DNA from: Squalus acanthias
Lineage: Eukaryota
Direction of reading: 5' to 3'
DNA: 64,000 nt
Assembly: GCA_030390025.1 (NCBI GenBank)
Contig: CM059432.1
Span: 16,804,001 to 16,868,000, forward strand
Shown here: positions 1 to 64,000 of the stretch, in pieces
Layout of the letters: the number at the start of each line of letters is the position of its first letter
How positions within the stretch are numbered: the first letter of the stretch is position 1
Translations under genes and position numbers: made by a program
The notes under the pieces: generated by a model
Database searches by the model: none
Told to the model about the DNA's origin: nothing
The model's input: the letters and a program-made list of their open reading frames with translations, nothing else

Positions 1-2700
1 GTTAACCTTTGTTGCACCACCTCCAGGCCAACTATATCTTTCCTTCGATAAGGAGACCAAAACTGTGCAAAGTACTCCAGGTGTGGTCTCACCCAATTGT
101 AGCAAGACTTCCTTACTCTTATACTCCAACCCCCTTGCAATAAAGGCTAACATGCCATTTGCTTTCCTTATTGCTTGCTGTACCTGCATGCTAGCTTTCT
201 GTGTTTCTTGCATGAGGACACCCAAATCTCTCTGAACACCAATATTTGAAAGTTTCTTACCATTCAAAAATATTCTGTTTTTCTATTCTTCCTACCAAAG
301 TGAATAACCTCACATTTCCCTACATTATACTCCATCTGCCACCTTACTGCCCACTCACTTCGTCTATCTATATCCCTTTGCAGACTCTTTGTGTTCTCCT
401 CACAGCTTACTGTCCCACCTAGCTTTGTAACATCAGCAAACTTGGATACATTACGCTCGTTCCCATCATCTAGGTTATTAATATAGATTGTAAATAGCTG
501 AGGCCCCAACACTGATCCTTGCAGCTCCCCACTAGTTGCAGCCTGCCAACCTGAAAAAGATCTGTTTATCCCTACTCTCTGTTTTCTGTCCGTTAACCAA
601 TCCTCTATCCATGCTACTATATTACCCCCAACCCCTTGAGCCCTAATCTTGTGTAATAACCTTTTACGTGGCACCTTATCGAATGCCTTTTGGAAATCCA
701 AATATACTACATCCACTGGGTCCCCTTTATCTACCCTGCTAGTTACATCCTCAAAAAACTCTAATAAATTTGTCAAACACGATTTTCCTTTCATAAAACC
801 AAGTTGACTCTGCCTAATCATGTTATGATTTTCTAAGTGCCCTGATACCACTTCCTTACCAATGGATTCCAGCATTTTCCTGATGACTGATGTCAGGCTA
901 ACTGGCCTGTAGTTCCTTGTTTTTTCTCTCCCTCCTTTCTTGAATAGTGGTGTTACATTTGCAACCTTCCAGTCCGCTGGGACCGTTCTAGAATCTAGGG
1001 AATTTTGGAAGATCAAAACCAATGCATCCACTATCTCTTCAGCCACCTCTTTTAGAACCCTAGGATGTAGGCCGTCAGGCCCAGGGGATTTCTCGGCTTT
1101 TAGTCCCATTAGTTTCTCTAGTACTTTTTCTCTACTTATATTAATTATGTTAAGTTCCTCACCCTCATTAGGTCCTTGGTTCCCCACCATTTTTGGTATG
1201 CTTTTTGTGTCTTCTACTGTGAAGACAGATACAAAATATTTGTTTAACTTTTCTGCCATTTCCTTATTCCCCATAATAACTTCTCCTGTCTCAGCCTCTA
1301 AGGGACCAATGCTTACTTTTGCTACTCTCTTCCTTTTTACATATTTGTAGAAGCTCTTACAATCTGCTTTTATATTTCTTGCTAGTTTTCTCTCATTCTA
1401 TTTTTTCCCCCTTTTATCAATTTTTCAGTCATCCTTTGCTGGTTTCTGAAACTCTCCCAATCCTCAGGCTTACTATTATTCTTTGCAACATTATAAGCTT
1501 CTTCTTTCAATCTAATGCTATCCTTAACTTCTGTAGTTAGCCACGGTTGGATCACTTTTCCCGTGGCGTTTTTGTTTCTCAACGGAATATATTTTTGTTG
1601 AGAATTATGAAATATTTCTTTAAATGCCACTGCTTATCTACTGCCATACCTTTTAATCCAATCTACCTTAGCCAACTCGCCCCTCATACCTATATAATTG
1701 GCTTTATTTAAGTTTAAGACTCTAATTTTGGACTCAGGCAAGTCACTCTCAAAATTAAGGTGAAATTCTGTAATATTATGATCACTCTGCCCCAGAGGAT
1801 CCTTTACTATGAGATTGCTAATTAACCCCGTCTCATTACACAATACAAGATCTAAAATAGCCTGTTCCCTGGTTGGTTCCATGACATATTGTTCTAGGAA
1901 ACTGTCCCAAATGCATTCCATGAACTCGTCCTCCAGACTACCTTTGCCAATTTGATTTGTCCAGTCTATATGAAGATTAAAGTCCCCCCAAGATTATTGC
2001 ATTACACCTTTGTTGCAAGCTCCTACTATTTCTTGATTAATATTCTGTCCAATGGTATAGCTACTGTTAGGGGGCCTATATACTACTCCTACCAGTGTTT
2101 TCTGCCCCTTCTTATTCCTTATCTCCACCCATACTGATTCTACTTCCTGATCTTCCGAGCCGAGATCCTTTCTCGCTACTGTCCTTATGTCATCCTTTAT
2201 TATCAGGGCTACTCCCCCCTCCTTTTCCATTTGGCCTGTCTTTTCGAAACGTCAAGTATCCTAGAACATTTAGTTCCCAACCTTGGCCACCTTGCAACCA
2301 TGTCTCTGCAATGGCTATTCGATCAAACCCATTTATCTCTATTTGTGCCACTAGTTCGTCTATCTTGTTACGAATGCTTTGTGCATTCAGATAAAGAGCC
2401 TTTAATTCAAATTTTTTACCATTATTCCCTACTTTGACCTTATTCTCTGCTGCACTGCTATTATTAAACTCTCTGTCCCTTCCTGTCACACTCTGCTTAT
2501 TTTTACCCAAATCACTACACTGCTCTATTGCCTTGACCTTTCTCCTTAGATTTTGAAATTTCCCCTCACCTGACGCCCCCCCCCCCTTTTTAGTTTAAAG
2601 TCCTATCTACAGCCCTAGTTATTCGATTCGCCAGGACGCTGGTCCCAGCCCGTCCCGACGGAAAAGCTCCCTCTTTCCCCAGTACTGGTGCCAGTGCCCC
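1..2700 (-). mobile_element. CR1/HER1 LINE, decayed ORF2 (APE endonuclease + reverse transcriptase), runs off the window start
   Basis: Minus-strand ORFs with [70 protein letters not shown] and FAD motifs, broken by frameshifts. Confidence 0.95.
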
Positions 2701-3644
2701 ATCAATTGAAATGAATTGATTCTACTTCCTGATCTTCCGAGTTAAGAGCCGGTACAAAGCCATCCTAATTCAGCTGCTACAGATGTCCCATGGAACAACC
2801 TGGAAAAAAAGTTGACAAGAAACTTTCCCATTAAAATAAAACAAAACTGTTCGATGTATCAAGACTGGGATTTAAAGGCAAGGCATTCGAAGGCATCACC
2901 ACCAGAACTAACTAGTATATACTGAGACAATCAGAGAGTCAGAATTCAAAGAGTCACCTTAGGTTATAGTTTTAATTAATTAAGGTTGTGTCAACTAACT
3001 TGTCAAGATTAGCAATCCAAATAATGAACTGATTGTGCTTACCCCAGGTGCAGGACAGCTTTTTGGCACAAGGAGGAATGAAGTGCCATAAACTGCTGCA
3101 CTGTTGAGGGTGCTGTCTACTCATCAACAAACAGTGCAAGCATACTGTGACTTTGTGCTGTTGAGAGCTAGCACTGGATGTTAGAATAAAAGAATTTGTT
3201 CCCTGTTATAACCCTTCACTCACTCCAGAATATGATCAGAAGTATTTTTGCTTAATTTTGATCAAAAGACAAATGGACAGCAAGTTCAGCTGAGTGAGAA
3301 ACATGTTAAAAGGTCATGAAAAAAAACTTGATTCACCTGAGGGGGTCAGAGAGGAATTTTCCAGAGTATTTTTCCCTTATTGGCCCCGTTTTATTTTCTT
3401 CTTTTGCCTCTCCCAGGAGATTACATGGCTGCGGAGGGTAAGAAGAGTTTGGTCATGATGCTCCAGCCATCATGAGTGTGGGCAGGCTTGGACAATCTGG
3501 TCTTTATCTGCCTGTCATTTTCATAGGTTTGTAAATATTAATATTTTAAAGAAAAAAATGTATATTAACTATTATTCTCAAAGTTTAAGTTTTAAATTTA
3601 ATTTAATATTTGAAAACAAAAGCTACAGACTCCCTCTCAAAAAA

Positions 3645-3930
3645 AGGCTCAGTGGGTAAACATATGAACTGATGCAGTACGGACTTAAGATTCAATCTGA
3701 GGCAGTCAGCTGATCTTAGCTGTTGCTGCAGTGGGGCACCAGAATTGGTCTCAGTGTTAACAACAGAAAACGCTGGAAAAACTCAGCAGGCCAGGCAGCA
3801 TCCGTAGAGAGAGAAAGAGAGTTGACGTTTCGTGTTGCTGGGCTAAGGTGAGGGAGAAGCAACTGTTTTTCCTGCTTCTGACTGCAATCAAGAAATCCAT
3901 GCTAGAAAGTGTCTGTGTTGAGTAAGAACA
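3645..3930 (+). mobile_element. Old tRNA-derived SINE interrupted by a Penelope-like fragment
   Basis: A-box-like GGCTCAGTGGGTAAA head. Similar degenerate copies near 11480-11620 (-), 15500-15710 (-) and 23140-23340 (+). Confidence 0.45.
3759..3831 (-). mobile_element. Penelope-like family B short fragment, truncated inside the hammerhead
   Basis: Closely similar to 56001-56075. Flanked by GTGTT (3754-3758, 3832-3836). Confidence 0.7.
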
Positions 3931-4169
3931 GGTACGCGTCAGTTGTGATACTGAATCCTAGACGAATAACCTTGAAACACTGTGTCTGCTCACGCATGAA
4001 AAATAACCAGCGTGGTACCTGTGAAACCACAGGTCATGACGAATCACAACCTTTGGTGGGGTGGGAACTTAAGAGGGAGTGAGTCAGAAAGAACCTTGTC
4101 TATTTCAACCTTTTGAAACATTATTTAAGTTCTGAAGAGGAGCAAGAAAAACAAATTGAATAAATTCCG

Positions 4170-4380
4170 AAATAAAACAGAAACTGTTAGAAATACACAG
4201 CAGATTTATCAGCATCTGCAAAGACAGGATACAGGTTAACATTTCCGGTAAGGTTCCTTCATTGTTATCAAGACCCCACACCCAGAGCATTAATCTGTTT
4301 TTTCTCTTTATAGATGCCGATAGACCGGCTATGTATTTCCAGCAGATTTTTGTTGTATTTCAGATTTCCAACATTTGTTG
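4170..4380. mobile_element. Old inverted pair of Penelope-like family B-type ends
   Basis: AAACAGAAACTGTTAGAAATACACAGCAG...CAGCATCTG is followed by a degenerate reverse complement (TAGATGCCG...GTATTTCCAGCAG...TTGTATTT). Confidence 0.5.
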
Positions 4381-5402
4381 TTTCTTCTTTATTGGTACCG
4401 AATAGATCCTGTACTTATGTTATAATTCTGTACAGCATATTTTAAGGCCATGAATCTAATACACCATTAATTAATTACAAATTTAGCTTTATATGTTGGT
4501 ATCAAAAATACTTGCCACTTCCCTGAAAAACTGTTTAAACTCTAGTCAGCAGTGCAGGCGGAGAGCAGTTATTGAGCCCGATTATGAGCTGAGACAACAA
4601 TGAATTCAAACTTAAGTACAGCTCTTTAAGTTCTCTCCACGGATGTTTACTCAGGGTCCTCATATGATCAGAGTCAGTAACTCCTCCAAACCAACATGTC
4701 ACGCACTCACTCACCATTTAAATGCACACAAAAATCAAAAAGATTGATATAAACACAAAGTTGTTGAGGTTAATGACCTTTAGAATAAGGATACTGACAA
4801 TGACGGTAGCTCTTTTATATGCAATTTTACAGTAACCCATTTGCAAACAGGAATACGTAACATTATAATCATATGCCTTCAGGTTTTACATCACCATCAC
4901 CTCTACTACCCTTGCTTCACCTTGGACGTACTCCACATACTCAAGATAATGCCAAAAATGGTTAGAAATATTATTTAAAAATCAACTTGTATACTACATA
5001 ATGTCAACAAGTAGCTGGTAGCAAGCTTAAAGTGGTAATTCAATCTTTTCATTTAGCAGGCATTCCACTCCAGCTTTGCTGTTTGTTTTGCACGTCCTTG
5101 CAACTCAATGCCAGCCATTTAGTTATCCAATATATATTATACTGCATAATACACATACTACTTCCTTTATAATGGAAAACAAGCCCATCATTTTTACATC
5201 ACAACAGCCACTGGAGTGGTAGGGTAGATCAGCGCATCGGATTACCAAAACTTCATGCCACAAATTAACAGGGTGCAGATTTCTGCTTCAAATTTCCTAC
5301 ATAATAACTAAGATTTTAACTGGATAATCATGGAAAGGTGCCCAGGGTAGAAAAATAAACTCAGCCTCTTTTGCACACTTTCTGAAAGCTAGTTACGAAG
5401 AG

Positions 5403-5541
5403 GCCGGTGTTGGACTGGGGTGGACAAAAATGAGAAGTCGCACAACACCAGGTTATAGTCCAACAGTTTTATTTGAAATTACGAGCTTTCGGAGCGCTGC
5501 TCCTTCGTCAGGTACAGTGAGTGTTCTGCGACTTCTCATTT
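5403..5541 (-). mobile_element. Penelope-like family A mini-insertion with partial inverted end
   Basis: 13-bp TSD TAGTTACGAAGAG (5390-5402, 5542-5554). Same sequence family as 9858-10076 and 57938-58073. Confidence 0.85.
5480..5514 (-). ncRNA. Minimal type I hammerhead ribozyme motif
   Basis: UAC-CUGACGA-A-GGAGC-agc-GCUCC-GAAA-GC-UC-GUA: core boxes, 5-bp stem II, palindromic AGCU stem III, stem I UAC/GUA. Confidence 0.75.
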
Positions 5542-7904
5542 TAGTTACGAAGAGCCAGAGGTCATGGTACTGTTTGCATAACTGCTCTTTTGACAAAGAA
5601 TGACATGTGGTGCAAAAGTTACAGGTAGGAGAAAAAGTGGGAACCAGGAGCAATTTGGGGGGGGGGGGGGGGGGGGGGGGTGGGGGGAGGAAATTAAGGG
5701 AGAAAGTGTGCACAAGAAAAATAACCTCTCTACTTATTATTGCCCATCATTCATCTATTGTTTTTAAATGAAAAACATTTGTGTAATTCACTTACACACA
5801 TAATTGCTTTTCAATACAATCAAGTCAAGTATGTATCTCCATAAACCACTCAACTTAAAAATAAATATGCTAAATCTATTAAAATACAATTATCTAGGCA
5901 TCGACCTCACTCCCAGCCTCAAAGCTCGAATATGAATTCACAGCAGAGCCCTAAATGAACTTGGCAACATTTGCACCTTTTCAATGATCGTTGACGATTC
6001 ATTATATATGGATGTGGATAAAGCAGGGGTCATTCAGAGATTATATAAATTAATTCTTCTATAAAACCTAAGTGCAAGAATGTGTCTAGAAATTGTAATT
6101 TTGTTCTGTTCTCATTGATACCACATAGTAACTATACAGTAGCTAGTGCATTTATGGTTCTTCAGATACCAAAGTCGTTTTAGTCTCCCTTTTATCCGCC
6201 TTGTGCAAACACTTAGCAAAAATAAATTCACTTTTCACAAAGGTAATTCTCCAGAAAGACAGGTCCATTTAACATGCTATCATTGATCTCCAACAGCAAC
6301 TAAAAGTGCATCTATTTTGAGGGCAAATCACTGTTAACTGTGCACTGCTGATAACAGGCAAACAGCCATATTGCTATCAATGACAGAATGCAAATTAATT
6401 GTGTTTTACCATTCGATCTGTTTTCACTCTAAAAACATGAATATTTAACAAGTATTGATAAGAATGTAAAGCATAATTTAGTTCTACAAATTTAGATTTG
6501 AATAGTATCGAAAAGCTCCTTCTCTGTATGTAGACTAAAAGATTGACCAGATGCCTTTAGCATTTAAATAAATGGCAGCACCATAAATTTGCAATGAATG
6601 CTACAGCCAGCACTTTGAACGCTCAAGATTTGAGTTATGCGTATTTACAAGAAAACCTGGCAGCAAATGGTTAAATGTAGATGGTACAATCAAAATAAAA
6701 TCTTACCAGAACTGATATTCAAGATGCAACTATGGGTAGGTACACTGAACTGAATTAGTCACATTTAACCAGTTGATTATCGGGAGTCCCATCAGAATAG
6801 TTGATGTTAAGATAATATGGCTTACACAAAACAGTACTATTGTACTTCAGCAGGCATTGAAACAAGTCGTAAGAAAAAACTAAAATCAGTACGAGAAAAG
6901 TTGGTTCACAATGAACTTCCTTAATACAGGTAGACTAAGTGGATATTTATTTCTACAAACTCTCCAATAACACTGTTTAAATAGACAAGTTTCGGTCATC
7001 CCCACTAATTAATTGTTAAGACTAATTAAAATCAAATTTACACATCTGGATTACTTCACTGCATTCGGCAAAAGTTAATACAAAACTATTTTCCCAGGTT
7101 GGTAGAAAATTGCCACATCTTACTGCGATGTAATATAAGGAGAAGTCAGAGAGGCAAGGAGGGTAGAAAGCAGGTACTTTCTCTTAAACAGGACACTGAC
7201 TGCCCCTTTTCCGAGATCAACTGCTTAGCAAGTAACAAAGGGAACAAAGATAATGCCTAGCTACTCAGTTGAACATAAAGCAACTTTCCAGAAACAGATC
7301 TTTAAATAAAAGTCAATGTTAGCTCCATCAATGTATTCCAGCTAGTTTTGCCAATGATTATGACCATGCAATTTCCCTCAATCCCATTCACCTCCAGTTT
7401 GAGAGAATATGGATTTTTTTTAAAAACTTACTTTAAAAGGAAATTGTAATAAAGTCACACATTACTGATTTACAATCCATGCACCATAAACATGAAACAT
7501 CAAATATTTGTCATAGTAAAAAAGACAATGGTACATTAAAAAAGTTACAGAAAAATTCAGTCTACTTTGCACTTGATAATTTCCCCTTTCTTGATCATGT
7601 TTTCTTTACCATGAAAATCACAGGTTAAACTAGTTAAACACCACAACATATATGTAGCTAGGTGTTCGGTGAAATGCAACTCCATCCCTACATGCATAAT
7701 GAGCTTGATATTTTCTAATCTCGCTACAATTTAGTATGTACTCTGATTAAGGCATGATAATTATCATTTTTAAACATGGCATATTTTAAGCCATATTTTG
7801 ATATTCCAATGCCAATTCGGTTACTGATATTAATAACTACAGTATTAATATACGTTTGGGACAAAAAGTCACGACAAGTTACTATTAATGGATAGCCTAT
7901 ATCA

Positions 7905-8023
7905 TAGTGTGACCATATTTTCTAAAGCAAATCTGGGGACACTACAGGGTAGGAGCACAGAAAAGTAACCAGGACGGAAAATGTAGGTTGTGCAGCATAG
8001 CAAGGCAAACATTTTTAGCAGCG

Positions 8024-8063
<40 letters not shown>

Positions 8064-8321
8064 ACATGGATGTGGCGTCACACTATTGAAGCGCATTGAG
8101 ACACCATTTATAAATAATACAATAACACTGTTCAGTCCATTGTCCTGAAACTGTGATTATGTCTAACAGTATTATATACACATATTCCAATGAATATGGC
8201 TCTAGTCTAGTCGGGGATGAAATTAGTGAACCGGGGACTCTTCCAGGGACACTGTTTGCCCAGGGACACAGTACCTCACCCGGGGACTGTCCCCAGAAAA
8301 CAGGGAGGTATGGTCACCCTA
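7905..8321. mobile_element. hAT (Blackjack-like) MITE
   Basis: TIRs TAGTGTGACCATA / TATGGTCACCCTA. 8-bp TSD CTATATCA (7897-7904) vs CTATACCA (8322-8329). Repeated subterminal GGGAC motifs. Confidence 0.8.
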
Positions 8322-9264
8322 CTATACCATAAGCTGCAGTCAGCTTCAAAAACCATACTGAAAAAAAATTGTACGAGGACAATTCCTGCCAAATCAGGAC
8401 ACTGTAGTGAACATGGAATAACCACTCAACTGAAACCTCACTGCGCATGAATTTCCTCAATCGTTTGCACCGCTTCAGAGATACATCCACCTAAACCCTC
8501 TGCAACCCATTGATCCACCACCACGAAAAGGAAAAGCATACACCTTGACTTAATCTTAAAAAGTTTAAAACCACTGATTAATTTAAGCATTCTTAAAGGA
8601 CCAGCTTCACGAGCCCAGCTTACAAACTTCATGCTTCTGTTCTCTGGCACAATAAATAAAGAAGATACACAACAGGTGAATAATGAGGATATACAGTTTA
8701 TTCCAGCAGGTAGGAACAAGAAGCAACCATATAATACAGAGATAAAGTCCCTGGTCTTATGGATTATGTTGTAGGTTAAGAGAAGCGGTCCCATGCAGAC
8801 TTTTCTGAATTAGCTGGCTCCAGTTGGGAAGGAGATAGAGCCACTACAATTTATCTTATGTACGTGTGCACTTCCTGTCTCACTCGAGATGTCCGTCATA
8901 CTTAAAAAGTCACACACTGGTCAGTGAAATTTTTTTTAAGAATTATGAAGGAACAGAGACAGTCATTTCCAAAGTACAGGAAAAAAAACTCGGAAAAAAT
9001 ACAGAGCTAGTGTCTGCAGGCCCTTAGTTGACCTTCCAACACATAAAGCTAAGGTTCAGAACTCCAGCCTGAATAGCAATTAACCTTTGAGAAGGAAAGA
9101 CTAGCTGAGTTCACTAAATCAGACTTGCTAGCCCTAAAAGGGGCAAACATATACACTTTAGTATCAGGGTAATACACTGGCCTGGAATCCGCTGCAATGC
9201 TGATATTGGCAATGAACACCGTAAGTTAGACCACTGTGCTTCCCAATCCTCCAGTGGCGAATTC

Positions 9265-9732
9265 ACTCCACAATTTGCTGGAAAAATAATTAGAATACAC
9301 CACAGCGAACATAGCGGTAACACAGAAACGACGTAGCAAATGGATATCACTTAAGCAACGGGAAACAGCAAACGCATTGGTAGACTTGCCCTTGCACGTT
9401 TAGGTTTATAAACTTGTTGATGGCAAGTTGCTGAAAGTGAGAGCTGATAACATCACAGCGAGGGAAACAGGGCAGCTGGGACCTGATGAATGGAGCAAGC
9501 AGATCTCCTTAACCAATCAGATTGAAGGATTGTGAAAGAAACAGAGGAAGGACTAAGGAGGAGGGTGAATTCAATGTCAAATCAGGAACAGAAAGAGAAA
9601 TAAAGAGAAGGAAATAAAGATTGGATTGAGAGAAAAAGAGAGACAAAGGAAAAGTTTTTTAAAAAGTAATTTAAAATTTTATATTTTTAAAAACTCCAAC
9701 AATTAAAACCTGAAGGAATGAGACTCCACACT
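9265..9732. mobile_element. Non-autonomous DNA-transposon-like repeat, partial copy of the 46100-46865 family
   Basis: 9420-9732 is collinear with 46190-46515 (GAGCTGATAAC...CTCCTTAACCAAT...ACAGAAAGAGAAATAAAG...GGAATGAGAC). Confidence 0.6.
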
Positions 9733-9857
9733 TCCTCGGATAAGGAAGGATATACTTGTCACAGAGGGAGTGCAACCAAGGTTCACCAGACTGGTTCCTG
9801 GGATGGGGGGATTGTCCTATGAGGAGAGATTGAGTAGACTGGGCCTATATTCTCTGG

Positions 9858-10076
9858 TCATGATGCGGAGATGCCGGTGTTGGACTGGGGTGGACAAAAA
9901 TGAGAAGTCGCACAACACCAGGTTATAGTCCAACAGTTTTATTTGAAATCACAAGCTTTCGGAGCTATCGATCGCCCCTTCCTTCACCTGAGGAAGGGGC
10001 GATCGATAGCTCCGAAAGCTTGTGATTTCAAATAAAACTGTTGGACTATAACCTGGTGTTGTGCGACTTCTCATTT
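9858..10076. mobile_element. Penelope-like family A insertion with an 87-bp perfect inverted repeat
   Basis: 12-bp TSD TATATTCTCTGG (9846-9857, 10077-10088). Arms 9897-9983 and 9991-10077, with an unpaired tail at 9858-9896. Confidence 0.9.
9984..10025 (+). ncRNA. Minimal type I hammerhead ribozyme motif
   Basis: UCAC-CUGAGGA-A-GGGGC-gaucgaua-GCUCC-GAAA-GC-UU-GUGA. Confidence 0.7.
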
Positions 10077-10595
10077 TATATTCTCTGGAGTTAAGAAGAA
10101 TGAGAGGTGATTTCATTGAAACATACAAAATTCTTACAGGGCTTGACAGGGTAGATGGAGGGAGGATGTTTCCCCTGGCTGGGGAGTCTAGAACCAAGGG
10201 TCACAGTCTCAGAATAAGGGGTCGGCCATTTAGGACTGAGATGAGGAGAAATTTCTTCACTCAGAGTAGTGAATCTTTGAAATTCTCTACCGCAGAGGGC
10301 TGTGGAGGCTTAGTCGTTGAGTATATTCAAGATAGAGATCGATAGATTTTTGAATATTAAGGGAATCAAGGGATATGGAGACAGTGCAGGAAAGTGGAGA
10401 TGAGGTAGAACATCAGCCAAACTGCCTGTTGCAATGTTGCAATTTCTATGTAATTCAATGTAATGAGGTATCAGAGGATGTTCAGTGGCAATGGAAACCA
10501 TACCACAACAAGCAGTCAACGTCTTCAGGAAACAAAGAGGAGTGGACCATATTGGCTGAGAAAAGTGGCGAGAAAGAAAATTTAAATAGATGGGA

Positions 10596-11301
10596 AAAGA
10601 AAAAGACTTGCGTTTATATCGCGCCTTTCACGACCACCGGACGTCTCAAAGCGCTTTAAAGTCAATGAAGTACTTTTGAAGTGGCGTCACTGTTATAATG
10701 TGGGAAATGCGGCAGCCAATTTGCGCACAGCAAGGTCCCACAAACAGCAATGTGATAATGACCAGATAATCTGTTTTTGTTATGTTGGTTGAGGGATAAA
10801 TATTGGCCAGGACACAGGGGATAACTCCCCTACTCTTCTTCGAAATAGTGCCATGGGATCTTTTACATCCACCTGAGAGAGCAGCCGGGGCCTCGATTTA
10901 ACGTCTCATCCGCAAGACGGCACCTCCGACAGTGCAGCACTCCCTCAGCACTGCACTGGAGTGTCAGCCTAGCTTTATGTGCTCAAGTGTCAGCTGTGGC
11001 TCAGTGGGTAGCACACTCGCCTCCGAGTCAGAAGGTACTGTGGTTCAAATCCCACTCCAGGGACTGAAGCACAAAAATCTAGGCTGACGGTGCAAATTGC
11101 CTGCCGCGTTTCCCACATCACAACAGTGACTACACTCCAAAATTACTTCATTGGCTGGAAAGCGCTTTGAGACTTCCGGTGGTTGGGAAAGGCGCTATAT
11201 AAATGCAAGTCTTTCTTTCTTTCAAGTTCTGGAGTGGGACTTGAACACACAATTGTCTGACTCAGAGGCGAGTGTGCTACCAACTGAACCACAGCTGACA
11301 C
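10596..11301 (-). mobile_element. DeuSINE (SacSINE1-like) containing a nested opposite-strand copy
   Basis: tRNA-like head at 11230-11301, Deu-domain-like core (GGATGTAAAAGATCCCATGGCACTATTTCGAAGAAGAG on minus) and L2-type tail ending in a TC-rich run. Confidence 0.85.
10988..11221 (+). mobile_element. Internally deleted DeuSINE (head joined to tail)
   Basis: Head TGTCAGCTGTGGCTCAGTGGGTAGC jumps from ...TAGGCTGAC to the tail region. TCAAG is duplicated at 10983-10987 and 11222-11226. Confidence 0.8.
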
Positions 11302-11954
11302 TGTGGATTACATGATAGACACATAAAAAGGTCATTTGGTCCATCTTACCTCATTAAGAACCTACAGTTCCCCAAATCACCATACCAGCTGTTTCTTAAA
11401 TAATTCTAGGGTTTTTGCCTCAACTCACAAACTCATAAGGTCATTCTGTGCATTAATCACCTTTTGTGTGAAGAACTATGACTAATTTTCCCCTCAGACC
11501 AATTATAGTTTACCTTCTGCTGCAAGACTGGTAGCACGGATCTAGACTGAACCTGGAACCTTCTTGGTCTGTATGGCTCACTACCATACGGGGCAGTGCA
11601 TTTACAAACTGAGCTAGCAAAGAAATTGGTCAATTTAAAAAAAAGAGTTTTTATAAATGAAAAAGGTTCTGCATTGTGCAGTGGGAAAGATCCCACTCAT
11701 ACAGAAGCTACAGTATTACTGGAGAATTTCTCATGCTAAGTAGATCTGTACATCAGGGACAGCTTCCCCATTGTGTTCTGGGGAAAGACAGCTGTGTGAT
11801 GCAGCAACAAAAGTGAGCACTTCACACCCCAGCCCTTTCTAACCTATTTTTAACCTTGATAAACTCCTGTCCACCTATTAACAACTTTACTGCTACAATT
11901 TCATGATTTACAATTCAAGTTTACTTATATTTGGAAACATCAAAGAATAAAAGA

Positions 11955-12265
11955 ATACCTCTGGTGGGGGAATCGAGAACAAGAGGGCACAATCTTAAAA
12001 TTAGAGATAGGCCATTCAGGAGTGAAATCAGGAAGCATTTTTTCACATAAAGGGTGGCGGGAATCTTGAACTCTCCATCAAAAGGCTATGCATGCTGGGT
12101 TAATTGAATTTTTCAAGACTGAGATCAATAGAATTTTGTTCGGTAAGGGTATCAAGGGGTATGGAACAAAAGCAGGTAAATGGACTTGAGGTACAAATCA
12201 GCCATGATCTAAATGAATATGGATCAGCCTCGAGTGGCTTAACAGCCTACTCCTATATTTCTATA
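11955..12265 (+). mobile_element. CR1 3-prime end fragment
   Basis: GESRTRGHNL-like coding end plus 3-prime UTR ATCAGCCATGATC...GCCTACTCCT. Confidence 0.8.
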
Positions 12266-14319
12266 TAACAGGAACAGAAAATGATGTATTATGCAGGAAT
12301 GGCAAAGTGCAGATATTGCTAAAGAAGCATGGAAATTTTTTTGCAACATGGGTGGAGAAGGCAAACATTTTGAGCAAGGGAACGACTACAGAGCATTGAA
12401 ACGACAGAGTCTATGATGAAGAGCAGCATATTCGAGAGAGAAAAATACCTGAACATCCAAGGAAAGAGGGATCAGAAGCAATAGAAGGAACTCAAATTCC
12501 GTACCAACAAATATGATGATGAAAACTGCACTGGAGTAAAATGTACAATGTAGTATTGCCAGAAGGCACTGAATGGAATAATGCCGAAACTTTTTTTCAA
12601 ACTATGTAGATCCCAGAAATATTCCAATGGAAGCAGCCAACCATCATGCTGAAAATCAACAAAGTAGAGTTCCAACACTTATGAGGCAGGGCAGATAGGT
12701 CACAACGCATTATTTTTATTCCTCAATATACCTGCACCATTTTGGAGTTCATGTATTGAGAGAGAAAAATGGCAAAATCCACCTGTTAAGATTTTTTTCA
12801 GCAATTTTCCCCATGTATCAAAAAGCTGATCCAAGATGCTTGTCTGCAATTATCCTGTAGAGTTAATATAAATAGCCCCAAACAGATCTTGTTTCTGTGA
12901 ACTCCAGGAGCAAATTTCAACAACAGCAATTGTAAATTGAATGGTCTGAATACAAAACCATTTTATACATAATTACTAGCTTTTAAGTGTACTATAGCTT
13001 TCCTCTGTGGGGAATTTTTCTTTCTGCTTGAGTCATAATGCAAGTGAAAAGACTTCAAGTAGTGGGATTGGTCAAGCACACCCCTTTGACAGCCTCTGCC
13101 TATTATAGTAGATTAGTGTTAAGTGGCTTATTGGTCTTGTGCATATCACCATACACTCAATACCTTTATTTCGCACTCTGATGACGTATTAGTTGACCCT
13201 ATCTTGACATTAACGGCTTGTTTTCGCTCTCCGCCCCTTCCCCCACATGTCCAAGCAGTTCTGCAATGTGTGAGGGAACCCCATGCTGTGGAAACCACCC
13301 CATTACATTGTTGATGAATTCCACAACGTTACCAGCAATAGGAAAAAGATTGCATCATTGAAATCTTCTGGCTGTGGGCCTTCCACAAGTTGAGCTTTCA
13401 GCATGGTCAGCCAGAAAAATAGCAGCCAGCACAGTTAGTGGCATGACTGCCTCCAGAGGAATCTTGAAAATAATTTCCTAAATTGGCTACTGCCTCCACT
13501 GCCAGCAGTAGTCTGATCTCATTTCTACTCCAGCACTGCTGCCAAAATCAAAGCTGCAAATAGGTAGCAGAACTGAAGCATCAGCTTTCAACTAAATAAT
13601 ATACTTGCCATTGTATTTTCTACTAATCAACCACAAATTATCACTCAATTTACACTAATGTCACAATCATTAATCCTTCCTTGAGGGGCTCATTCTTCAT
13701 CAACGATGTGGAGCACATTGGCTCTTGTGTGTTTTTGAATCCATTGCAAGGAAGTAGGAGAAAAAATAGATGGTAAAACAGAATAAAATGGTCCCACCTG
13801 TCCACAACTTATTTTATGAAAACAAAAATCACATAAGGGAGCAATTTCAAGCAATAATCTTATTTCGAACTCTATGACCGTTACTACATTTGTTTATAAG
13901 CTTCACTGTCATGCTTTACGTCATCCGAGCCCCTTGATAAGATTACAGTATAATCTCATAACCATCATTCTCCATATAAATGTGAATCTGTTGCTGTTAC
14001 GTACTGAATTCTTTCCAATTGTTTGTAAATCAGAACTAATCCTGTAACACTTTATACATGTACATATATACTTCCAAAAAAATTCATAGGTTGCAATCTT
14101 TGAAATTAATGACAAGCTTTCACCAAGTCTTAGAACTCAAATATGCAAAAGAACAGTGCACACAAACCACTTGGTGTAAGCTATCTCGTCATGCCCGTTT
14201 AAAGAGGAAGAACAACTGGAGAGAAAAAAAACTTTAGAAAAGTGTATATGGCAAACATTTTCTAAATTTTGGGAAAGAGTATGCTTAATTATTGCAGAAG
14301 TTTCCAAGAATTTTGCATT

Positions 14320-14620
14320 CATGGGTTTAGTCAATGTTATGTAGGAAAATGCAGTAGCCAATTCGCACACAGCAAGACCTCACAAACAGCAAGAAGATAT
14401 AATCTGGTATAGTGGTGTTGATTGAGGGATAAATGTTGGCTAGGACACAGGGAGAACTCCCCTGATCATCTTTGAATAGTGCAATGGAATCTTTTATATC
14501 CATCTGAACTGGCAGATGGGGCCTCGATTTAACATCTCATCTAATAGACAGCATCTCTGACAATGCAGCACTCGCTCAGTACTGCACTGAAATGTTGACC
14601 TAGATTCTGACTCAGAGGCA
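14320..14620 (-). mobile_element. DeuSINE copy (degenerate)
   Basis: Collinear with 10690-10975. Confidence 0.75.
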
Positions 14621-15104
14621 AATCAATGAATAAAAACATAAGCACAGATAGGATTTATTTACCAGAGCCATTTGTCAAAGCTGCTGTTTGGACACCCCTG
14701 TCCTAAAGTAACTTATTAAACCAGGAGATTCATGTAATGCAGTGGTATGATAGTGTGGAACTAATTAAATTAAAAGCAATTCTTCCCTCCTCCACTCCTT
14801 AAGACACCAACTTTTGCAGGGCTACATTTCCACAGCCATTGGCAGCCTTACAGTGCATAACTTGTGGCCACTCATCATGTTGGACACTGGATCACAGAAG
14901 TTGCCAGACTATTGAATTTTGGAGGTGGGTAATGTCAAGAAAAACCCTGACCCTATCTAATGTCTTTGACATCCACCTGAACGAACAGGTGGGGCCTCCA
15001 TTTAACGTCCATAAGACAGCAACTCTGACAATGCAACACTCCTTCAGTACGGTACTAAAAATGTTGCTTTGATTCGGACGGAGGTTAAGAGTCAAGGTGG
15101 CACT

Positions 15105-15490
15105 ACACAGCAATAAACTTGGCTTATATTCCTTGAGTTTAGAAGATTGAGGAGTGATATAAAACGGAGATATTTAAAATGATAAAATGATTCAATAGGG
15201 TAGATATAGAAAAACTTTCATATTTTGGTGGAATCTGGAACAAGAGTTCTTAAAATTAGAGCTAGGCCTTTCAGAAGTTAAATCAGGAGGTTAATGAAAA
15301 TCTGGAACTTATTCCCCCAATATGGATGTATCAATTGAAGTTTTCAAGGCTGAGATCGAGAGAAGTTTGTTGGGTACGGGTATCAAGGGATATGGAACAA
15401 AGGCTTGTAAAAGAAGTTGAGGTACAGATCAGCCATGATCAAACTGTATAGCAGAACAGGCCTGAGGGCCTACTCCTGTTCCTATGCCTA
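15105..15490 (+). mobile_element. CR1 3-prime end fragment
   Basis: GLYSLEFRRL-like remnant and 3-prime UTR CAGATCAGCCATGATC...CCTACTCCTGTTCCTATG. Confidence 0.75.
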
Positions 15491-16554
15491 TAAAAATGAA
15501 CTTTTCAACTGAGGTCAGTGGATAGTAATCAGAAGCAGGCGCCCGAGCTGATTTTTCCATTCCTAACCCAGGGAGCTAAAGCCAGTTGCAGTACGCAGTG
15601 CCCACCCCCCAACTATCAGCCAGCACAGACTAAGGTTTGATCCTGGGTTTTCACAGCATATGGGGTTTAGTGCCGTACCAAAGAATGTATTTACCCACTG
15701 AGCCAGCAGCAGAGCACAAAGCAATTTTACGTTGTAAGTTTATGTGGAGAAAAACTCAAAGTTGAATATAAGGTTTTGGGAAAATCACTGGCCAAGTTAA
15801 ACATAATTCCTTAATTTCACTAATTAAACCAAGAAAGTATCAGCTATATGGCATTTTTCTATCTTAGATCTTTTCCCAGTTTTGTGAACTGACCGTTTGC
15901 TCTCAATTGTGGGTTACAATAACAAAATAAATGATTATGGCGAGAAATGCTCACACCTAGGGCTAATTAAAATCCTGCTGCAGTGGGTCTAGGATGATTT
16001 CAAAAACTTCAGCCTGCCGAGATAATGACAAGGGAGCAGCTGACACTGATTATAGAGAATAATGGCTTGCTTGGGTTGTTACCATCTATGCGTGCACTGC
16101 TCTAAGGTAGACAGGTGCCAGAGAGAGGCAGTAATCTTTACTTCCATCAAATTTCTCATGGACTGAAGTGATTTTGCGACTGGACATGTATTCTTTTCAG
16201 ACACCTACTCATTTTTATAGCCTTTCTTGTGCAAATAAAACATTTTAAAAAAATCTTTACATTCATATTCATTCTTACCATGTGATTGAAATATTTGAAA
16301 GTGCGCCACATAATGAATTACTTTTTGGAAGTGCATACTGTCTTATTTCAGCAAATGTGACATTGCACAAACAATAAATACTTTTTCAAGACTTCATTTT
16401 TGGTCACAGCCAAAACCCATGATTCATCAGACGACTTGGTGCAACAGCATTACAGATGTATGCAGTTGGTCTAATACAACAAAGGGACTTGAAATGAAAC
16501 TTGGGAGGGGAATTGTGTACTTGCTAAATTGCTAGAAATCTGTCTTCTTGTAAA

Positions 16555-16660
16555 GAAAGACAGACAGACTTAGATTTATATAGCGCCTTTCACGACCACC
16601 GGACGTCTCAAAGCGCTTTACAGTCAATGAAGTACTTTTGGAGTGTAGTCACTGTTGTAA
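16555..16660 (-). mobile_element. DeuSINE tail fragment
   Basis: Near-identical to 10600-10700. Confidence 0.75.
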
Positions 16661-18313
16661 GGTCTTGTGTCCCCTGAGCATGCTACTAAAAGGCAATAAT
16701 GTAGACATATAAAAAGTGACTGTAAGCTATGTTCAAACAGCAGCTCAAGTATTTGGAAGCTCGACTCTACTCGTTCACAAAGTTAAGTTTCAAGCTGTCT
16801 ATCATTAAAATTCACTTTTCTCTATAAGCGATACATTTGTTCTCTTCCGGTTTCTTTACATGCAGCACAACAACAAAGTTGTTTGCACATGGCGGGGGAG
16901 GGAGGTTGGATAATTCAACACACATTATTCGAATCATACCTTGTGCCTGCCTACACAAATCAGTAGACAGTAATCATTCAGAATTTGATGACCCAGTTTA
17001 TCCCCATCTTTCAGTTAGAACAACCACCAAGGTAGCATGCAACCATTCCACCCCCGCCCCCCCACCACCACCACAACAGTAAAGCAGCTTTCCATTTATT
17101 TGCTCATTTTGGCAAGAAACTGATTAGTAACTCAGAAGAAGTACTCAAATATTTGTTGCAGTTCTAACAGGCAGCTTGTTTCATTCTCTCCATCAGCTAT
17201 AGATATTTATGGCTGTGTCTATATTAAGAGATTGTGAATAGCTGCAACATTCTGAAGGTATTGTCGGTGATGCTGTGAGGGTCATGTTATGTGACCCATT
17301 AAGTACAGTGGAGCTGAACTAACATTGCTTGACAGTCTAACTGCACGGAGCCTGAACTTCCCCTTCCCTGCAGTGCTAAATGGTTGTTTGCAAGGTTACC
17401 TGCATGAAGTTTAATTTAAGCATTACTGTCCAGTCCTGCCCCAATATCCACAAACTCAAGACAAAAAATTGCACTAAATGTATATATTAAGCATTATTTC
17501 AAATATGTCCCAGCTTCAACAGAGCCTCATTTCCACTTCATGAACTCTCGTTTCCCCCTCAGCCTCTTGTTCACAACCCCACACCTCCCCCGTTGACCAG
17601 CAATTCCAGAATGAGCCCCTCTCCCACTGAGTAGCACTTCCAGTTGGGAGACCCCCCGTCTCCTCCGCATATGGTCCACAATTCTGCACAGCCCATCCCA
17701 CCCTCCCCCACCACCTCATTTTATTCAGAAATCTGGAGATCTCTTCCTCCCGCACTCTTACTCCTTTCTCTTCCCCGCCACCCAATTATCCGCTCTAAAA
17801 CCGCTTCAACTGAAAACCTCACTTTGTATTGACTCCCTGTGTGTAATGCCATGGAAAATCAACTCGTTCTTGTTTTTAAAAAGAGGGTAAATATTTTGTG
17901 TTCAGAAAGCTCAAGGGTGCTTTGAGGTGGGTCTCATGCTTCAGGAAACGGTGCGACTACCTTTTTTATGGTGGTCACTGTGCAGTATCAATGCAGCAAA
18001 TGTGGCCATCAAGCATTCCCAGCTAATTATAGCACAGCTAGGTACAAAGCAAAGTCCCCCCACAATCTGGCTCAAATAACATGCCTTAGGTGTAACCCTG
18101 GAGGAGGGCCTCTCCTACTACACCAGGATAGACTGTTCTACTTCTCACACTAACCATCCTTCTACACAAGAAATAGGAGCAGGAGTAGGCCTGCTTCTGA
18201 ATATTCGAACTGAGGCTGCAGACTACTGCTGAATTATAGTTTTGTGCTGTGGGCCTGTGCCCACGAGGAACTGGAGTTGGAATCTACACTCACTTCAAAT
18301 GGAACCTTTATAG

Positions 18314-19006
18314 TCTGCATATAGTGAGCAGAGATGGATTTGAGCACAAGCCCCAGCACCAAAATAGTAGTGTGCTAATCCACAGCAAGATTCAAGCACA
18401 CTGTGCTAGTCTTCAGCTTTTCCTCACAATCTAATTGTGATCTGTGATTGCTACAAGATCACAAGATAGGGGCTTTAATGAATACAGGCCTTCAACCTAT
18501 TTAATCTCATTCGTCCAGAACACCAACCCTATTTTCTTCCCATTACAGCAGTCATCTGTTTCTAAAATAGCCACCAGCCACATGTGGTTAATTGGGAATC
18601 CAGATGTGGTTAATTGCATTTCTGATTAGTAAATAAAAGTGAGTAATAAGACACCTTCGTTGAGCATGTGATTTCAATTCTCTCATTCGCACGGCATATC
18701 CATGTGTTCTTCAACCTTTTTGTGTGTGTTTGTTGGTAGAATGGTAAGGCGAAAAGTAGATTGTGCAAGTGTTTTTTGATTGTTGGGAGTGCTTTACTTT
18801 CTTGGTTACTGAATGCTGGTAGATGTTTGTTAAGTAAATATACACGTGTGTACATTTACCTGTATTGTATGTGTATCTGCATATAGTGGTCAGAGATGGA
18901 TTTGAGCACAGGCCCCAGCACTAAAATAATAGAGTGTTAACCCACAGCAACATTCAGGCCCACTGCACTATTCTAATCTAATTGTGATCGGTGATTGCTA
19001 CAAGAT
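18314..19006. repeat. Dispersed direct repeat of about 135-145 bp (18314-18460 and 18876-19006)
   Basis: TCTGCATATAGTG..CAGAGATGGATTTGAGCACA.GCCCCAGCAC...TCTAATTGTGATC.GTGATTGCTACAAGATC occurs twice, about 560 bp apart. Confidence 0.75.
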
Positions 19007-19182
19007 CTCTCCGCCTCTCTACCTCCTTAAAACCTACCTCTTTGACCAAGCTTTTGGTCATCAGCCCTAATTTCTCCTTATGTGGCTCGGTGTCAAATTT
19101 TTTTTGTCATATAACACTCCTGTCAAGCATCTCGGGACGTTTTACTACGTTAAAGGCACTATATAAATACAAATTGTTGTTG
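19007..19182 (+). mobile_element. L2 LINE 3-prime tail
   Basis: CCTTAAAACCTACCTCTTTGACCAAGCT...GGGACGTTTTACTACGTTAAAGG...(TTG)n, matching 31235-31390. Confidence 0.8.
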
Positions 19183-21048
19183 TATTTATGTAAGGGGTTT
19201 TCTACTAAAATTAGTGCATGTGGCTAAAACGGTGTTGCTGTAGCCACATCTGTGGCTAGTCAGCAATTTCGATTGGACAACGCTGTCTTAAATGCGTCGC
19301 GTCCTGACCATCCTCTCTGGCAACCTATTGCAAAGAAATACTTAATGGTATCTGTCCTAATTTTTTTCTTTACAAAATTTAAATCTGTGCCCTCACAGGT
19401 TTTGTTGCCTCACCATATCTGAAAGTATTGTTTTGGTTTTACTTTAACGTGCTTTATGTAGTTCTATAAATGGCAGAAGAGTCCTAGATCATCAAGTTAT
19501 TCCTCACAGCTCTTCCTTCTATCACTAAGGATCAGTCTCGTTGCTCTTCTCTGTACTGCCTCCTGGGTTTCTTATGACGCGTCAACAGAAATGTATGACG
19601 TATTTCAGGTACCATCTGACCAAGGCACCGTGTAGCTGGCGCGTGGCCTCTGGATTTGAGCTCAACTGATTTGACAATAAAACACATCATATTAGCATTG
19701 TTTATTGCCGTCTCACACGGTTTAAACATGGTTGGTTACAATGTAAGGCACAAGTAAGGAGTGTGATGGAATACTCTCCACTTGCCTGGATGAGTGCAGC
19801 TCCAACAACACTCAAGAAGCTCGACACCATCCAGGACAAAGCAACTAACTAATCTATTGTATACTCGATCGGGATGAACCTGCACAATACAGTATGGCTC
19901 AGCTCACCAGTACACAACTTTCTGTACGTCTAAATAAAACAAAATGAACTGAAGAGTCCATTCAATGATGCCGCGCATCCAGCAGGGATCTATGCATGAA
20001 GGAAGCGCTGCACCAATTCTCCAACCTGCCCGGTTTTGAGCATAGCTTAATGCTGGGTGCAAAGATTGCTGAATTTACCCTCAGGAATGTATTATTGGTA
20101 TCCTGACAGAGATTCTACCAATCAAAAATTAACCCAATGTTCAAACAACGGTAATTTTTTAATATTTTAAAATCATCCATGCAAAAAATGGATCCATCTT
20201 GATAAAAGTAATGGCTTGGTTAGTTGGTGAAAATGCAATATGGGCCATGACACACCCCACAATCAGATATTCATACAGTCTCAACATTAAGCTAAAATTG
20301 GCAAGACTGTCAAAATTACGTAGAGCTACAAAGAAATTGCAAAACAGAAACAGGTTGTTCAGAAAACCTGTGTTGTTTATCCTTCACATGAGCAGTCGGC
20401 CTAATCCCATGTGCCAAAAATGTAGCTGCAGTTTCTTACTAAAGCAGTAATTGCATCACCATTTGAAAGCACCTAACTCTGCTTAATCTATTTACGGCAT
20501 CTGAATGAGAACCAAAACAGGACGTGCAAGGTTATGCTATAGTTGTGCCCAAAAAAAGTAAGGTCCATTTTGAAGTTCTTGTATCTTCTGACTGCAAACC
20601 GCCCCCCCCCCCCCACACCCCACTTATTTATATAGGTAAGGAAATGGTTGCCATCTCACCAGTCTGTTTGTCTCCTACTTATCTTGACCATGACCCAGGG
20701 ACTGGCAGACCAAAACTTTGGGAGCCAGATCAACAGCTGAATTCAGACTATTTAGTTGTCCAAAATAATTACACATTCAGTAAATTAGCAGGTAAATCCA
20801 ACATAACTTTAATAAACAAAATGTCAGCTACAACAATCTCTGTATGAGGTTTGAAAGGGAAAAAATTAAACCAAAAGATAAGCTTTTCAAAGGTTAACCC
20901 AACTCTACACAAGCAGATGAGAATTACTTGACTAAACGGCATACATTTGTAATCACCGTCAACAAAAGTCTGAGAACCAATGTATGCAGAATCCATGATG
21001 TACACCAATATTTTTTTAAATTCTAGTCATAGCTGAAAGGAAACTTTA

Positions 21049-21472
21049 CATAAGAATTAGGAGCAGGAGTAGGCCATATGGCCCCTCGAGCCTGCTCCGC
21101 CATTCAATAAGGTCATGGCTGACCTTCGACCTCAACTCCACTTTCCTGCCCAATCCCCATATCCCTCGATTCCCCTAGAGTCCAAAATTCTATCTATCTC
21201 AGCCTTGGATATACTCAACGACTCAGCATCCACAGCCCCTTGTGGTAGAGAATTCCAAAGATTCACAACCCTCTTAGTGAAGAAATTCCACTCATCTCAG
21301 TCTTAAATGGCCGGCGCATTAAGACTATGCCCCCTAGTTCTAGACTCTCCAGCCAGGGGAAACAACCTCTCAGCATCTACCCTGTAAATCCCCCTCAGAA
21401 TCTTATATGTTTCAATGAGATCACCTCTCATTCTTCTAAATTCCAGAGAGTATAGGCCTAATCTACTCAATC
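21049..21472 (-). mobile_element. CR1 3-prime fragment
   Basis: RLSRLGLYSLEFRRMRGDLIETYKIL ORF and CATAAGAATTAGGAGCAGG tail. Confidence 0.9.
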
Positions 21473-21834
21473 TGTTGATCAATCTCAACCTGTGAACCAT
21501 GCACACTTGGTAAGCACAGATTCAGATTGTATTTTTTTTTAAATAATCAATTTAAAATCGAATAAATCTAGAAGCAAGACAATCCATGAAGGTGCATTTA
21601 CAGATGAATGGACTGCCAGCCGATTACCAGATAGTAGCTAATCGAGGGAATCACAAAACATCATAAACTATAACTTCCTTTATAAGTGAGGAGATAGTCA
21701 CTTCCATATAATGCCACAGTACATACAGTAGATGGTGCCTTTTCGTACCGAGCCATCAACAAACAAGTGAGTTCTCCCGGTGTTCTACCCAACATTTATC
21801 CCTCAAGTAACATAACTAAAAACAGATTATCTTC

Positions 21835-22960
21835 ACAGAAGTATGAAGTGATTTATTTTGGTAGGAAGAATGAGGAGAGGCAATATAAACTAAATGGTAC
21901 AATTTTAAAAGGGGGTGCAGGAACAGAGAGACCTGGGGGTGTACGTACACAAGTCTTTGAAGGTGGCAGGACACGTTCAGAAGGCTGTTAAAAAGGCATA
22001 CGGGATCCTTGACTTTATAAATAGAGTACAAAAACAAGGAAGTTATGCGCAACCTCAGCTGGCATTTTGTGGCCTATTCTCGGCACCACACTTTAGGAAG
22101 GATGTCAAGGCCTTACAGAGAGTGTAGAGGAGATTTACTAGAATAGTATCAGGGATGAAAGACTTCAGTTACGTGGAGAGAGTAGAGAAACCGGGTTTGT
22201 TCTCCTTAGAGCAGAGACGGTTAAGGGGAGATTTGATAGAGGTGCTCAAAATCATGTAGGGTTTTGATATGGAGTAAATAAGGAGACACCCTCAAAGCCT
22301 CCTTGAAAAAGTGCAACATCCCCACTGACACCTGGGAATCCCTGGCCCAAGACCGCACAAAGTGGAGGAGAAGCATCCGGGAAGGCGCCGAACACCTCCA
22401 GTCTCTTCGCCAGGAGCAAGCGGAAGCCAAGCGCAAGCAGCGCACGTCAACCCAAACACCCCACCCCCCCACCCCTTCAACCACTGTCTGCCCCACCTGT
22501 GACAGAGACTGTAGGTCCGGCATTGGACTCATCAGTCACCTGAGAACTCATTTTTAATGTGGAAGCAAGTCATCCTCAGTTCCGAGGGACTGCCTAAGAA
22601 GAAGAAATAAGGAGAAACTGTTTCCAGTGGCAGAAGGGTCACTAACCAGACGTACCTGGATGTACCAGAGGACACTGATGTAAGGTAATTGGCAAAAGAA
22701 CCAGAGGCGACAGGAGGTAAAAATAATTTATGCAGCGAGTTATGATGATCTGGAATGCACTGCTTGAAAGGGTGGTGGAAGCAGATTCAATAATAAGTTT
22801 CAAAAGGGAATTGGATAAATACTTGAAGTGGAAAAAAATTGCAGGTCTATGGAGAAAGAGCTGGGAGTGGGACTAATTGGGTAGCTCTTTCAAAGAGCCA
22901 GCACAAGCACAATGGGGCGAATGGCCTTCTTCTGTGCTGCATCATTAGATGAGTCTATGA
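21835..22960 (+). mobile_element. CR1 3-prime part interrupted by an RTE fragment
   Basis: QEQRDLGVYVHKSLKVAGHV ORF remnant; the CR1 sequence resumes after 22615. Confidence 0.85.
22287..22604 (+). mobile_element. RTE-clade LINE 3-prime end
   Basis: DTLKASLKKCNIPTDTWESLAQDRTKWR followed by a C2H2-like CPTC...GLISHLRTH end. (AAG)n tail and 11-bp TSD AAATAAGGAGA (22276-22286, 22605-22615). Confidence 0.9.
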
Positions 22961-22974
22961 TCCAGTCATTCAAT

Positions 22975-23135
22975 TCATTGCTATTTGTGGGACCGACTGC
23001 AAATCGACTGCTGTGCTTCCCTACATGACAACAGTGACTACACTTCAAAAGTACTTAATTGGTTGTAAAGCGCTTTGGGATGCCCTGAGGGTGAGAGAGG
23101 TGCTTCATAAATGTGAGCTCTTTCTTCTTTCTTTC
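22975..23135 (+). mobile_element. DeuSINE tail fragment
   Basis: ACAGTGACTACACTTCAAAAGTAC...AAAGCGCTTTGGGA...TC-rich end. Confidence 0.7.
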
Positions 23136-24419
23136 TATACGCAACAGGAAGGTCTGAGGTTTGATCGCCAGTCTTAGCTGGGTTAGCTGACTTCAGTCAG
23201 GGCAGAGGTGGTGTTATTGCAATTGGTTTCACTCGCCCCAGGTGAGCGAACTGGAACAAAACCGGAAACCTTCCAACTTATCCATCGATCAATGCTAGAA
23301 AATGCACAGGTGAAGTTGGATTAAGGACCAATTCTCACTCTCAAAGGGTTATACAGTTGGCAAAGTTACTTCAGTAAGGTACTAAAAGCTTTCAGGATGG
23401 TTGAGGGAGAAAAGAAAGGAAAATTCAAAAACAAATCTCCACTGAACTTGTGGGCACGCATTTATTTTGTTGTCACTTTTTATGCTGACAGCAAGTATCT
23501 CGTCGAACAGTGACAATCAGTGCAGTCTGTGGAGTTAATGTGTAATGACATCTTCAATTAAAGGCTAATGATCATGATGTTGCCACTCCAAGTTTATCAT
23601 ACTGTAATCTGCAATTGAATACCAGAAAATTGATGTATATTATCAAGCTACCTACCTTCAGAACCATATTGTATACTCACTAGTCCATTGCTCTATTTTT
23701 ATTAATCATGCACAAGTGGTCAGTTTTCCCTATATTTTGCTAAAGAAAACTGTGTCCATGAAAATAAATTTTAGCTTCAGTGCAACACTTTCCAGTAAAA
23801 GCTTGTTTCAACGATGAGTAAAATCTTGAGTAGATGGAAAATACCCAAGTTGGCATGAATTCAGATTTAAATCACAGGTACAGTGATTTAGACAGCCAAC
23901 AATTTATCTATTAATGATATTTAGACATTAAATGTCATGCTGAAAAATGTTGACGGTACCATATCTTTAAACTGTAGATAACAGAACGAGCTAGTCCAAA
24001 TATGAAGCAAAAACAGTGGCAAATGCCTGCACTTTGGACTTTGGTGCATTAATTGTTAACAAAATGAGGAGCACGGTCAGGTTATAGCAGGTAAATACAA
24101 TCTAACATAGAGGCAAGGTACGACTACAATGCACAAATTAGTTTTTTACGGAAGTGCTTTTTAAAATTTTTGTTCCAGGCAAATGAATTGTCAATTATCT
24201 GATAAAATAATTTAAAAGCACAAACAAGGTCAAACTATGCATAACAAACTAGGACACAGTTGTCAAATAACAAAAGATTTTTCCCCAAAGGCAATTAAAA
24301 AGAATAAATCCTTAAAACAAAAGAAAATGTGTACAAAATATTTTCAACAGTTGTTACACGACTGCCAATTTCTTCTTTCTGTTCATTAAATAGGTAGGAA
24401 TTTCTTTATCTGTCAATAC

Positions 24420-24465
24420 CTCTGGCCCAGCAGACTGGGAATGGACTGCAGCCGCTCCTCTCCAT
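24420..24465 (-). CDS. PTK2: Alternative 5-prime coding exon of focal adhesion kinase (N-terminal extension MERSGCSPFPVCWAR-E)
   Basis: Minus strand reads ATG GAG AGG AGC GGC TGC AGT CCA TTC CCA GTC TGC TGG GCC AGA G|gtattg. The peptide matches the human long FAK isoform segment I recall as MEKSGCSPFPVCWAKE-YDRYLASSKI-MAAAYLDP. The phase-1 donor fits a split Glu codon. The frame is open upstream (TLLPRQQGLFQEAGVVC) to a TAG at 24528-24526. The identification is from memory, not a search. Confidence 0.8.
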
Positions 24466-24950
24466 GCAGACGACACCTGCTTCTTGGAACAGGCCTTGCT
24501 GCCTTGGCAGCAGCGTACACGCTAGCTAGGCCACTGCATACAATGTCTCAATTCAACACTGCCAGTATAGGCTCCAGCAGGGGGCTGGGAAGACACTTCA
24601 ATTTGTTCAGTCCAACACAAAAACCCTGCTTCCTTTCATATGCGCCTTCACGTTAATTCTCCTATTACAGGCTCCACAGTGGTGCAGAACAGCATACAAT
24701 TTCTTCAGCAAAGAACTGCACCAAACCTCCTTCAAGTTTCAGATTCTCCTCATGTTTCTCGAGCCATCCTTTCCAGTGCAAACTGCTAAAAGGCACCACT
24801 GTAGCCTGCAGCCAGCTCCATTTGGAGTTGATTAGCAAGCACCTTATTAATATGCTAATCTCACCCGCAGACTCCTGTTTACAAAACTGACAAGAGAATT
24901 CAACCGATGCCTCACTGCAAATCAAATCTGACCCAGGTCATGACTGTATG
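24466..24950 (-). promoter_or_regulatory. Probable 5-prime UTR/proximal promoter of the alternative PTK2 exon
   Basis: Unique sequence directly upstream of the exon, inside a stretch (about 23340-25625) where I recognised no repeats. FOX-type TGTTTAC at 24876-24882 and nuclear-receptor half-sites TGACCCAGGTCATGAC at 24929-24944. Confidence 0.35.
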
Positions 24951-25627
24951 CCTTCAGATGTGCCTCTGGCATTATGTAGAATTGTTTTTTGCCTTGGTTT
25001 CATTTGAAATTATGCTTAGGGTCAGGTAATAAAAAGATAAAACTTCTGCTTCATCTTGCCGTTTTCCAACCTTAAGAAGAGTGAACTCTTTTTATCACAA
25101 CCTACACAGAGCAGCATTGGAGTCTGAGCACGTACTGCCTGGAAACTAGGGCAGCACTATAATAACCTATCAGTACCACAGCTAGCTCCTGGATCCTCAA
25201 AGGCAGCTTCCATATTTTCCATACAGCTGGGGAGGCAAAGAATGACGATTGACTCTGTTCTTTCAATCGACATGCCAACTACATCATATTGAATTTCATA
25301 CACTATATTCCTAGAATGCTGTCAGGCAGTGTTGAACAGCATTCATCGGCAGACAGGGGTGTTATTAAAATGGTACATGCCTGAAATTATGTGTTTTGAC
25401 TTCAAAGTATTATTTGTACATATGCATTATCATAATTCATGAACAATTTATGTCATCAATGTTAAACACAATATAAATGTGATTACAATGAATCCTATGC
25501 TTGCATCACACATTTTGAATGTCCCAAATTGAGTGCGATGTAACTATGTACAACGATCAAATTTACTGTTTATAATGATCAAATAATTCCCTTTGGGATG
25601 CTAGAGTTCTCCTAGTGCAGCAACTAT

Positions 25628-25990
25628 GGGAGTGCTGCACTGTCGGAGGTGCAGGACTGAGGGGGTGCTGCACTGTCGGCAGCGCCGTCTTTTGGATGAG
25701 GTGTTAAATCGAGGCTCTGTCTGCCCTCTTAGGTGGATGTAAAAGATACCATGATACTATTTGAAGAGCAGGGGAGTTCGCCTCAATCTGGCCACTATCA
25801 TTAAGAAACAGACTATTTGGTCATCATCACAATTGCTGTTTGTGGAATCTTGCTGTGCGTAAATTGGCTGCTGCGTTTCCTACATTACAACAGTGACTCC
25901 ACTTCAAAAAGTACTTCATTGGCTTTAAAGCACTTTAGGACATCCTGAGGTCATGAAAGGTACCATATAAATGCAAATCTTTCTTTCTTT
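25628..25990 (+). mobile_element. DeuSINE (5-prime truncated)
   Basis: GGATGTAAAAGATACCATGATACTATTTGAAGAGCAGGGGAG core and ATATAAATGCAAATCTTTCTTTC tail. Confidence 0.8.
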
Positions 25991-26488
25991 CCCAATGAAT
26001 CATAGAATAATACAGCACAGAAGGAGGCCATGAGCAGCAGGAATGTGATTATTCTGCTTCAAAATGACAACAAACGTGTGGCTGCTTCACCTTTAACATC
26101 TAATAGGCCACAGCAGTGGAGATGGTGCTTGAGTCCATATCTCATTCATCTACACAGAGTCTGATGTATGGGGCGGGGGGACAAGCATCAAGAATTCACT
26201 CTAGGGTGAGACAGAAGTATCAGAACAATGAAAAGAGATCTCAATGCAGATAGGGGCTACAGTGACAAAACCATTTTTTTTTTACATGCATAGCAACCAA
26301 ATTTGACAATGGGATGAAAAAATGTATTTCAATCTAGGTTGCATAGTCTGTTACTTATAATTAAAATACTTGTAGTTAATACAGCCAGCGCTGCAAAGAA
26401 TAAGCATTCGCAATTAGCTTGACAAAATAATGTTCTTCACATTCAGGGTTGACTGTACTTACACAAACAGCTGGGGCTAAAAAATATT

Positions 26489-26959
26489 GGGCCAGAATTT
26501 GTGGCGGGTAATAACGGCGAACTAACAGCGTTAACTAACTTTGTGAAGTATCAAATTTCCCCATTATGATAAAAATTACAATTTTTAAGAAACTTAAAAA
26601 AAAAATTTTATATTTTTTTTAAGTTTGTTCATCTATATTCCAGCTTTACCTTTTCCCCATGTGAGAGCACCTGTCTTTGTTTTACCCTCTAACTTTTTTT
26701 TTTAAGTGCAAATAGAAGCAGCTTCTTCACTTCCTGATTCCCTGTCTGTGAGAATTCTGCATTGTGATTGGCTGCTTAGACAGCTTGTTGACATCACAGT
26801 AGAGTGTTCTAGGGATTCCCCATTATAGTACACTGAAATCACTTACACGTCGAAGGCGGCAAACTTCTTGCCACAGAGATTGCGAGATCTTTGCGGCCAG
26901 CTTTCTTCGGGGCCAGCAGCAAACGCCTTTGCTTCGCCACTGACCGCAAATTCCAGGCC
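26489..26959. mobile_element. MITE, PIF/Harbinger-ISL2EU group-like
   Basis: Imperfect TIRs GGGCCAGAATTTGTGG / CCGCAAATTCCAGGCC with ATT on both flanks. A related reversed copy starts at about 49634. Confidence 0.65.
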
Positions 26960-27316
26960 ATTATCTTGACTTGGCAAGCAAGCCCTTAGAGATTATGCAA
27001 TTCAGGAACAGAAAAAAATCTGAGCAATGATTTGTATATCCACATGGCAACTACATCAGAAAGAGGCAGACAAATCTGACATGGTTTCCTACTCACATCC
27101 TTAATTGCAAGAAATTCTGAAATCATCACATTCACAAGCATGACGAGCCACATTGTTCCCCTTCTTCCTGGAGGCACTGACTTCTGTCTGTTGTCCTCCA
27201 GCACTTTGCACAAGCATCAGTTATTCACTTATGAATCTAGACAGTGAGGATTACAAATCTATTTTTACCATAGAGGGCATCACAGCCAAATTCGATTTTG
27301 CCCTCACCTCTCTTCC

Positions 27317-28140
27317 AACAACAACAACAAATTGCATTTATATTGCACCTTTAATACAGGAAACTGCCCCAAGGTGCTTCACAGAAGCATAACCAGACAG
27401 AAATTGACACCAAGCCAAAGAATGAGATATTGGGAGAGATGATTCATAGCTTGGACAAAGAAGTCAGTTTTTGGGAGCGTCTGAAAGATGGAAAGAGGTA
27501 GCGATACGGAGAGGGAATTCCAGAGCTTAGGAACCAGGTGGCTGAAGGCACTGCAACCAATGGTAGGGCAAAGGGAGTGAGGGATGGCTAAGAGGCCAGA
27601 ATTGAAGGAACGCAGGGTTCTTGGACAGTTGTAGGGCTGAAGAAGTATACAAAGATAGGGAGAGCCGAGGCCCTGAAAGGATTTGAACCCGAGGATGAGA
27701 ATTTTAAATGAGGCTTTGGTGAACCGGGAGCCAATGTTGGTCAGCAAACACAGGGGAGATGGGTGAGCGGATTAGGATACAGGCTGCAGACTTTTGCAAT
27801 CGCATTAGTTTATGAAGGGCAGCGTTGAAATAGTTGAGTTTGGAGGTGATAAAAGCATGAATGGGGGGTTTAGCAGCAGATGGGCTGAGGCAGGGGAGAT
27901 GGTGGAAGTTGTCGGTCTTTGTGATGGGGAGGATCTGGGGTCAGTAGCGAGGGAAGACAGCTTGTTTGGAGGGGTGGGGGGGCGGAGGATGCAAAGACAA
28001 TGGCTTTGGTCTTCCCAATGTTTAAGGAAGGAATGTTTATGGGGGAAATTGCGGTTCATCGAGAACAAGATGTTGGACATGCAGTCTGTCAACTCAGAGG
28101 CAGTGTCGGGGTCAGGAGAGGTGGTAGAAAGGTAGAGCTG
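27317..28140 (-). mobile_element. L2 LINE 3-prime portion (degenerate)
   Basis: FKILILGFKSFQGL...RTLRS...AFSHLVPKLWNSL ORF remnant and (CAA)n end on plus. Confidence 0.8.
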
Positions 28141-29299
28141 TCCACACACGTAATAATAGCAAGAATCCGAGACAAATTTTCACTCCCTAACCGAGTGGTA
28201 CCGAGGTCAACTACAGTGCTGTTACCACACCCCTACACTTCCCCGAACGAGATCAGACACTTCAGAACAGACCAGGATTGACCCAAGACCTTCCTAATCT
28301 ATACAGTTCACCTATTCATTGGATAAACTCACTGATCCATCAAGGAGTCCTCTATAACGCTTCTCAAAGTGATACAAAACTGTACAAATGATATGACAGA
28401 AAATATTCAAATTTACTTCCAAAACAGTAGCTTTAATAATCCATGAAGTGATGGAGGATATCCTTGTGGGCATCCAGTGAAGGGCAGTTAGCATCGTGAA
28501 TAAATTTGGTATAAAACATTTTCCACCAACTTTATTCATAAAAATGTAACAGGCAAAATACACCACAAAATGTATTTTAAAGATTTGTGTATAAAGAAAA
28601 ACTTAACATGAACCTCCACAATTCAGAAACTTAGGATTGTAAAGATTGTATTTGTAACACACAGCTTGTCATGTCGAACCACCCGTGCATGTCAGTGGTT
28701 TTGCTGGCTCTCCGATGCACAAAGGCTGGGACTTTCTCTTTTTAATATAAACAAAAGCAGGACTTAACAGAATGATGACAAAGGTACAAGCGCATAAAGA
28801 ATCTGACCAACACTGGATCTGAAAAAGTAACAGATTATCTAGCTTTTCGTTCCATCTACATTTGTGTCAAAATGGAACCCCAAGTACTCCATCACAAATC
28901 TGCACTCAATGAAGACCACATTCTGATTTATCACCCTTAGTTCAGTCAACCTTGAAGGGGAACGAGAAACTCTCCACTAATTAATTATACAAATTAAATT
29001 GCATCAAGGTTTTCCTACTGCTCAAATATTTCCAAGAAGAAGCACAGCATGTCAGTGGAGAAAACACTCAACTTTGCTAGCTAATAGCCTCCTTCAAAAT
29101 CTTTTTTCTGCGTTTTCTATTAACAATGATTGAGGCTGTAGTTTTGGAAGAGGCATCATTATTTTCACAACCTCTAGTTCCAACCTAATTTCGTGAACAG
29201 TTCTAAAATAAGCTCCTTCTGTTGCATTTGAAGATTGCAAAACTCCAAAGAATTTGAATTTGGGAAAGGCTAGGAAATTTCTTTTTTATCCATCACTAA

Positions 29300-31390
29300 G
29301 ACCGCCGATTTCCACCTCTGTAACATCGGCCAACTCCGCCCTAGCCTCAGCTCATCCGCTACTGAAACCCTCATCCATGCCTTTGTTACCTCTAGACTTG
29401 ACTATTCCAACGCACTCCTGTCCGACCTCCCATCTTCCACCCTCCATAAACTTAAGCTCATCCAAAACTCTGCTGCCCGTATCCTAACTTGCACCAAGTC
29501 CCGTTCACCCATCCCCCATCGCTGACCTACATTGGCTCAGTTGAGCAGCGCCTCAATTTTAAAACTCTCATCTTTGATTTCAAATCCCTCAATGGCATAA
29601 GAACATAAGAAATAGGAGCTGGAGTAAGTCATTTGGCCCTTCGAGCCTGCTCCGCCATTCAACAGGATCATGGCTGATCATCTACCTCAACTCCACCTTC
29701 CCGCACTATCCCCATATCCCTTAATTCCCAAATATTTATCAACCTCTGTCTTGAATATACTCAACGACTGAGCATCCACAGCTCTCTGGGGTAGAGAATT
29801 CCAAATATTCACAACTCTGAGTGAAGAAATTTCTCCTCATCTCAGTCCTAAATGGTCGACCCCTTATTCTGAGACTGTGACCCCGTGTTCTAGATTCCCC
29901 AGCCAGGGGTAACATTTTCTCAACATTAACCCTGTCAAGCCCCTTAAGAATTTTATATGTTTCAATTAGATCAACTCTCATTCTTCTAAACTCTAGGGGA
30001 TTTAGGCCTAAGTCTACTCAGTCTCTCCTCATAGGGCAATCCCATCATCCCAGGAACCAGTCTAGTGAACCTTTGTTGCACTCCCTCTAAGGCAAGTATG
30101 TCTTTCCTTAGATAAGGAGACCAGAACTGTACACAGTACTTCAGGTGTGGCCTCACCAACGCCCTGTATAATTGTAACAAGACTTTTTTTACTCTTATAC
30201 AATAATTCCTTTGTAATAAAAGCTAACATACCATTTGCTTTCCTAATTGCTTGCTGTACTTGCATGTTAACTTTCTGTAATTCATGTACAAGGACACCCA
30301 GGTCCCGCTGAATGCAAACATTTCCCAGTCTCTCACCATTCAAAAAATATTCTGCTTTTTTGTTTTTCCTACTAAAGTGGATAACTTCACACTTCCCCAG
30401 TATATTCCATTTGCCATGTTCTTGCCCACTCAGTCAACCTGTCTATATCTCGCTGCAGCCTCTTTGCGACCTCCTCACAGTTTACTTTCCCACCTAACTT
30501 TGTATCATCAGCAAACTTGGATACTTTACACTCAGTCCCTTCATCGAAGTCATTAATATAAATTGTAAATAGCTGAGGCCCAAGCACTGATCCTTGGGGT
30601 ATCCTGATCCTTGCGGTACCCCGCTAGTTACAGCCTGCCAACCCGAAAAAGTCCCGTTTATTCCTACTCTCTGTTTTCTGTCCATTAACCAATCCTCAAT
30701 CCATGCTAATATATTACCCCCAATCCCATGAGTCCTAATTTGGTGTAATAACCTCTTGAACCTTATCGAATGCTTTTTGAAAATCCAAATACACTACATC
30801 CACTGGTTCCCCCTTAGGTTCCATCCTACTAGGAACATCTTCAATAAACTCGAACAGATTTGTCAAACACGATTTCCTTTTCATAAAACCATGTTGACTC
30901 TGCCTAATCATGTTATGATTTTCTAAGTGTCCTGATACCACTTCCTTAACAATGGATTCCAGCATTTTGCCTACTACTGGCCTATAATTCCCAGTTTCTT
31001 CTCTTCCTCCTTTCTTAAATAGTGGGGGCATCACCCCTCTCTATCTCTGTAACCTCCTCCAGCCCTACAACCCTCCGAGATATCTGCGCCCCTCCAATGC
31101 TGGCTTCTTGAGCATCCCCGATTTTAATTGCTCCACTACTGGCGGCCATACTTTCAGCTGCCACGGCCCTAAGCTCTGTAATTCCCTCCATAAACATCTC
31201 CACCTCCCTACCTCTCTTTCCTCCTTTCAGATGCTCCTTAAAACCTACCTCTTTGACCAAGCTGTTGGTCATCTGCCCTAATATCTCCTTATGTGGTTTG
31301 CTGTCAAATTTAGTTTGATAACATTCCTGTGAAGCGCCTTGGGACGTTTTACTACGTTAAAGGCTTACATAAATATAAGTTGTTGTTGTT
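29300..31390 (+). mobile_element. L2 LINE 3-prime portion split by an antisense CR1
   Basis: [15 protein letters not shown]...IQNSAAR at 29370-29480, continuing at about 31030 to a (TTG)n tail. GGCAT is duplicated at both junctions. Confidence 0.85.
29599..31026 (-). mobile_element. CR1 LINE RT fragment inserted in L2
   Basis: [27 protein letters not shown] and LVRPHL motifs on minus, with CATAAGAA tail. Confidence 0.92.
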
Positions 31391-32139
31391 GACATGGCAT
31401 GTCAAACAGTGATGGAAGCAGAAAGGGAAATGGATAAATATTTGAAAAAGAAAAAATAAAGGGAATGAGGGGAGGCTAATGGCTCTTTCCGTGCTGCAGA
31501 ATCCTTTGATTCTCTGAAATAGGGTGATTTACTCAAAGTGTATTTGTAATTTGGATCTACTCAGAATTTCTGCCTTCAATCCATGTACACAGTACTTCTG
31601 AATTAGTAGGTGGTCAACTCGCAAAATCCCATTGCAGTTTCAATGATTGAAAAACAGCTCCTCTGTTGGCTGGGATTTCGTGTGAAATTATGCTGGGCTG
31701 TGTCAAACCAGTTTCATGTGGGAATGGACCACACCTCAAAACTGCCCCTTTCTTGATGCTTAATCAGCAATCGCACTCAGAAATTACTCCTCAGGATGAT
31801 TAATGTGGAAAATGGAAATGCCATGCTAATTTAATTGGGGATCTTCTTCAAAGTTGTGTCCGAGGCATATTTTGGGGAAGAGTGGAGGGAGCTTATGCAT
31901 GATACCAACAATTGTGTTCCATTCCTCAGCATCCACATTTCTCATCTCAAAATAGGTAGCAGTTACAACACGAAACAGGTCATTTAGCCCAACGAGTCCA
32001 CGTCGGTGTTCACCCTCCACGTGAGCAAATATTCTAATCATATTTACCCTGTTCCCATATCCCTTCAAACCCTTTACCTTCATCTATCTAATGAAAAAAG
32101 CCCCAATTTTTCCAAGTCATTCTACGTATTTCTATGGGA

Positions 32140-32378
32140 AAACTACTACCTCCAAGTTCCCCTCCAAGACGCGCACCATTCTGAATTGGAAGTATATCAC
32201 CGATCCTTCATCATCGCTGGGTCAAAATCCTGGAACTCCCTCCCTAACAGCACTGTGGGAGTACCTTCACCACATGGACTGCAGCGGTTCAAGGCGGTGG
32301 CTCACCACCACCTTCTCAAGGACAATTGGGGATGGGCAATAAATGCTGGCCTTGCCAGCAATGTCCACATCCTGTGAA
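32140..32378 (+). mobile_element. 3-prime end of the second CR1-group LINE family (as 50604-52090)
   Basis: GGGTCAAAATCCTGGAACTCCCTCCCTAACAGCAC...GGGCAATAAATGCTGGCCTTGCCAGC, near-identical to 51930-52060. Further fragments at about 19740-19845 and 42943-43028. Confidence 0.8.
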
Positions 32379-32411
32379 CAAATTTTTTAAAAATTCCTCA
32401 CACCAGGCAAT

Positions 32412-33124
32412 GGGCCGAAAATTGATCCCGGGACGCGAGAGTACGCACTGCATACTCTCGCGTATTCCCACTCCAATTGCCGGTTTTCTGCATGCCCTGC
32501 GCATGCGCTGAAAACCGGCAATTGCTCTTCTGAAAAGGGGGCGGGGCCTGGGTGCATCGCGTGCGCGCTACAGGCTGCGCGCACGCTGTGCACTTCATGC
32601 TTTGGACGCGCAGGTAAGTAGGGAAGATTTTGGAAATGTAAAAAGGAGGAGTAAGACCCGCTTTTAAGGTGGTAAGTAGTGAATTAAGTATTTTTTTGAA
32701 TTTTTTTTTACAGGTATATCTTTTTTATAGACTTTAAAGACAGGTAAGTTTATTTTTATAACTTTTTAAAAGATTTTAAATTTTTTCAAAAATTTAATTT
32801 TTTATTTAAAATGGTTAATTTAATTAACTATACTTATTTTATTAATGTGATGGGTTTTTTTTTAAATTTAATTGAGGTTTAGCTGTTATTTTGGGGGGGT
32901 GTAAGATTCATAAGTCCAGCGGTGTGCTGCCATTGGCTCTAACTGAGTCACGTGATCCCACAGCTCGCATGAATTAACTACGCCGCTGGGATACGCAAGC
33001 CCAGCACAGCTGATGTCTGGAACATCAAGTTCGTGCGAGCTGGATCAGAAAAAGCATAAGCGAGGTGAGACATCGCGGGGAAGGCTTACCCCCGCGGGAA
33101 CAGAGCGAGATCAATTTCTGGGCC
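32412..33124. mobile_element. CpG-rich MITE, PIF/Harbinger-ISL2EU group-like
   Basis: Imperfect 19-bp TIRs GGGCCGAAAATTGATCCCG / CGAGATCAATTTCTGGGCC with AT on both flanks. AT-rich centre. Confidence 0.7.
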
Positions 33125-33385
33125 ATTATCCTAGTAAATCTGTGTTGTACCCTCTCTGAAATCTCAGTATCCTCGAAGATTTAAAAAAAGCTAAGAAAAA
33201 ATAATGGGATTAAAGGGACAGTGGCAGTGTGGATACGAAATTGGCTAAGGGACAGAAAGCAGAGAGTGGTGAACGCTTGTTTTTCAGACTGGAGGGAGGT
33301 ATACAGTGGTGTTCCCCAAGGGTCGGTATTAGGACTACTGCTCTTTTTGATATATATTAAATGACCTGGACTTGGGTATACAGGG

Positions 33386-34042
33386 TGTGGAAATGGAAGA
33401 AGTAGTGTAAAACTGAAATAAAATGAAGGAGTCACCACCATATGTAAGGGACAGTGGATAAATAATGCAGAGGTTCAGTAATGTTCTGAAACAGAGGGCT
33501 CATCGGTAACCTCGTCAGACACGGGTGAGGTCACTACAGACACCAGTTAACAAACAATGGGTCAATTAAAGAAAATGGATGAAGACAGACGTAAACTAAT
33601 TAAGGAGATGGGACAGGTTGTAGAATAGGATAAACTAATCATCAGGACACAGGAAAGAGGGAACAAATGTGTAACCAAAGAGATGGGACAGATTATAGAA
33701 TAGTATAAACCAGGAGGAAAAACTCCAGATAGGCAGCAAGAACCTGGGAGCAACACTCGACAGCAGGGACCTGGGAACAGACACCCTACGTAGAGGTTTG
33801 GACAGAGATTGATCACCTCAGACCAAATCGGGTAATATCAATATAAGTTGTGAGTCTTATATTTTGGAATTGTACTTTAAACTACGAATGGTGTTTATTA
33901 AGCATTTATTAAAGATAAATCTTTGTACACGAAATCTGTTGCCTGTGTGTTTGTTCAGACCAAATTTACATTTGAACCCGAAAAGGAAAAGTTGCTAACC
34001 TATTTGTTCGATCTTTCGAACATCTAGCGAATTCAGACAACA
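33386..34042 (+). mobile_element. Solo LTR (657 bp)
   Basis: TGTGG...CAACA termini and an exact 5-bp TSD CAGGG (33381-33385, 34043-34047) splitting a CR1. TATAAA at about 33704, ATTAAA at about 33908. Confidence 0.8.
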
Positions 34043-34126
34043 CAGGGCATCATTTCTCAGCTTGCAGATGACACGCAACTCAGAAATGTAGTAAACAATG
34101 AGAAGGATAGTAACAGACTTCAGGAG

Positions 34127-34163
34127 TCGTCCACCCCAGTCCAACACCGGCATCGCCACATCA
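34127..34163 (+). mobile_element. Penelope-like family A 37-bp tail-only insertion
   Basis: TCGTCCACCCCAGTCCAACACCGGCATCGCCACATCA flanked by the 12-bp TSD AGACTTCAGGAG (34115-34126, 34164-34175). Confidence 0.85.
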
Positions 34164-34674
34164 AGACTTCAGGAGGACAGACAAACAGACTGGTGAAATG
34201 GGCAGACACACGGCAGATGAAATTTAACGCAGAGAAGTGTGAAGTAATACATTTTGGTGGGAAGAATGAGGAGAAGCAATATGAACTAAATGGTACAATT
34301 TTAAAAGGGGTGCAGGAACAGAGACCTGGGGGTGTGTGTACACAAATCTTTGAAGGTGGCAGGACAGGTTGAGAAGGCCGTTAAAAAAGCATACAGGATC
34401 CTGGGATTTATAAATAGAGGCATAGAGTGCAAAAGCAAGGAAGTTGTGTTAAAACTTTATACAACACTGGTTAGGCCTCAGCTAGAGTATTGTGTTCAAT
34501 TGTGGGCACCACACTTTAGGAAGGATGTCAAGGCTTTGGAGAGGTTGCAGAAGAGATTTAGTAGAACTGTACCAGGGATGAGGGACTGCAGTTCTGTGGA
34601 GACTGGAGAAGCTAAGGTTGTTCTCCTTGGAGCAGAGAAGGTTAAGAGACAATTTGATAGAGGTGTTCAAAATC

Positions 34675-35100
34675 ACTTGCATTTATATAGTGCATTTAAT
34701 GACCTCAGGACGTTCCAAAGCGATTTACAGCCAATGAAGTACTTCTGAAGTGTAATCACTGTTGCAATGTAGGAAACTCAGCAGGCAATTTACATACAGC
34801 AAGCTCCCACAAACAGCAATGTGATAACGACCAGATAATCTGAGGGGGGGGGCGGGGTTTAAGTGATGTTGACTGAGGGTTAAATATTGCCAGGACACCA
34901 GGGAGAATTCCCCTGCTCTTCTTCTAAATAGTGCCATGGAATCTTTTACGTCCACCCGAGAGAGTTGACTCTTTAATGCCTCATATAAAAGACGGCACCT
35001 CCGACAGTGCAGCACTCCCTCAGTACTGCACTGGGAGTGTCAGCCTAGATTTTTGTGCTCAAGTCTCTGGAGTGAGATTTGAACCCATGACCCACACTGA
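34675..35100 (-). mobile_element. DeuSINE, near full length
   Basis: Collinear with 10600-11300. Confidence 0.85.
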
Positions 35101-36391
35101 GTGCTAAGTTAACAAAGATTGCAAGCCACATATCAGAGATGGAAGAAATTTTAAATATAAATTGTGGAGAGCAACCAAAATACAAATAATTAGGGGATAG
35201 CAATAGATTAATATTTTAAATACTTTCACATTTAATTTTATGAGCAATGCACTGAGAGATTAACTATTACTGACAAAAAATATAATTTTTGGATTATTTA
35301 AAAATATATATTTTGGGGGTCATATGATGATTGTTTTCAAGCTGTCTGCCCTGGAGTTAGATGTCAGAAATATTATTGATAATATTTGCATTTATATAGT
35401 GCCCCATTACATTGCTGACATCACAAAGCATTTGTACATTGAATTACTTGTGACAGAATTATTTTCTCCTATTCAGTATTCGCGTCCAATATAACAAGAG
35501 TACAGTATGAACAGTTTTGATAGAGTAAATCGAGAGAAACTGTTTCCAGTGATAGAAGGGTTGGTAACCAGAGGATACAGATTTAAGGTAATTGACAAAA
35601 GAGCCAGAGGTGAGATGAGAATTTTTTTTACGCAGCAAGTTATGATTATCTGGAATGCACTACCTGAAAGGTGGAAGGAGATTCAATAGTAACATTCAAA
35701 GGAGAATTGAATAAATACTTGAAGGCAAAAAAATTACCGGGCTATGGGGAAAGAGCGGGGGGAGTGGGATTAACTGGATAGCTCTACCTAAGAGCCGTAC
35801 AGGCACAATGGACCGAATGCCCTCTTTCTGTGCGGTATCATTCGATGATTCTATAAATACACACCAATGACAACCACTATGTTTTATTTTTCAGAAGACA
35901 AAAGCAACTTGAGGTACAAACATGTTACTCAGCACAACTGCATACAGGGATGGGCAATAAATGTAACCTTTCCAGTGTCATACACATCCCGAGAACAAAT
36001 AAAGAAAACTGCATCTTAAATCAAACAGAATGGCCCTTATCAGTTAAATATGTTGCACACAGTGAAAATTGTAGTTACTTGTTCAGTAGTCTCTTCAGAT
36101 CAGTCAAATGTCCTGAAACCACAACACATTAATTTGGATGTGCCTGGCAACTCTACCAGAAGAAACAAGGAAAATATTAAAACAACAAAAATTTGCAGAA
36201 AAATCTAAATTTAGCAAACTTACAAATAAAATGTTTAAGACCCACTTTCAATTTTGAAATATCTTATAAAGCACTCAATTTATATGTTGCACTCCATCAA
36301 TTTCCTTTAATACAAATGAACTTTTCAAACTAACTCACCAATGAAAATGCATTCCATTCATTTGAAATGCGCAAGTTGTTGTATTTATTCA

Positions 36392-37452
36392 AAGATGGGA
36401 GGGAAAGTAGTGAGTGAGGAGGACATAAAAAACCTGCAAGGGGACATAGACAGGCTAAGTAAGTGGGCAGAGATTTGGCAGATGGAATACAACACTGGAA
36501 AGTGTGAGGTGATGCACTTTGGCAGGAAAAATCCTAGAGCAATTTATTATCTTAATGGCAAGAAACTGGAGAGTACTGAAGTGCAAAGGGATCTGGGGGT
36601 CCTGGTGCACGAAACTCAAAAGGTTAGTATGCAGGTGCAGCAAGTGATTAAGAAGGCAAATGGAATGTTGGCTTTCATTGCTAGGGGGATAGAATATAAA
36701 AATAGGGAGGTATTGCTTCAGTTGTACAAGGTATTGGTGAGACCGCACCTGGAATACTGCATACAGTTTTGGTGTCCTTACTTAAGGAAAGACATCCTTG
36801 CTCTCGAGGCAGTGCAAAAAAGGTTCACTCGGTTAATCCCGGGGATGAGGGGGTGGTCATATGAGGAGAGGTTGGGTAGATTGGGACTCTACTCATTGGA
36901 GTTCAGAAGAATGAGAGGCGATCTTATTGAAACATATAAGATTGTGAAGGGGTTGGATCGGGTGGATGCGGGGAGGATGTTCCCGATGACGGGTGAGACT
37001 AGAACTAGGGGACATAGTCTTAGAATAAGGGGCTGCTCTTTCAAAACTGAGATGAGGAGGAACTACTTCACTCAGAGGGTGGTAGGTCCATGGAATATGC
37101 TGCCACAAAAAGCTGTAGAAGCTACAACATTAATTAAATTTAAAACAGAAATAGACAGTTTCCTAGAAGTAAAGGGCATTAAGGGTTACGGGGAGCGGGC
37201 AGGAATTTGGACATGAGTCTAGGTTCGGATCGGTCATGGCCCTGTGGGTAGTGGAGCGGGCCCAGGGACTGTGTAGCCTGATTCTGCTCCTATTTCGTGT
37301 GTGCAATTCTGTTAGATGCAGGAGATGGTTCTGTGATAGATAGTAGATTGGCGGTTAGGATCAGATCAGCCATGATCTTATTGAATGGCGGAGCAGGCTC
37401 GAGGGGCCGATTGGCCTACTCCTGCTCCTATTTCTTATGTTCTTATGTTCTT
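36392..37452 (+). mobile_element. Young 5-prime-truncated CR1 LINE with an intact C-terminal ORF2 frame
   Basis: About 275 uninterrupted codons (LQGDIDRLSKWA...LVRPHLEYC...GIKGYGERAG) and a (TTCTTATG)n tail. Same subfamily as 52771-55459. Confidence 0.95.
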
Positions 37453-38889
37453 ATTTACCATGAAGACACAATCCTTCAAGAGCATGATCGGATTTTTCTT
37501 GGCATATCTGTATTTTTCCTTTGCATGCTCACAAAACGGAATATGGAAAAATAAATTATTTTGCTAAATAGTAAATAAATACTATAGTTATCCCACTGTT
37601 CTTTGTGAGCTCCAAAGTGTCACTAGTCCAAGCATGGATTATTATTAGCTCGGTATGCCTAGTAGTTTAGTTCAATTCCCATGAAAGCTTCACATACACG
37701 ATTCTGGTTCACAACTCTTCTAATGTCCCAGTTTTGAAATCACTGCAACGTGCTAACAGGCTATTAATGGAATGCCACGACAAAGTCACTCTCATGTCTG
37801 AGTTTTCTTATTCACTTCCCATATACAGAAGCTACAGAAAGTCTTGCACAGAAGCTGTAACAGTATCTGGTAAACTGCATAACGAAGCATCAACCAGATT
37901 TCTTGCGCATTACGATTTTAGCAGGATCTTCCAATTTTACAAGTTAATTCTGAAGGTGACTCACTGTTTCAACTTTGGGGCGGCATTCCCAATTTTGCAG
38001 TATTTCAGATTTGCTGCATTCACTATACAATGGCCATCTACTCAGAAATACACTGATATTTTGGACTATTTAATTCGTTCACAACAATCACCCATTCCTT
38101 TTAAATGGGATTCACAGCTATTCAGTTCATACATGTTGTTTTCTTTTTAAATTATGAATTATTTTGTGTTGATATTTAGTCTGGTTCTTTTCTATAACGT
38201 TTATATTTTCAGATTGTTAAGTCAGAGCCAAATTCCGTGGCAGTTTCAATGTGATTGGTCATCCAGACAGACAGTGTGCTGACTAATTGTCAGAGTGAAA
38301 TAAAATTAAGCGTAGCATTAAAACAGTTGAAACTAGAGACAGATGCAGAGAGTAAAGGTCACACACTGCAAAATGTAATATGTTCATGCAAGTTATATCT
38401 CATGCTTTGAGACTCCCAGGGAATAATTGTGCAAAAGCTACCTGCACATATACCCAACTACAATCAAGTCAAACAACAGGTGAACTGTTGCCTACTTATA
38501 TCACCTTATGAATCAGCCAAGATAACTGTGTTGAGAGGAATCACGTATAACAGCTGGGCTGTCAGCTAGTTGTACGGTACTCAGCATAGGAACAGCAGTG
38601 GGCCATTCGGTCCCTCGAGCCCATTCAATCATTATGGCTGATCCTCAGCTAAAAAGATAATCATTTGTTCAAAAAAATTAATAAAACAGCTCTACCGCTC
38701 ACCAGATCAGTTACTTCATTATCGGTTTTGGTGAATGTTGATCTTGATGGTTATGAGTAATACATTAGATTTACAATGGAAAGTGTATAAAACTGAAAAT
38801 GAGTGCAACAAAACAGATTTTGCATTAGTGATGCAAAACCACGGACCAGGAATGGCAATGAGGGTGCTACAATTGGACAAAACAGTACT

Positions 38890-40301
38890 TAAAAGAGAGC
38901 AGGACCCAAGGACAGCATGGACCTGGAAGGAGTCAGCAGCAGATTATAAAGAGAGTGGGACCCGAGGACAGCATGCACCAGGAAAGAATTGGCAGCAGAG
39001 GCGGCAGAGAATGGGCGCACGGTGGCATAGTGGTTAGCACTGGTGCCTCACAGCGCCAGGGACCCGGGTTCGAATCCGGCCTCGGGTGACTGTCTGTGTG
39101 GAGTTTGCACATTCTCCCCGTGTCTGCGTGGGTTTCCTCCGGGTGCTCCGGTTTCCTCCCACAGTCCAAAAATGTGCGGGTTAGGTTGATTTGGCTATGA
39201 TAAATTGACCCTTAGTGTTAGGGGGGGATTAAATATGTGGGGTTACGGGGATAGGATGGGATATGTAAGGGGGAATTAAATACGTGGGGTTACGGGTATA
39301 GGGTGGGATATGTGTCGGTGCAGGCTCGATGGGGATTCTGTGTGGGAAAGCAGGGACAGGGTACTGGATTTGGATGATCAGCCATGATCGTATTGAATGG
39401 TGGAGCAGGCTCGACGGGCCGAATGGCCTACTCCTGCTCCTAGTTTCTATGTATAAAGAGAGCGTGACCAGAGGACAGCACAGACCTGGAAGGAGTCGGC
39501 AGAGAATAAAGAGAGCGTGACCCGAGGACAGCACAGACCTGGAAGGAGTCGGCAGAGAATAAAGAGAGAGGGACCAGAGGACAGCACAGACCTGGAAGGA
39601 GTCGGCAGCAGAGGCGGCAGAGAATAAAGAGAGCGGGACCAGAGGACAGCGCGGACCTGGAAGGAGTCAGCAGAGAATAAGGAGAGAGGGACCAGAGGAC
39701 AGCACAGACCTGGAAGGAGTCGGCAGCAGAGGCGGCAGAGAATAAAGAGAGCGGGACCAGAGGACAGCACGGACCAGGAAAGAATTGGCAGCAGAGGCGG
39801 CAGAGAATAGAGAGCGCGGGACCCGAGGACAGCACAGACCTGGAATGAGGCGGCAGCAGAGGCGGCAGAGAATAGAGAGAGTGGGACCCGAGGACAGCAC
39901 AGACCTGGAATGAGGCGGCAGCAGAGGCGGCAGAGAATAGAGAGAGCGGGACCCGAGGACAGCACAGACCTGGAATGAGGTGGCAGCAGAGGCGGCAGAG
40001 AATAGAGAGAGCGGGACCCGAGGACAGCACAGACCTGGAATGAGGCGGCAGCAGAGAATAGAGAGAGCGGGACCCGAGGACAGCACAGACCTGGAATGAG
40101 GCGGCAGCAGAGGCAGCAGAGAATAGAGAGAGCGGGACCCGAGGACAGCACAGACCTGGAATGAGGCGGCAGCAGAGGCGGCAGAGAATAGAGAGAGCGG
40201 GACCCGAGGACAGCACAGACCTGGAATGAGGCGGCAGCAGAGGCGGCAGAGAATAGAGAGAGTGGGACCCGAGGACAGCGTGGACCTGGAATGAGGCGGC
40301 A
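38890..40301 (+). repeat. Tandem array of about 16 monomers of 54-65 bp, abutting a CR1 5-prime end
   Basis: Unit AATAGAGAGAGYGGGACCCGAGGACAGCACAGACCTGGAATGAGGCGGCAGCAGAGGCGGCAGAG, 65-nt period at 39871/39936. Two units lie before the SINE insertion and about 14 after. Confidence 0.95.
39013..39452 (+). mobile_element. V-SINE (HE1-type)
   Basis: tRNA head (GGTGGCATAGTGGTTAGC, GGTTCGAATCC), V-domain GTGTGGAGTTTGCACATTCTCCCCGTGTCTGCGTGGGTTTCCTCCGGGTGCTCCGGTTTCCTCCCAC and CR1/HER1-derived tail GATCAGCCATGATC...CCTACTCCTGCTCC. Confidence 0.92.
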
Positions 40302-41815
40302 GTACAAATCCGGCAAATTCCAAAAAAACAAAGTGATGTCACAGGACAGCAGGTAGGTGATTGGTGGGTGAGTATTAACTTTTTTTTCTCTAACTTAACT
40401 AGATAAACTAATTAAAATAACTATAAATAATCGTTTGAATAAAGACTTTAACTAAGAGAGCGAGAGAAGTGGCCAGAGATAAAGGTAGGCCCAACTTTTA
40501 AGAATCTAAGTCTTAAGTTTATTTCTGTAAGTTAGCTAATAGTCTATTAAATAGAGGCATGACAGGGCACCTCAGCCCCGTGGAATGCACATCTTGTGCC
40601 ATGCGGGAACTCCAGGATGCTTCCCGTGTCCTGGATGATTACATGTGCAGGAAGTGTCATCAACCGGAGGAGCTCGAGCTCCGGGGTTTCAGCAGCTGGC
40701 ATCACTGCAGTGCATCCGTGAGGCTAAGAGCTTCATGGAGTTTTCAGGAGGTGGTCACCTCGCAGCTTAAGAGTGTGCAGGCAGAGAGGGAATGGGTGAC
40801 CGTCAGACAGACAAGGAGGACCAAGCAGGAAATCCACGAGTCCAACTACTGGTGAGGGCGATGGTTCCTCTGGGGAGTACAGCCAGAGCCAAGTTCACGG
40901 CACCATGGGTGGCTCTGCTGTACGGGAAAGGGGGGGGGGGGGGGGGAGGAGGAAGATCGGGAAAGCAATAGTGGTAGGGGATTTGATAGTTAGGGGAACA
41001 GAGAGGCGGTTCTGCGGCCGCAGACGTGATTCCAGGATGGTATGTTGCCTCCCTGGTGCCAGGGTCAAGGATGTCACTGAACGGCTGCAGAACATTTCGA
41101 GGGGGGGAGGCTGAACAGCCAGAGGTCGTTATCCATATCAGTATCAACGACAGAGGGGAAAAAGGGATGAGGTCCTGCAGGCAGATTTTATGGAGCTAGG
41201 AAAGAAATTAAAAAGCAGGACCTCAAAAGGTAGTAATCTCTGGATTACTCCCGGTGCCACGAGCTAGTGAGTATAGAAATAGGAGGACAGAGCAGATGAA
41301 TGCATTGCTGGAGAGATGGTGCGGGAGGGTTTTAGATTACTGGCTGGACGTAGCAATAGAAGGGAGAAAAAAAGTGCACAAAGGATTGGGCGAGACAGAT
41401 AGCACTAGAGTAAGAAATAGTAAGGTATTAGGTGGGGTCAGACTAAGAGAGAATACAAGAAGGTCTAAGATAGGTTTACAGTGCATGTGTGTAAATGCAC
41501 AAAGCGTGGTAAATAAGGTTGGTAAACTGCAGGCACAAATAGCCACATGAGACTATGATATCGTGGTGATAACAGAGACCTGGCTCAAAAAAGGGTCGGA
41601 TTGGGTATTAAATATTCCTGGATATAAGGTGTTCAGGATAGATAAGGAAGGAAAGAAAGGAGGCAGTATTGGTTAAGGAGAATGTTACAGTGCTGGAGAG
41701 AGAGGATGTCCTGGAGGGGTCAAGGACAGAATCTATTTGGTTAGAGTTAAGAAATAATGGAGGAGCCATTACATTACTAGGTGTATTCTATAGGCCACCA
41801 ACTAGTGGGAAGGAT
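40302..41815 (+). mobile_element. CR1 LINE 5-prime part: 5-prime UTR, ORF1 (zinc finger + SGNH esterase-like) and start of the ORF2 endonuclease
   Basis: ORF1 from 40559 with CTSC...CRKC, IVVGDLIVRG and VCCLPGARV. Endonuclease VNAQSVVNK, ITETWL and FYRPP. Ends at a DeuSINE. Confidence 0.88.
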
Positions 41816-41817
41816 CT

Positions 41818-42087
41818 ATTGGTTGAGGGATAAATATTGGCCAGGACATCAGGGAGAACTACTGTTCTTCAAAATAGTGCCTTAGGATCTTTTACGTTCA
41901 CCTGAGGGGGCAGACTTGGCCTCGGTTTAACGTCTCATCCGAAAGACAGCACTTCCAACAGTGCCGCACTCCCTCAGTACTGCACACTGAAGTGTCAGCC
42001 TAGATTTTGTACACAAGCCTCTGGAGTGGGACTTGAATCACAATCTTTTGATTCAAGAGGCGGTAGCCCAACCACTGAGCCACGGCT
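41818..42087 (-). mobile_element. DeuSINE 5-prime half
   Basis: Collinear with 10785-11300. Confidence 0.8.
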
Positions 42088-43029
42088 TTGCAGGATGATT
42101 AATTTTTCTGCACAAGGTCAAGTACAATGTCGCCTGTCTATATACCTGTACTTCAGTTATTTAAGAGAAACATGACGTTTTCACATTAATGTATTTTTCT
42201 CCTCTTCTCCTGTAGTTGGATAAATTAGATTTATGCACAAAATAATGCGTAATGAATAACAAAGGAAGTTTCAGAATTTCTGGATGTTGAAGGAGAAAAA
42301 CCTACCAATAAATTGAATCAGACAGTGACCAAATGGAAAGTTTTTGTTCAATTTGAATTCCTTTTGCGCTGATTTATTAAGAGATAGGGAGGGAGGAAAT
42401 CGCACAGAACAAACTCAGAAAGGAGCAAATACATGGCTAAAGGACATTCTCCCCAACTAAAGATAAAATACCCAGCCCTTTTCAATATCCTTGTTGACTG
42501 GGAAACGATTTGCTAACTGAGCTCCAACTCCCACTGCTGCTCAAGTCTGAACTCACCTCAGAATTCTACTTTAAAAGAATTTGGTGTTCAAAATCAAATC
42601 CCAAAATGCATGTGCATCACACTAATGACATCATGCACACTGCACAAATGTACTCACACAATGTCCGCAATGATGTCAAGAATGCGTGCGGATCTCAGGA
42701 GCTCATTTTCAGCCTGAAGACCAGAGAGAATTTGTTAACAGCAAAATCTGGACAGAATTCTTCACCAATCTGCATCCTCAAACGATCTGGCAATTTATGG
42801 TGGAGACCAGTGAAAACAGATTTTAATAATGTGTAGATATATAGACGACTGCTACATTGACTCATTCTGCTTACTGATTCACCAAAAAGGCGTCGATTAA
42901 ATTTGTACTAAATCCTCATTTTTTTTTTAAAAAGGGGAGAAGGAGGCTCACCACCACCTTCTCAAGGGCAATAAATGCTGGCCTTGCCAGCGACGCCCAG
43001 ATCTCATGAACGAATAATAAAAAAAAACC

Positions 43030-44403
43030 TGGCCAGTCAGTTTAACGTCGGTGGCGGGGAAGCTTTTAGAAACAATAATCCGTGAGAAAATTAATAGCCA
43101 CCTGGATAAGCATGGACTAATAAAGGAGAGCCAGCACGGATTTGTTAAGGGCAAATCGTGTTTGACTAAATTGATTGAGCTTTTTGATGAGGTAAAAGAG
43201 AGGGTGGATGAGGGCAGTGCGGTTGATGATGTGCAGAAGGACTTCTGAAAGGCGTCTGATAAAGAACCACATATTAGGTTTCTTAGAAAAATTGAAGCCT
43301 ATGGGATAATAGGGGCAGGAGCAGCATGGATACAAAATTGGCTTAGGGATAGAAAACAGAGTTGTGGTGAATTGCTGTTTTTCAGACTGAACGGTGGCTT
43401 ACAGTGGCAGTCCCCAAGCTTCAGTACTAGGACCACTGCTGTTTGTGCTATACATTTATGACTTAGACTTGGGGCTACAGGGCACAATTTCAAAATTTGC
43501 AGATGACAGATCAAACTTGGAAGTGTAGTAAACACTGAGAAAGTTAGTAATAGACTTCAAGGCGGCATAAACAGGTGGACTGGATGGATACATGGCAGAT
43601 GAAATTCAACACAGAAAAGTGTGAGGTGATACATTTTGGTAAGAAGAATGAGGAGAGACAATACATACTAAATGGTACCATTTTAAAGGGGGTACAAGAA
43701 GAGAGAGACCTGGGGTGTTAGTGCATAAATCTTTGAAGGTGGCAGGGCAGGTTAACAAAGCATTTAATAAAGCATATGGGGTTTATAAATAGAGGCATAT
43801 CGTACAGAAGGCAAGTAGTTATGCTAAACCTATATAACACATGATTTCGGCCCCAGCTGGAATATCGTGTCCAATTCTGGGCACCACACTTTAGGAAGGA
43901 CGTGAAGGCATTGGAGAGGGATAGAAGAGATTTACTAGAATGGTTCTAGGGATGAGGGATTACAGTTACGTGGATAGACTGGAGAAGCTGGGGTTATTTG
44001 CATTAGAGCCAAGAAGGCTAAGAGGAGATTTGATAGAGGTGTTTAAAATCATGAAGGGTTTTGATAGAGCAAATAAAGAGAAACTGTTTCCAATGGCTGA
44101 AGGGTCGATAACCAGAGGGCACCGATTTACGGTGATGGGCAAAAGAACCAGAGGTGACATGAGGAAAAACTTTATTGCGCAACGAGTGGTTAGGATTTGG
44201 AATGCACTGCCTGATACGGTGGTGGAAACAGATTCAATAGGAAGCTTCTAAAGGGAATTGGATAAATACTTGGGGGAGAAAATGCAGGGATGGGGAGAGA
44301 GTGGGGGAGTGGGACTAACTGAATTGCTCTTCAAAAGAGCTGGTGTAGACTCGATGGGCCGACTGGCCTCCTCCTGTGTTGTACAATTCTATGAATCTAT
44401 GAT
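43030..44403 (+). mobile_element. CR1 LINE RT/3-prime fragment
   Basis: QHGFVKGKSCLT, FADD and RLRGDLIEVFKIM motifs, with a (TTCTATGA)-type tail. Confidence 0.9.
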
Positions 44404-44851
44404 TACAACATCCATGCCATATTATGTATTTTTGAATGATGCGCTAACAATATTCCTGAGCATTTACTGCTGCTGAAGCCAGGTAGCTTCTGTAAAATCT
44501 TAATTAGATTTCTTCCCCTTTCTTCACTCTACTTCTACCAAATCAATGCACAATACCATGATCAAGATGGAATGCTAGTATTCTGCTCCCAAGCCTCTTG
44601 GAACACCATTGTTGATTGGACTATCGGGAGATGCACAAGATACTTAATGTACTTTCTTATTTATTTATAATTACGGTACTTTATGCCCTCTCCAAAGATT
44701 TTTCTTAATACTTTTTGCACCAACATTTTAGAATGGAATGTTCCCAGTATCTTTCACCAAAAATACAGTAGAGCCAATTAAAAAAATTATCTTAATGACT
44801 ATTTTCATTTTGAAACAAGAAAAAACACAAGTATATTTTCCTACAATTTAT

Positions 44852-45423
44852 CATAGAATCATAGAAAGTTACAGCACGGAAGAGGCCATTTCGGCCCATC
44901 GTGTCTGCGCTGGCCAACAAAGAGCTATCCAGCCTAATCCCACTTCCTAGCTCTTGGTCCGTAGCCCTGCAGGTTAGAGCATCCCAAGTGCACATCCAAG
45001 TACTTTTTAAATGTGGTTAGGGTTCCTGCCTCTACCACCCTTTCAGGCAGTGAGTTCCAGAGCCCCACAACCTCCTGGGTGAAGAAATGTCCCCTCAAAT
45101 CCCCTCTAAACCTTCCCCCAATTCCTTGAAATCTGTGCCCCCTGGTTTTTGACCCCTCTGCCAAGGGAAATAGGTCCTTTCTATCCACTTTATCTATGCC
45201 CCTCATAATTTTATACACCTCAATAAGGTCTCCCCTCAGCCTCCTCTGTTCCAAGGAAAACAGACCCACCCTATCCAGTCTTTCCTCATAGCTAAGGTTC
45301 TCTACTTCCGGCAACATCCTTGTAAATCTCCTCTGTACCCTCTCTAGTGCAATCACAAATTTCCTGTAATGTGGTGACCAGAACTGCACACAGTACTCTA
45401 GCTGAGGCCTAACTAGTGTTTTC
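44852..45423 (-). mobile_element. CR1 3-prime fragment with an intact frame
   Basis: 163-aa ORF LVRPQLEYCVQFWSP...; CATAGAATCATAGAA tail. Confidence 0.92.
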
Positions 45424-46099
45424 ATTTATTCCCCCAATTTCCCCTTGTGCCCCTCTGCCATGCCTCCTTGTGCCAAGAAAGCAAGCAACCAGTTGGCATG
45501 TTTCACCAATACCTCTATTTACCCAGTTGTTAGGGTGCTAAGAAGCAAGTGACACAGCGATAGCGTTCCCCACGATTCCCACTCCTACAGCATCATGAGA
45601 ATAAGCTTGGCTCCTGCTTGCATTCCATCTCACAGCACACAGCATTGGAAAAACAGCAGAAAGAGGGATCAAAACTAAATTCCACCACATAATTCGGTTA
45701 CACGCTTGTACTGAAATTAACTGCGGTACTTAAACGCTTCAGTTTGTTCCTTATATTTCACTCTGCATCTATTTATCTAAAATGATCAACTATCTCGAAC
45801 TTCCCTGCCAAACATGCAATTTCTCGCCAGCTATTTATTCCTCAAATATTATTCACCTCGTCAAGTGCCTACCTCACAACACTATTACTGACTGTTACTC
45901 AACAAAAAAAAAATTGCATTTTTGAAATATTATAGCAGGCAATCAATAAAAACTAAAATAAACAAAACTTATTGTTGAAAAGTTCTTAATTCCAAATATC
46001 TTCAGAGCTGAGAACTTTCAGATCAACAAGATTTTATTGCAATGGATCAGAATATTGAGTCATGAAAACCACCAGCTAACTTTGTAATTAATAAATATC

Positions 46100-46865
46100 G
46101 TGCCAGAATTTGCTGCAGCAGGGTATTTTGCAGCATGCCCAGCTAGTTAGATTTTTTTCCCTGCACCCGACAGCTCAAAAATTTTTGCCCTGCAAGTTGT
46201 TGGAAGTGCGAGCTGATAACGGCGTGGTGAGGGCAACAGGGCATCTGGGACCTTGATGAATGACAGGACCAACAGGGTATCTCCTTAACCAATGGATTTA
46301 AGGATTGAGAAATAAACAGAGGAAGAACTGAGAAGGAGGGTGAATTAGAGTGGGTGAATTCAAAGTCAAATCAAGTACAGAAAGAGAAATAAAGCAAGGA
46401 AAAAACTGGATTGGAGAAAAAGGAGACAGAAAGGAAAAGAAAAAAATTGACTTTAAAATTTGACATTTTTAAAATCTCCAACAACATTTCACTACCTTAA
46501 GGAATGAGACACCACAGTTTAAATAGTTCACTTTCAGGGCCAGAGATGTTGGTTGGCAATCATTAACATAATCACGTCATTAAAAGGGTACCGGCGATTT
46601 AAATTACTGGACTTAACTTTCTGTGGCCAGTTTAATGGGCAATTCATGCGCAAATGCAGCTACTTCATGATATTCACAGGGAGGTTAAGTGTGAGATGCC
46701 GTTTTTGTGAAGCTGGCGGCACTAGGGGTGCAAATCGTCCAGCAACTTGTGGCGATTTGCAATTCATAGGGGATCCCTTCCTCACCACAAGCTGCTGAGC
46801 ATTTTGCACATTAATAATGGCTTGCGTCATTTACACACTGTTATTTTTTCAGCAAATTGCGGCCA
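46100..46865. mobile_element. Non-autonomous DNA transposon (MITE-like)
   Basis: Imperfect TIRs GTGCCAGAATTTGCTG / CAGCAAATTGCGGCCA. Body shared with 9420-9732. Confidence 0.6.
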
Positions 46866-47099
46866 ATTGTTTTTCAACTAAAATGACTGAACAAAAGGAA
46901 AGAAAGCCACGCAGTATTTTCTTTCCATACTGCTGTTGGGAAAGCATGTGTGAATTAGTTCAGCTACTGAAAACCAGTGACAGTAGCTCTGTGTAGAGAT
47001 TAAATTAGTCAATCTCCTGTGGCATTCAACACGGGTAGTGAAGGTCAAATTGAATTTTTCAGGTCAAGTGGAGTTCGAGGATGGGAGGATAATGGAACA

Positions 47100-47345
47100 A
47101 TGTGGGGAGCGTTGAGGGAGCGGGAGGGCGGACGGGGCAGCGGGAGGGCGGACGGGGGAGCGGGAGGGCGGGAAAGAGAGAAGGGAAAGAGAAGGGAAAG
47201 AGGAAGAGAGAGAGAAATGGAAAGAGAAGGGTAAGGAAGGGAAGAAGAAGGGAGATCAAAGAGGTATGGAGTGAGGTGGGGAAGAGGAAGGGAATGATGA
47301 GGAAGATCAGCAGAGATAGGGGGATTGAGGCACGGGGAGGAGAAA
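47100..47345 (+). repeat. Purine-rich low-complexity tract
   Basis: Three GCGGGAGGGCGG units followed by GA-rich sequence. Confidence 0.8.
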
Positions 47346-48694
47346 TACAGCCAGTGCAGAGGTGGGGTTTACTAAGTGGGGGGCAACTGCAGCCATTAGG
47401 TTTTTGAGGGAATGGATTAGCAGCCAATGGATAGGTTGAAACTGGAAATGCATCCGAGAGGACAGGTTTAAGTTGCATATAAATACACGTTGTTGTTGCT
47501 GCATCAGTGTGAGGGACGGGCCATTTTTTTTGCATCTGTATTTTTCCCCATCTGGTTTCATTTCTTGCTCAGCTGGAGGTGGGGGCTGTTGATGGCCGAA
47601 ATCTTCCTCGGCAGCGGTGGTGGTTGGGAGATAGAATCGAAGTTTGCCTCAACCGGATGGGATGGGAAGGAGCAATATTAGCTCTGGGAGGGAATGGTTG
47701 AGGGCCTAAATTGTGCTCAGCTGGCAGGCACTGAGTTGTACACTTGGACAGTTCAAGACCTCCCAATAGTATATTTTTTTTAACAAATTAGCTGAGGACC
47801 TACAACAGATGTCAGGCTCAGTGATCTGTAATTTCCAGGACAGGCCTTTTGCCTCTTTTTATAGAAAGATAGATGCTATGTTCCTTTTTCTTATATTTTG
47901 ACTATTACTCTGGTTTCTTTAAAATGATTGACTGACTGATACAAAAAGGGGGAAAAATAAGTCACAGCTAAGATGGAAGCTGATTTTTCATGCCACGGTG
48001 TTCCAAATGATCCATCAGACAACGGAAAAACCATTTGCAACAATTATGACTTCAGTAATATCACTAGCTCACCAAGGAACCCACAATAAAATGGAAAGGA
48101 AGAGAACAGTGATAAAATTGCAAAAGCCAACCTAGAAAAAACGTAAACCCAGCACAGATCCTTGCCTCACTCTTCTTGACTGGTAAAACACACAAGCGAC
48201 ATAGTGGACAGCTCACCAGCTAAAAGTCAATTGGGCAGACAAACCAAGACACTCCTCCGCAAGCCAACTTGGGTAAATGATACAAAAGAGAAGTTATACC
48301 TCAGATAAGCTAGATAGAGCCAATTCTACAATAATGCCAACAAAGAACTTAGCAAAGAGAATTTGTCAGAATTCAGCTGACGGGAAATGGGATGTGGATG
48401 GCAGTCCATGCAATGCAATAGCAAGTGACTATCAGATCCCTCAATGCAAAAATTGAAGATGGAAAGGTGTGCAAAAAAACCTGGAGACAACTGAGAGCGC
48501 GCGCGTGTGTGCAAGAGACAGGGAGAGAGAGAGAGAGAGACAGAGAGCGCAAGGCGTGAGAGAGCACAAAATGGATGGGGAAGAGACAGAGAGAGAGCAT
48601 ATTAACACTAAGAAATTAATATATGCACCAGAGTTATGTTATTTTTAAATTAATTACTGCAGTATTTTTTGTTACTGACAATAAAGGTTATATA

Positions 48695-49065
48695 CAGGAA
48701 ACTGTTGTTTATCCGGCACCCAAATATCCGGAATTCTCGCTTAACCGGCAAAAATCATCCTCCGAAAACTCCTCTCAAATAACCAGCAATGTTGCCGAGT
48801 CGCAGTCGAGTCTCCGCGAACGCCGAGTACTCCGAAAACTCCTCTCAAATAACCGGCAATGTTGCCGATCCCGAGTCCGAGTCCGAGAACGCCGATTTAG
48901 TCAGTAGGGGTAGTTTTCAAAAGTACCCAAATACTGTATACTGCACATTTCTTGATTTATTTATTTTTCTTTGTTAAAAATAGCCTCGGTAGATATAACT
49001 CTCGGTTATCCGGTACTTTCGATAAACCGGCACCACGCCGGTCCCGGTTAATAAAGAGTTTCCTG
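48695..49065. mobile_element. Tc1/mariner-pogo (Tigger-like) MITE
   Basis: TA|CAGGAAACT...AGTTTCCTG|TA. Right end shared with 62835-62908. Confidence 0.8.
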
Positions 49066-49633
49066 TACTAACATTTAAAAAACACACTAAATTGACAAAT
49101 AATCATATCCCTCAATTTTGTTGTTTTTAAATATGAAGTACATAGAAATACATTGACGTTACAACACAAAAGCAGGTCATTTGGTCCAACCAGTCCTTAT
49201 GAAACAAAAATAGCAATTCCTTCAACTGAGCTGGCTCCTTCCACTAGCTACAATTTGCATGCCAAAGCCTTTCTCCAATTTACACGCCAAAGCCTTTCTC
49301 CAATTTACACAATCTTCTCTGGGAGGTGGGTTAGAGTAAACTTAAAGCTTTTAAAACTTCTTTGTGTCATGAAGGTAATCCAGCTAAAAAAAGGATCAAT
49401 CTGTATTTTTCAACCCTGACTAATTGTGCTCTGCAGATATAATTCCTCTGATCCCAACAAGATTGGTACCACATGATCCATACAGTATTTGATCATCTAC
49501 CTCATACTTCCTAACCAAATAGACTGATCCTTTATAAAACAGTTAAAAGACAGAAAATTCAATGCTTTTCTCAATCAGTTAGGTTGTTCTTGTTCTGCCA
49601 TTACAAGTTAAATAACTAGCTTGTTAATATAAT

Positions 49634-50190
49634 GGTCCATACTTTGCAGTCAGCCGCGAAGCAAAGGCGCTCACCGCTGGTCCCTAAGAAAGCTGCCCAG
49701 AGATCCCGCCATCACTGTGGCGAGAAGTTTGCCTTTCTCGACGTGCAATTCATTGTAGCACAGTGTAATGGGAATCTCCAGCGAAGAGCTGCAGTGACGT
49801 CCACAAGCAATCTAAGTAGCCAATCACATTGAAGAATTCTCACAGACAGCAAACCAGGAAATGAAAAGCTGCTTTTATCCTCTTTTTTTTTAAATGTTGG
49901 AGAGCAAAATAAAGATTGGGACTTCCACATGGGGATAAGGTAGAAGCGGAGATATCATGAACAAACTTTAAAAACATTTTCAAAAATTATAATTTTTATC
50001 ATAATGCAGAAATTTGACACTCCACAAATATAAAAATTAGTTTTTCAGGGCCATAACATTTGTTTGGCAGTCAATACACTGTTAAAACCCCAGTTGCACC
50101 TATTCCAACAAGGCTAAACATTTAATGGGGTATTCAACAGCGATATTAGTGTAGAAAAGTCCAAGTGTTCGTCAGTTTCACTGATTACGC
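49634..50190. mobile_element. Reversed copy of the 26489-26959 MITE family
   Basis: GCGAAGCAAAGGCG...AAGAAAGCTG...AGAAGTTTGCC...AGCCAATCAC is the reverse complement of 26740-26959. Right boundary is approximate. Confidence 0.6.
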
Positions 50191-50603
50191 TCCTGTGAAC
50201 CTTTGTTCCCGTAAAAAGTGCCGCCATATACCTAAACCACTCATCTCTGAAAGCATCTTAGTAAATCTTCTGTGCTCCATATCATTGATACCTTTACGAA
50301 AGTAGGGCACCCAAAACTGGACACAATATTATAATTCCAGCCGAAGCAGTGATTTGTATAGGTTTAATGTTGCCTCTTTGCTTTTGTACTCAACGCCCCT
50401 ACTTATAACACCAATTCATGCCCTTCTGAAGTCATTTACAGTCCCCCTTACAGGTAACCACTCTCCCATTTTTGCGTCACCTCAAAATCTTGATAGTACA
50501 CCTTATACCTGAGTCCAAACCATTTCTATATATATTATGAAGAACAATGGTACAAACAAGGACTCTTGGGGAACACACTCTTTACATAACATAAGAAATA
50601 GGA

Positions 50604-52090
50604 CAAGACTTGTGCTCCAGGACTAGCCGCGCCTCTCGCCAAGCTGTTCCAGTACAGCTACAACACTGGCATCTATCCGACAATGTGGAAAACTGCCCAG
50701 GTATGTCCTGTCCACAAAAAGCAGGACAAATCCAATCCGGCCAATTACCGTCCCATCAGTCCACTCTCAATCATCAGCAAAGTGATGGAAGGCGTCATCG
50801 ACAGTGCTATCAAGCAGCACTTACTCACCAATAACCTGCTCACTGATGCCCAGTTTGGGTTCCGCCAGGACGACTCAGCTCCCAACCTCATTACAGCCTT
50901 GGTCCAAACATGGACAAAGGAGCTGAATTCCAGAGGTGAGTTGAGAGTGAATGCCCTTGACATCAAGGCAGCATTTGACCGAGTCTGGCATCAAGGAGCC
51001 CTAGTAAAACTGAAGTCAATGGGAATCGGGGGGAAAACGCTCCACTGGCTGGAGTCATACCTAGCACAAAGGAAGATGGTTGTGGTAATTGAAGGTCAAT
51101 CATCACAGCCCCAGGACATCACTGCAGGCGTTCCTCAGTGCAGTATCCTAGGCCTAACCATCTTCAGCTGCTTCATCAATGACTTTCCCTCCAACATAAG
51201 GTCAGAAATGGGGATGTTCACTGATGACTGCAGTGTTCAATGCCCTTCGCAACTCCTCAGATAATGAAGCAGTCCATGCCCGCATGCAACAAGACCTGGA
51301 CGACATTCAGGCTTGGGATTATAAGTGGCAGTTAACATTTGCACCACACAAGTGCCAGGTAATGACTGTCTCCAACAAGCGAGAGTCTAACCACCGCCCC
51401 TTGACATTCAACGGTATTACTATCGCTGAATCCCCCACCATCAACATCCTGGGGGGTCACCATTGACCAGAAACTTAACTGGACCAGCCACATAAATATT
51501 GAGGCAACAACAGCAGATCAGAGGCTAGGTATTCTGCGGCGAGTGTCTCACCTCCAGACTCCCCAAAGCCTTTCCACCATCTACAAGGCACAAGTCAGGA
51601 GTGGGATGAATACTCTCCATTGCCTGGATGAGTGCAGCTCCAACAACACTCAAGAAGCTCGACACCATCTAGGACAAAGCAGCCCGCTTGATTAGCACCC
51701 CATCCACCACCTTAAACATTCACTCCCTCTACCACCGGCGTACCGTGGCTGCAGTGTGCACCATCTACAAAATGCACTGCAGCAATTCACCAATACTACT
51801 TCGGCAGCACCTCCCAAACCCGCAACCTCTTGCACCTAGAAGGACAAGGGCAGCAGACGCATGGGAACATCACCACCTCCAAGTCACACACCATCCTGAT
51901 TTGGAAATATATTGCTGTTCCTTTATCGTCGCTGGGTCAAAATCCTGGAACTCCCTCCCTAACAGCACCGTGGGAGTACCTTCACCACACGGACTGCAGC
52001 GGTTCAAGAAGGGGGCTCACCACCACCCTCTCAAGGGCAATAAATGCTGGCCTTGCCAGCGACGCCCAGATCCTATGAACAAAAAAAAAC
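50604..52090 (+). mobile_element. Second CR1-group LINE family, RT to poly(A)
   Basis: WKTAQVCPVHKK, NYRPIS, QFGFRQ, LDIKAAFDRVWH, GVPQCSILG and FTDD motifs. AATAAA and an A-tail. TSD TAAGAAA(T/C)AGGA (50592-50603, 52091-52102). Confidence 0.9.
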
Positions 52091-55000
52091 TAAGAAACAG
52101 GAGCTGGAGTCGGCCATTTGGCCCTTCGAGCCTGCTCCGCCATTCAACAAGAGCATGGCTGATCTTCTACCTCAACACCACCTTCCCGCACTATCCCCAT
52201 ATCCCTTAATTCCAAAAATGTATCAACCTCTGTCTTGAATATACCAAACGACTGAGCATCCACAGCTCTCTGGGGTAGAGAATTCCAAAGAATCACAACC
52301 CTTTGAGTGAAGAAATTTCTCCTCATCTCCGTCCTAAATGGCCGACCCCTTATTCTGAGACTGCGACCCCGTGTTCTAGATTCCCCAGCCAGGGGAAACA
52401 TTTTCTCAGCATTAACCCTGTCAAGCCCCTTAAGAATTTTAGATGTTTCAATTAGATCAACTCTCATTCTTCTAAACTCTAGGGAATATAGGCCTACTCT
52501 ATTCAATCTCTCCTCATATGGCAATCCCCTCAACCCAGGAACCAGTCTAGTGAACTTTCGTTGCACTCTCTCTAAGGCAAGTGTGTCTTTCCTTAGGTAA
52601 GGAGACCAGAACTGTACACAGTACTCCAGGTGTAGCCTCACCAATGCCCTGTATAATTGTAGTAAGACTTTTTTACTCTTATACAATAATTCATTTGTAA
52701 TAAAAGCCAACATACCATTTGCTTTCCTAATTGCTTGCTGTACTTGCAGGCTAACTTTGCGATTCATGTATCGAATAACTAGGGCTGTAGAGAGGGCTTT
52801 AAACTAATTAGTGGGGGGGGGTTTCAAGAGAGCAAAAAATAAAAATGTCAGCGGAGAAGGCAATAGAGCAAAGTAGCAGTGGGGTAATTAAAAACCAGAG
52901 CGTGTCAGGAAGGGACAGAATATATAAAGATAAAGGTAAAGTAGTAAAGGGGGTAAAAGCAGGAATAAATTGTCACAAAACATATTTAAAAGTTCTTTAT
53001 CTGAATGCACGCAGCATTCGTAACAAAATAGACGAATTGACGGTACAAATAACTACGTATGGGTATGATCTTGTGGCCATTACAGAAACATGGCTGCAGG
53101 GTGACAACGATTGGGAATTAAATATGCCAGGGTATTTAACAATCAGGAAGGACAGACAGGAAGGAAGAGGAGGTGGGGTAGCTATGTTAATAAAGGAAGG
53201 AATCACTGTATTACAGAGAAATGATATTGGGTCAAAGGATCAGGATAATGAAACAGTTTGGGTGGAGATAAGGAATAATAAAGGGAAAAAAACACTAGTG
53301 GGAGTAGTATATAGGCCTCCTAATAGTTGCAACTCTGCTGGAAGAAGTATTAATCAGGAAATAGTTGGGGCATGTAATAAGGGAACAGCTATAATTATGG
53401 GGGATTTTAACTATCATATTAACTGGACAAATCAAATTGGGCAGGGCAGCCTTGAGGAAGAGTTTATTGAGTGTATTAGGGATGGATTTCTTGAGCAGTA
53501 TGTAACTGATCCTATATAAGGTAGCCAAACTTAGTGGGAGGATAGAAGATTGGGAAGTCTTCAAAAGACAGCAAAAAGTAACTAAAGGATTGATTAAGAA
53601 AGGGAAGGTAGATTATGAAAATAAATTGGCAAAAAATATAAAAACAGATAGCAAGAGTTTCTATAGTTATATAAAAAGAAAAAGGGTGGCTAAGGCAAAC
53701 GTAGGTCCCTTAGAGGATGAGACCGGGAAATTAATGGTGGGAAACATGGAGATTGCAAAAATGCTGAACAAATAATTTGTTTCAGTCTTTACGGTAGAGG
53801 ACACTAAGAATATCCCAACACTGGACAAACAGGGGGCTCTAGGGGGGGAGGAGCTAAATACGATTAAAATCACTAAGGAATTGGTACTCAGTAAAATAAT
53901 GGGACTCAAGGCGGATAAATCCTAGGGTCTTGAGGAAAAGTGGCAATAGGGATTGTGGATGCTTTGGTAATAATTTTCCAAAATTCCCTGGACTCAGCAA
54001 AGGTCCCGGCAGATTGGAAAACTGCTAATGTAACACCCTTATTTAAAAAGGGTTGTAGGCAGAAAGCTGGAAATTATAGACCAGTTAATCTAACATCTGT
54101 GGTGGGTAAAATTTTGGAGTCTATTATTAAGGAGACAGTAACGGAACATTTAGATAAACATAATTTGATAGGACAAAGTCAGCATGGCTTTATGAGGGGA
54201 AATCATGTCTGACAAATTTGCTCGAGTTCTTTGAGGACATAACGTACAGGGTGGATAAAGGGGAACCAATGGACGTAGTGTATTTAGACTTCCAGAAGGC
54301 ATTCGACAAGGTGCCACATAAAAGATTATTGCTCAAGATAAAAAATCACTGGATTGGGGGGAATATTCTGGCATGGGTGGAGGATTGGTTATCTAACAGG
54401 AAGCAGAGAGTTGGGATAAATGGTTCATTCTCGGACTGGCAACCAGTAGCCAGTGGTGTTCCGCAGGGGTCGGTGCTGGGTCCCCAACTCTTTACAATCT
54501 ATATTAACGATTTGGAGGAGGGGGATTTGGCAGATGCAATACAATATTGGAAAATGTGAGGTTATGCACTTTGGCAGGAAAAATCAGAGAGCAAGTTATT
54601 ATCTTAATGGCGAGAAACTGGAAAGTACTGCAGTACAAAGGGATCTGGGGGTCCTAGTGCAAGAAAATCAAAAAGTTAGTATGCAGGTGCAGCAGGTGAT
54701 CAAGAAGGCCAACGGAATGTTGGCTTTTATTGCTAGGGGGATAGATTATAAAAACAGGGAGGTATTGCTACAGTTATATAAGGTATTGGTGAGACCGCAT
54801 CTGGAATACTGCATACAGTTTTGGTGTCCATACTTAAGAAAAGACATACTTGCTCTCGAGGCAGTACAAAGAAGGTTCACTCGGTTAATCCCCGGGATGA
54901 GGGGGTGGACATACGAGGAGAGGTTGAGTAGATTGGGACTCTACTCATTGGAGTTCAGAAGAATGAGAGGCGATCTTATTGAAACATATAAGATTGTGAA

Positions 55001-55962
55001 GGGGCTTGATCGGGTGGATGCGGTAAGGATGTTCCCAAGGATGGGTGAAACTAGAACTAGGGGGCATAATCTTAGAATAAGGGGCTGCTCTTTCAAAACT
55101 GAGATGAGGAGAAACTTCTTCACTCAGAGGGTAGTAGGTCTGTGGAATTTGCTGCCCCAGGAAGCTGTGGAAGCTACATCATTAAATAAATTTAAAACAG
55201 AAATAGACAGTTTCCTAGAAGTAAAGGGAATTAGGGGTTACGGGGAGCGGGCAGGAAATTGGACATGAGGCTGAGTTCAGATCGGTCGAGGCCCTGTGGG
55301 TGGCGTAGCGGGCCCAGGGGCTGAGTGGCCGGGTCCTGCTCCTACTTCTTGTGTTCTTTAGATTTGAGGTGAGGATCAGATCAGCCATGATCTTATTGAA
55401 TGGCGGAGCAGGCTCGAAGGGCCGATTGGTCTACTCCTGCTCCTATTTCTTATGTTCTTATGTACAAGGACACCCAGGTCCCTCTGAATGCAAACATTTC
55501 CCAGTCTCTCACCATGCAAAAAATATTCTGCTTTTTTGTTTTTCCTACCAAAGTGGATAAATTAACACTTCCCCAGTGTATTCCATTTGCCATGTTCTTG
55601 TCCACTCAGTCAACCTGTCTATATCTCTCTGCAGCCTCTTTGCATTACTTACTTTCCCACCTAACTTTGTATCATCAGCAAACTTGGATATGTTACTCAG
55701 TCCCTTCATCTAAGTCACTAATATAGATTGTAAATTGTTGAGGCCTAAGCACTGATCCTTGCGGTACCCCGCTAGTTACAGCCTGCCAACCTTAAAAAGT
55801 CCCGTTTATTCCTACTCTCTGTTTTCTGTCATTAGCCAATCCTCAATCCATGCTAATATATTACCCCCAATCCCATGAGTCCTAATTTTGCGTAATAACC
55901 TCTTGTGTGGCACCTTATTGAATGCTTTTTGAAAATCCAAATACACTACATCCACTGGTTCC
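52091..55962 (-). mobile_element. Antisense CR1 (tail at 50584-50603; body 52091-52770 and 55460-55962)
   Basis: 207-aa ORF at 52144-52767. The element continues at TGTACAAGGACACCC after the sense insert. Highly similar to 29599-31026. Confidence 0.9.
52771..55459 (+). mobile_element. Young CR1 LINE ORF2 (endonuclease + RT) with internal deletions
   Basis: ORFs 52845-53519 (YLNARSIRNK, ITETWL, YRPP, MGDFN), 53940-54559 and 54453-55268. ATGTA duplicated at 52766-52770 and 55460-55464. (TTCTTATG)n tail. Confidence 0.95.
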
Positions 55963-55997
55963 ATCCCTCCAGTCCAAAAAACATCCATTAACCACTA

Positions 55998-56095
55998 AAA
56001 TAACAACAGAAAGCTCTGGAAAAACTCAGCAGGCCAGGCAACATCCGTGGAGAGAGAAACAGAGTTAACGTTTCAGGTCGAAGACCCTTCGTCAG
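55998..56095 (-). mobile_element. Penelope-like family B mini-insertion
   Basis: AACCACTA duplicated at 55990-55997 and 56096-56103. Homologous to 3759-3831. Confidence 0.8.
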
Positions 56096-56098
56096 AAC
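56064..56098 (-). ncRNA. Minimal type I hammerhead ribozyme motif (family B)
   Basis: GUU-CUGACGA-A-GGGUC-uuc-GACCU-GAAA-CG-UU-AAC: palindromic ACGU stem III and stem I GUU/AAC. Confidence 0.75.
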
Positions 56099-57937
56099 CA
56101 CTACTCTGTTCTCTTTCCTTTAGCCAGTTTGTTATTGATTTTGCCACATTCCCTTATACCACGCACTTAATTTTATCAACAATCTTCCAACACCGCACCT
56201 TAATAATCAACTTTTGAAAATCCATACACACACCAGAGGTGTTACATTGGCAACCGACCAGTCCTCTGATATAAATTCCATTTCAAGCATGTTTGAAAGA
56301 TTGTGGTTGGAGATCTGCTCTTTCCCGTCTGACTTCCTTCAACAGGTGCCTTTACTATTTTGAGTTGCATAAATTTTTTCAGCAGTAATTCCTGATCGCT
56401 GGTTATCCATTCAATTGCTCCATTTTGTTCTTGTACCATTTTATTCCCACAATTGCACATTTCTGCGAAAACGTCAAGTCCTGACTTTGTATCTCTGCCA
56501 TTCCATCATCTTTTGTAAGACTGTCTGTTGATGAATGAGGAACGGTATTTATATTATCAGCTGCATTTATTGGGTTTTGTATGGCACTAGTCCCACCAGT
56601 TTCCAATTTGCGAGCCTGACAAGGCCAGCAGCATCCCCAGAATGCTGACCTTGAAGTTCTACTATTCTCTTTGACATGGTATCAGTTTACCCATTTTGTT
56701 AAAAAAACAGAAGTAACCAGAAACATAAGTAATTCCTCCCACCACCACCCCCACTCTCTCCACTTCTCTCCCATTATCCCTCCAGAACAGTCAAAAAAGT
56801 AATAGAAGTTTAAATTTCAATAGAAGCCACTGAGGACATGACCAGACTTATGCTCATTTCCTTTTCCTGTGTTTGCTTTCTCATTTGATTTGTCATCTCC
56901 TACCCTACTACTCTATACTAATGTACAAAGAAAGATGTATGAAATTATTCTTTATATTTATATTTTAAATCAAGTTTGTTTAGTTAAAGTATCTAAGCTA
57001 CATACCACTATTCAAGTACAGCTCACTTCTGTCAGTTTCCTCTCTGGTATTCCATGCAGTTCAAAAGGTTTTTCCCCTCTACAGAGAACAGCAAGGCTAC
57101 TCAAAACATTAATAATACTTGAATTTCCTCTGTAGCATATCCTTCATCCTGCAAAATGATGACTTCACCACTGCTCATATGACCTTTACATCCTTTATGA
57201 ACTTCCTTCATTTATTCCATTAGATAATTGTTAGGCTACAGAGACTGGCTTCAAGATTGTGGATCCTCCATTTAATTATCTAGTATGAAGCGATATGGCA
57301 TTTTCTCTTTTCGCACACTCATCCAAATAATGTAACCTCCTTTTTTTTGCTCCAATGCATTAATATTTCTCCAAAGCAGCCGTGTGAATGATTTGCTTTC
57401 CCAGTCTTCATACAGCAAATGCATTAACTTCTGTACAACAGCAATACCATAGAGGTTTACAGCATAGGAGAGCATTTCGCCCAGTGCCTCCATGCCAGTA
57501 CTTTCCTAGAGTCAAGATTGAGACGTAAACTCACATCGCAATATTGTAAGAAGAGTGGAAAGTTTAGAATTTGGTCAGAGTAGGAATTCGATGCGGAGGG
57601 GGGAAGGAGGTGCTTCTTTTTGCCTTTAACAGTTGTAGTGGTTTGTGTAAACTTGAGGCAGTAAGTAGAGCAGCAGATTTAAACAGTGTGCAAGAGCTGG
57701 CAGCAGCAGAGCCCATTGGGAGAAGCAGGGCGGCAGAACAGACAGAAGAAAAACTCAAAAAGTGACGTCATAGTCAGCACCGTGTGTGGAGCGGCACGGG
57801 TAAGTCATGGGTATTAAGTTTATTAGTTAGTGTTTTTAGTGGTTAGTGTCTTTTATTTAGTGGATAGCATTTACGTTTTGGCATTAGCTAAACAGTTAAA
57901 TAGCCATAAAGCTAAAAAGAATCTGTATATAAATATA

Positions 57938-58073
57938 AAAGTGAGAAGTCGCACAACACCAGGTTATAGTCCAACAGCTTTATTTGAAATCACAAGCTTT
58001 CGGAGCGCTGCTCCTTCGTCAGGTGACCTCTCACTTTTGTCCACCCCAGTCCAACACCGGCATCTCCGCATCA
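57938..58073. mobile_element. Penelope-like family A mini-insertion in a CR1 5-prime UTR
   Basis: 12-bp TSD TATATAAATATA (57926-57937, 58074-58085). An inverted hammerhead-bearing segment is joined to a plus-strand tail. Confidence 0.85.
57990..58026 (-). ncRNA. Minimal type I hammerhead ribozyme motif
   Basis: UCAC-CUGACGA-A-GGAGC-agc-GCUCC-GAAA-GC-UU-GUGA. Confidence 0.78.
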
Positions 58074-61000
58074 TATATAAATATAGACTAAGATATGGCA
58101 GAGCAGGTTGTGTGTCTGGATTGCACTATGTGGGAGTTTGTAGACAACGAGACTGTCCAAAGTGAACACGTCTGCAGTTGATGTCTCAGCCTCAAATCCC
58201 TCTGGCACAGTCATTGAACTGAAGTACAAGTTGAAGACACTTCGACGCATAAGGGAGGGGGAGGAGTATCTGGACAGTTTGCTCCCGAATTCGGTCACAC
58301 CTTATAGAGGGGTGCAGGATCAGAACAGGGTGACTGATAGTATACAGCGTAAGGGGAACCCAGGAGAGAGAGAACGAGGGTCCGCAGAAACTGATCCTAT
58401 CCAACAGGTACAATGTGCTTGCAACCTGTGAGATAAAGATGAAGATTGTCGGAAGGACAGACAGAATGCAAACCAAGGCACCTTGGAGCAGGAGGCTGTC
58501 CAAAGGGGGGAGGAGGGGAAGCATAATGTGGGAGTTTGTAGGGGATTCTATAATTAGGGGGACAGATTGCATCCTTTGTAAGCAAGATCAAGAGTCCCAC
58601 ATGGTATGTTGCCCGCCTGGTGCCAGGGTGAGGGACATCTCGAACCAGCTTGAAAGGATATTGGAGAGGGAGGGGGGAAGATCCAGTCGTTGTGGTCCAT
58701 GTTGGGACAAACAACATAGCAAAGAGTAGGCAAGAGGTCCTGTTCAGAGAGTAACAGGAGCTAGGAGCCAAATTAAAAAACAGAACTTCAAGGGTTATAA
58801 TCTCTGGATTATTACCGGAGCCATGTGAAAATTGGCATAGGGATAAGAAGATTAGAGAGTTGAACACGTGGCTGAAGGAGTGGTGTGGAAAAGAGGGGTT
58901 CAATTTCATGGGACACGCATCAGTACTGGGACAGGAAGAAACTGTACCGTTGGAACAGGCTCCACCTGAATCGGGCTGGGACCAGAGACCTAGCAAAAAG
59001 GATATAAATGGGGCGGTCACAAGCAATGCTCCCTTTAAGCTGTGCAGCGCTCTGCAGCGCCCGCACAGCCAGCTTACCTGCTTTTAAATAGGAAAAACCT
59101 TAAACGGGGCCATGCACCCAAAAAGAAAATTAAAGGGAACATTGGTCACAAGGACTTTAAACTAATAAATGGGGGTGGCGGAGGGAGGAGGGCTCAGGTG
59201 GAAAAGGTAGTATAAGTAACAATTCCAAAACAAATGAAAAGCAAGAGAGTAATAGTCAGAAATTGTTCATTAGACACTACAGGTAAAGGGAAAACTAAAA
59301 GATGTAAAGTAATTAAATCAGGAGACAGAAATAAGAAATGAGAGAGAAAAGCATTAGAGCAGGACGGACAGGTTAGGGTCTGTGGCCCCAATAAACGTTC
59401 TTTATACAAAAGCACGGAGTATAAGGAACAAATTGAATGAATTGCAGGTGCAAATTCAACTTAGAGGGTGCGATATGGTAGCTATTACTGAGATACAGCT
59501 GCAAGACGGTCAGGACTGGGAATTGAATATACCAGTTTATAACGTCTACAGGAAGGATAGGGGGAGGAGTAACATTATTGATTAAGGATGAAATTACTTC
59601 TATGATAAGAAATGATATAACAAGAGGTAAGCAGGCAGTGGAGACTTTATGGGTAGAATCAAGAAATAGAAAAAGATTTAAGACTGCAGTGGGAGTTGTG
59701 TATAGGCCCCCCTGGTAGCAGCTGTGAAGTGGCAGAATGTATTAATGCAGAGATTAGACACGCATGTAGTAAAGGCAGAGTGGTTTTAATGGGGGATTTT
59801 AACTTCCATATAGATTGGGATAAGTAGACGACCTCATGTCAGAAAGATAACGAATTTCTTGTGTGGCCAGGATAGTTTTCTGTGACAATGCATCCTAGAA
59901 CCAACAAGGGGCAAGCCATATTAGATTTAATAATGAGTAATGAGCCAGATTTAGTTAACAGCCGAATGGTGCGTGAACATTTATCTAATAGCGAGCATAA
60001 TATGATTGAGTTCAATATCATGTTTGAAAGGGAGAAATGTGAAACAGCTACTAAGATTCTAGATTTAGGTAAGCCTAACTTCAACGGGATGAGAGAGACT
60101 ATCCACAGTAAACTGGGCAAATCTGTTAATGGGTAAAACGACAGATGATCAGTGGGAGATGTTCAAAAAAGAATTTAACGTGATACAGAACCAGTTTATA
60201 CCCCTAAGGGCAAGAGCTCGACTTGCCAAAAAAAAGCAGCCATGGACGACTAAAGAGGTAAGGGACAGCATAAAACTAAAAGAAAAAGCATACAAAAATG
60301 CAATACATAGCATAGATCCTGGCGAATTGGAGATTCGCCAAAATTAACGTAAGTAAATTAACAGCAATGAATAAAATAATGGCACTAAAGTGTGACAAAT
60401 TCCCAGGGCCTGATGGGTTTTATGCCAGAGTTTTAAAGGAAGTAGGTGAGAACATTGCAGATGCCCTAACTATGATCTTCCAAAGTCCTCTCTATTCAGG
60501 AACCATTCCTTTAGATTGGAAAATTGCACAGGTCACTCCGCTATTTAAGAAAGGTGAGAAAGGGAAAACAGACCAGTTAGCCTAACATCTGTGGTCAGGA
60601 AATTACTAGAGTCTATAATTAAGGATGAAGTGACTGAACACCTTGAAAAGTTTCAGCTGATCAGAGAGAGCCAGCATGGGTATTTAAAGGGTAGGTGATG
60701 CATGACGAATCTGATTGAATTTTTGAAAAGGTGACTAAAGTAGTGAACAGGGGAATATCGATGTGATTTATATGGACTTTCAGAAGGCATTCGATAAAGT
60801 CCCTCATAAGAGACTGTTAGCTAAGTTGAAGCTTGTGAAATTGAGGGCAATTTATTGACATGGTTAGGGCATTGGCTGAGCGGCAGGAAGACAGAGAGTA
60901 GGGATAATGGGCAGGTACTCTAATTGGCAGGATGTGAGTAGTGGCGTCCCAGAGGGATCTGTACTGGGGCCTCAACTATTCACTTATTTATTAACGACTT

Positions 61001-61635
61001 AGATGACGGGATAGAGCGTCACATATCCATGTTTACCTATGATACAAAGATAGGCTGCATTGCAAGCAGTGTAGACGGAAGCATAAAATTACAAAGCGAT
61101 ATTAATAGATTAAGTGAATGGGTAAAACTGTGGCAAATGGATTTCAATATTGGCAAGTGTGAGGTCATCCACTTTGGACCTAAAAAAAAGGATAGATCAG
61201 AGTACTTTTGAAATGGTGAAATGCTAAAAGCAGTGGAGTCGGAAGGGACTTAAGGGTCCATGTACATAGATCATTAAAATGTCATGGCCAGGTACAACAA
61301 AATAATCAAACAGGCTAATGAAATTCTGGCCTTTATATCAAGAGGACTAGAATACAAGGGGTTAGAAGTCATGCTGCAGCTATACAAAGCCCTGGTTAGA
61401 CCACAGCTGGAGTACTCAGTTCTGGGCACCACACCTTAGGAAGGATATACTGGCCTTGGAGGAAGTGCAGCATAGATTTATTAGACCGATACCTGGACTC
61501 CAAGGGTTAAATTACGAGGAGCGATTACACAAACAAAGGTTGTATTAGTTGGAATTTAGAAGATTAAGGGGTGACTTCATCCAAATTTTCAAGATATTAC
61601 AAGGAACTGGTAGGGTAGAGAGAGAGAGAGAGAAA

Positions 61636-62546
61636 CATAAGAACGTAAGAATTAGGAGCAGGAGTAGGCCATATGGCCCCTCATGGCTGATCTTCGATCT
61701 CAACTCCACTTTCCCACCCGATCCCCATGAGTCCAAAAATCTATCCATCTCAGCCTTGAATATACTCAACGACTGAGCATCCACAGCCCTCTGGGGTAGA
61801 GAATTCCAAAGATTCACAACCCCGAGTGAAGAAATTCCTCCTCATCTCAGTCTTAAATGGCCGACCCCTTATCCTGGGACTATGCCCCCTAGTTCTAGAC
61901 TTTCCACCCAGGGGAAACAACCTCTCAGCATCTACCCTGTCAATCCCCCTCAGAATCTTGTGTTTCAATGAGATCCCCTCTCATTCTTCTAAACTCCAGA
62001 GAATGTAGGCCCAATCTACTCAATCTCTCCTCAGAGGACAACCCTCTCATCCCAGGGATCAACCTAGTGAACTTTTGTTGCACTGCCTCGAAGGCATGTA
62101 TGTCCTTTCTCAGATAAGGAGACCAAAACTGTGCCCAGTACTGTAGATGTGGTCTCACCAAAGCCCTGTACAATTGCAGTATACTTCCTTACTCTTGCAC
62201 TCCAACCCCCTTGCAATAAAAGCCAATATGCCATTTGCCTTCCTAATTGCTTGCTGTACCTGTATGCTAACTTTCTGGTTTCCTGTAGGAGGACACCTAA
62301 ATCTCTCTGAACACCAACGTTTAATAGTTTCTCACCATTTAAAAAAATTCTGTTTTTCTATTCTTGCTACCAAAGTGAATAACCTCACATTTCCCCACAT
62401 TATACTCCATCTGCCACCTTAATGCCCACTCACTTAAACTGTCTAAATCCCTTTGCAGGCTCTGGGTCCTCCTCACAACTTACTTTCCCACCTAACTTTG
62501 TATCATCAGCAAACTTGGATACATTGCACTTGGTCCCTTCATCTAC
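61636..62546 (-). mobile_element. Antisense CR1 3-prime fragment nested in the large CR1
   Basis: LVRPHLQYWAQFWSP and FADDTKLGG on minus, with CATAAGAAC tail. Confidence 0.9.
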
Positions 62547-62548
62547 TA

Positions 62549-62908
62549 CAGGAAACTCTCTTTTAACCGGCAGCCAAATAACCGGAAATCTCTCTTAACC
62601 GGCAAAATTCTTGAGTAGGTAACCGGGGTTTTCCTTCATCTCTCCTTTAAAAATAACTTTTTAAAAACCGAGGCGTTTGCCTTGTATCGGAGCATATAGA
62701 TTGGGAGGGGAATGTGCAGCCCGGGTAGGCAGCGGACACGACAGATGGTCAGCTGGCGGTCCCCGGGGAGACGGAGCTCCGAATGCAGGCGCATGTCAGT
62801 GTGTACGGGACTCTCGTACGTTGGGAGATATAGCTCTCTGTTATCCGGACTTTTTGATAAACCGGCACCACGCCGGTCCGTCGGTGCCGGTTAATAAAGA
62901 GTTTCCTG
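62549..62908. mobile_element. Tc1/mariner-pogo (Tigger-like) MITE
   Basis: TA TSD. 24-bp TIRs CAGGAAACTCTCTTTTAACCGGCA / TGCCGGTTAATAAAGAGTTTCCTG (2 mismatches). Confidence 0.85.
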
Positions 62909-64000
62909 TATTTCCGCTGGTTGGGGAGTCTAGGACTAGGGGACATAGCCGGAGAATTAGAGCCAGTCCTTTCAGGAGTGAAGTTAGGAAACACTTGTAC
63001 ATGCAAAGGGTGGTCGAAGTTTGGAACGCTCTTCTAAACGGCAGTTGATGCTGGGCCAATTGTTAATTTAAGACTGATAGATTTCTGTTAACCGAAGATA
63101 TTAAGGAATATGGAATAAAGGCGGGTACATGGAATTAGGTCACAGATCAGCCATGATCTCACTGAATGACGGAACAGGCTCAAGGGACTAAATGGTCTAC
63201 TCCTATTCCTATGTTAAGATTTCTGATCATCTTCAATAATTGATGTTTGCATTTTATCAAGTAGGATTGAGGAAGGAAATTCTATGGGAACACTATGTTC
63301 TCAATATTCTACCTCTTTAAAGAAAATAAGATACACGCCTGAAATTTCTATATGTTTTGGTAAAAATATCAATTTTTTCATTACTATGGAAACGCTCAAG
63401 TTGGGTCATTTTCTCAGCTAGACCAGTCTGCTGACATCACTGCCGAGGAGCATTTCAAAATGGTTCCATACTAAACAACTGGGTCACAATTCCTACTTCG
63501 GTAAAAATCATGTTAATGCTATATGACTCTATATATTTATTATTCTTACTTGCTCCAGAAGTACCACTGTGACCTCTCTGTCAGTCTGTTGCAACAAATA
63601 CAGCTAAGACATAGCATTTCCTCCAAATAATCATGAGCAAGTAGATTACCCACTTTCTCTGCACACTCTTGTACTATCTCTCTCGTCTCAAATTATTTAC
63701 CAGGACTCACTTGTCTTGTAGCCTGATGCCACATGACAATTAATACCTAAAAACAATGAAAAGCAGTGACGTTTTTGTGAAAGTTTTTCGAATCAATTGC
63801 AAAAAAATTGTTCAGCAGCATTTTGAAGTTAATGTCATCTATAATGAAATGAGATGCAATAGAACTGAAATTTGTGCCAAGTTAATTTATTATATAAAGT
63901 ACTGCTAAATTTTGTGTCTCCAATTATATTATCTTGTCATTTTAATTCAGTGTGTCTTTTTCTCTATGCTGTTTTATTTGTAATAATGATTTTGTCTTTG

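What the first reader, a model, noticed from the sequence alone, without database searches (positions are those of the whole stretch)
5390..5554. Family of tiny hammerhead-ribozyme-carrying Penelope-like insertions with covarying stems (family A)
Seen: four insertions of one short non-coding family (5403-5541, 9858-10076, 34127-34163, 57938-58073), each with an exact 12-13 bp TSD. Three carry CUGANGA-A-stemII-GAAA-GC-UH. Stem I covaries between copies (UAC/GUA at 5480-5514 vs UCAC/GUGA at 57990-58026 and 9984-10025). Stem II keeps pairing (GGAGC or GGGGC with GCUCC) while its loop changes from 3 to 8 nt. Established: Penelope-like elements carry minimal type I hammerheads with a palindromic stem III thought to act as dimers. 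Inference: a recently mobile family spreading only its ribozyme/terminal module, with an extra A after CUGANGA.
Basis: partly seen in the sequence, partly recalled or inferred. Interest (0 to 1): 0.75.

Follow-up and report, generated by a model that had tools for sequence, protein, structure and literature searches.

The report
Tiny Penelope retroelement end stubs
Four short inserts of one very abundant repeat family are real and are most likely ordinary stubs of a known kind of jumping gene (Penelope-like); their self-cutting RNA motif is of a described type and is predicted not to fold where it landed, but the places where the stubs start and stop hint at how these elements likely copy themselves.

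Summary
In detail: four insertions, exact 12-13 bp target duplications, three minimal hammerheads, and empty sites in paralogs or related organisms for all four. The reading holds only in part. The covariation is one compensatory pair in three sequences (173 of 500 shuffles reach it). The extra A, the palindromic stem III and solo motifs are the published Penelope minimal-hammerhead consensus (PMC4209133). That layout is described (PMC8557442, PMC3846280). In two of three two-armed copies neither arm can be a copy of the other. All four long arms read through the ribozyme cut site and stop within 13 nt at the motif's front edge. Most likely both cut DNA strands prime on uncleaved element RNA. 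No RT/GIY-YIG parent was linked here. This scan noted the same thing many times on other DNA. New member of a known kind; interest 0.25.

The parts
5390..5402 (.). Copy 1 target-site duplication, left (13 bp; right copy 5542-5554)
   Evidence: exact repeat; single copy at the empty site in organisms B and C: joint 5389 to 5542, 13 letters fit either side
5403..5520 (-). Copy 1 tailed arm: 9 nt before the core, hammerhead (5514-5480), AATAAA, body, 25-nt tail
5480..5514 (-). Copy 1 minimal type I hammerhead: stem I UAC/GUA, CUGACGA-A, stem II 5 bp with 3-nt loop, GAAA-GC-UC; predicted cut between 5483 and 5482
   Evidence: descriptor match; activity untested
5521..5541 (+). Copy 1 tail-less inverted arm, 21 nt, one mismatch to the tailed arm
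5542..5554 (.). Copy 1 target-site duplication, right
   Evidence: junction also in a second sample of organism A (X5 contig 5494-5650, 0 other letters)
9846..9857 (.). Copy 2 target-site duplication, left (12 bp; right copy 10077-10088), inside a CR1-like LINE remnant
   Evidence: 6 uninterrupted paralogs in the window span the site
9858..9983 (-). Copy 2 tailed arm, 126 nt: begins inside the hammerhead core (no CUG), 40-nt tail ending ATGA
9982..10076 (+). Copy 2 tail-less arm, 95 nt, with the whole hammerhead (9984-10025; core CUGAGGA-A, 8-nt loop II); 86 of 86 shared letters identical to the tailed arm
10077..10088 (.). Copy 2 target-site duplication, right
34115..34126 (.). Copy 3 target-site duplication, left (12 bp; right copy 34164-34175), inside a CR1-like remnant
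   Evidence: uninterrupted paralog at 43497-43637
34127..34163 (+). Copy 3: tail only (35 family letters plus TC), no hammerhead, no second arm
34164..34175 (.). Copy 3 target-site duplication, right
57926..57937 (.). Copy 4 target-site duplication, left (12 bp; right copy 58074-58085)
   Evidence: an organism B contig runs 57811-57925 straight into 58074-58200 (record 25)
57938..58026 (-). Copy 4 tail-less arm, 89 nt, with the whole hammerhead (58026-57990; UCAC/GUGA)
58025..58073 (+). Copy 4 tailed arm, 49 nt (13 nt of body, 36-nt tail); 2-nt overlap GA with the other arm
58074..58085 (.). Copy 4 target-site duplication, right

Best explanation
The four inserts are short pieces of one abundant repeat family, flanked by target duplications, and are most likely dead-end stubs of the terminal (pseudo-LTR) region of an endonuclease-bearing Penelope-like retroelement, likely made when both strands of a staggered cut primed reverse transcription on uncleaved element RNA. 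Steps: (1, inferred from PMC11167929) the element's RT/GIY-YIG protein binds its RNA near the pLTR-ORF junction and cuts both DNA strands 12-13 nt apart; (2, geometry shown, order inferred) each 3' overhang is extended with antisense element DNA, one from the end of the tail and one from the U run at the start of the tail; (3, shown) the arms stop at template positions -9, -6, -4, +3, +63, +72 and +86 relative to C3 of the core, never at the cut site (+29); (4, inferred) the long arms stop at a fixed boundary at the front of the ribozyme, probably the 5' end of the RNA; (5, inferred) the two arms are joined head to head with 0-2 nt of overlap and repair completes the duplication. The hammerhead is inherited from the parent's pLTR, where it would act as a dimer or with the protein's help; in these stubs it is predicted to be a passenger.
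For: Exact TSDs with empty sites for 4 of 4 inserts. Inverted tail-less arm in 3 of 4 and one-sided tail of 25, 40, 35-37 and 36 nt, as described for EN+ PLEs (PMC8557442 passages; PMC3846280 passages). Motif matches all four traits of the PLE minimal hammerhead. In copies 2 and 4 each arm holds sequence missing from the other, so neither is a fold-back copy. Arms of one insert share their variants (copy 2: 86 of 86 letters with the 8-nt loop; copy 4: CTCAC on both arms). The anole PLE protein cuts and extends both strands, starts at two sites that delimit the tail and does not need ribozyme cleavage (PMC11167929 main text). In sequencing runs, many copies end with unrelated flanks at either of two places, the tail start and the tail end (loose ends at 5421-5433 and 5399; 57933-57937 and 58074). 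Summed contig depth is the same on both sides of the cut site (5480 vs 5483: 1.22 vs 1.16 million in X5, 1.003 vs 1.003 in X6, 1.245 vs 1.245 in X7, 0.060 vs 0.059 in X9). Other copies continue upstream of stem I with shared letters and downstream of the tail with ATG-G/A-C (loose-end consensus in 4 of 4 runs). Stem I pairing probability in the whole insert is 0.01, 0.00 and 0.00.
Against: No RT/GIY-YIG frame was linked to the module: no GIY-YIG hit among 150 of the window's 156 open frames of 78 aa or more, no protein hit for the tail frame, no genome held. The loose-end consensus past the ATG has low agreement (0.37-0.41). The fixed stop rests on 4 arms of 3 inserts with boundaries set by hand and a span chosen after seeing the data (rough P 4e-4, 6e-3 at the upper hazard bound, counting 3 inserts), and many copies in the runs do extend 13-16 or more letters further upstream. 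Copy 1's short arm lies wholly within its long arm, so fold-back cannot be excluded there. The two-strand priming result comes from a lizard Poseidon element in vitro, not from this family. Folding predictions ignore co-transcriptional order and proteins.
Confidence: 0.8

Rival explanations
1. A dedicated short non-autonomous RNA (retrozyme-like monomer of about 130 nt, from the front of the hammerhead to the tail) is transcribed on its own and mobilised in trans by PLE protein; the inserts are its full or partial copies.
For: All 4 inserts and family B hold only the terminal module; none passes -9. Very high summed depth over the module (about 10^6 against 11-35 for unique flank; not a copy number). 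PLE-derived non-autonomous retrozymes, including solo monomers, are reported in vertebrates and in one chondrichthyan (bioRxiv 10.64898/2026.07.22.740005, part 1 and passages).
Against: No head-to-tail tandem among 4 inserts; four different layouts; other copies continue beyond the module at both ends; no arm ends at the cut site. The same products are expected from the 5' leader of a normal PLE mRNA.
Confidence: 0.12
2. The stubs come from long PLE RNAs and the arms stop at the hammerhead because the folded ribozyme (or bound protein) stalls RT, not because the RNA ends there. Same classification, different cause of the small size.
For: The four long arms stop just past stems II and I; the isolated copy 4 motif folds stably (z -3.16, 0 of 200 shuffles as stable); many copies extend further upstream.
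Against: RT would meet the structure at its 3' side (+29 to +32) first, yet all 4 arms pass it and stop at or beyond its 5' edge; the isolated motifs of copies 1 and 2 do not fold as hammerheads.
Confidence: 0.25
3. Head-to-head arms arise by self-priming or fold-back (as proposed for Adineta elements on an antisense template, PMC3846280) rather than by priming from both cut strands.
For: Copy 2 is a near-perfect hairpin with a short spacer; arms within an insert share variants; copy 1 is compatible.
Against: In copies 2 and 4 both arms hold unique sequence, which a DNA fold-back from either end cannot give; all 3 tail-less arms start at the same U run directly on the target's 3' end.
Confidence: 0.1
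4. The hammerheads are kept active in place as regulators of the host pre-mRNA.
Against: Copies 1 and 4 are absent from the matching sites in related organisms; stem I is predicted unpaired in context; single minimal motifs showed no cleavage in vitro (PMC4209133); no sense partner for a dimer lies nearer than about 50 kb.
Confidence: 0.03

Closest known systems
EN+ Penelope-like element insertions with inverted pLTR, one-sided tail and TSD (Pen2a_Av, PMC3846280; general scheme in PMC8557442; passages read)
   Same: [quoted passage not shown]
   Different: These inserts are 37-219 bp and hold no ORF; TSDs are 12-13 bp against 8-10 bp in Adineta; one insert is the tail alone; the parent ORF was not reached here.
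Minimal type I hammerheads of metazoan PLEs (Cervera and de la Pena 2014, PMC4209133; parts 1-2 of 4 read)
   Same: CUGANGA core, extra nucleotide between 9 and 10.1, G10.1-C11.1, palindromic 15.1-16.1, short helix I, solo motifs and pairs on opposite strands.
   Different: Helix II is 5 bp (7-8 bp in the Schistosoma families). No shark example in the parts read or in 2 of 3 supplementary files searched.
PAc, Poseidon element of Anolis carolinensis (Frangieh et al. 2024, PMC11167929; parts 1-2 of 4 read)
   Same: Two RT start sites bounding the tail; both strands extended; ribozyme cleavage not needed for insertion.
   Different: In PAc the ORF starts at stem II of the ribozyme; here the frame that holds the tail's ATG has a stop right after the ribozyme, so the ORF would start about 120 nt further on. 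The clade of this family was not determined here.
Animal non-LTR retrozymes (PMC7229834 passages; bioRxiv 10.64898/2026.07.22.740005)
   Same: Short, non-coding, type I hammerhead, long TSD, PLE-related.
   Different: Retrozymes are head-to-tail tandems, mostly with canonical ribozymes; these are single or head-to-head pieces with a minimal ribozyme and a PLE tail.

Membership tests
EN+ Penelope-like element (stub of) | Minimal type I hammerhead in the terminal repeat with extra nt after A9, G10.1-C11.1 and palindromic 15.1-16.1 | tested here: met
   3 of 4 inserts; traits from PMC4209133
EN+ Penelope-like element (stub of) | Inverted, tail-less 5' copy adjacent to the direct copy | tested here: met
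   3 of 4 inserts
EN+ Penelope-like element (stub of) | 30-40 bp tail at one end only | tested here: met
   25, 40, 35-37 and 36 nt in 4 of 4; two end positions in runs
EN+ Penelope-like element (stub of) | Target-site duplication made at insertion | tested here: met
   exact 12-13 bp; empty sites for 4 of 4, by paralog (copies 2, 3) or related organism (copy 1; copy 4, where the flank is multi-copy)
EN+ Penelope-like element (stub of) | Module joined to one ORF with telomerase-like RT and GIY-YIG endonuclease in a parent copy | tested here: inconclusive
   no GIY-YIG in 150 of 156 window frames; no protein hit; no true hit in three collections; loose ends show ATG-G/A-C after the tail; intact elements in this genome are known only from unchecked notes
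EN+ Penelope-like element (stub of) | Partial-tandem pLTR-ORF-pLTR organisation of the parent | not testable with these tools
   no genome held; contigs give 30-letter loose ends only
Hammerhead ribozyme (active) | Self-cleavage after the UH | not testable with these tools
   needs in vitro assay; folding predicts stem I unpaired in all three whole inserts
Hammerhead ribozyme (active) | Covariation support for stems I and II | tested here: inconclusive
   26 of 27 cells pair, 1 compensatory pair, 173 of 500 shuffles reach it; unphased run data agree with two stem I subfamilies
Non-LTR retrozyme | Head-to-tail tandem units, each with a hammerhead | tested here: not met
   0 of 4 inserts are tandem
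Non-LTR retrozyme | Expressed as a small circular RNA | not testable with these tools
   only contigs of runs guessed to be RNA were available

The most novel reading that the evidence does not exclude
The tiny inserts are not random truncations but complete run-off copies of the 5' leader of the ordinary Penelope mRNA: the RNA starts just in front of the hammerhead, the RT dimer starts internally about 85 and 125 nt downstream from both cut DNA strands, and so an untandemed transcript can only yield these stubs, while long copies need a tandem read-through RNA. The tail-only insert is the product of the outer primer stopping at the inner start site. Shark-type genomes would then hold a very large fossil record that maps the cut geometry, both RT starts and the RNA start of a poorly understood retroelement class.
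Probability: 0.4. Interest if true: 0.5.

Novelty: new member of a known kind. Interest (0 to 1): 0.25.

Why it matters
As a ribozyme or element discovery it is ordinary: motif, extra A, solo copies, inverted arm and tail are in print. Its value is as clean evidence on an open question, how Penelope-like elements make head-to-head ends and a one-sided tail. The junctions favour priming from both cut strands on uncleaved RNA, in line with the one in vitro study, and point to a fixed stop at the ribozyme's front edge that a genome-wide count and one 5' RACE could test. Lineage-specific presence/absence also makes such inserts usable as phylogenetic markers.

Tried and rejected
No own genome is held, so no genome-wide copy collection or covariance model was built; three sequences are too few for one. 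Rfam at gathering score: 0, which does not count against a minimal hammerhead. Pattern scans: metagenome contigs 0 with the body pattern and 2 with the tail pattern, both chance matches with no core and no body; viral contigs 0; prokaryote genome contigs 0. Pfam on 150 of 156 open frames of 78 aa or more: RVT_1 in 7 frames and AP-endonuclease families in 2 frames (CR1-like LINE remnants by my reading), no GIY-YIG. Protein search with the 43-aa open frame through copy 2's tail (30 aa element, 13 aa flank), longer proteins only: no candidate; weak evidence. Pair count used a mis-set structure string and is void; one search replaces it. No RNA holder was listed; X9 and X14 are RNA by guess only and say nothing on expression. 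No exact empty allele of copy 1 in X5 (55 in 100 of the run read) or of copy 4 in X1 or X5 among the joints shown (21 more not shown): polymorphism within organism A was not found, and absence is not shown. Depth figures were not used as copy numbers or to locate the upstream stop, since alignments fade near subfamily differences. Look-up of earlier findings by sequence gave nothing. Literature searches listed no paper on this shark-type family's hammerhead or on two-strand priming as the in vivo source of PLE inversions; I saw listings only for most, subscription papers are missing, Lunse et al. (PMC5785218) was seen only as a reference, and the bioRxiv supplements and one supplementary file of PMC4209133 were not seen and could list this family.

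Full report
Observation. The four insertions are at 5403-5541, 9858-10076, 34127-34163 and 57938-58073, flanked by exact repeats of 13, 12, 12 and 12 bp. Of 20,000 random intervals of these lengths with 6 nt of slack, 25 had such a 12-mer. BLASTN of the four against the window found no fifth family member. The surroundings are a repeat-rich vertebrate-type sequence of about 40% G+C with many CR1-like remnants. Earlier notes of this scan call the genome a shark (unchecked); I did not test the taxon.

The duplications were made at insertion. Six uninterrupted paralogs in the window span the site of copy 2 and one spans that of copy 3. In runs of organisms B and C a single contig joins 5389 to 5542, skipping 152 letters with 13 that fit either side, and its flank differs by 20 letters and 4 gaps over 490. 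A second sample of organism A carries the right junction of copy 1 without a difference. For copy 4, an organism B contig runs from 57925 straight to 58074, although this flank is multi-copy and may be a paralog; X1 carries the filled left junction. The module itself is extremely abundant in A, B and C (summed depth of order 10^6 against 11-35 on unique flank; not a copy number). So the family is present in all three organisms and these copies landed after they split. Polymorphism within A was not seen.

The ribozyme motif. A descriptor found 4 loci in the window, the three named and an unrelated family B; 100 Markov simulations gave a mean of 0.03. All four have one extra A after CUGANGA, a 5-bp stem II that opens with G-C, and a palindromic AGCU or ACGU in place of stem III. 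Cervera and de la Pena 2014 (PMC4209133, parts 1-2 of 4 read) list exactly these traits for PLE minimal hammerheads, report that most occur as single motifs probably from truncated PLEs, some as pairs on opposite strands, and that a single motif did not cleave while dimers cleaved weakly. The extra A is therefore not new. The covariation is real but thin: 26 of 27 cells pair, one pair changes on both sides, one on one side, and 173 of 500 shuffles reach the score. Run data fit two stem I subfamilies without phasing them: at 5480 nearly all depth in B and C has the GUG form with UCAC upstream, while about a fifth in X5 has the GUA form and contigs there read through GUAC. The stem II variant of copy 2 also appears among loose ends of X1 and X5.

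In element sense the module reads hammerhead, AATAAA at +38, body, U run at about +81 to +85, tail from +86 (C3 = 0). Copy 1 has a 118-nt tailed arm and a 21-nt inverted tail-less arm; copy 2 a 126-nt tailed and a 95-nt tail-less arm; copy 4 a 49-nt tailed and an 89-nt tail-less arm; copy 3 is the tail alone. An inverted 5' copy with a 30-40 bp tail at one end is the standard picture for EN+ PLEs (PMC8557442 and PMC3846280, passages), and the tail lies at the start of the ORF in Drosophila and Adineta elements (PMC2377424 and PMC3846280, passages). Here loose ends past the tail begin with G-A/G-C after ...CATCAT in 4 of 4 runs, that is ATG-G/A-C, with low agreement, and loose ends upstream of stem I share letters for 13-16 nt or more. 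The module is thus part of something longer, but I could not reach an ORF. Unchecked notes report intact Neptune-type elements in this genome; whether they carry these ends is untested.

How it most likely works. On each side of the three two-armed inserts, the strand whose 3' end carries the duplication continues as antisense element DNA: one from the tail's end, one from the U run. In copies 2 and 4 each arm has sequence the other lacks, so neither can be a fold-back copy of the other; yet arms of one insert share their private variants (86 of 86 letters in copy 2). This is what priming from both strands on the same kind of RNA gives. Frangieh et al. 2024 (PMC11167929, parts 1-2 of 4 read) showed in vitro that an anole PLE protein cuts and extends both strands, starts at two internal sites that bound the tail, and inserts equally well when the ribozyme is dead. 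In agreement, none of 7 arms ends at the cut site, 4 of 4 that reach it read through, and summed depth does not step down across it in 4 of 4 runs (at most 5 in 100). The four long arms stop at -9, -6, -4 and +3. With a hazard taken from the three earlier stops, this is unlikely by chance (about 4e-4 for three inserts, 6e-3 at the upper bound), but the span was chosen after the fact and boundaries were set by hand. Family B also begins at the front of its core. I read this as run-off at the RNA's 5' end (a Penelope transcript starts inside the pLTR); stalling at the ribozyme and a dedicated short RNA are the rivals. Notes from other windows propose the same; they are not independent support, and I took the run-off wording from them.

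Function in place. The whole inserts fold into long hairpins between their arms; stem I pairing probabilities are 0.01, 0.00 and 0.00, although the isolated copy 4 motif folds as a hammerhead. The inserts are lineage-specific and lack a nearby sense partner. They are probably inert.

Verdict. Real, recent relative to related organisms, and best read as stubs of a Penelope-like element; formal membership lacks the ORF link. New member of a known kind, noted many times by this scan on other DNA (75 findings in at least 15 genomes). Interest 0.25.

Noticed in passing
window 55998-56095 (-), TSD 55990-55997 and 56096-56103: Second, unrelated minimal hammerhead insert (family B, 98 nt, 8-bp duplication, ACGU palindrome, extra A). 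It begins at C3 of the core; the 5' strand of stem I is supplied by the last letters of the target duplication.
   Followed up: partly
window 5542-5554, 10077-10088, 57926-57937, 34115-34126: All three tail-less arms start on a target strand ending in TA-3' and begin with AAA; the only insert without a second arm (copy 3) has GGAG at that end. Four cases only.
   Followed up: partly
window 34127-34163: Tail-only insertion with its own 12-bp duplication: it stops at the place where the tail-less arms of the other copies start.
   Followed up: yes
window 24420-24528 (-): Exon noted earlier as a PTK2/FAK N-terminal exon; an open frame on - ends at a GT donor. The inserts would then be intronic, with copies 1 and 4 and family B in sense. 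Gene identity not tested here.
   Followed up: partly
run X14, record 11: A 3,967-nt contig (depth 87) of a run guessed to be RNA carries the module at its positions 55-137 with about 3.8 kb downstream in element sense: either a full element or a host transcript; its letters were not available.
   Followed up: no
window 5448-5457 and 5409-5417 (-): A 9-bp inverted match between the body just after AATAAA and the tail closes a predicted stem-loop around the U run; z-scores are weak (-0.9, -1.4).
   Followed up: partly
window 38894-40427: Tandem array with a 65-nt unit, 11 or more copies, with long open frames on -.
   Followed up: no
window 5656-5689: Run of about 34 letters, nearly all G.
   Followed up: no
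window 267-1397, 50602-51261, 52812-55265: LINE remnants with RVT_1 or AP-endonuclease Pfam hits; three of the four inserts sit in such repeats.
   Followed up: partly
L001 1493-1512, L002 986-1005: Exact 20-letter matches to the tail in two metagenome contigs with no other part of the module: chance.
   Followed up: yes

Follow-up and report, generated by a model that had tools for sequence, protein, structure and literature searches.

A conserved alternative 5' exon of PTK2, shared by Squalus acanthias and tetrapods, and the short FAK extension that it probably encodes

Does a short open frame on the minus strand of this Squalus acanthias contig belong to PTK2, and what would it add to the FAK protein? 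FAK has been studied intensively, both as a kinase and as a drug target, and mostly in its 1052-residue form; to become active it must be recruited to membranes and freed from autoinhibition by its FERM domain. In the 64,000-nt stretch of DNA analysed here (the window), an earlier note had read this frame as a TAG (24528-24526), an ACG (24516-24514), an ATG (24465-24463) and a last G at 24420 followed by a GT (24419-24418), and every one of these elements is found where it was placed. The exon belongs to PTK2/FAK, and it is real and spliced. The coordinates of its features are collected in Table 1.

Table 1. Features of the PTK2 5' exon and its flanks in the window.
Feature	Position	Strand	Remarks
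Acceptor-like pyrimidine tract and AG, the sole one in 24500-25600	25227..25244	-	Would make an 807-nt internal exon
Second conserved block, candidate promoter or regulatory element	24780..24941	.	Few X11 differences; perfect 8-nt inverted repeat
5' leader, rest of the same exon, at least to 24941	24529..24941	-	Continuous X11 contig 24420-24941
Upstream ORF, 5 codons, out of frame	24522..24539	-	ATG equivalent is in frame with FAK in the relative P0001
In-frame TAG, closes the frame upstream	24526..24528	-	Opposite a Trp codon in P0008 and P0068
ACG near the place of the tetrapod upstream Met	24514..24516	-	Weak context; probably no start
Open in-frame stretch above the ATG	24466..24525	-	Without ATG; homologous to the variable segment of 17-20 residues after the tetrapod upstream Met
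Likeliest start codon	24463..24465	-	Pyrimidine at -3, G at +4; corresponds to the Met invariant in 54/54 distinct tetrapod leaders
Coding core	24420..24465	-	ATG plus 14 codons (MERSGCSPFPVCWAR) plus one base of the phase-1 split codon
5' splice site in use	24414..24419	-	GT at 24419-24418; intron extends past the left end of the window

The earlier note had assigned the frame to an alternative PTK2 exon, and the assignment is borne out: the peptide matches annotated FAK isoform N-termini, and the GT at 24419 is used toward FAK's first canonical exon. The long human FAK isoform that the note had invoked exists in the form of annotated models, such as isoform X34 (XP_047278003.1). The near-identity to human that it had claimed is likewise present, with 13 of the 15 core residues from ATG 24465 shared with X34 and both mismatches being K/R. 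When residues 19-33 of X34 were scored against the six frames of the window (ungapped BLOSUM62; self score 91), the best score was 85, at this exon. Because the second-best place in the window reached 31 and the maximum over 100 mononucleotide shuffles was 38, the match is not due to chance. A tblastn search with 6 FAK proteins found a single place in the window at E < 0.05, namely the exon, and the window therefore holds no second PTK2 coding exon. Consistent with this, a motif scan of the window found no canonical FAK start exon, and no FAK exon lies within 1-24419.

Protein searches led to the same gene. A profile-free search with the open stretch of 35 residues returned 8 proteins; seven are genomic read-through ORFs carrying the same peptide, and when one of these ORFs was used as the query, named FAK1/PTK2 models accounted for 50 of 55 matches. 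Residues 17-56 of the human protein retrieved 480 proteins, and named FAK1/PTK2 models made up 118 of the best 120 of these 480. The FAK1 models among the matches listed came from mammals, marsupials, squamates, a turtle, a crocodile and frogs, with birds present as cluster members; no full-length fish model was among the best 120 of the 480. All protein records behind the extension are automated models or ORF calls. One candidate, P0004 (733 aa, 36% identity), resembles the peptide by chance and was discarded. A weak, word-limited search with residues 33-72 of P0001, the closest protein relative (87% identity), gave no candidate among longer proteins. For the peptide itself, a PDB sequence search gave 0 matches, Pfam gave 0 families and the ESM Atlas gave only unnamed matches at 0.80 or lower, with no usable Atlas match for human residues 1-60. 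A metagenome scan for the peptide reduced 396 pattern matches to 3 loci, none of them a homologue; all three show one and the same fortuitous match, antisense to a long unrelated ORF and lacking both an ATG and a donor.

The splice donor was examined in contigs from sequencing runs. Of 22 listed runs, 20 carry part of 24300-24900; their records mark 0 as RNA, and 14 of the holders were taken to be RNA by guess. Contigs were compared from four runs (X1, X2, X3 and X11), whose RNA nature is likewise guessed, and X3 ends short of the junction. The contigs of the other three, which represent three organisms and three studies, depart from the window exactly at 24420, as expected if the GT at 24419 is the donor. 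Past this point their loose ends (26-28 letters, translated by hand) read Y-D/E-R-H-I-A after the split codon and contain no stop. Tetrapod models read Y-D-R-Y/H-L/I-A at the same place, and Table 1 of PMC1570463 prints the same Y-D-R-Y/H-L/I-A leader. Since the loose ends at 24420 read as the tetrapod FAK leader, the donor 24420/24419 is in use and splices in frame to the first canonical exon of FAK over the first 8-9 codons, the length that the loose ends cover before they stop one or two box A codons short of the canonical ATG. In principle, the junction contigs could alternatively derive from a retrocopy. The zero cover to the left of 24420, the failure of X3 to extend to the junction and the 0.00 shares of X21 and X22 carry no weight as evidence here.

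Other loose ends were rejected as junctions. The X2 end at 25081 matches the window at 25084-25113 in 27 of 30 letters by eye, and the ends at 23156-23211 and 25508-25546 were set aside as short pieces with 80-90% likeness. Separately, X2 has a 152-nt contig at 23550-23700, in non-repeat intron sequence about 720 nt past the donor, which is possibly a conserved intronic element or pre-mRNA.

At its other end, the exon extends beyond 24528, where the earlier note had drawn its 5' boundary. Only the in-frame stop lies there; the junction contigs run on to 24662 (X2), 24710 (X1) and 24941 (X11), and further X2 contigs cover 24665-24791 and 24891-25081. The exon is at least 520 nt long, and over the 243-522 nt of contig above the donor in X1, X2 and X11 no upstream splice junction was seen. 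We rather favor a first exon with its own promoter, with the proviso that contigs cannot reveal transcription starts. The exon may instead be an 807-nt internal exon that uses the acceptor at 25227, a site whose use was not seen in the X1, X2 and X11 contigs. Caution about a separate first exon also comes from PMC1570463, since the transcripts that it lists are compatible with a single promoter beside exon -4.

The leader thus delimited, 24529-24941, contains 7 ATGs, each opening an ORF of 4-15 codons. Because of these seven upstream ATGs, initiation at 24465 would drop unless transcription starts further down. Within the leader, the 162 nt of 24780-24941 hold 3 of the 38 listed differences between X11 and the window, versus 34 in the adjoining 251 nt. 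This block contains a perfect 8-nt inverted repeat (arms 24830-24837 and 24853-24860) that overlaps an octamer-like site at 24852. We take the repeat and the octamer-like site to resemble a paired POU or homeodomain site, and on this likeness the block is a candidate tissue-specific promoter element. Rfam gave 0 matches in the 64,000-nt window, and RNA folding gave no z score below -1.7, with -1.60 for 24420-24534 and 0.64 for the core.

Upstream exons of FAK have been described before. Corsi et al. 2006 (PMC1570463) report FAK 5' exons -1 to -4 together with box A, and give 87% mouse-human identity for exon -1, which may be the counterpart of the Squalus exon. As here, their upstream exons are spliced to the first coding exon, and box A is in frame in their exon -3bH variant. 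In contrast to the present reading, the passages concerned call the upstream exons untranslated and discuss an extension only for the primate exon -3bH.

The extent of conservation was assessed in the leaders of tetrapod FAK models. There are 58 distinct leaders, of which 54 were used; the four left aside are one read-through model, one that has a different exon, one partial model and one that begins at the canonical start. Nine of the 15 core positions (M1, E2, G5, C6, P8, F9, P10, C12 and W13) and 5 of the 11 box A positions (E16, Y17, D18, A22 and S23) are invariant in all 54. Both cysteines and the P-F-P..C-W arrangement are therefore fixed in every distinct tetrapod leader, and Cys6 and Cys12 are also present in the window exon. 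Changes elsewhere in the tetrapod leaders are mostly conservative (K/R, V/I/M, S/T, L/I and Y/H). Over 63 distinct rows, the majority residue has a mean share of 0.946 in the core, 0.925 in box A and 0.918 in canonical residues 1-33, and of 0.642 in the 17 residues that precede the ATG; the core and box A values are inflated because the rows were picked by likeness to the peptide (best 120 of 480). Toward its end the core is otherwise fixed, but single lineages differ there (P0044, P0050-P0053; P0057-P0062; P0148-P0151): Ala14 is replaced by Asp in the chimpanzee and by Pro in Nannospalax, and vampire and nectar bats have Glu instead of Lys15.

The Squalus exon is the one found in the tetrapod long FAK1 models of RefSeq and UniRef, human X34 (XP_047278003.1) included, and as in those models it is joined in phase 1 to the first canonical exon. 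The exon is common to the Squalus acanthias genome, the three organisms of the runs and tetrapods from frogs to human. From this distribution we infer that it is older than the split of sharks and bony vertebrates.

The tetrapod models, which are predictions, differ from the Squalus exon above the ATG. Fifty-one of the 54 leaders have an upstream in-frame Met, located 18 codons up in 30 leaders, 19 in 16, 17 in 3, 20 in 1 and 31 in 1, and the remaining 3 models begin at the second Met, the equivalent of ATG 24465. Most tetrapods could thus make a form extended by 43-46 residues from a Met 17-20 codons up, whereas the Squalus genome has no ATG there, only an ACG near the place and then the TAG. 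The earlier note had set this ACG opposite the first Met of the mammalian isoform and proposed it as a possible near-cognate start. The codon is indeed present in frame, but its pairing with the tetrapod upstream Met requires gaps: of the 12 best pairwise alignments, 4 place the Thr encoded by the ACG against that Met, 3 place it at another residue and 5 do not extend to it.

It is very improbable that the ACG at 24516 or a nearby CTG serves as the start and so keeps the longer, tetrapod-type extension of 43 residues. The ACG lies 17 codons above the ATG with no stop between, within the range of the tetrapod Met (17-20), and its neighbors are those of P0008, a Cys before it and Leu-Leu after it. 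Its exact 8-nt context, however, has an efficiency of 0.2 in the mouse-cell FACS-seq data of the PMC5778536 supplement, on a scale where the reference AUG stands at 100 and an ACG placed in the reference context at 32.2, and the remaining in-frame near-cognate codons reach 0.2-2.8 in that supplement. The ACG bases carry no listed difference in X1 or X11, and the frame is kept in both. The same is not true of P0001, in which 11 nt fewer separate the ACG position from the ATG and the frame is lost, as judged from one ORF on one contig. A modest hairpin just downstream of the ACG (z -1.69) was equaled in stability by 14 of 200 shuffles. The case resembles extensions initiated at non-AUG codons (ACG/CUG) in having an in-frame near-cognate codon above the ATG, and differs from them in its very weak context and in the loss of frame in a relative.

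P0001 follows another frame of the window up to the codons overlapping the ACG and then the FAK frame, with a net loss of 11 nt. This takes the ACG position out of the FAK frame and brings the counterpart of the ATG at 24539 into it, 21 codons above the second Met. The P0001 lineage may accordingly have a longer extension of its own that starts at this ATG. Judging from this switch in P0001 (a single ORF), the reading frame is not maintained above the last 11 codons.

We consider that the exon probably encodes a translated FAK extension of 26 residues that starts at ATG 24465. The alternative PTK2 5' exon, probably a first exon with its own promoter, is spliced in phase 1 to the first canonical exon. 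Under this proposal, ribosomes starting at ATG 24465 would read 15 exon codons, 11 box A codons and the normal FAK frame. With a context no better than moderate, ATG 24465 would be expected to show leaky scanning, in which some ribosomes go on to the canonical ATG and probably make normal FAK from the same mRNA. Box A, long classed as 5' UTR, is suggested to be coding in the extended isoform.

The main alternative to translation is that the exon is a conserved noncoding leader or regulatory element, in which the peptide is a by-product of constraint on DNA or RNA and nearly all protein comes from the canonical ATG. The comparison with X11 bears directly on this. Among the listed differences, 1 falls in the 109 nt of 24420-24528 and 37 fall in the 413 nt of 24529-24941 (Fisher p 0.0016, or 0.17 if all 4 unlisted differences fell in the core). 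The lone difference is nonsynonymous and lies above the ATG, within 24466-24516; none of the 38 listed differences lies in the 46 nt of the core (24420-24465), which therefore has no listed synonymous change. Constraint at the nucleotide level could thus explain part of the conservation, the more so as the noncoding block at 24780-24941 is about equally conserved. The moderate context of ATG 24465, the seven ATGs above it and the classification of the upstream exons and box A as untranslated in the relevant passages of PMC1570463 point the same way. The tetrapod changes, on the other hand, are mostly conservative by amino acid, the length of 26 residues is constant over two exons with the phase-1 junction kept, box A is open and conservative in X1, X2 and X11, and strong RNA folding is absent from both 24420-24534 and the core. 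On this balance we regard a purely noncoding role as improbable and retain the translated extension as the preferred reading.

If the extension is translated, its likeliest role would be membrane targeting: S-acylation of the two invariant cysteines would hold FAK at membranes and favor its activation. We put this forward tentatively, with a chance a little below even. It is suggested by the position of the invariant cysteines beside aromatic residues and by residues spanning the splice junction that may form an amphipathic stretch, with a hydrophobic moment of 0.60 (p 0.02 for this peptide segment, about 0.10 after allowing for the choice of segment). N-myristoylation needs Gly at position 2, and it is ruled out because Glu2 is found in the window exon and in 54/54 tetrapod leaders. 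AlphaFold2 run on the alignment of leaders (A2) gave a mean pLDDT of 34, which is uninformative.

A translated extension could also act without a lipid anchor, as a tag for protein binding, redox control or stability, for example through an S-P-F-P-x-C-W docking motif or a Cys switch on the adjacent FERM domain. S-acylation usually does not require invariant Pro, Phe and Trp, so the invariance of these residues exceeds what acylation alone would call for, and the lack of Gly2 for myristoylation agrees with such a tag. N-terminal truncations and F1-lobe mutations alter FAK autophosphorylation, according to passages of PMC11298715, and a neighboring extension could therefore modulate autoinhibition. 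A docking partner or motif was not identified, however, and two invariant N-terminal cysteines fit a known precedent for acylation: short alternative N-termini make GRIP1b and GRIP2b targets of palmitoylation, as described in parts of PMC6365469. We judge the tag somewhat unlikely within the translated reading.

Like these cytosolic scaffolds, FAK would acquire a short alternative N-terminus, here with two invariant cysteines. Unlike in GRIP1b and GRIP2b, where the N-terminus is replaced and acylation has been demonstrated, the FAK N-terminus would be added to and its acylation is inferred; no sequence relation between the two is expected. S-palmitoylation of FAK at C456 promotes its localization to membranes and its activation, as stated in sections of PMC10795333. 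Taken together, the proposals describe a tissue-specific, lipid-anchored FAK from a second promoter, kept since before the shark/bony-fish split, S-acylated on two invariant cysteines, more easily activated and missed by standard cDNAs and assays. That all of these parts should hold at once is unlikely.

The exon is not new, since it is already contained in tetrapod RefSeq and UniRef models. New here are the depth of its conservation and its splicing in three further organisms. In the open literature we found no study of the FAK extension and no match to the peptide itself. The isoform passages of a 2024 review (PMC11298715) name only boxes 6, 7 and 28, and the relevant parts of PMC6846653 and of two bioRxiv preprints concern other PTK2 exons. 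Neither the main text nor the sole supplement of PMC11317171 mentions PTK2, an absence that carries no information on an isoform that is already annotated. The extension is thus annotated and apparently unstudied. Nearly unchanged from Squalus to human and conserved like the canonical N-terminus, it points to an overlooked proteoform, and the hypothesis is short and directly testable through two cysteines and one junction peptide.

The remainder of the window looks intronic. Of its 64,000 bases, 25,101 have a second copy inside the window, and three of the four long ORFs scanned are pieces of retroelement reverse transcriptase or endonuclease. Broken copies of LINE-type retroelements lie at 264-2627, 29596-31391, 36320-37453 and 50602-55962, with reverse transcriptase or endonuclease domains confirmed in three ORFs. 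A tandem array at 39546-40302 (period about 65 nt, 12 copies, 88% matches) has long open frames on the minus strand. Finally, three segments of ordinary GC content (32251-33250, 48501-49250 and 62501-63250) have local CpG observed/expected ratios of 0.8-1.3, compared with 0.39 for the window as a whole.
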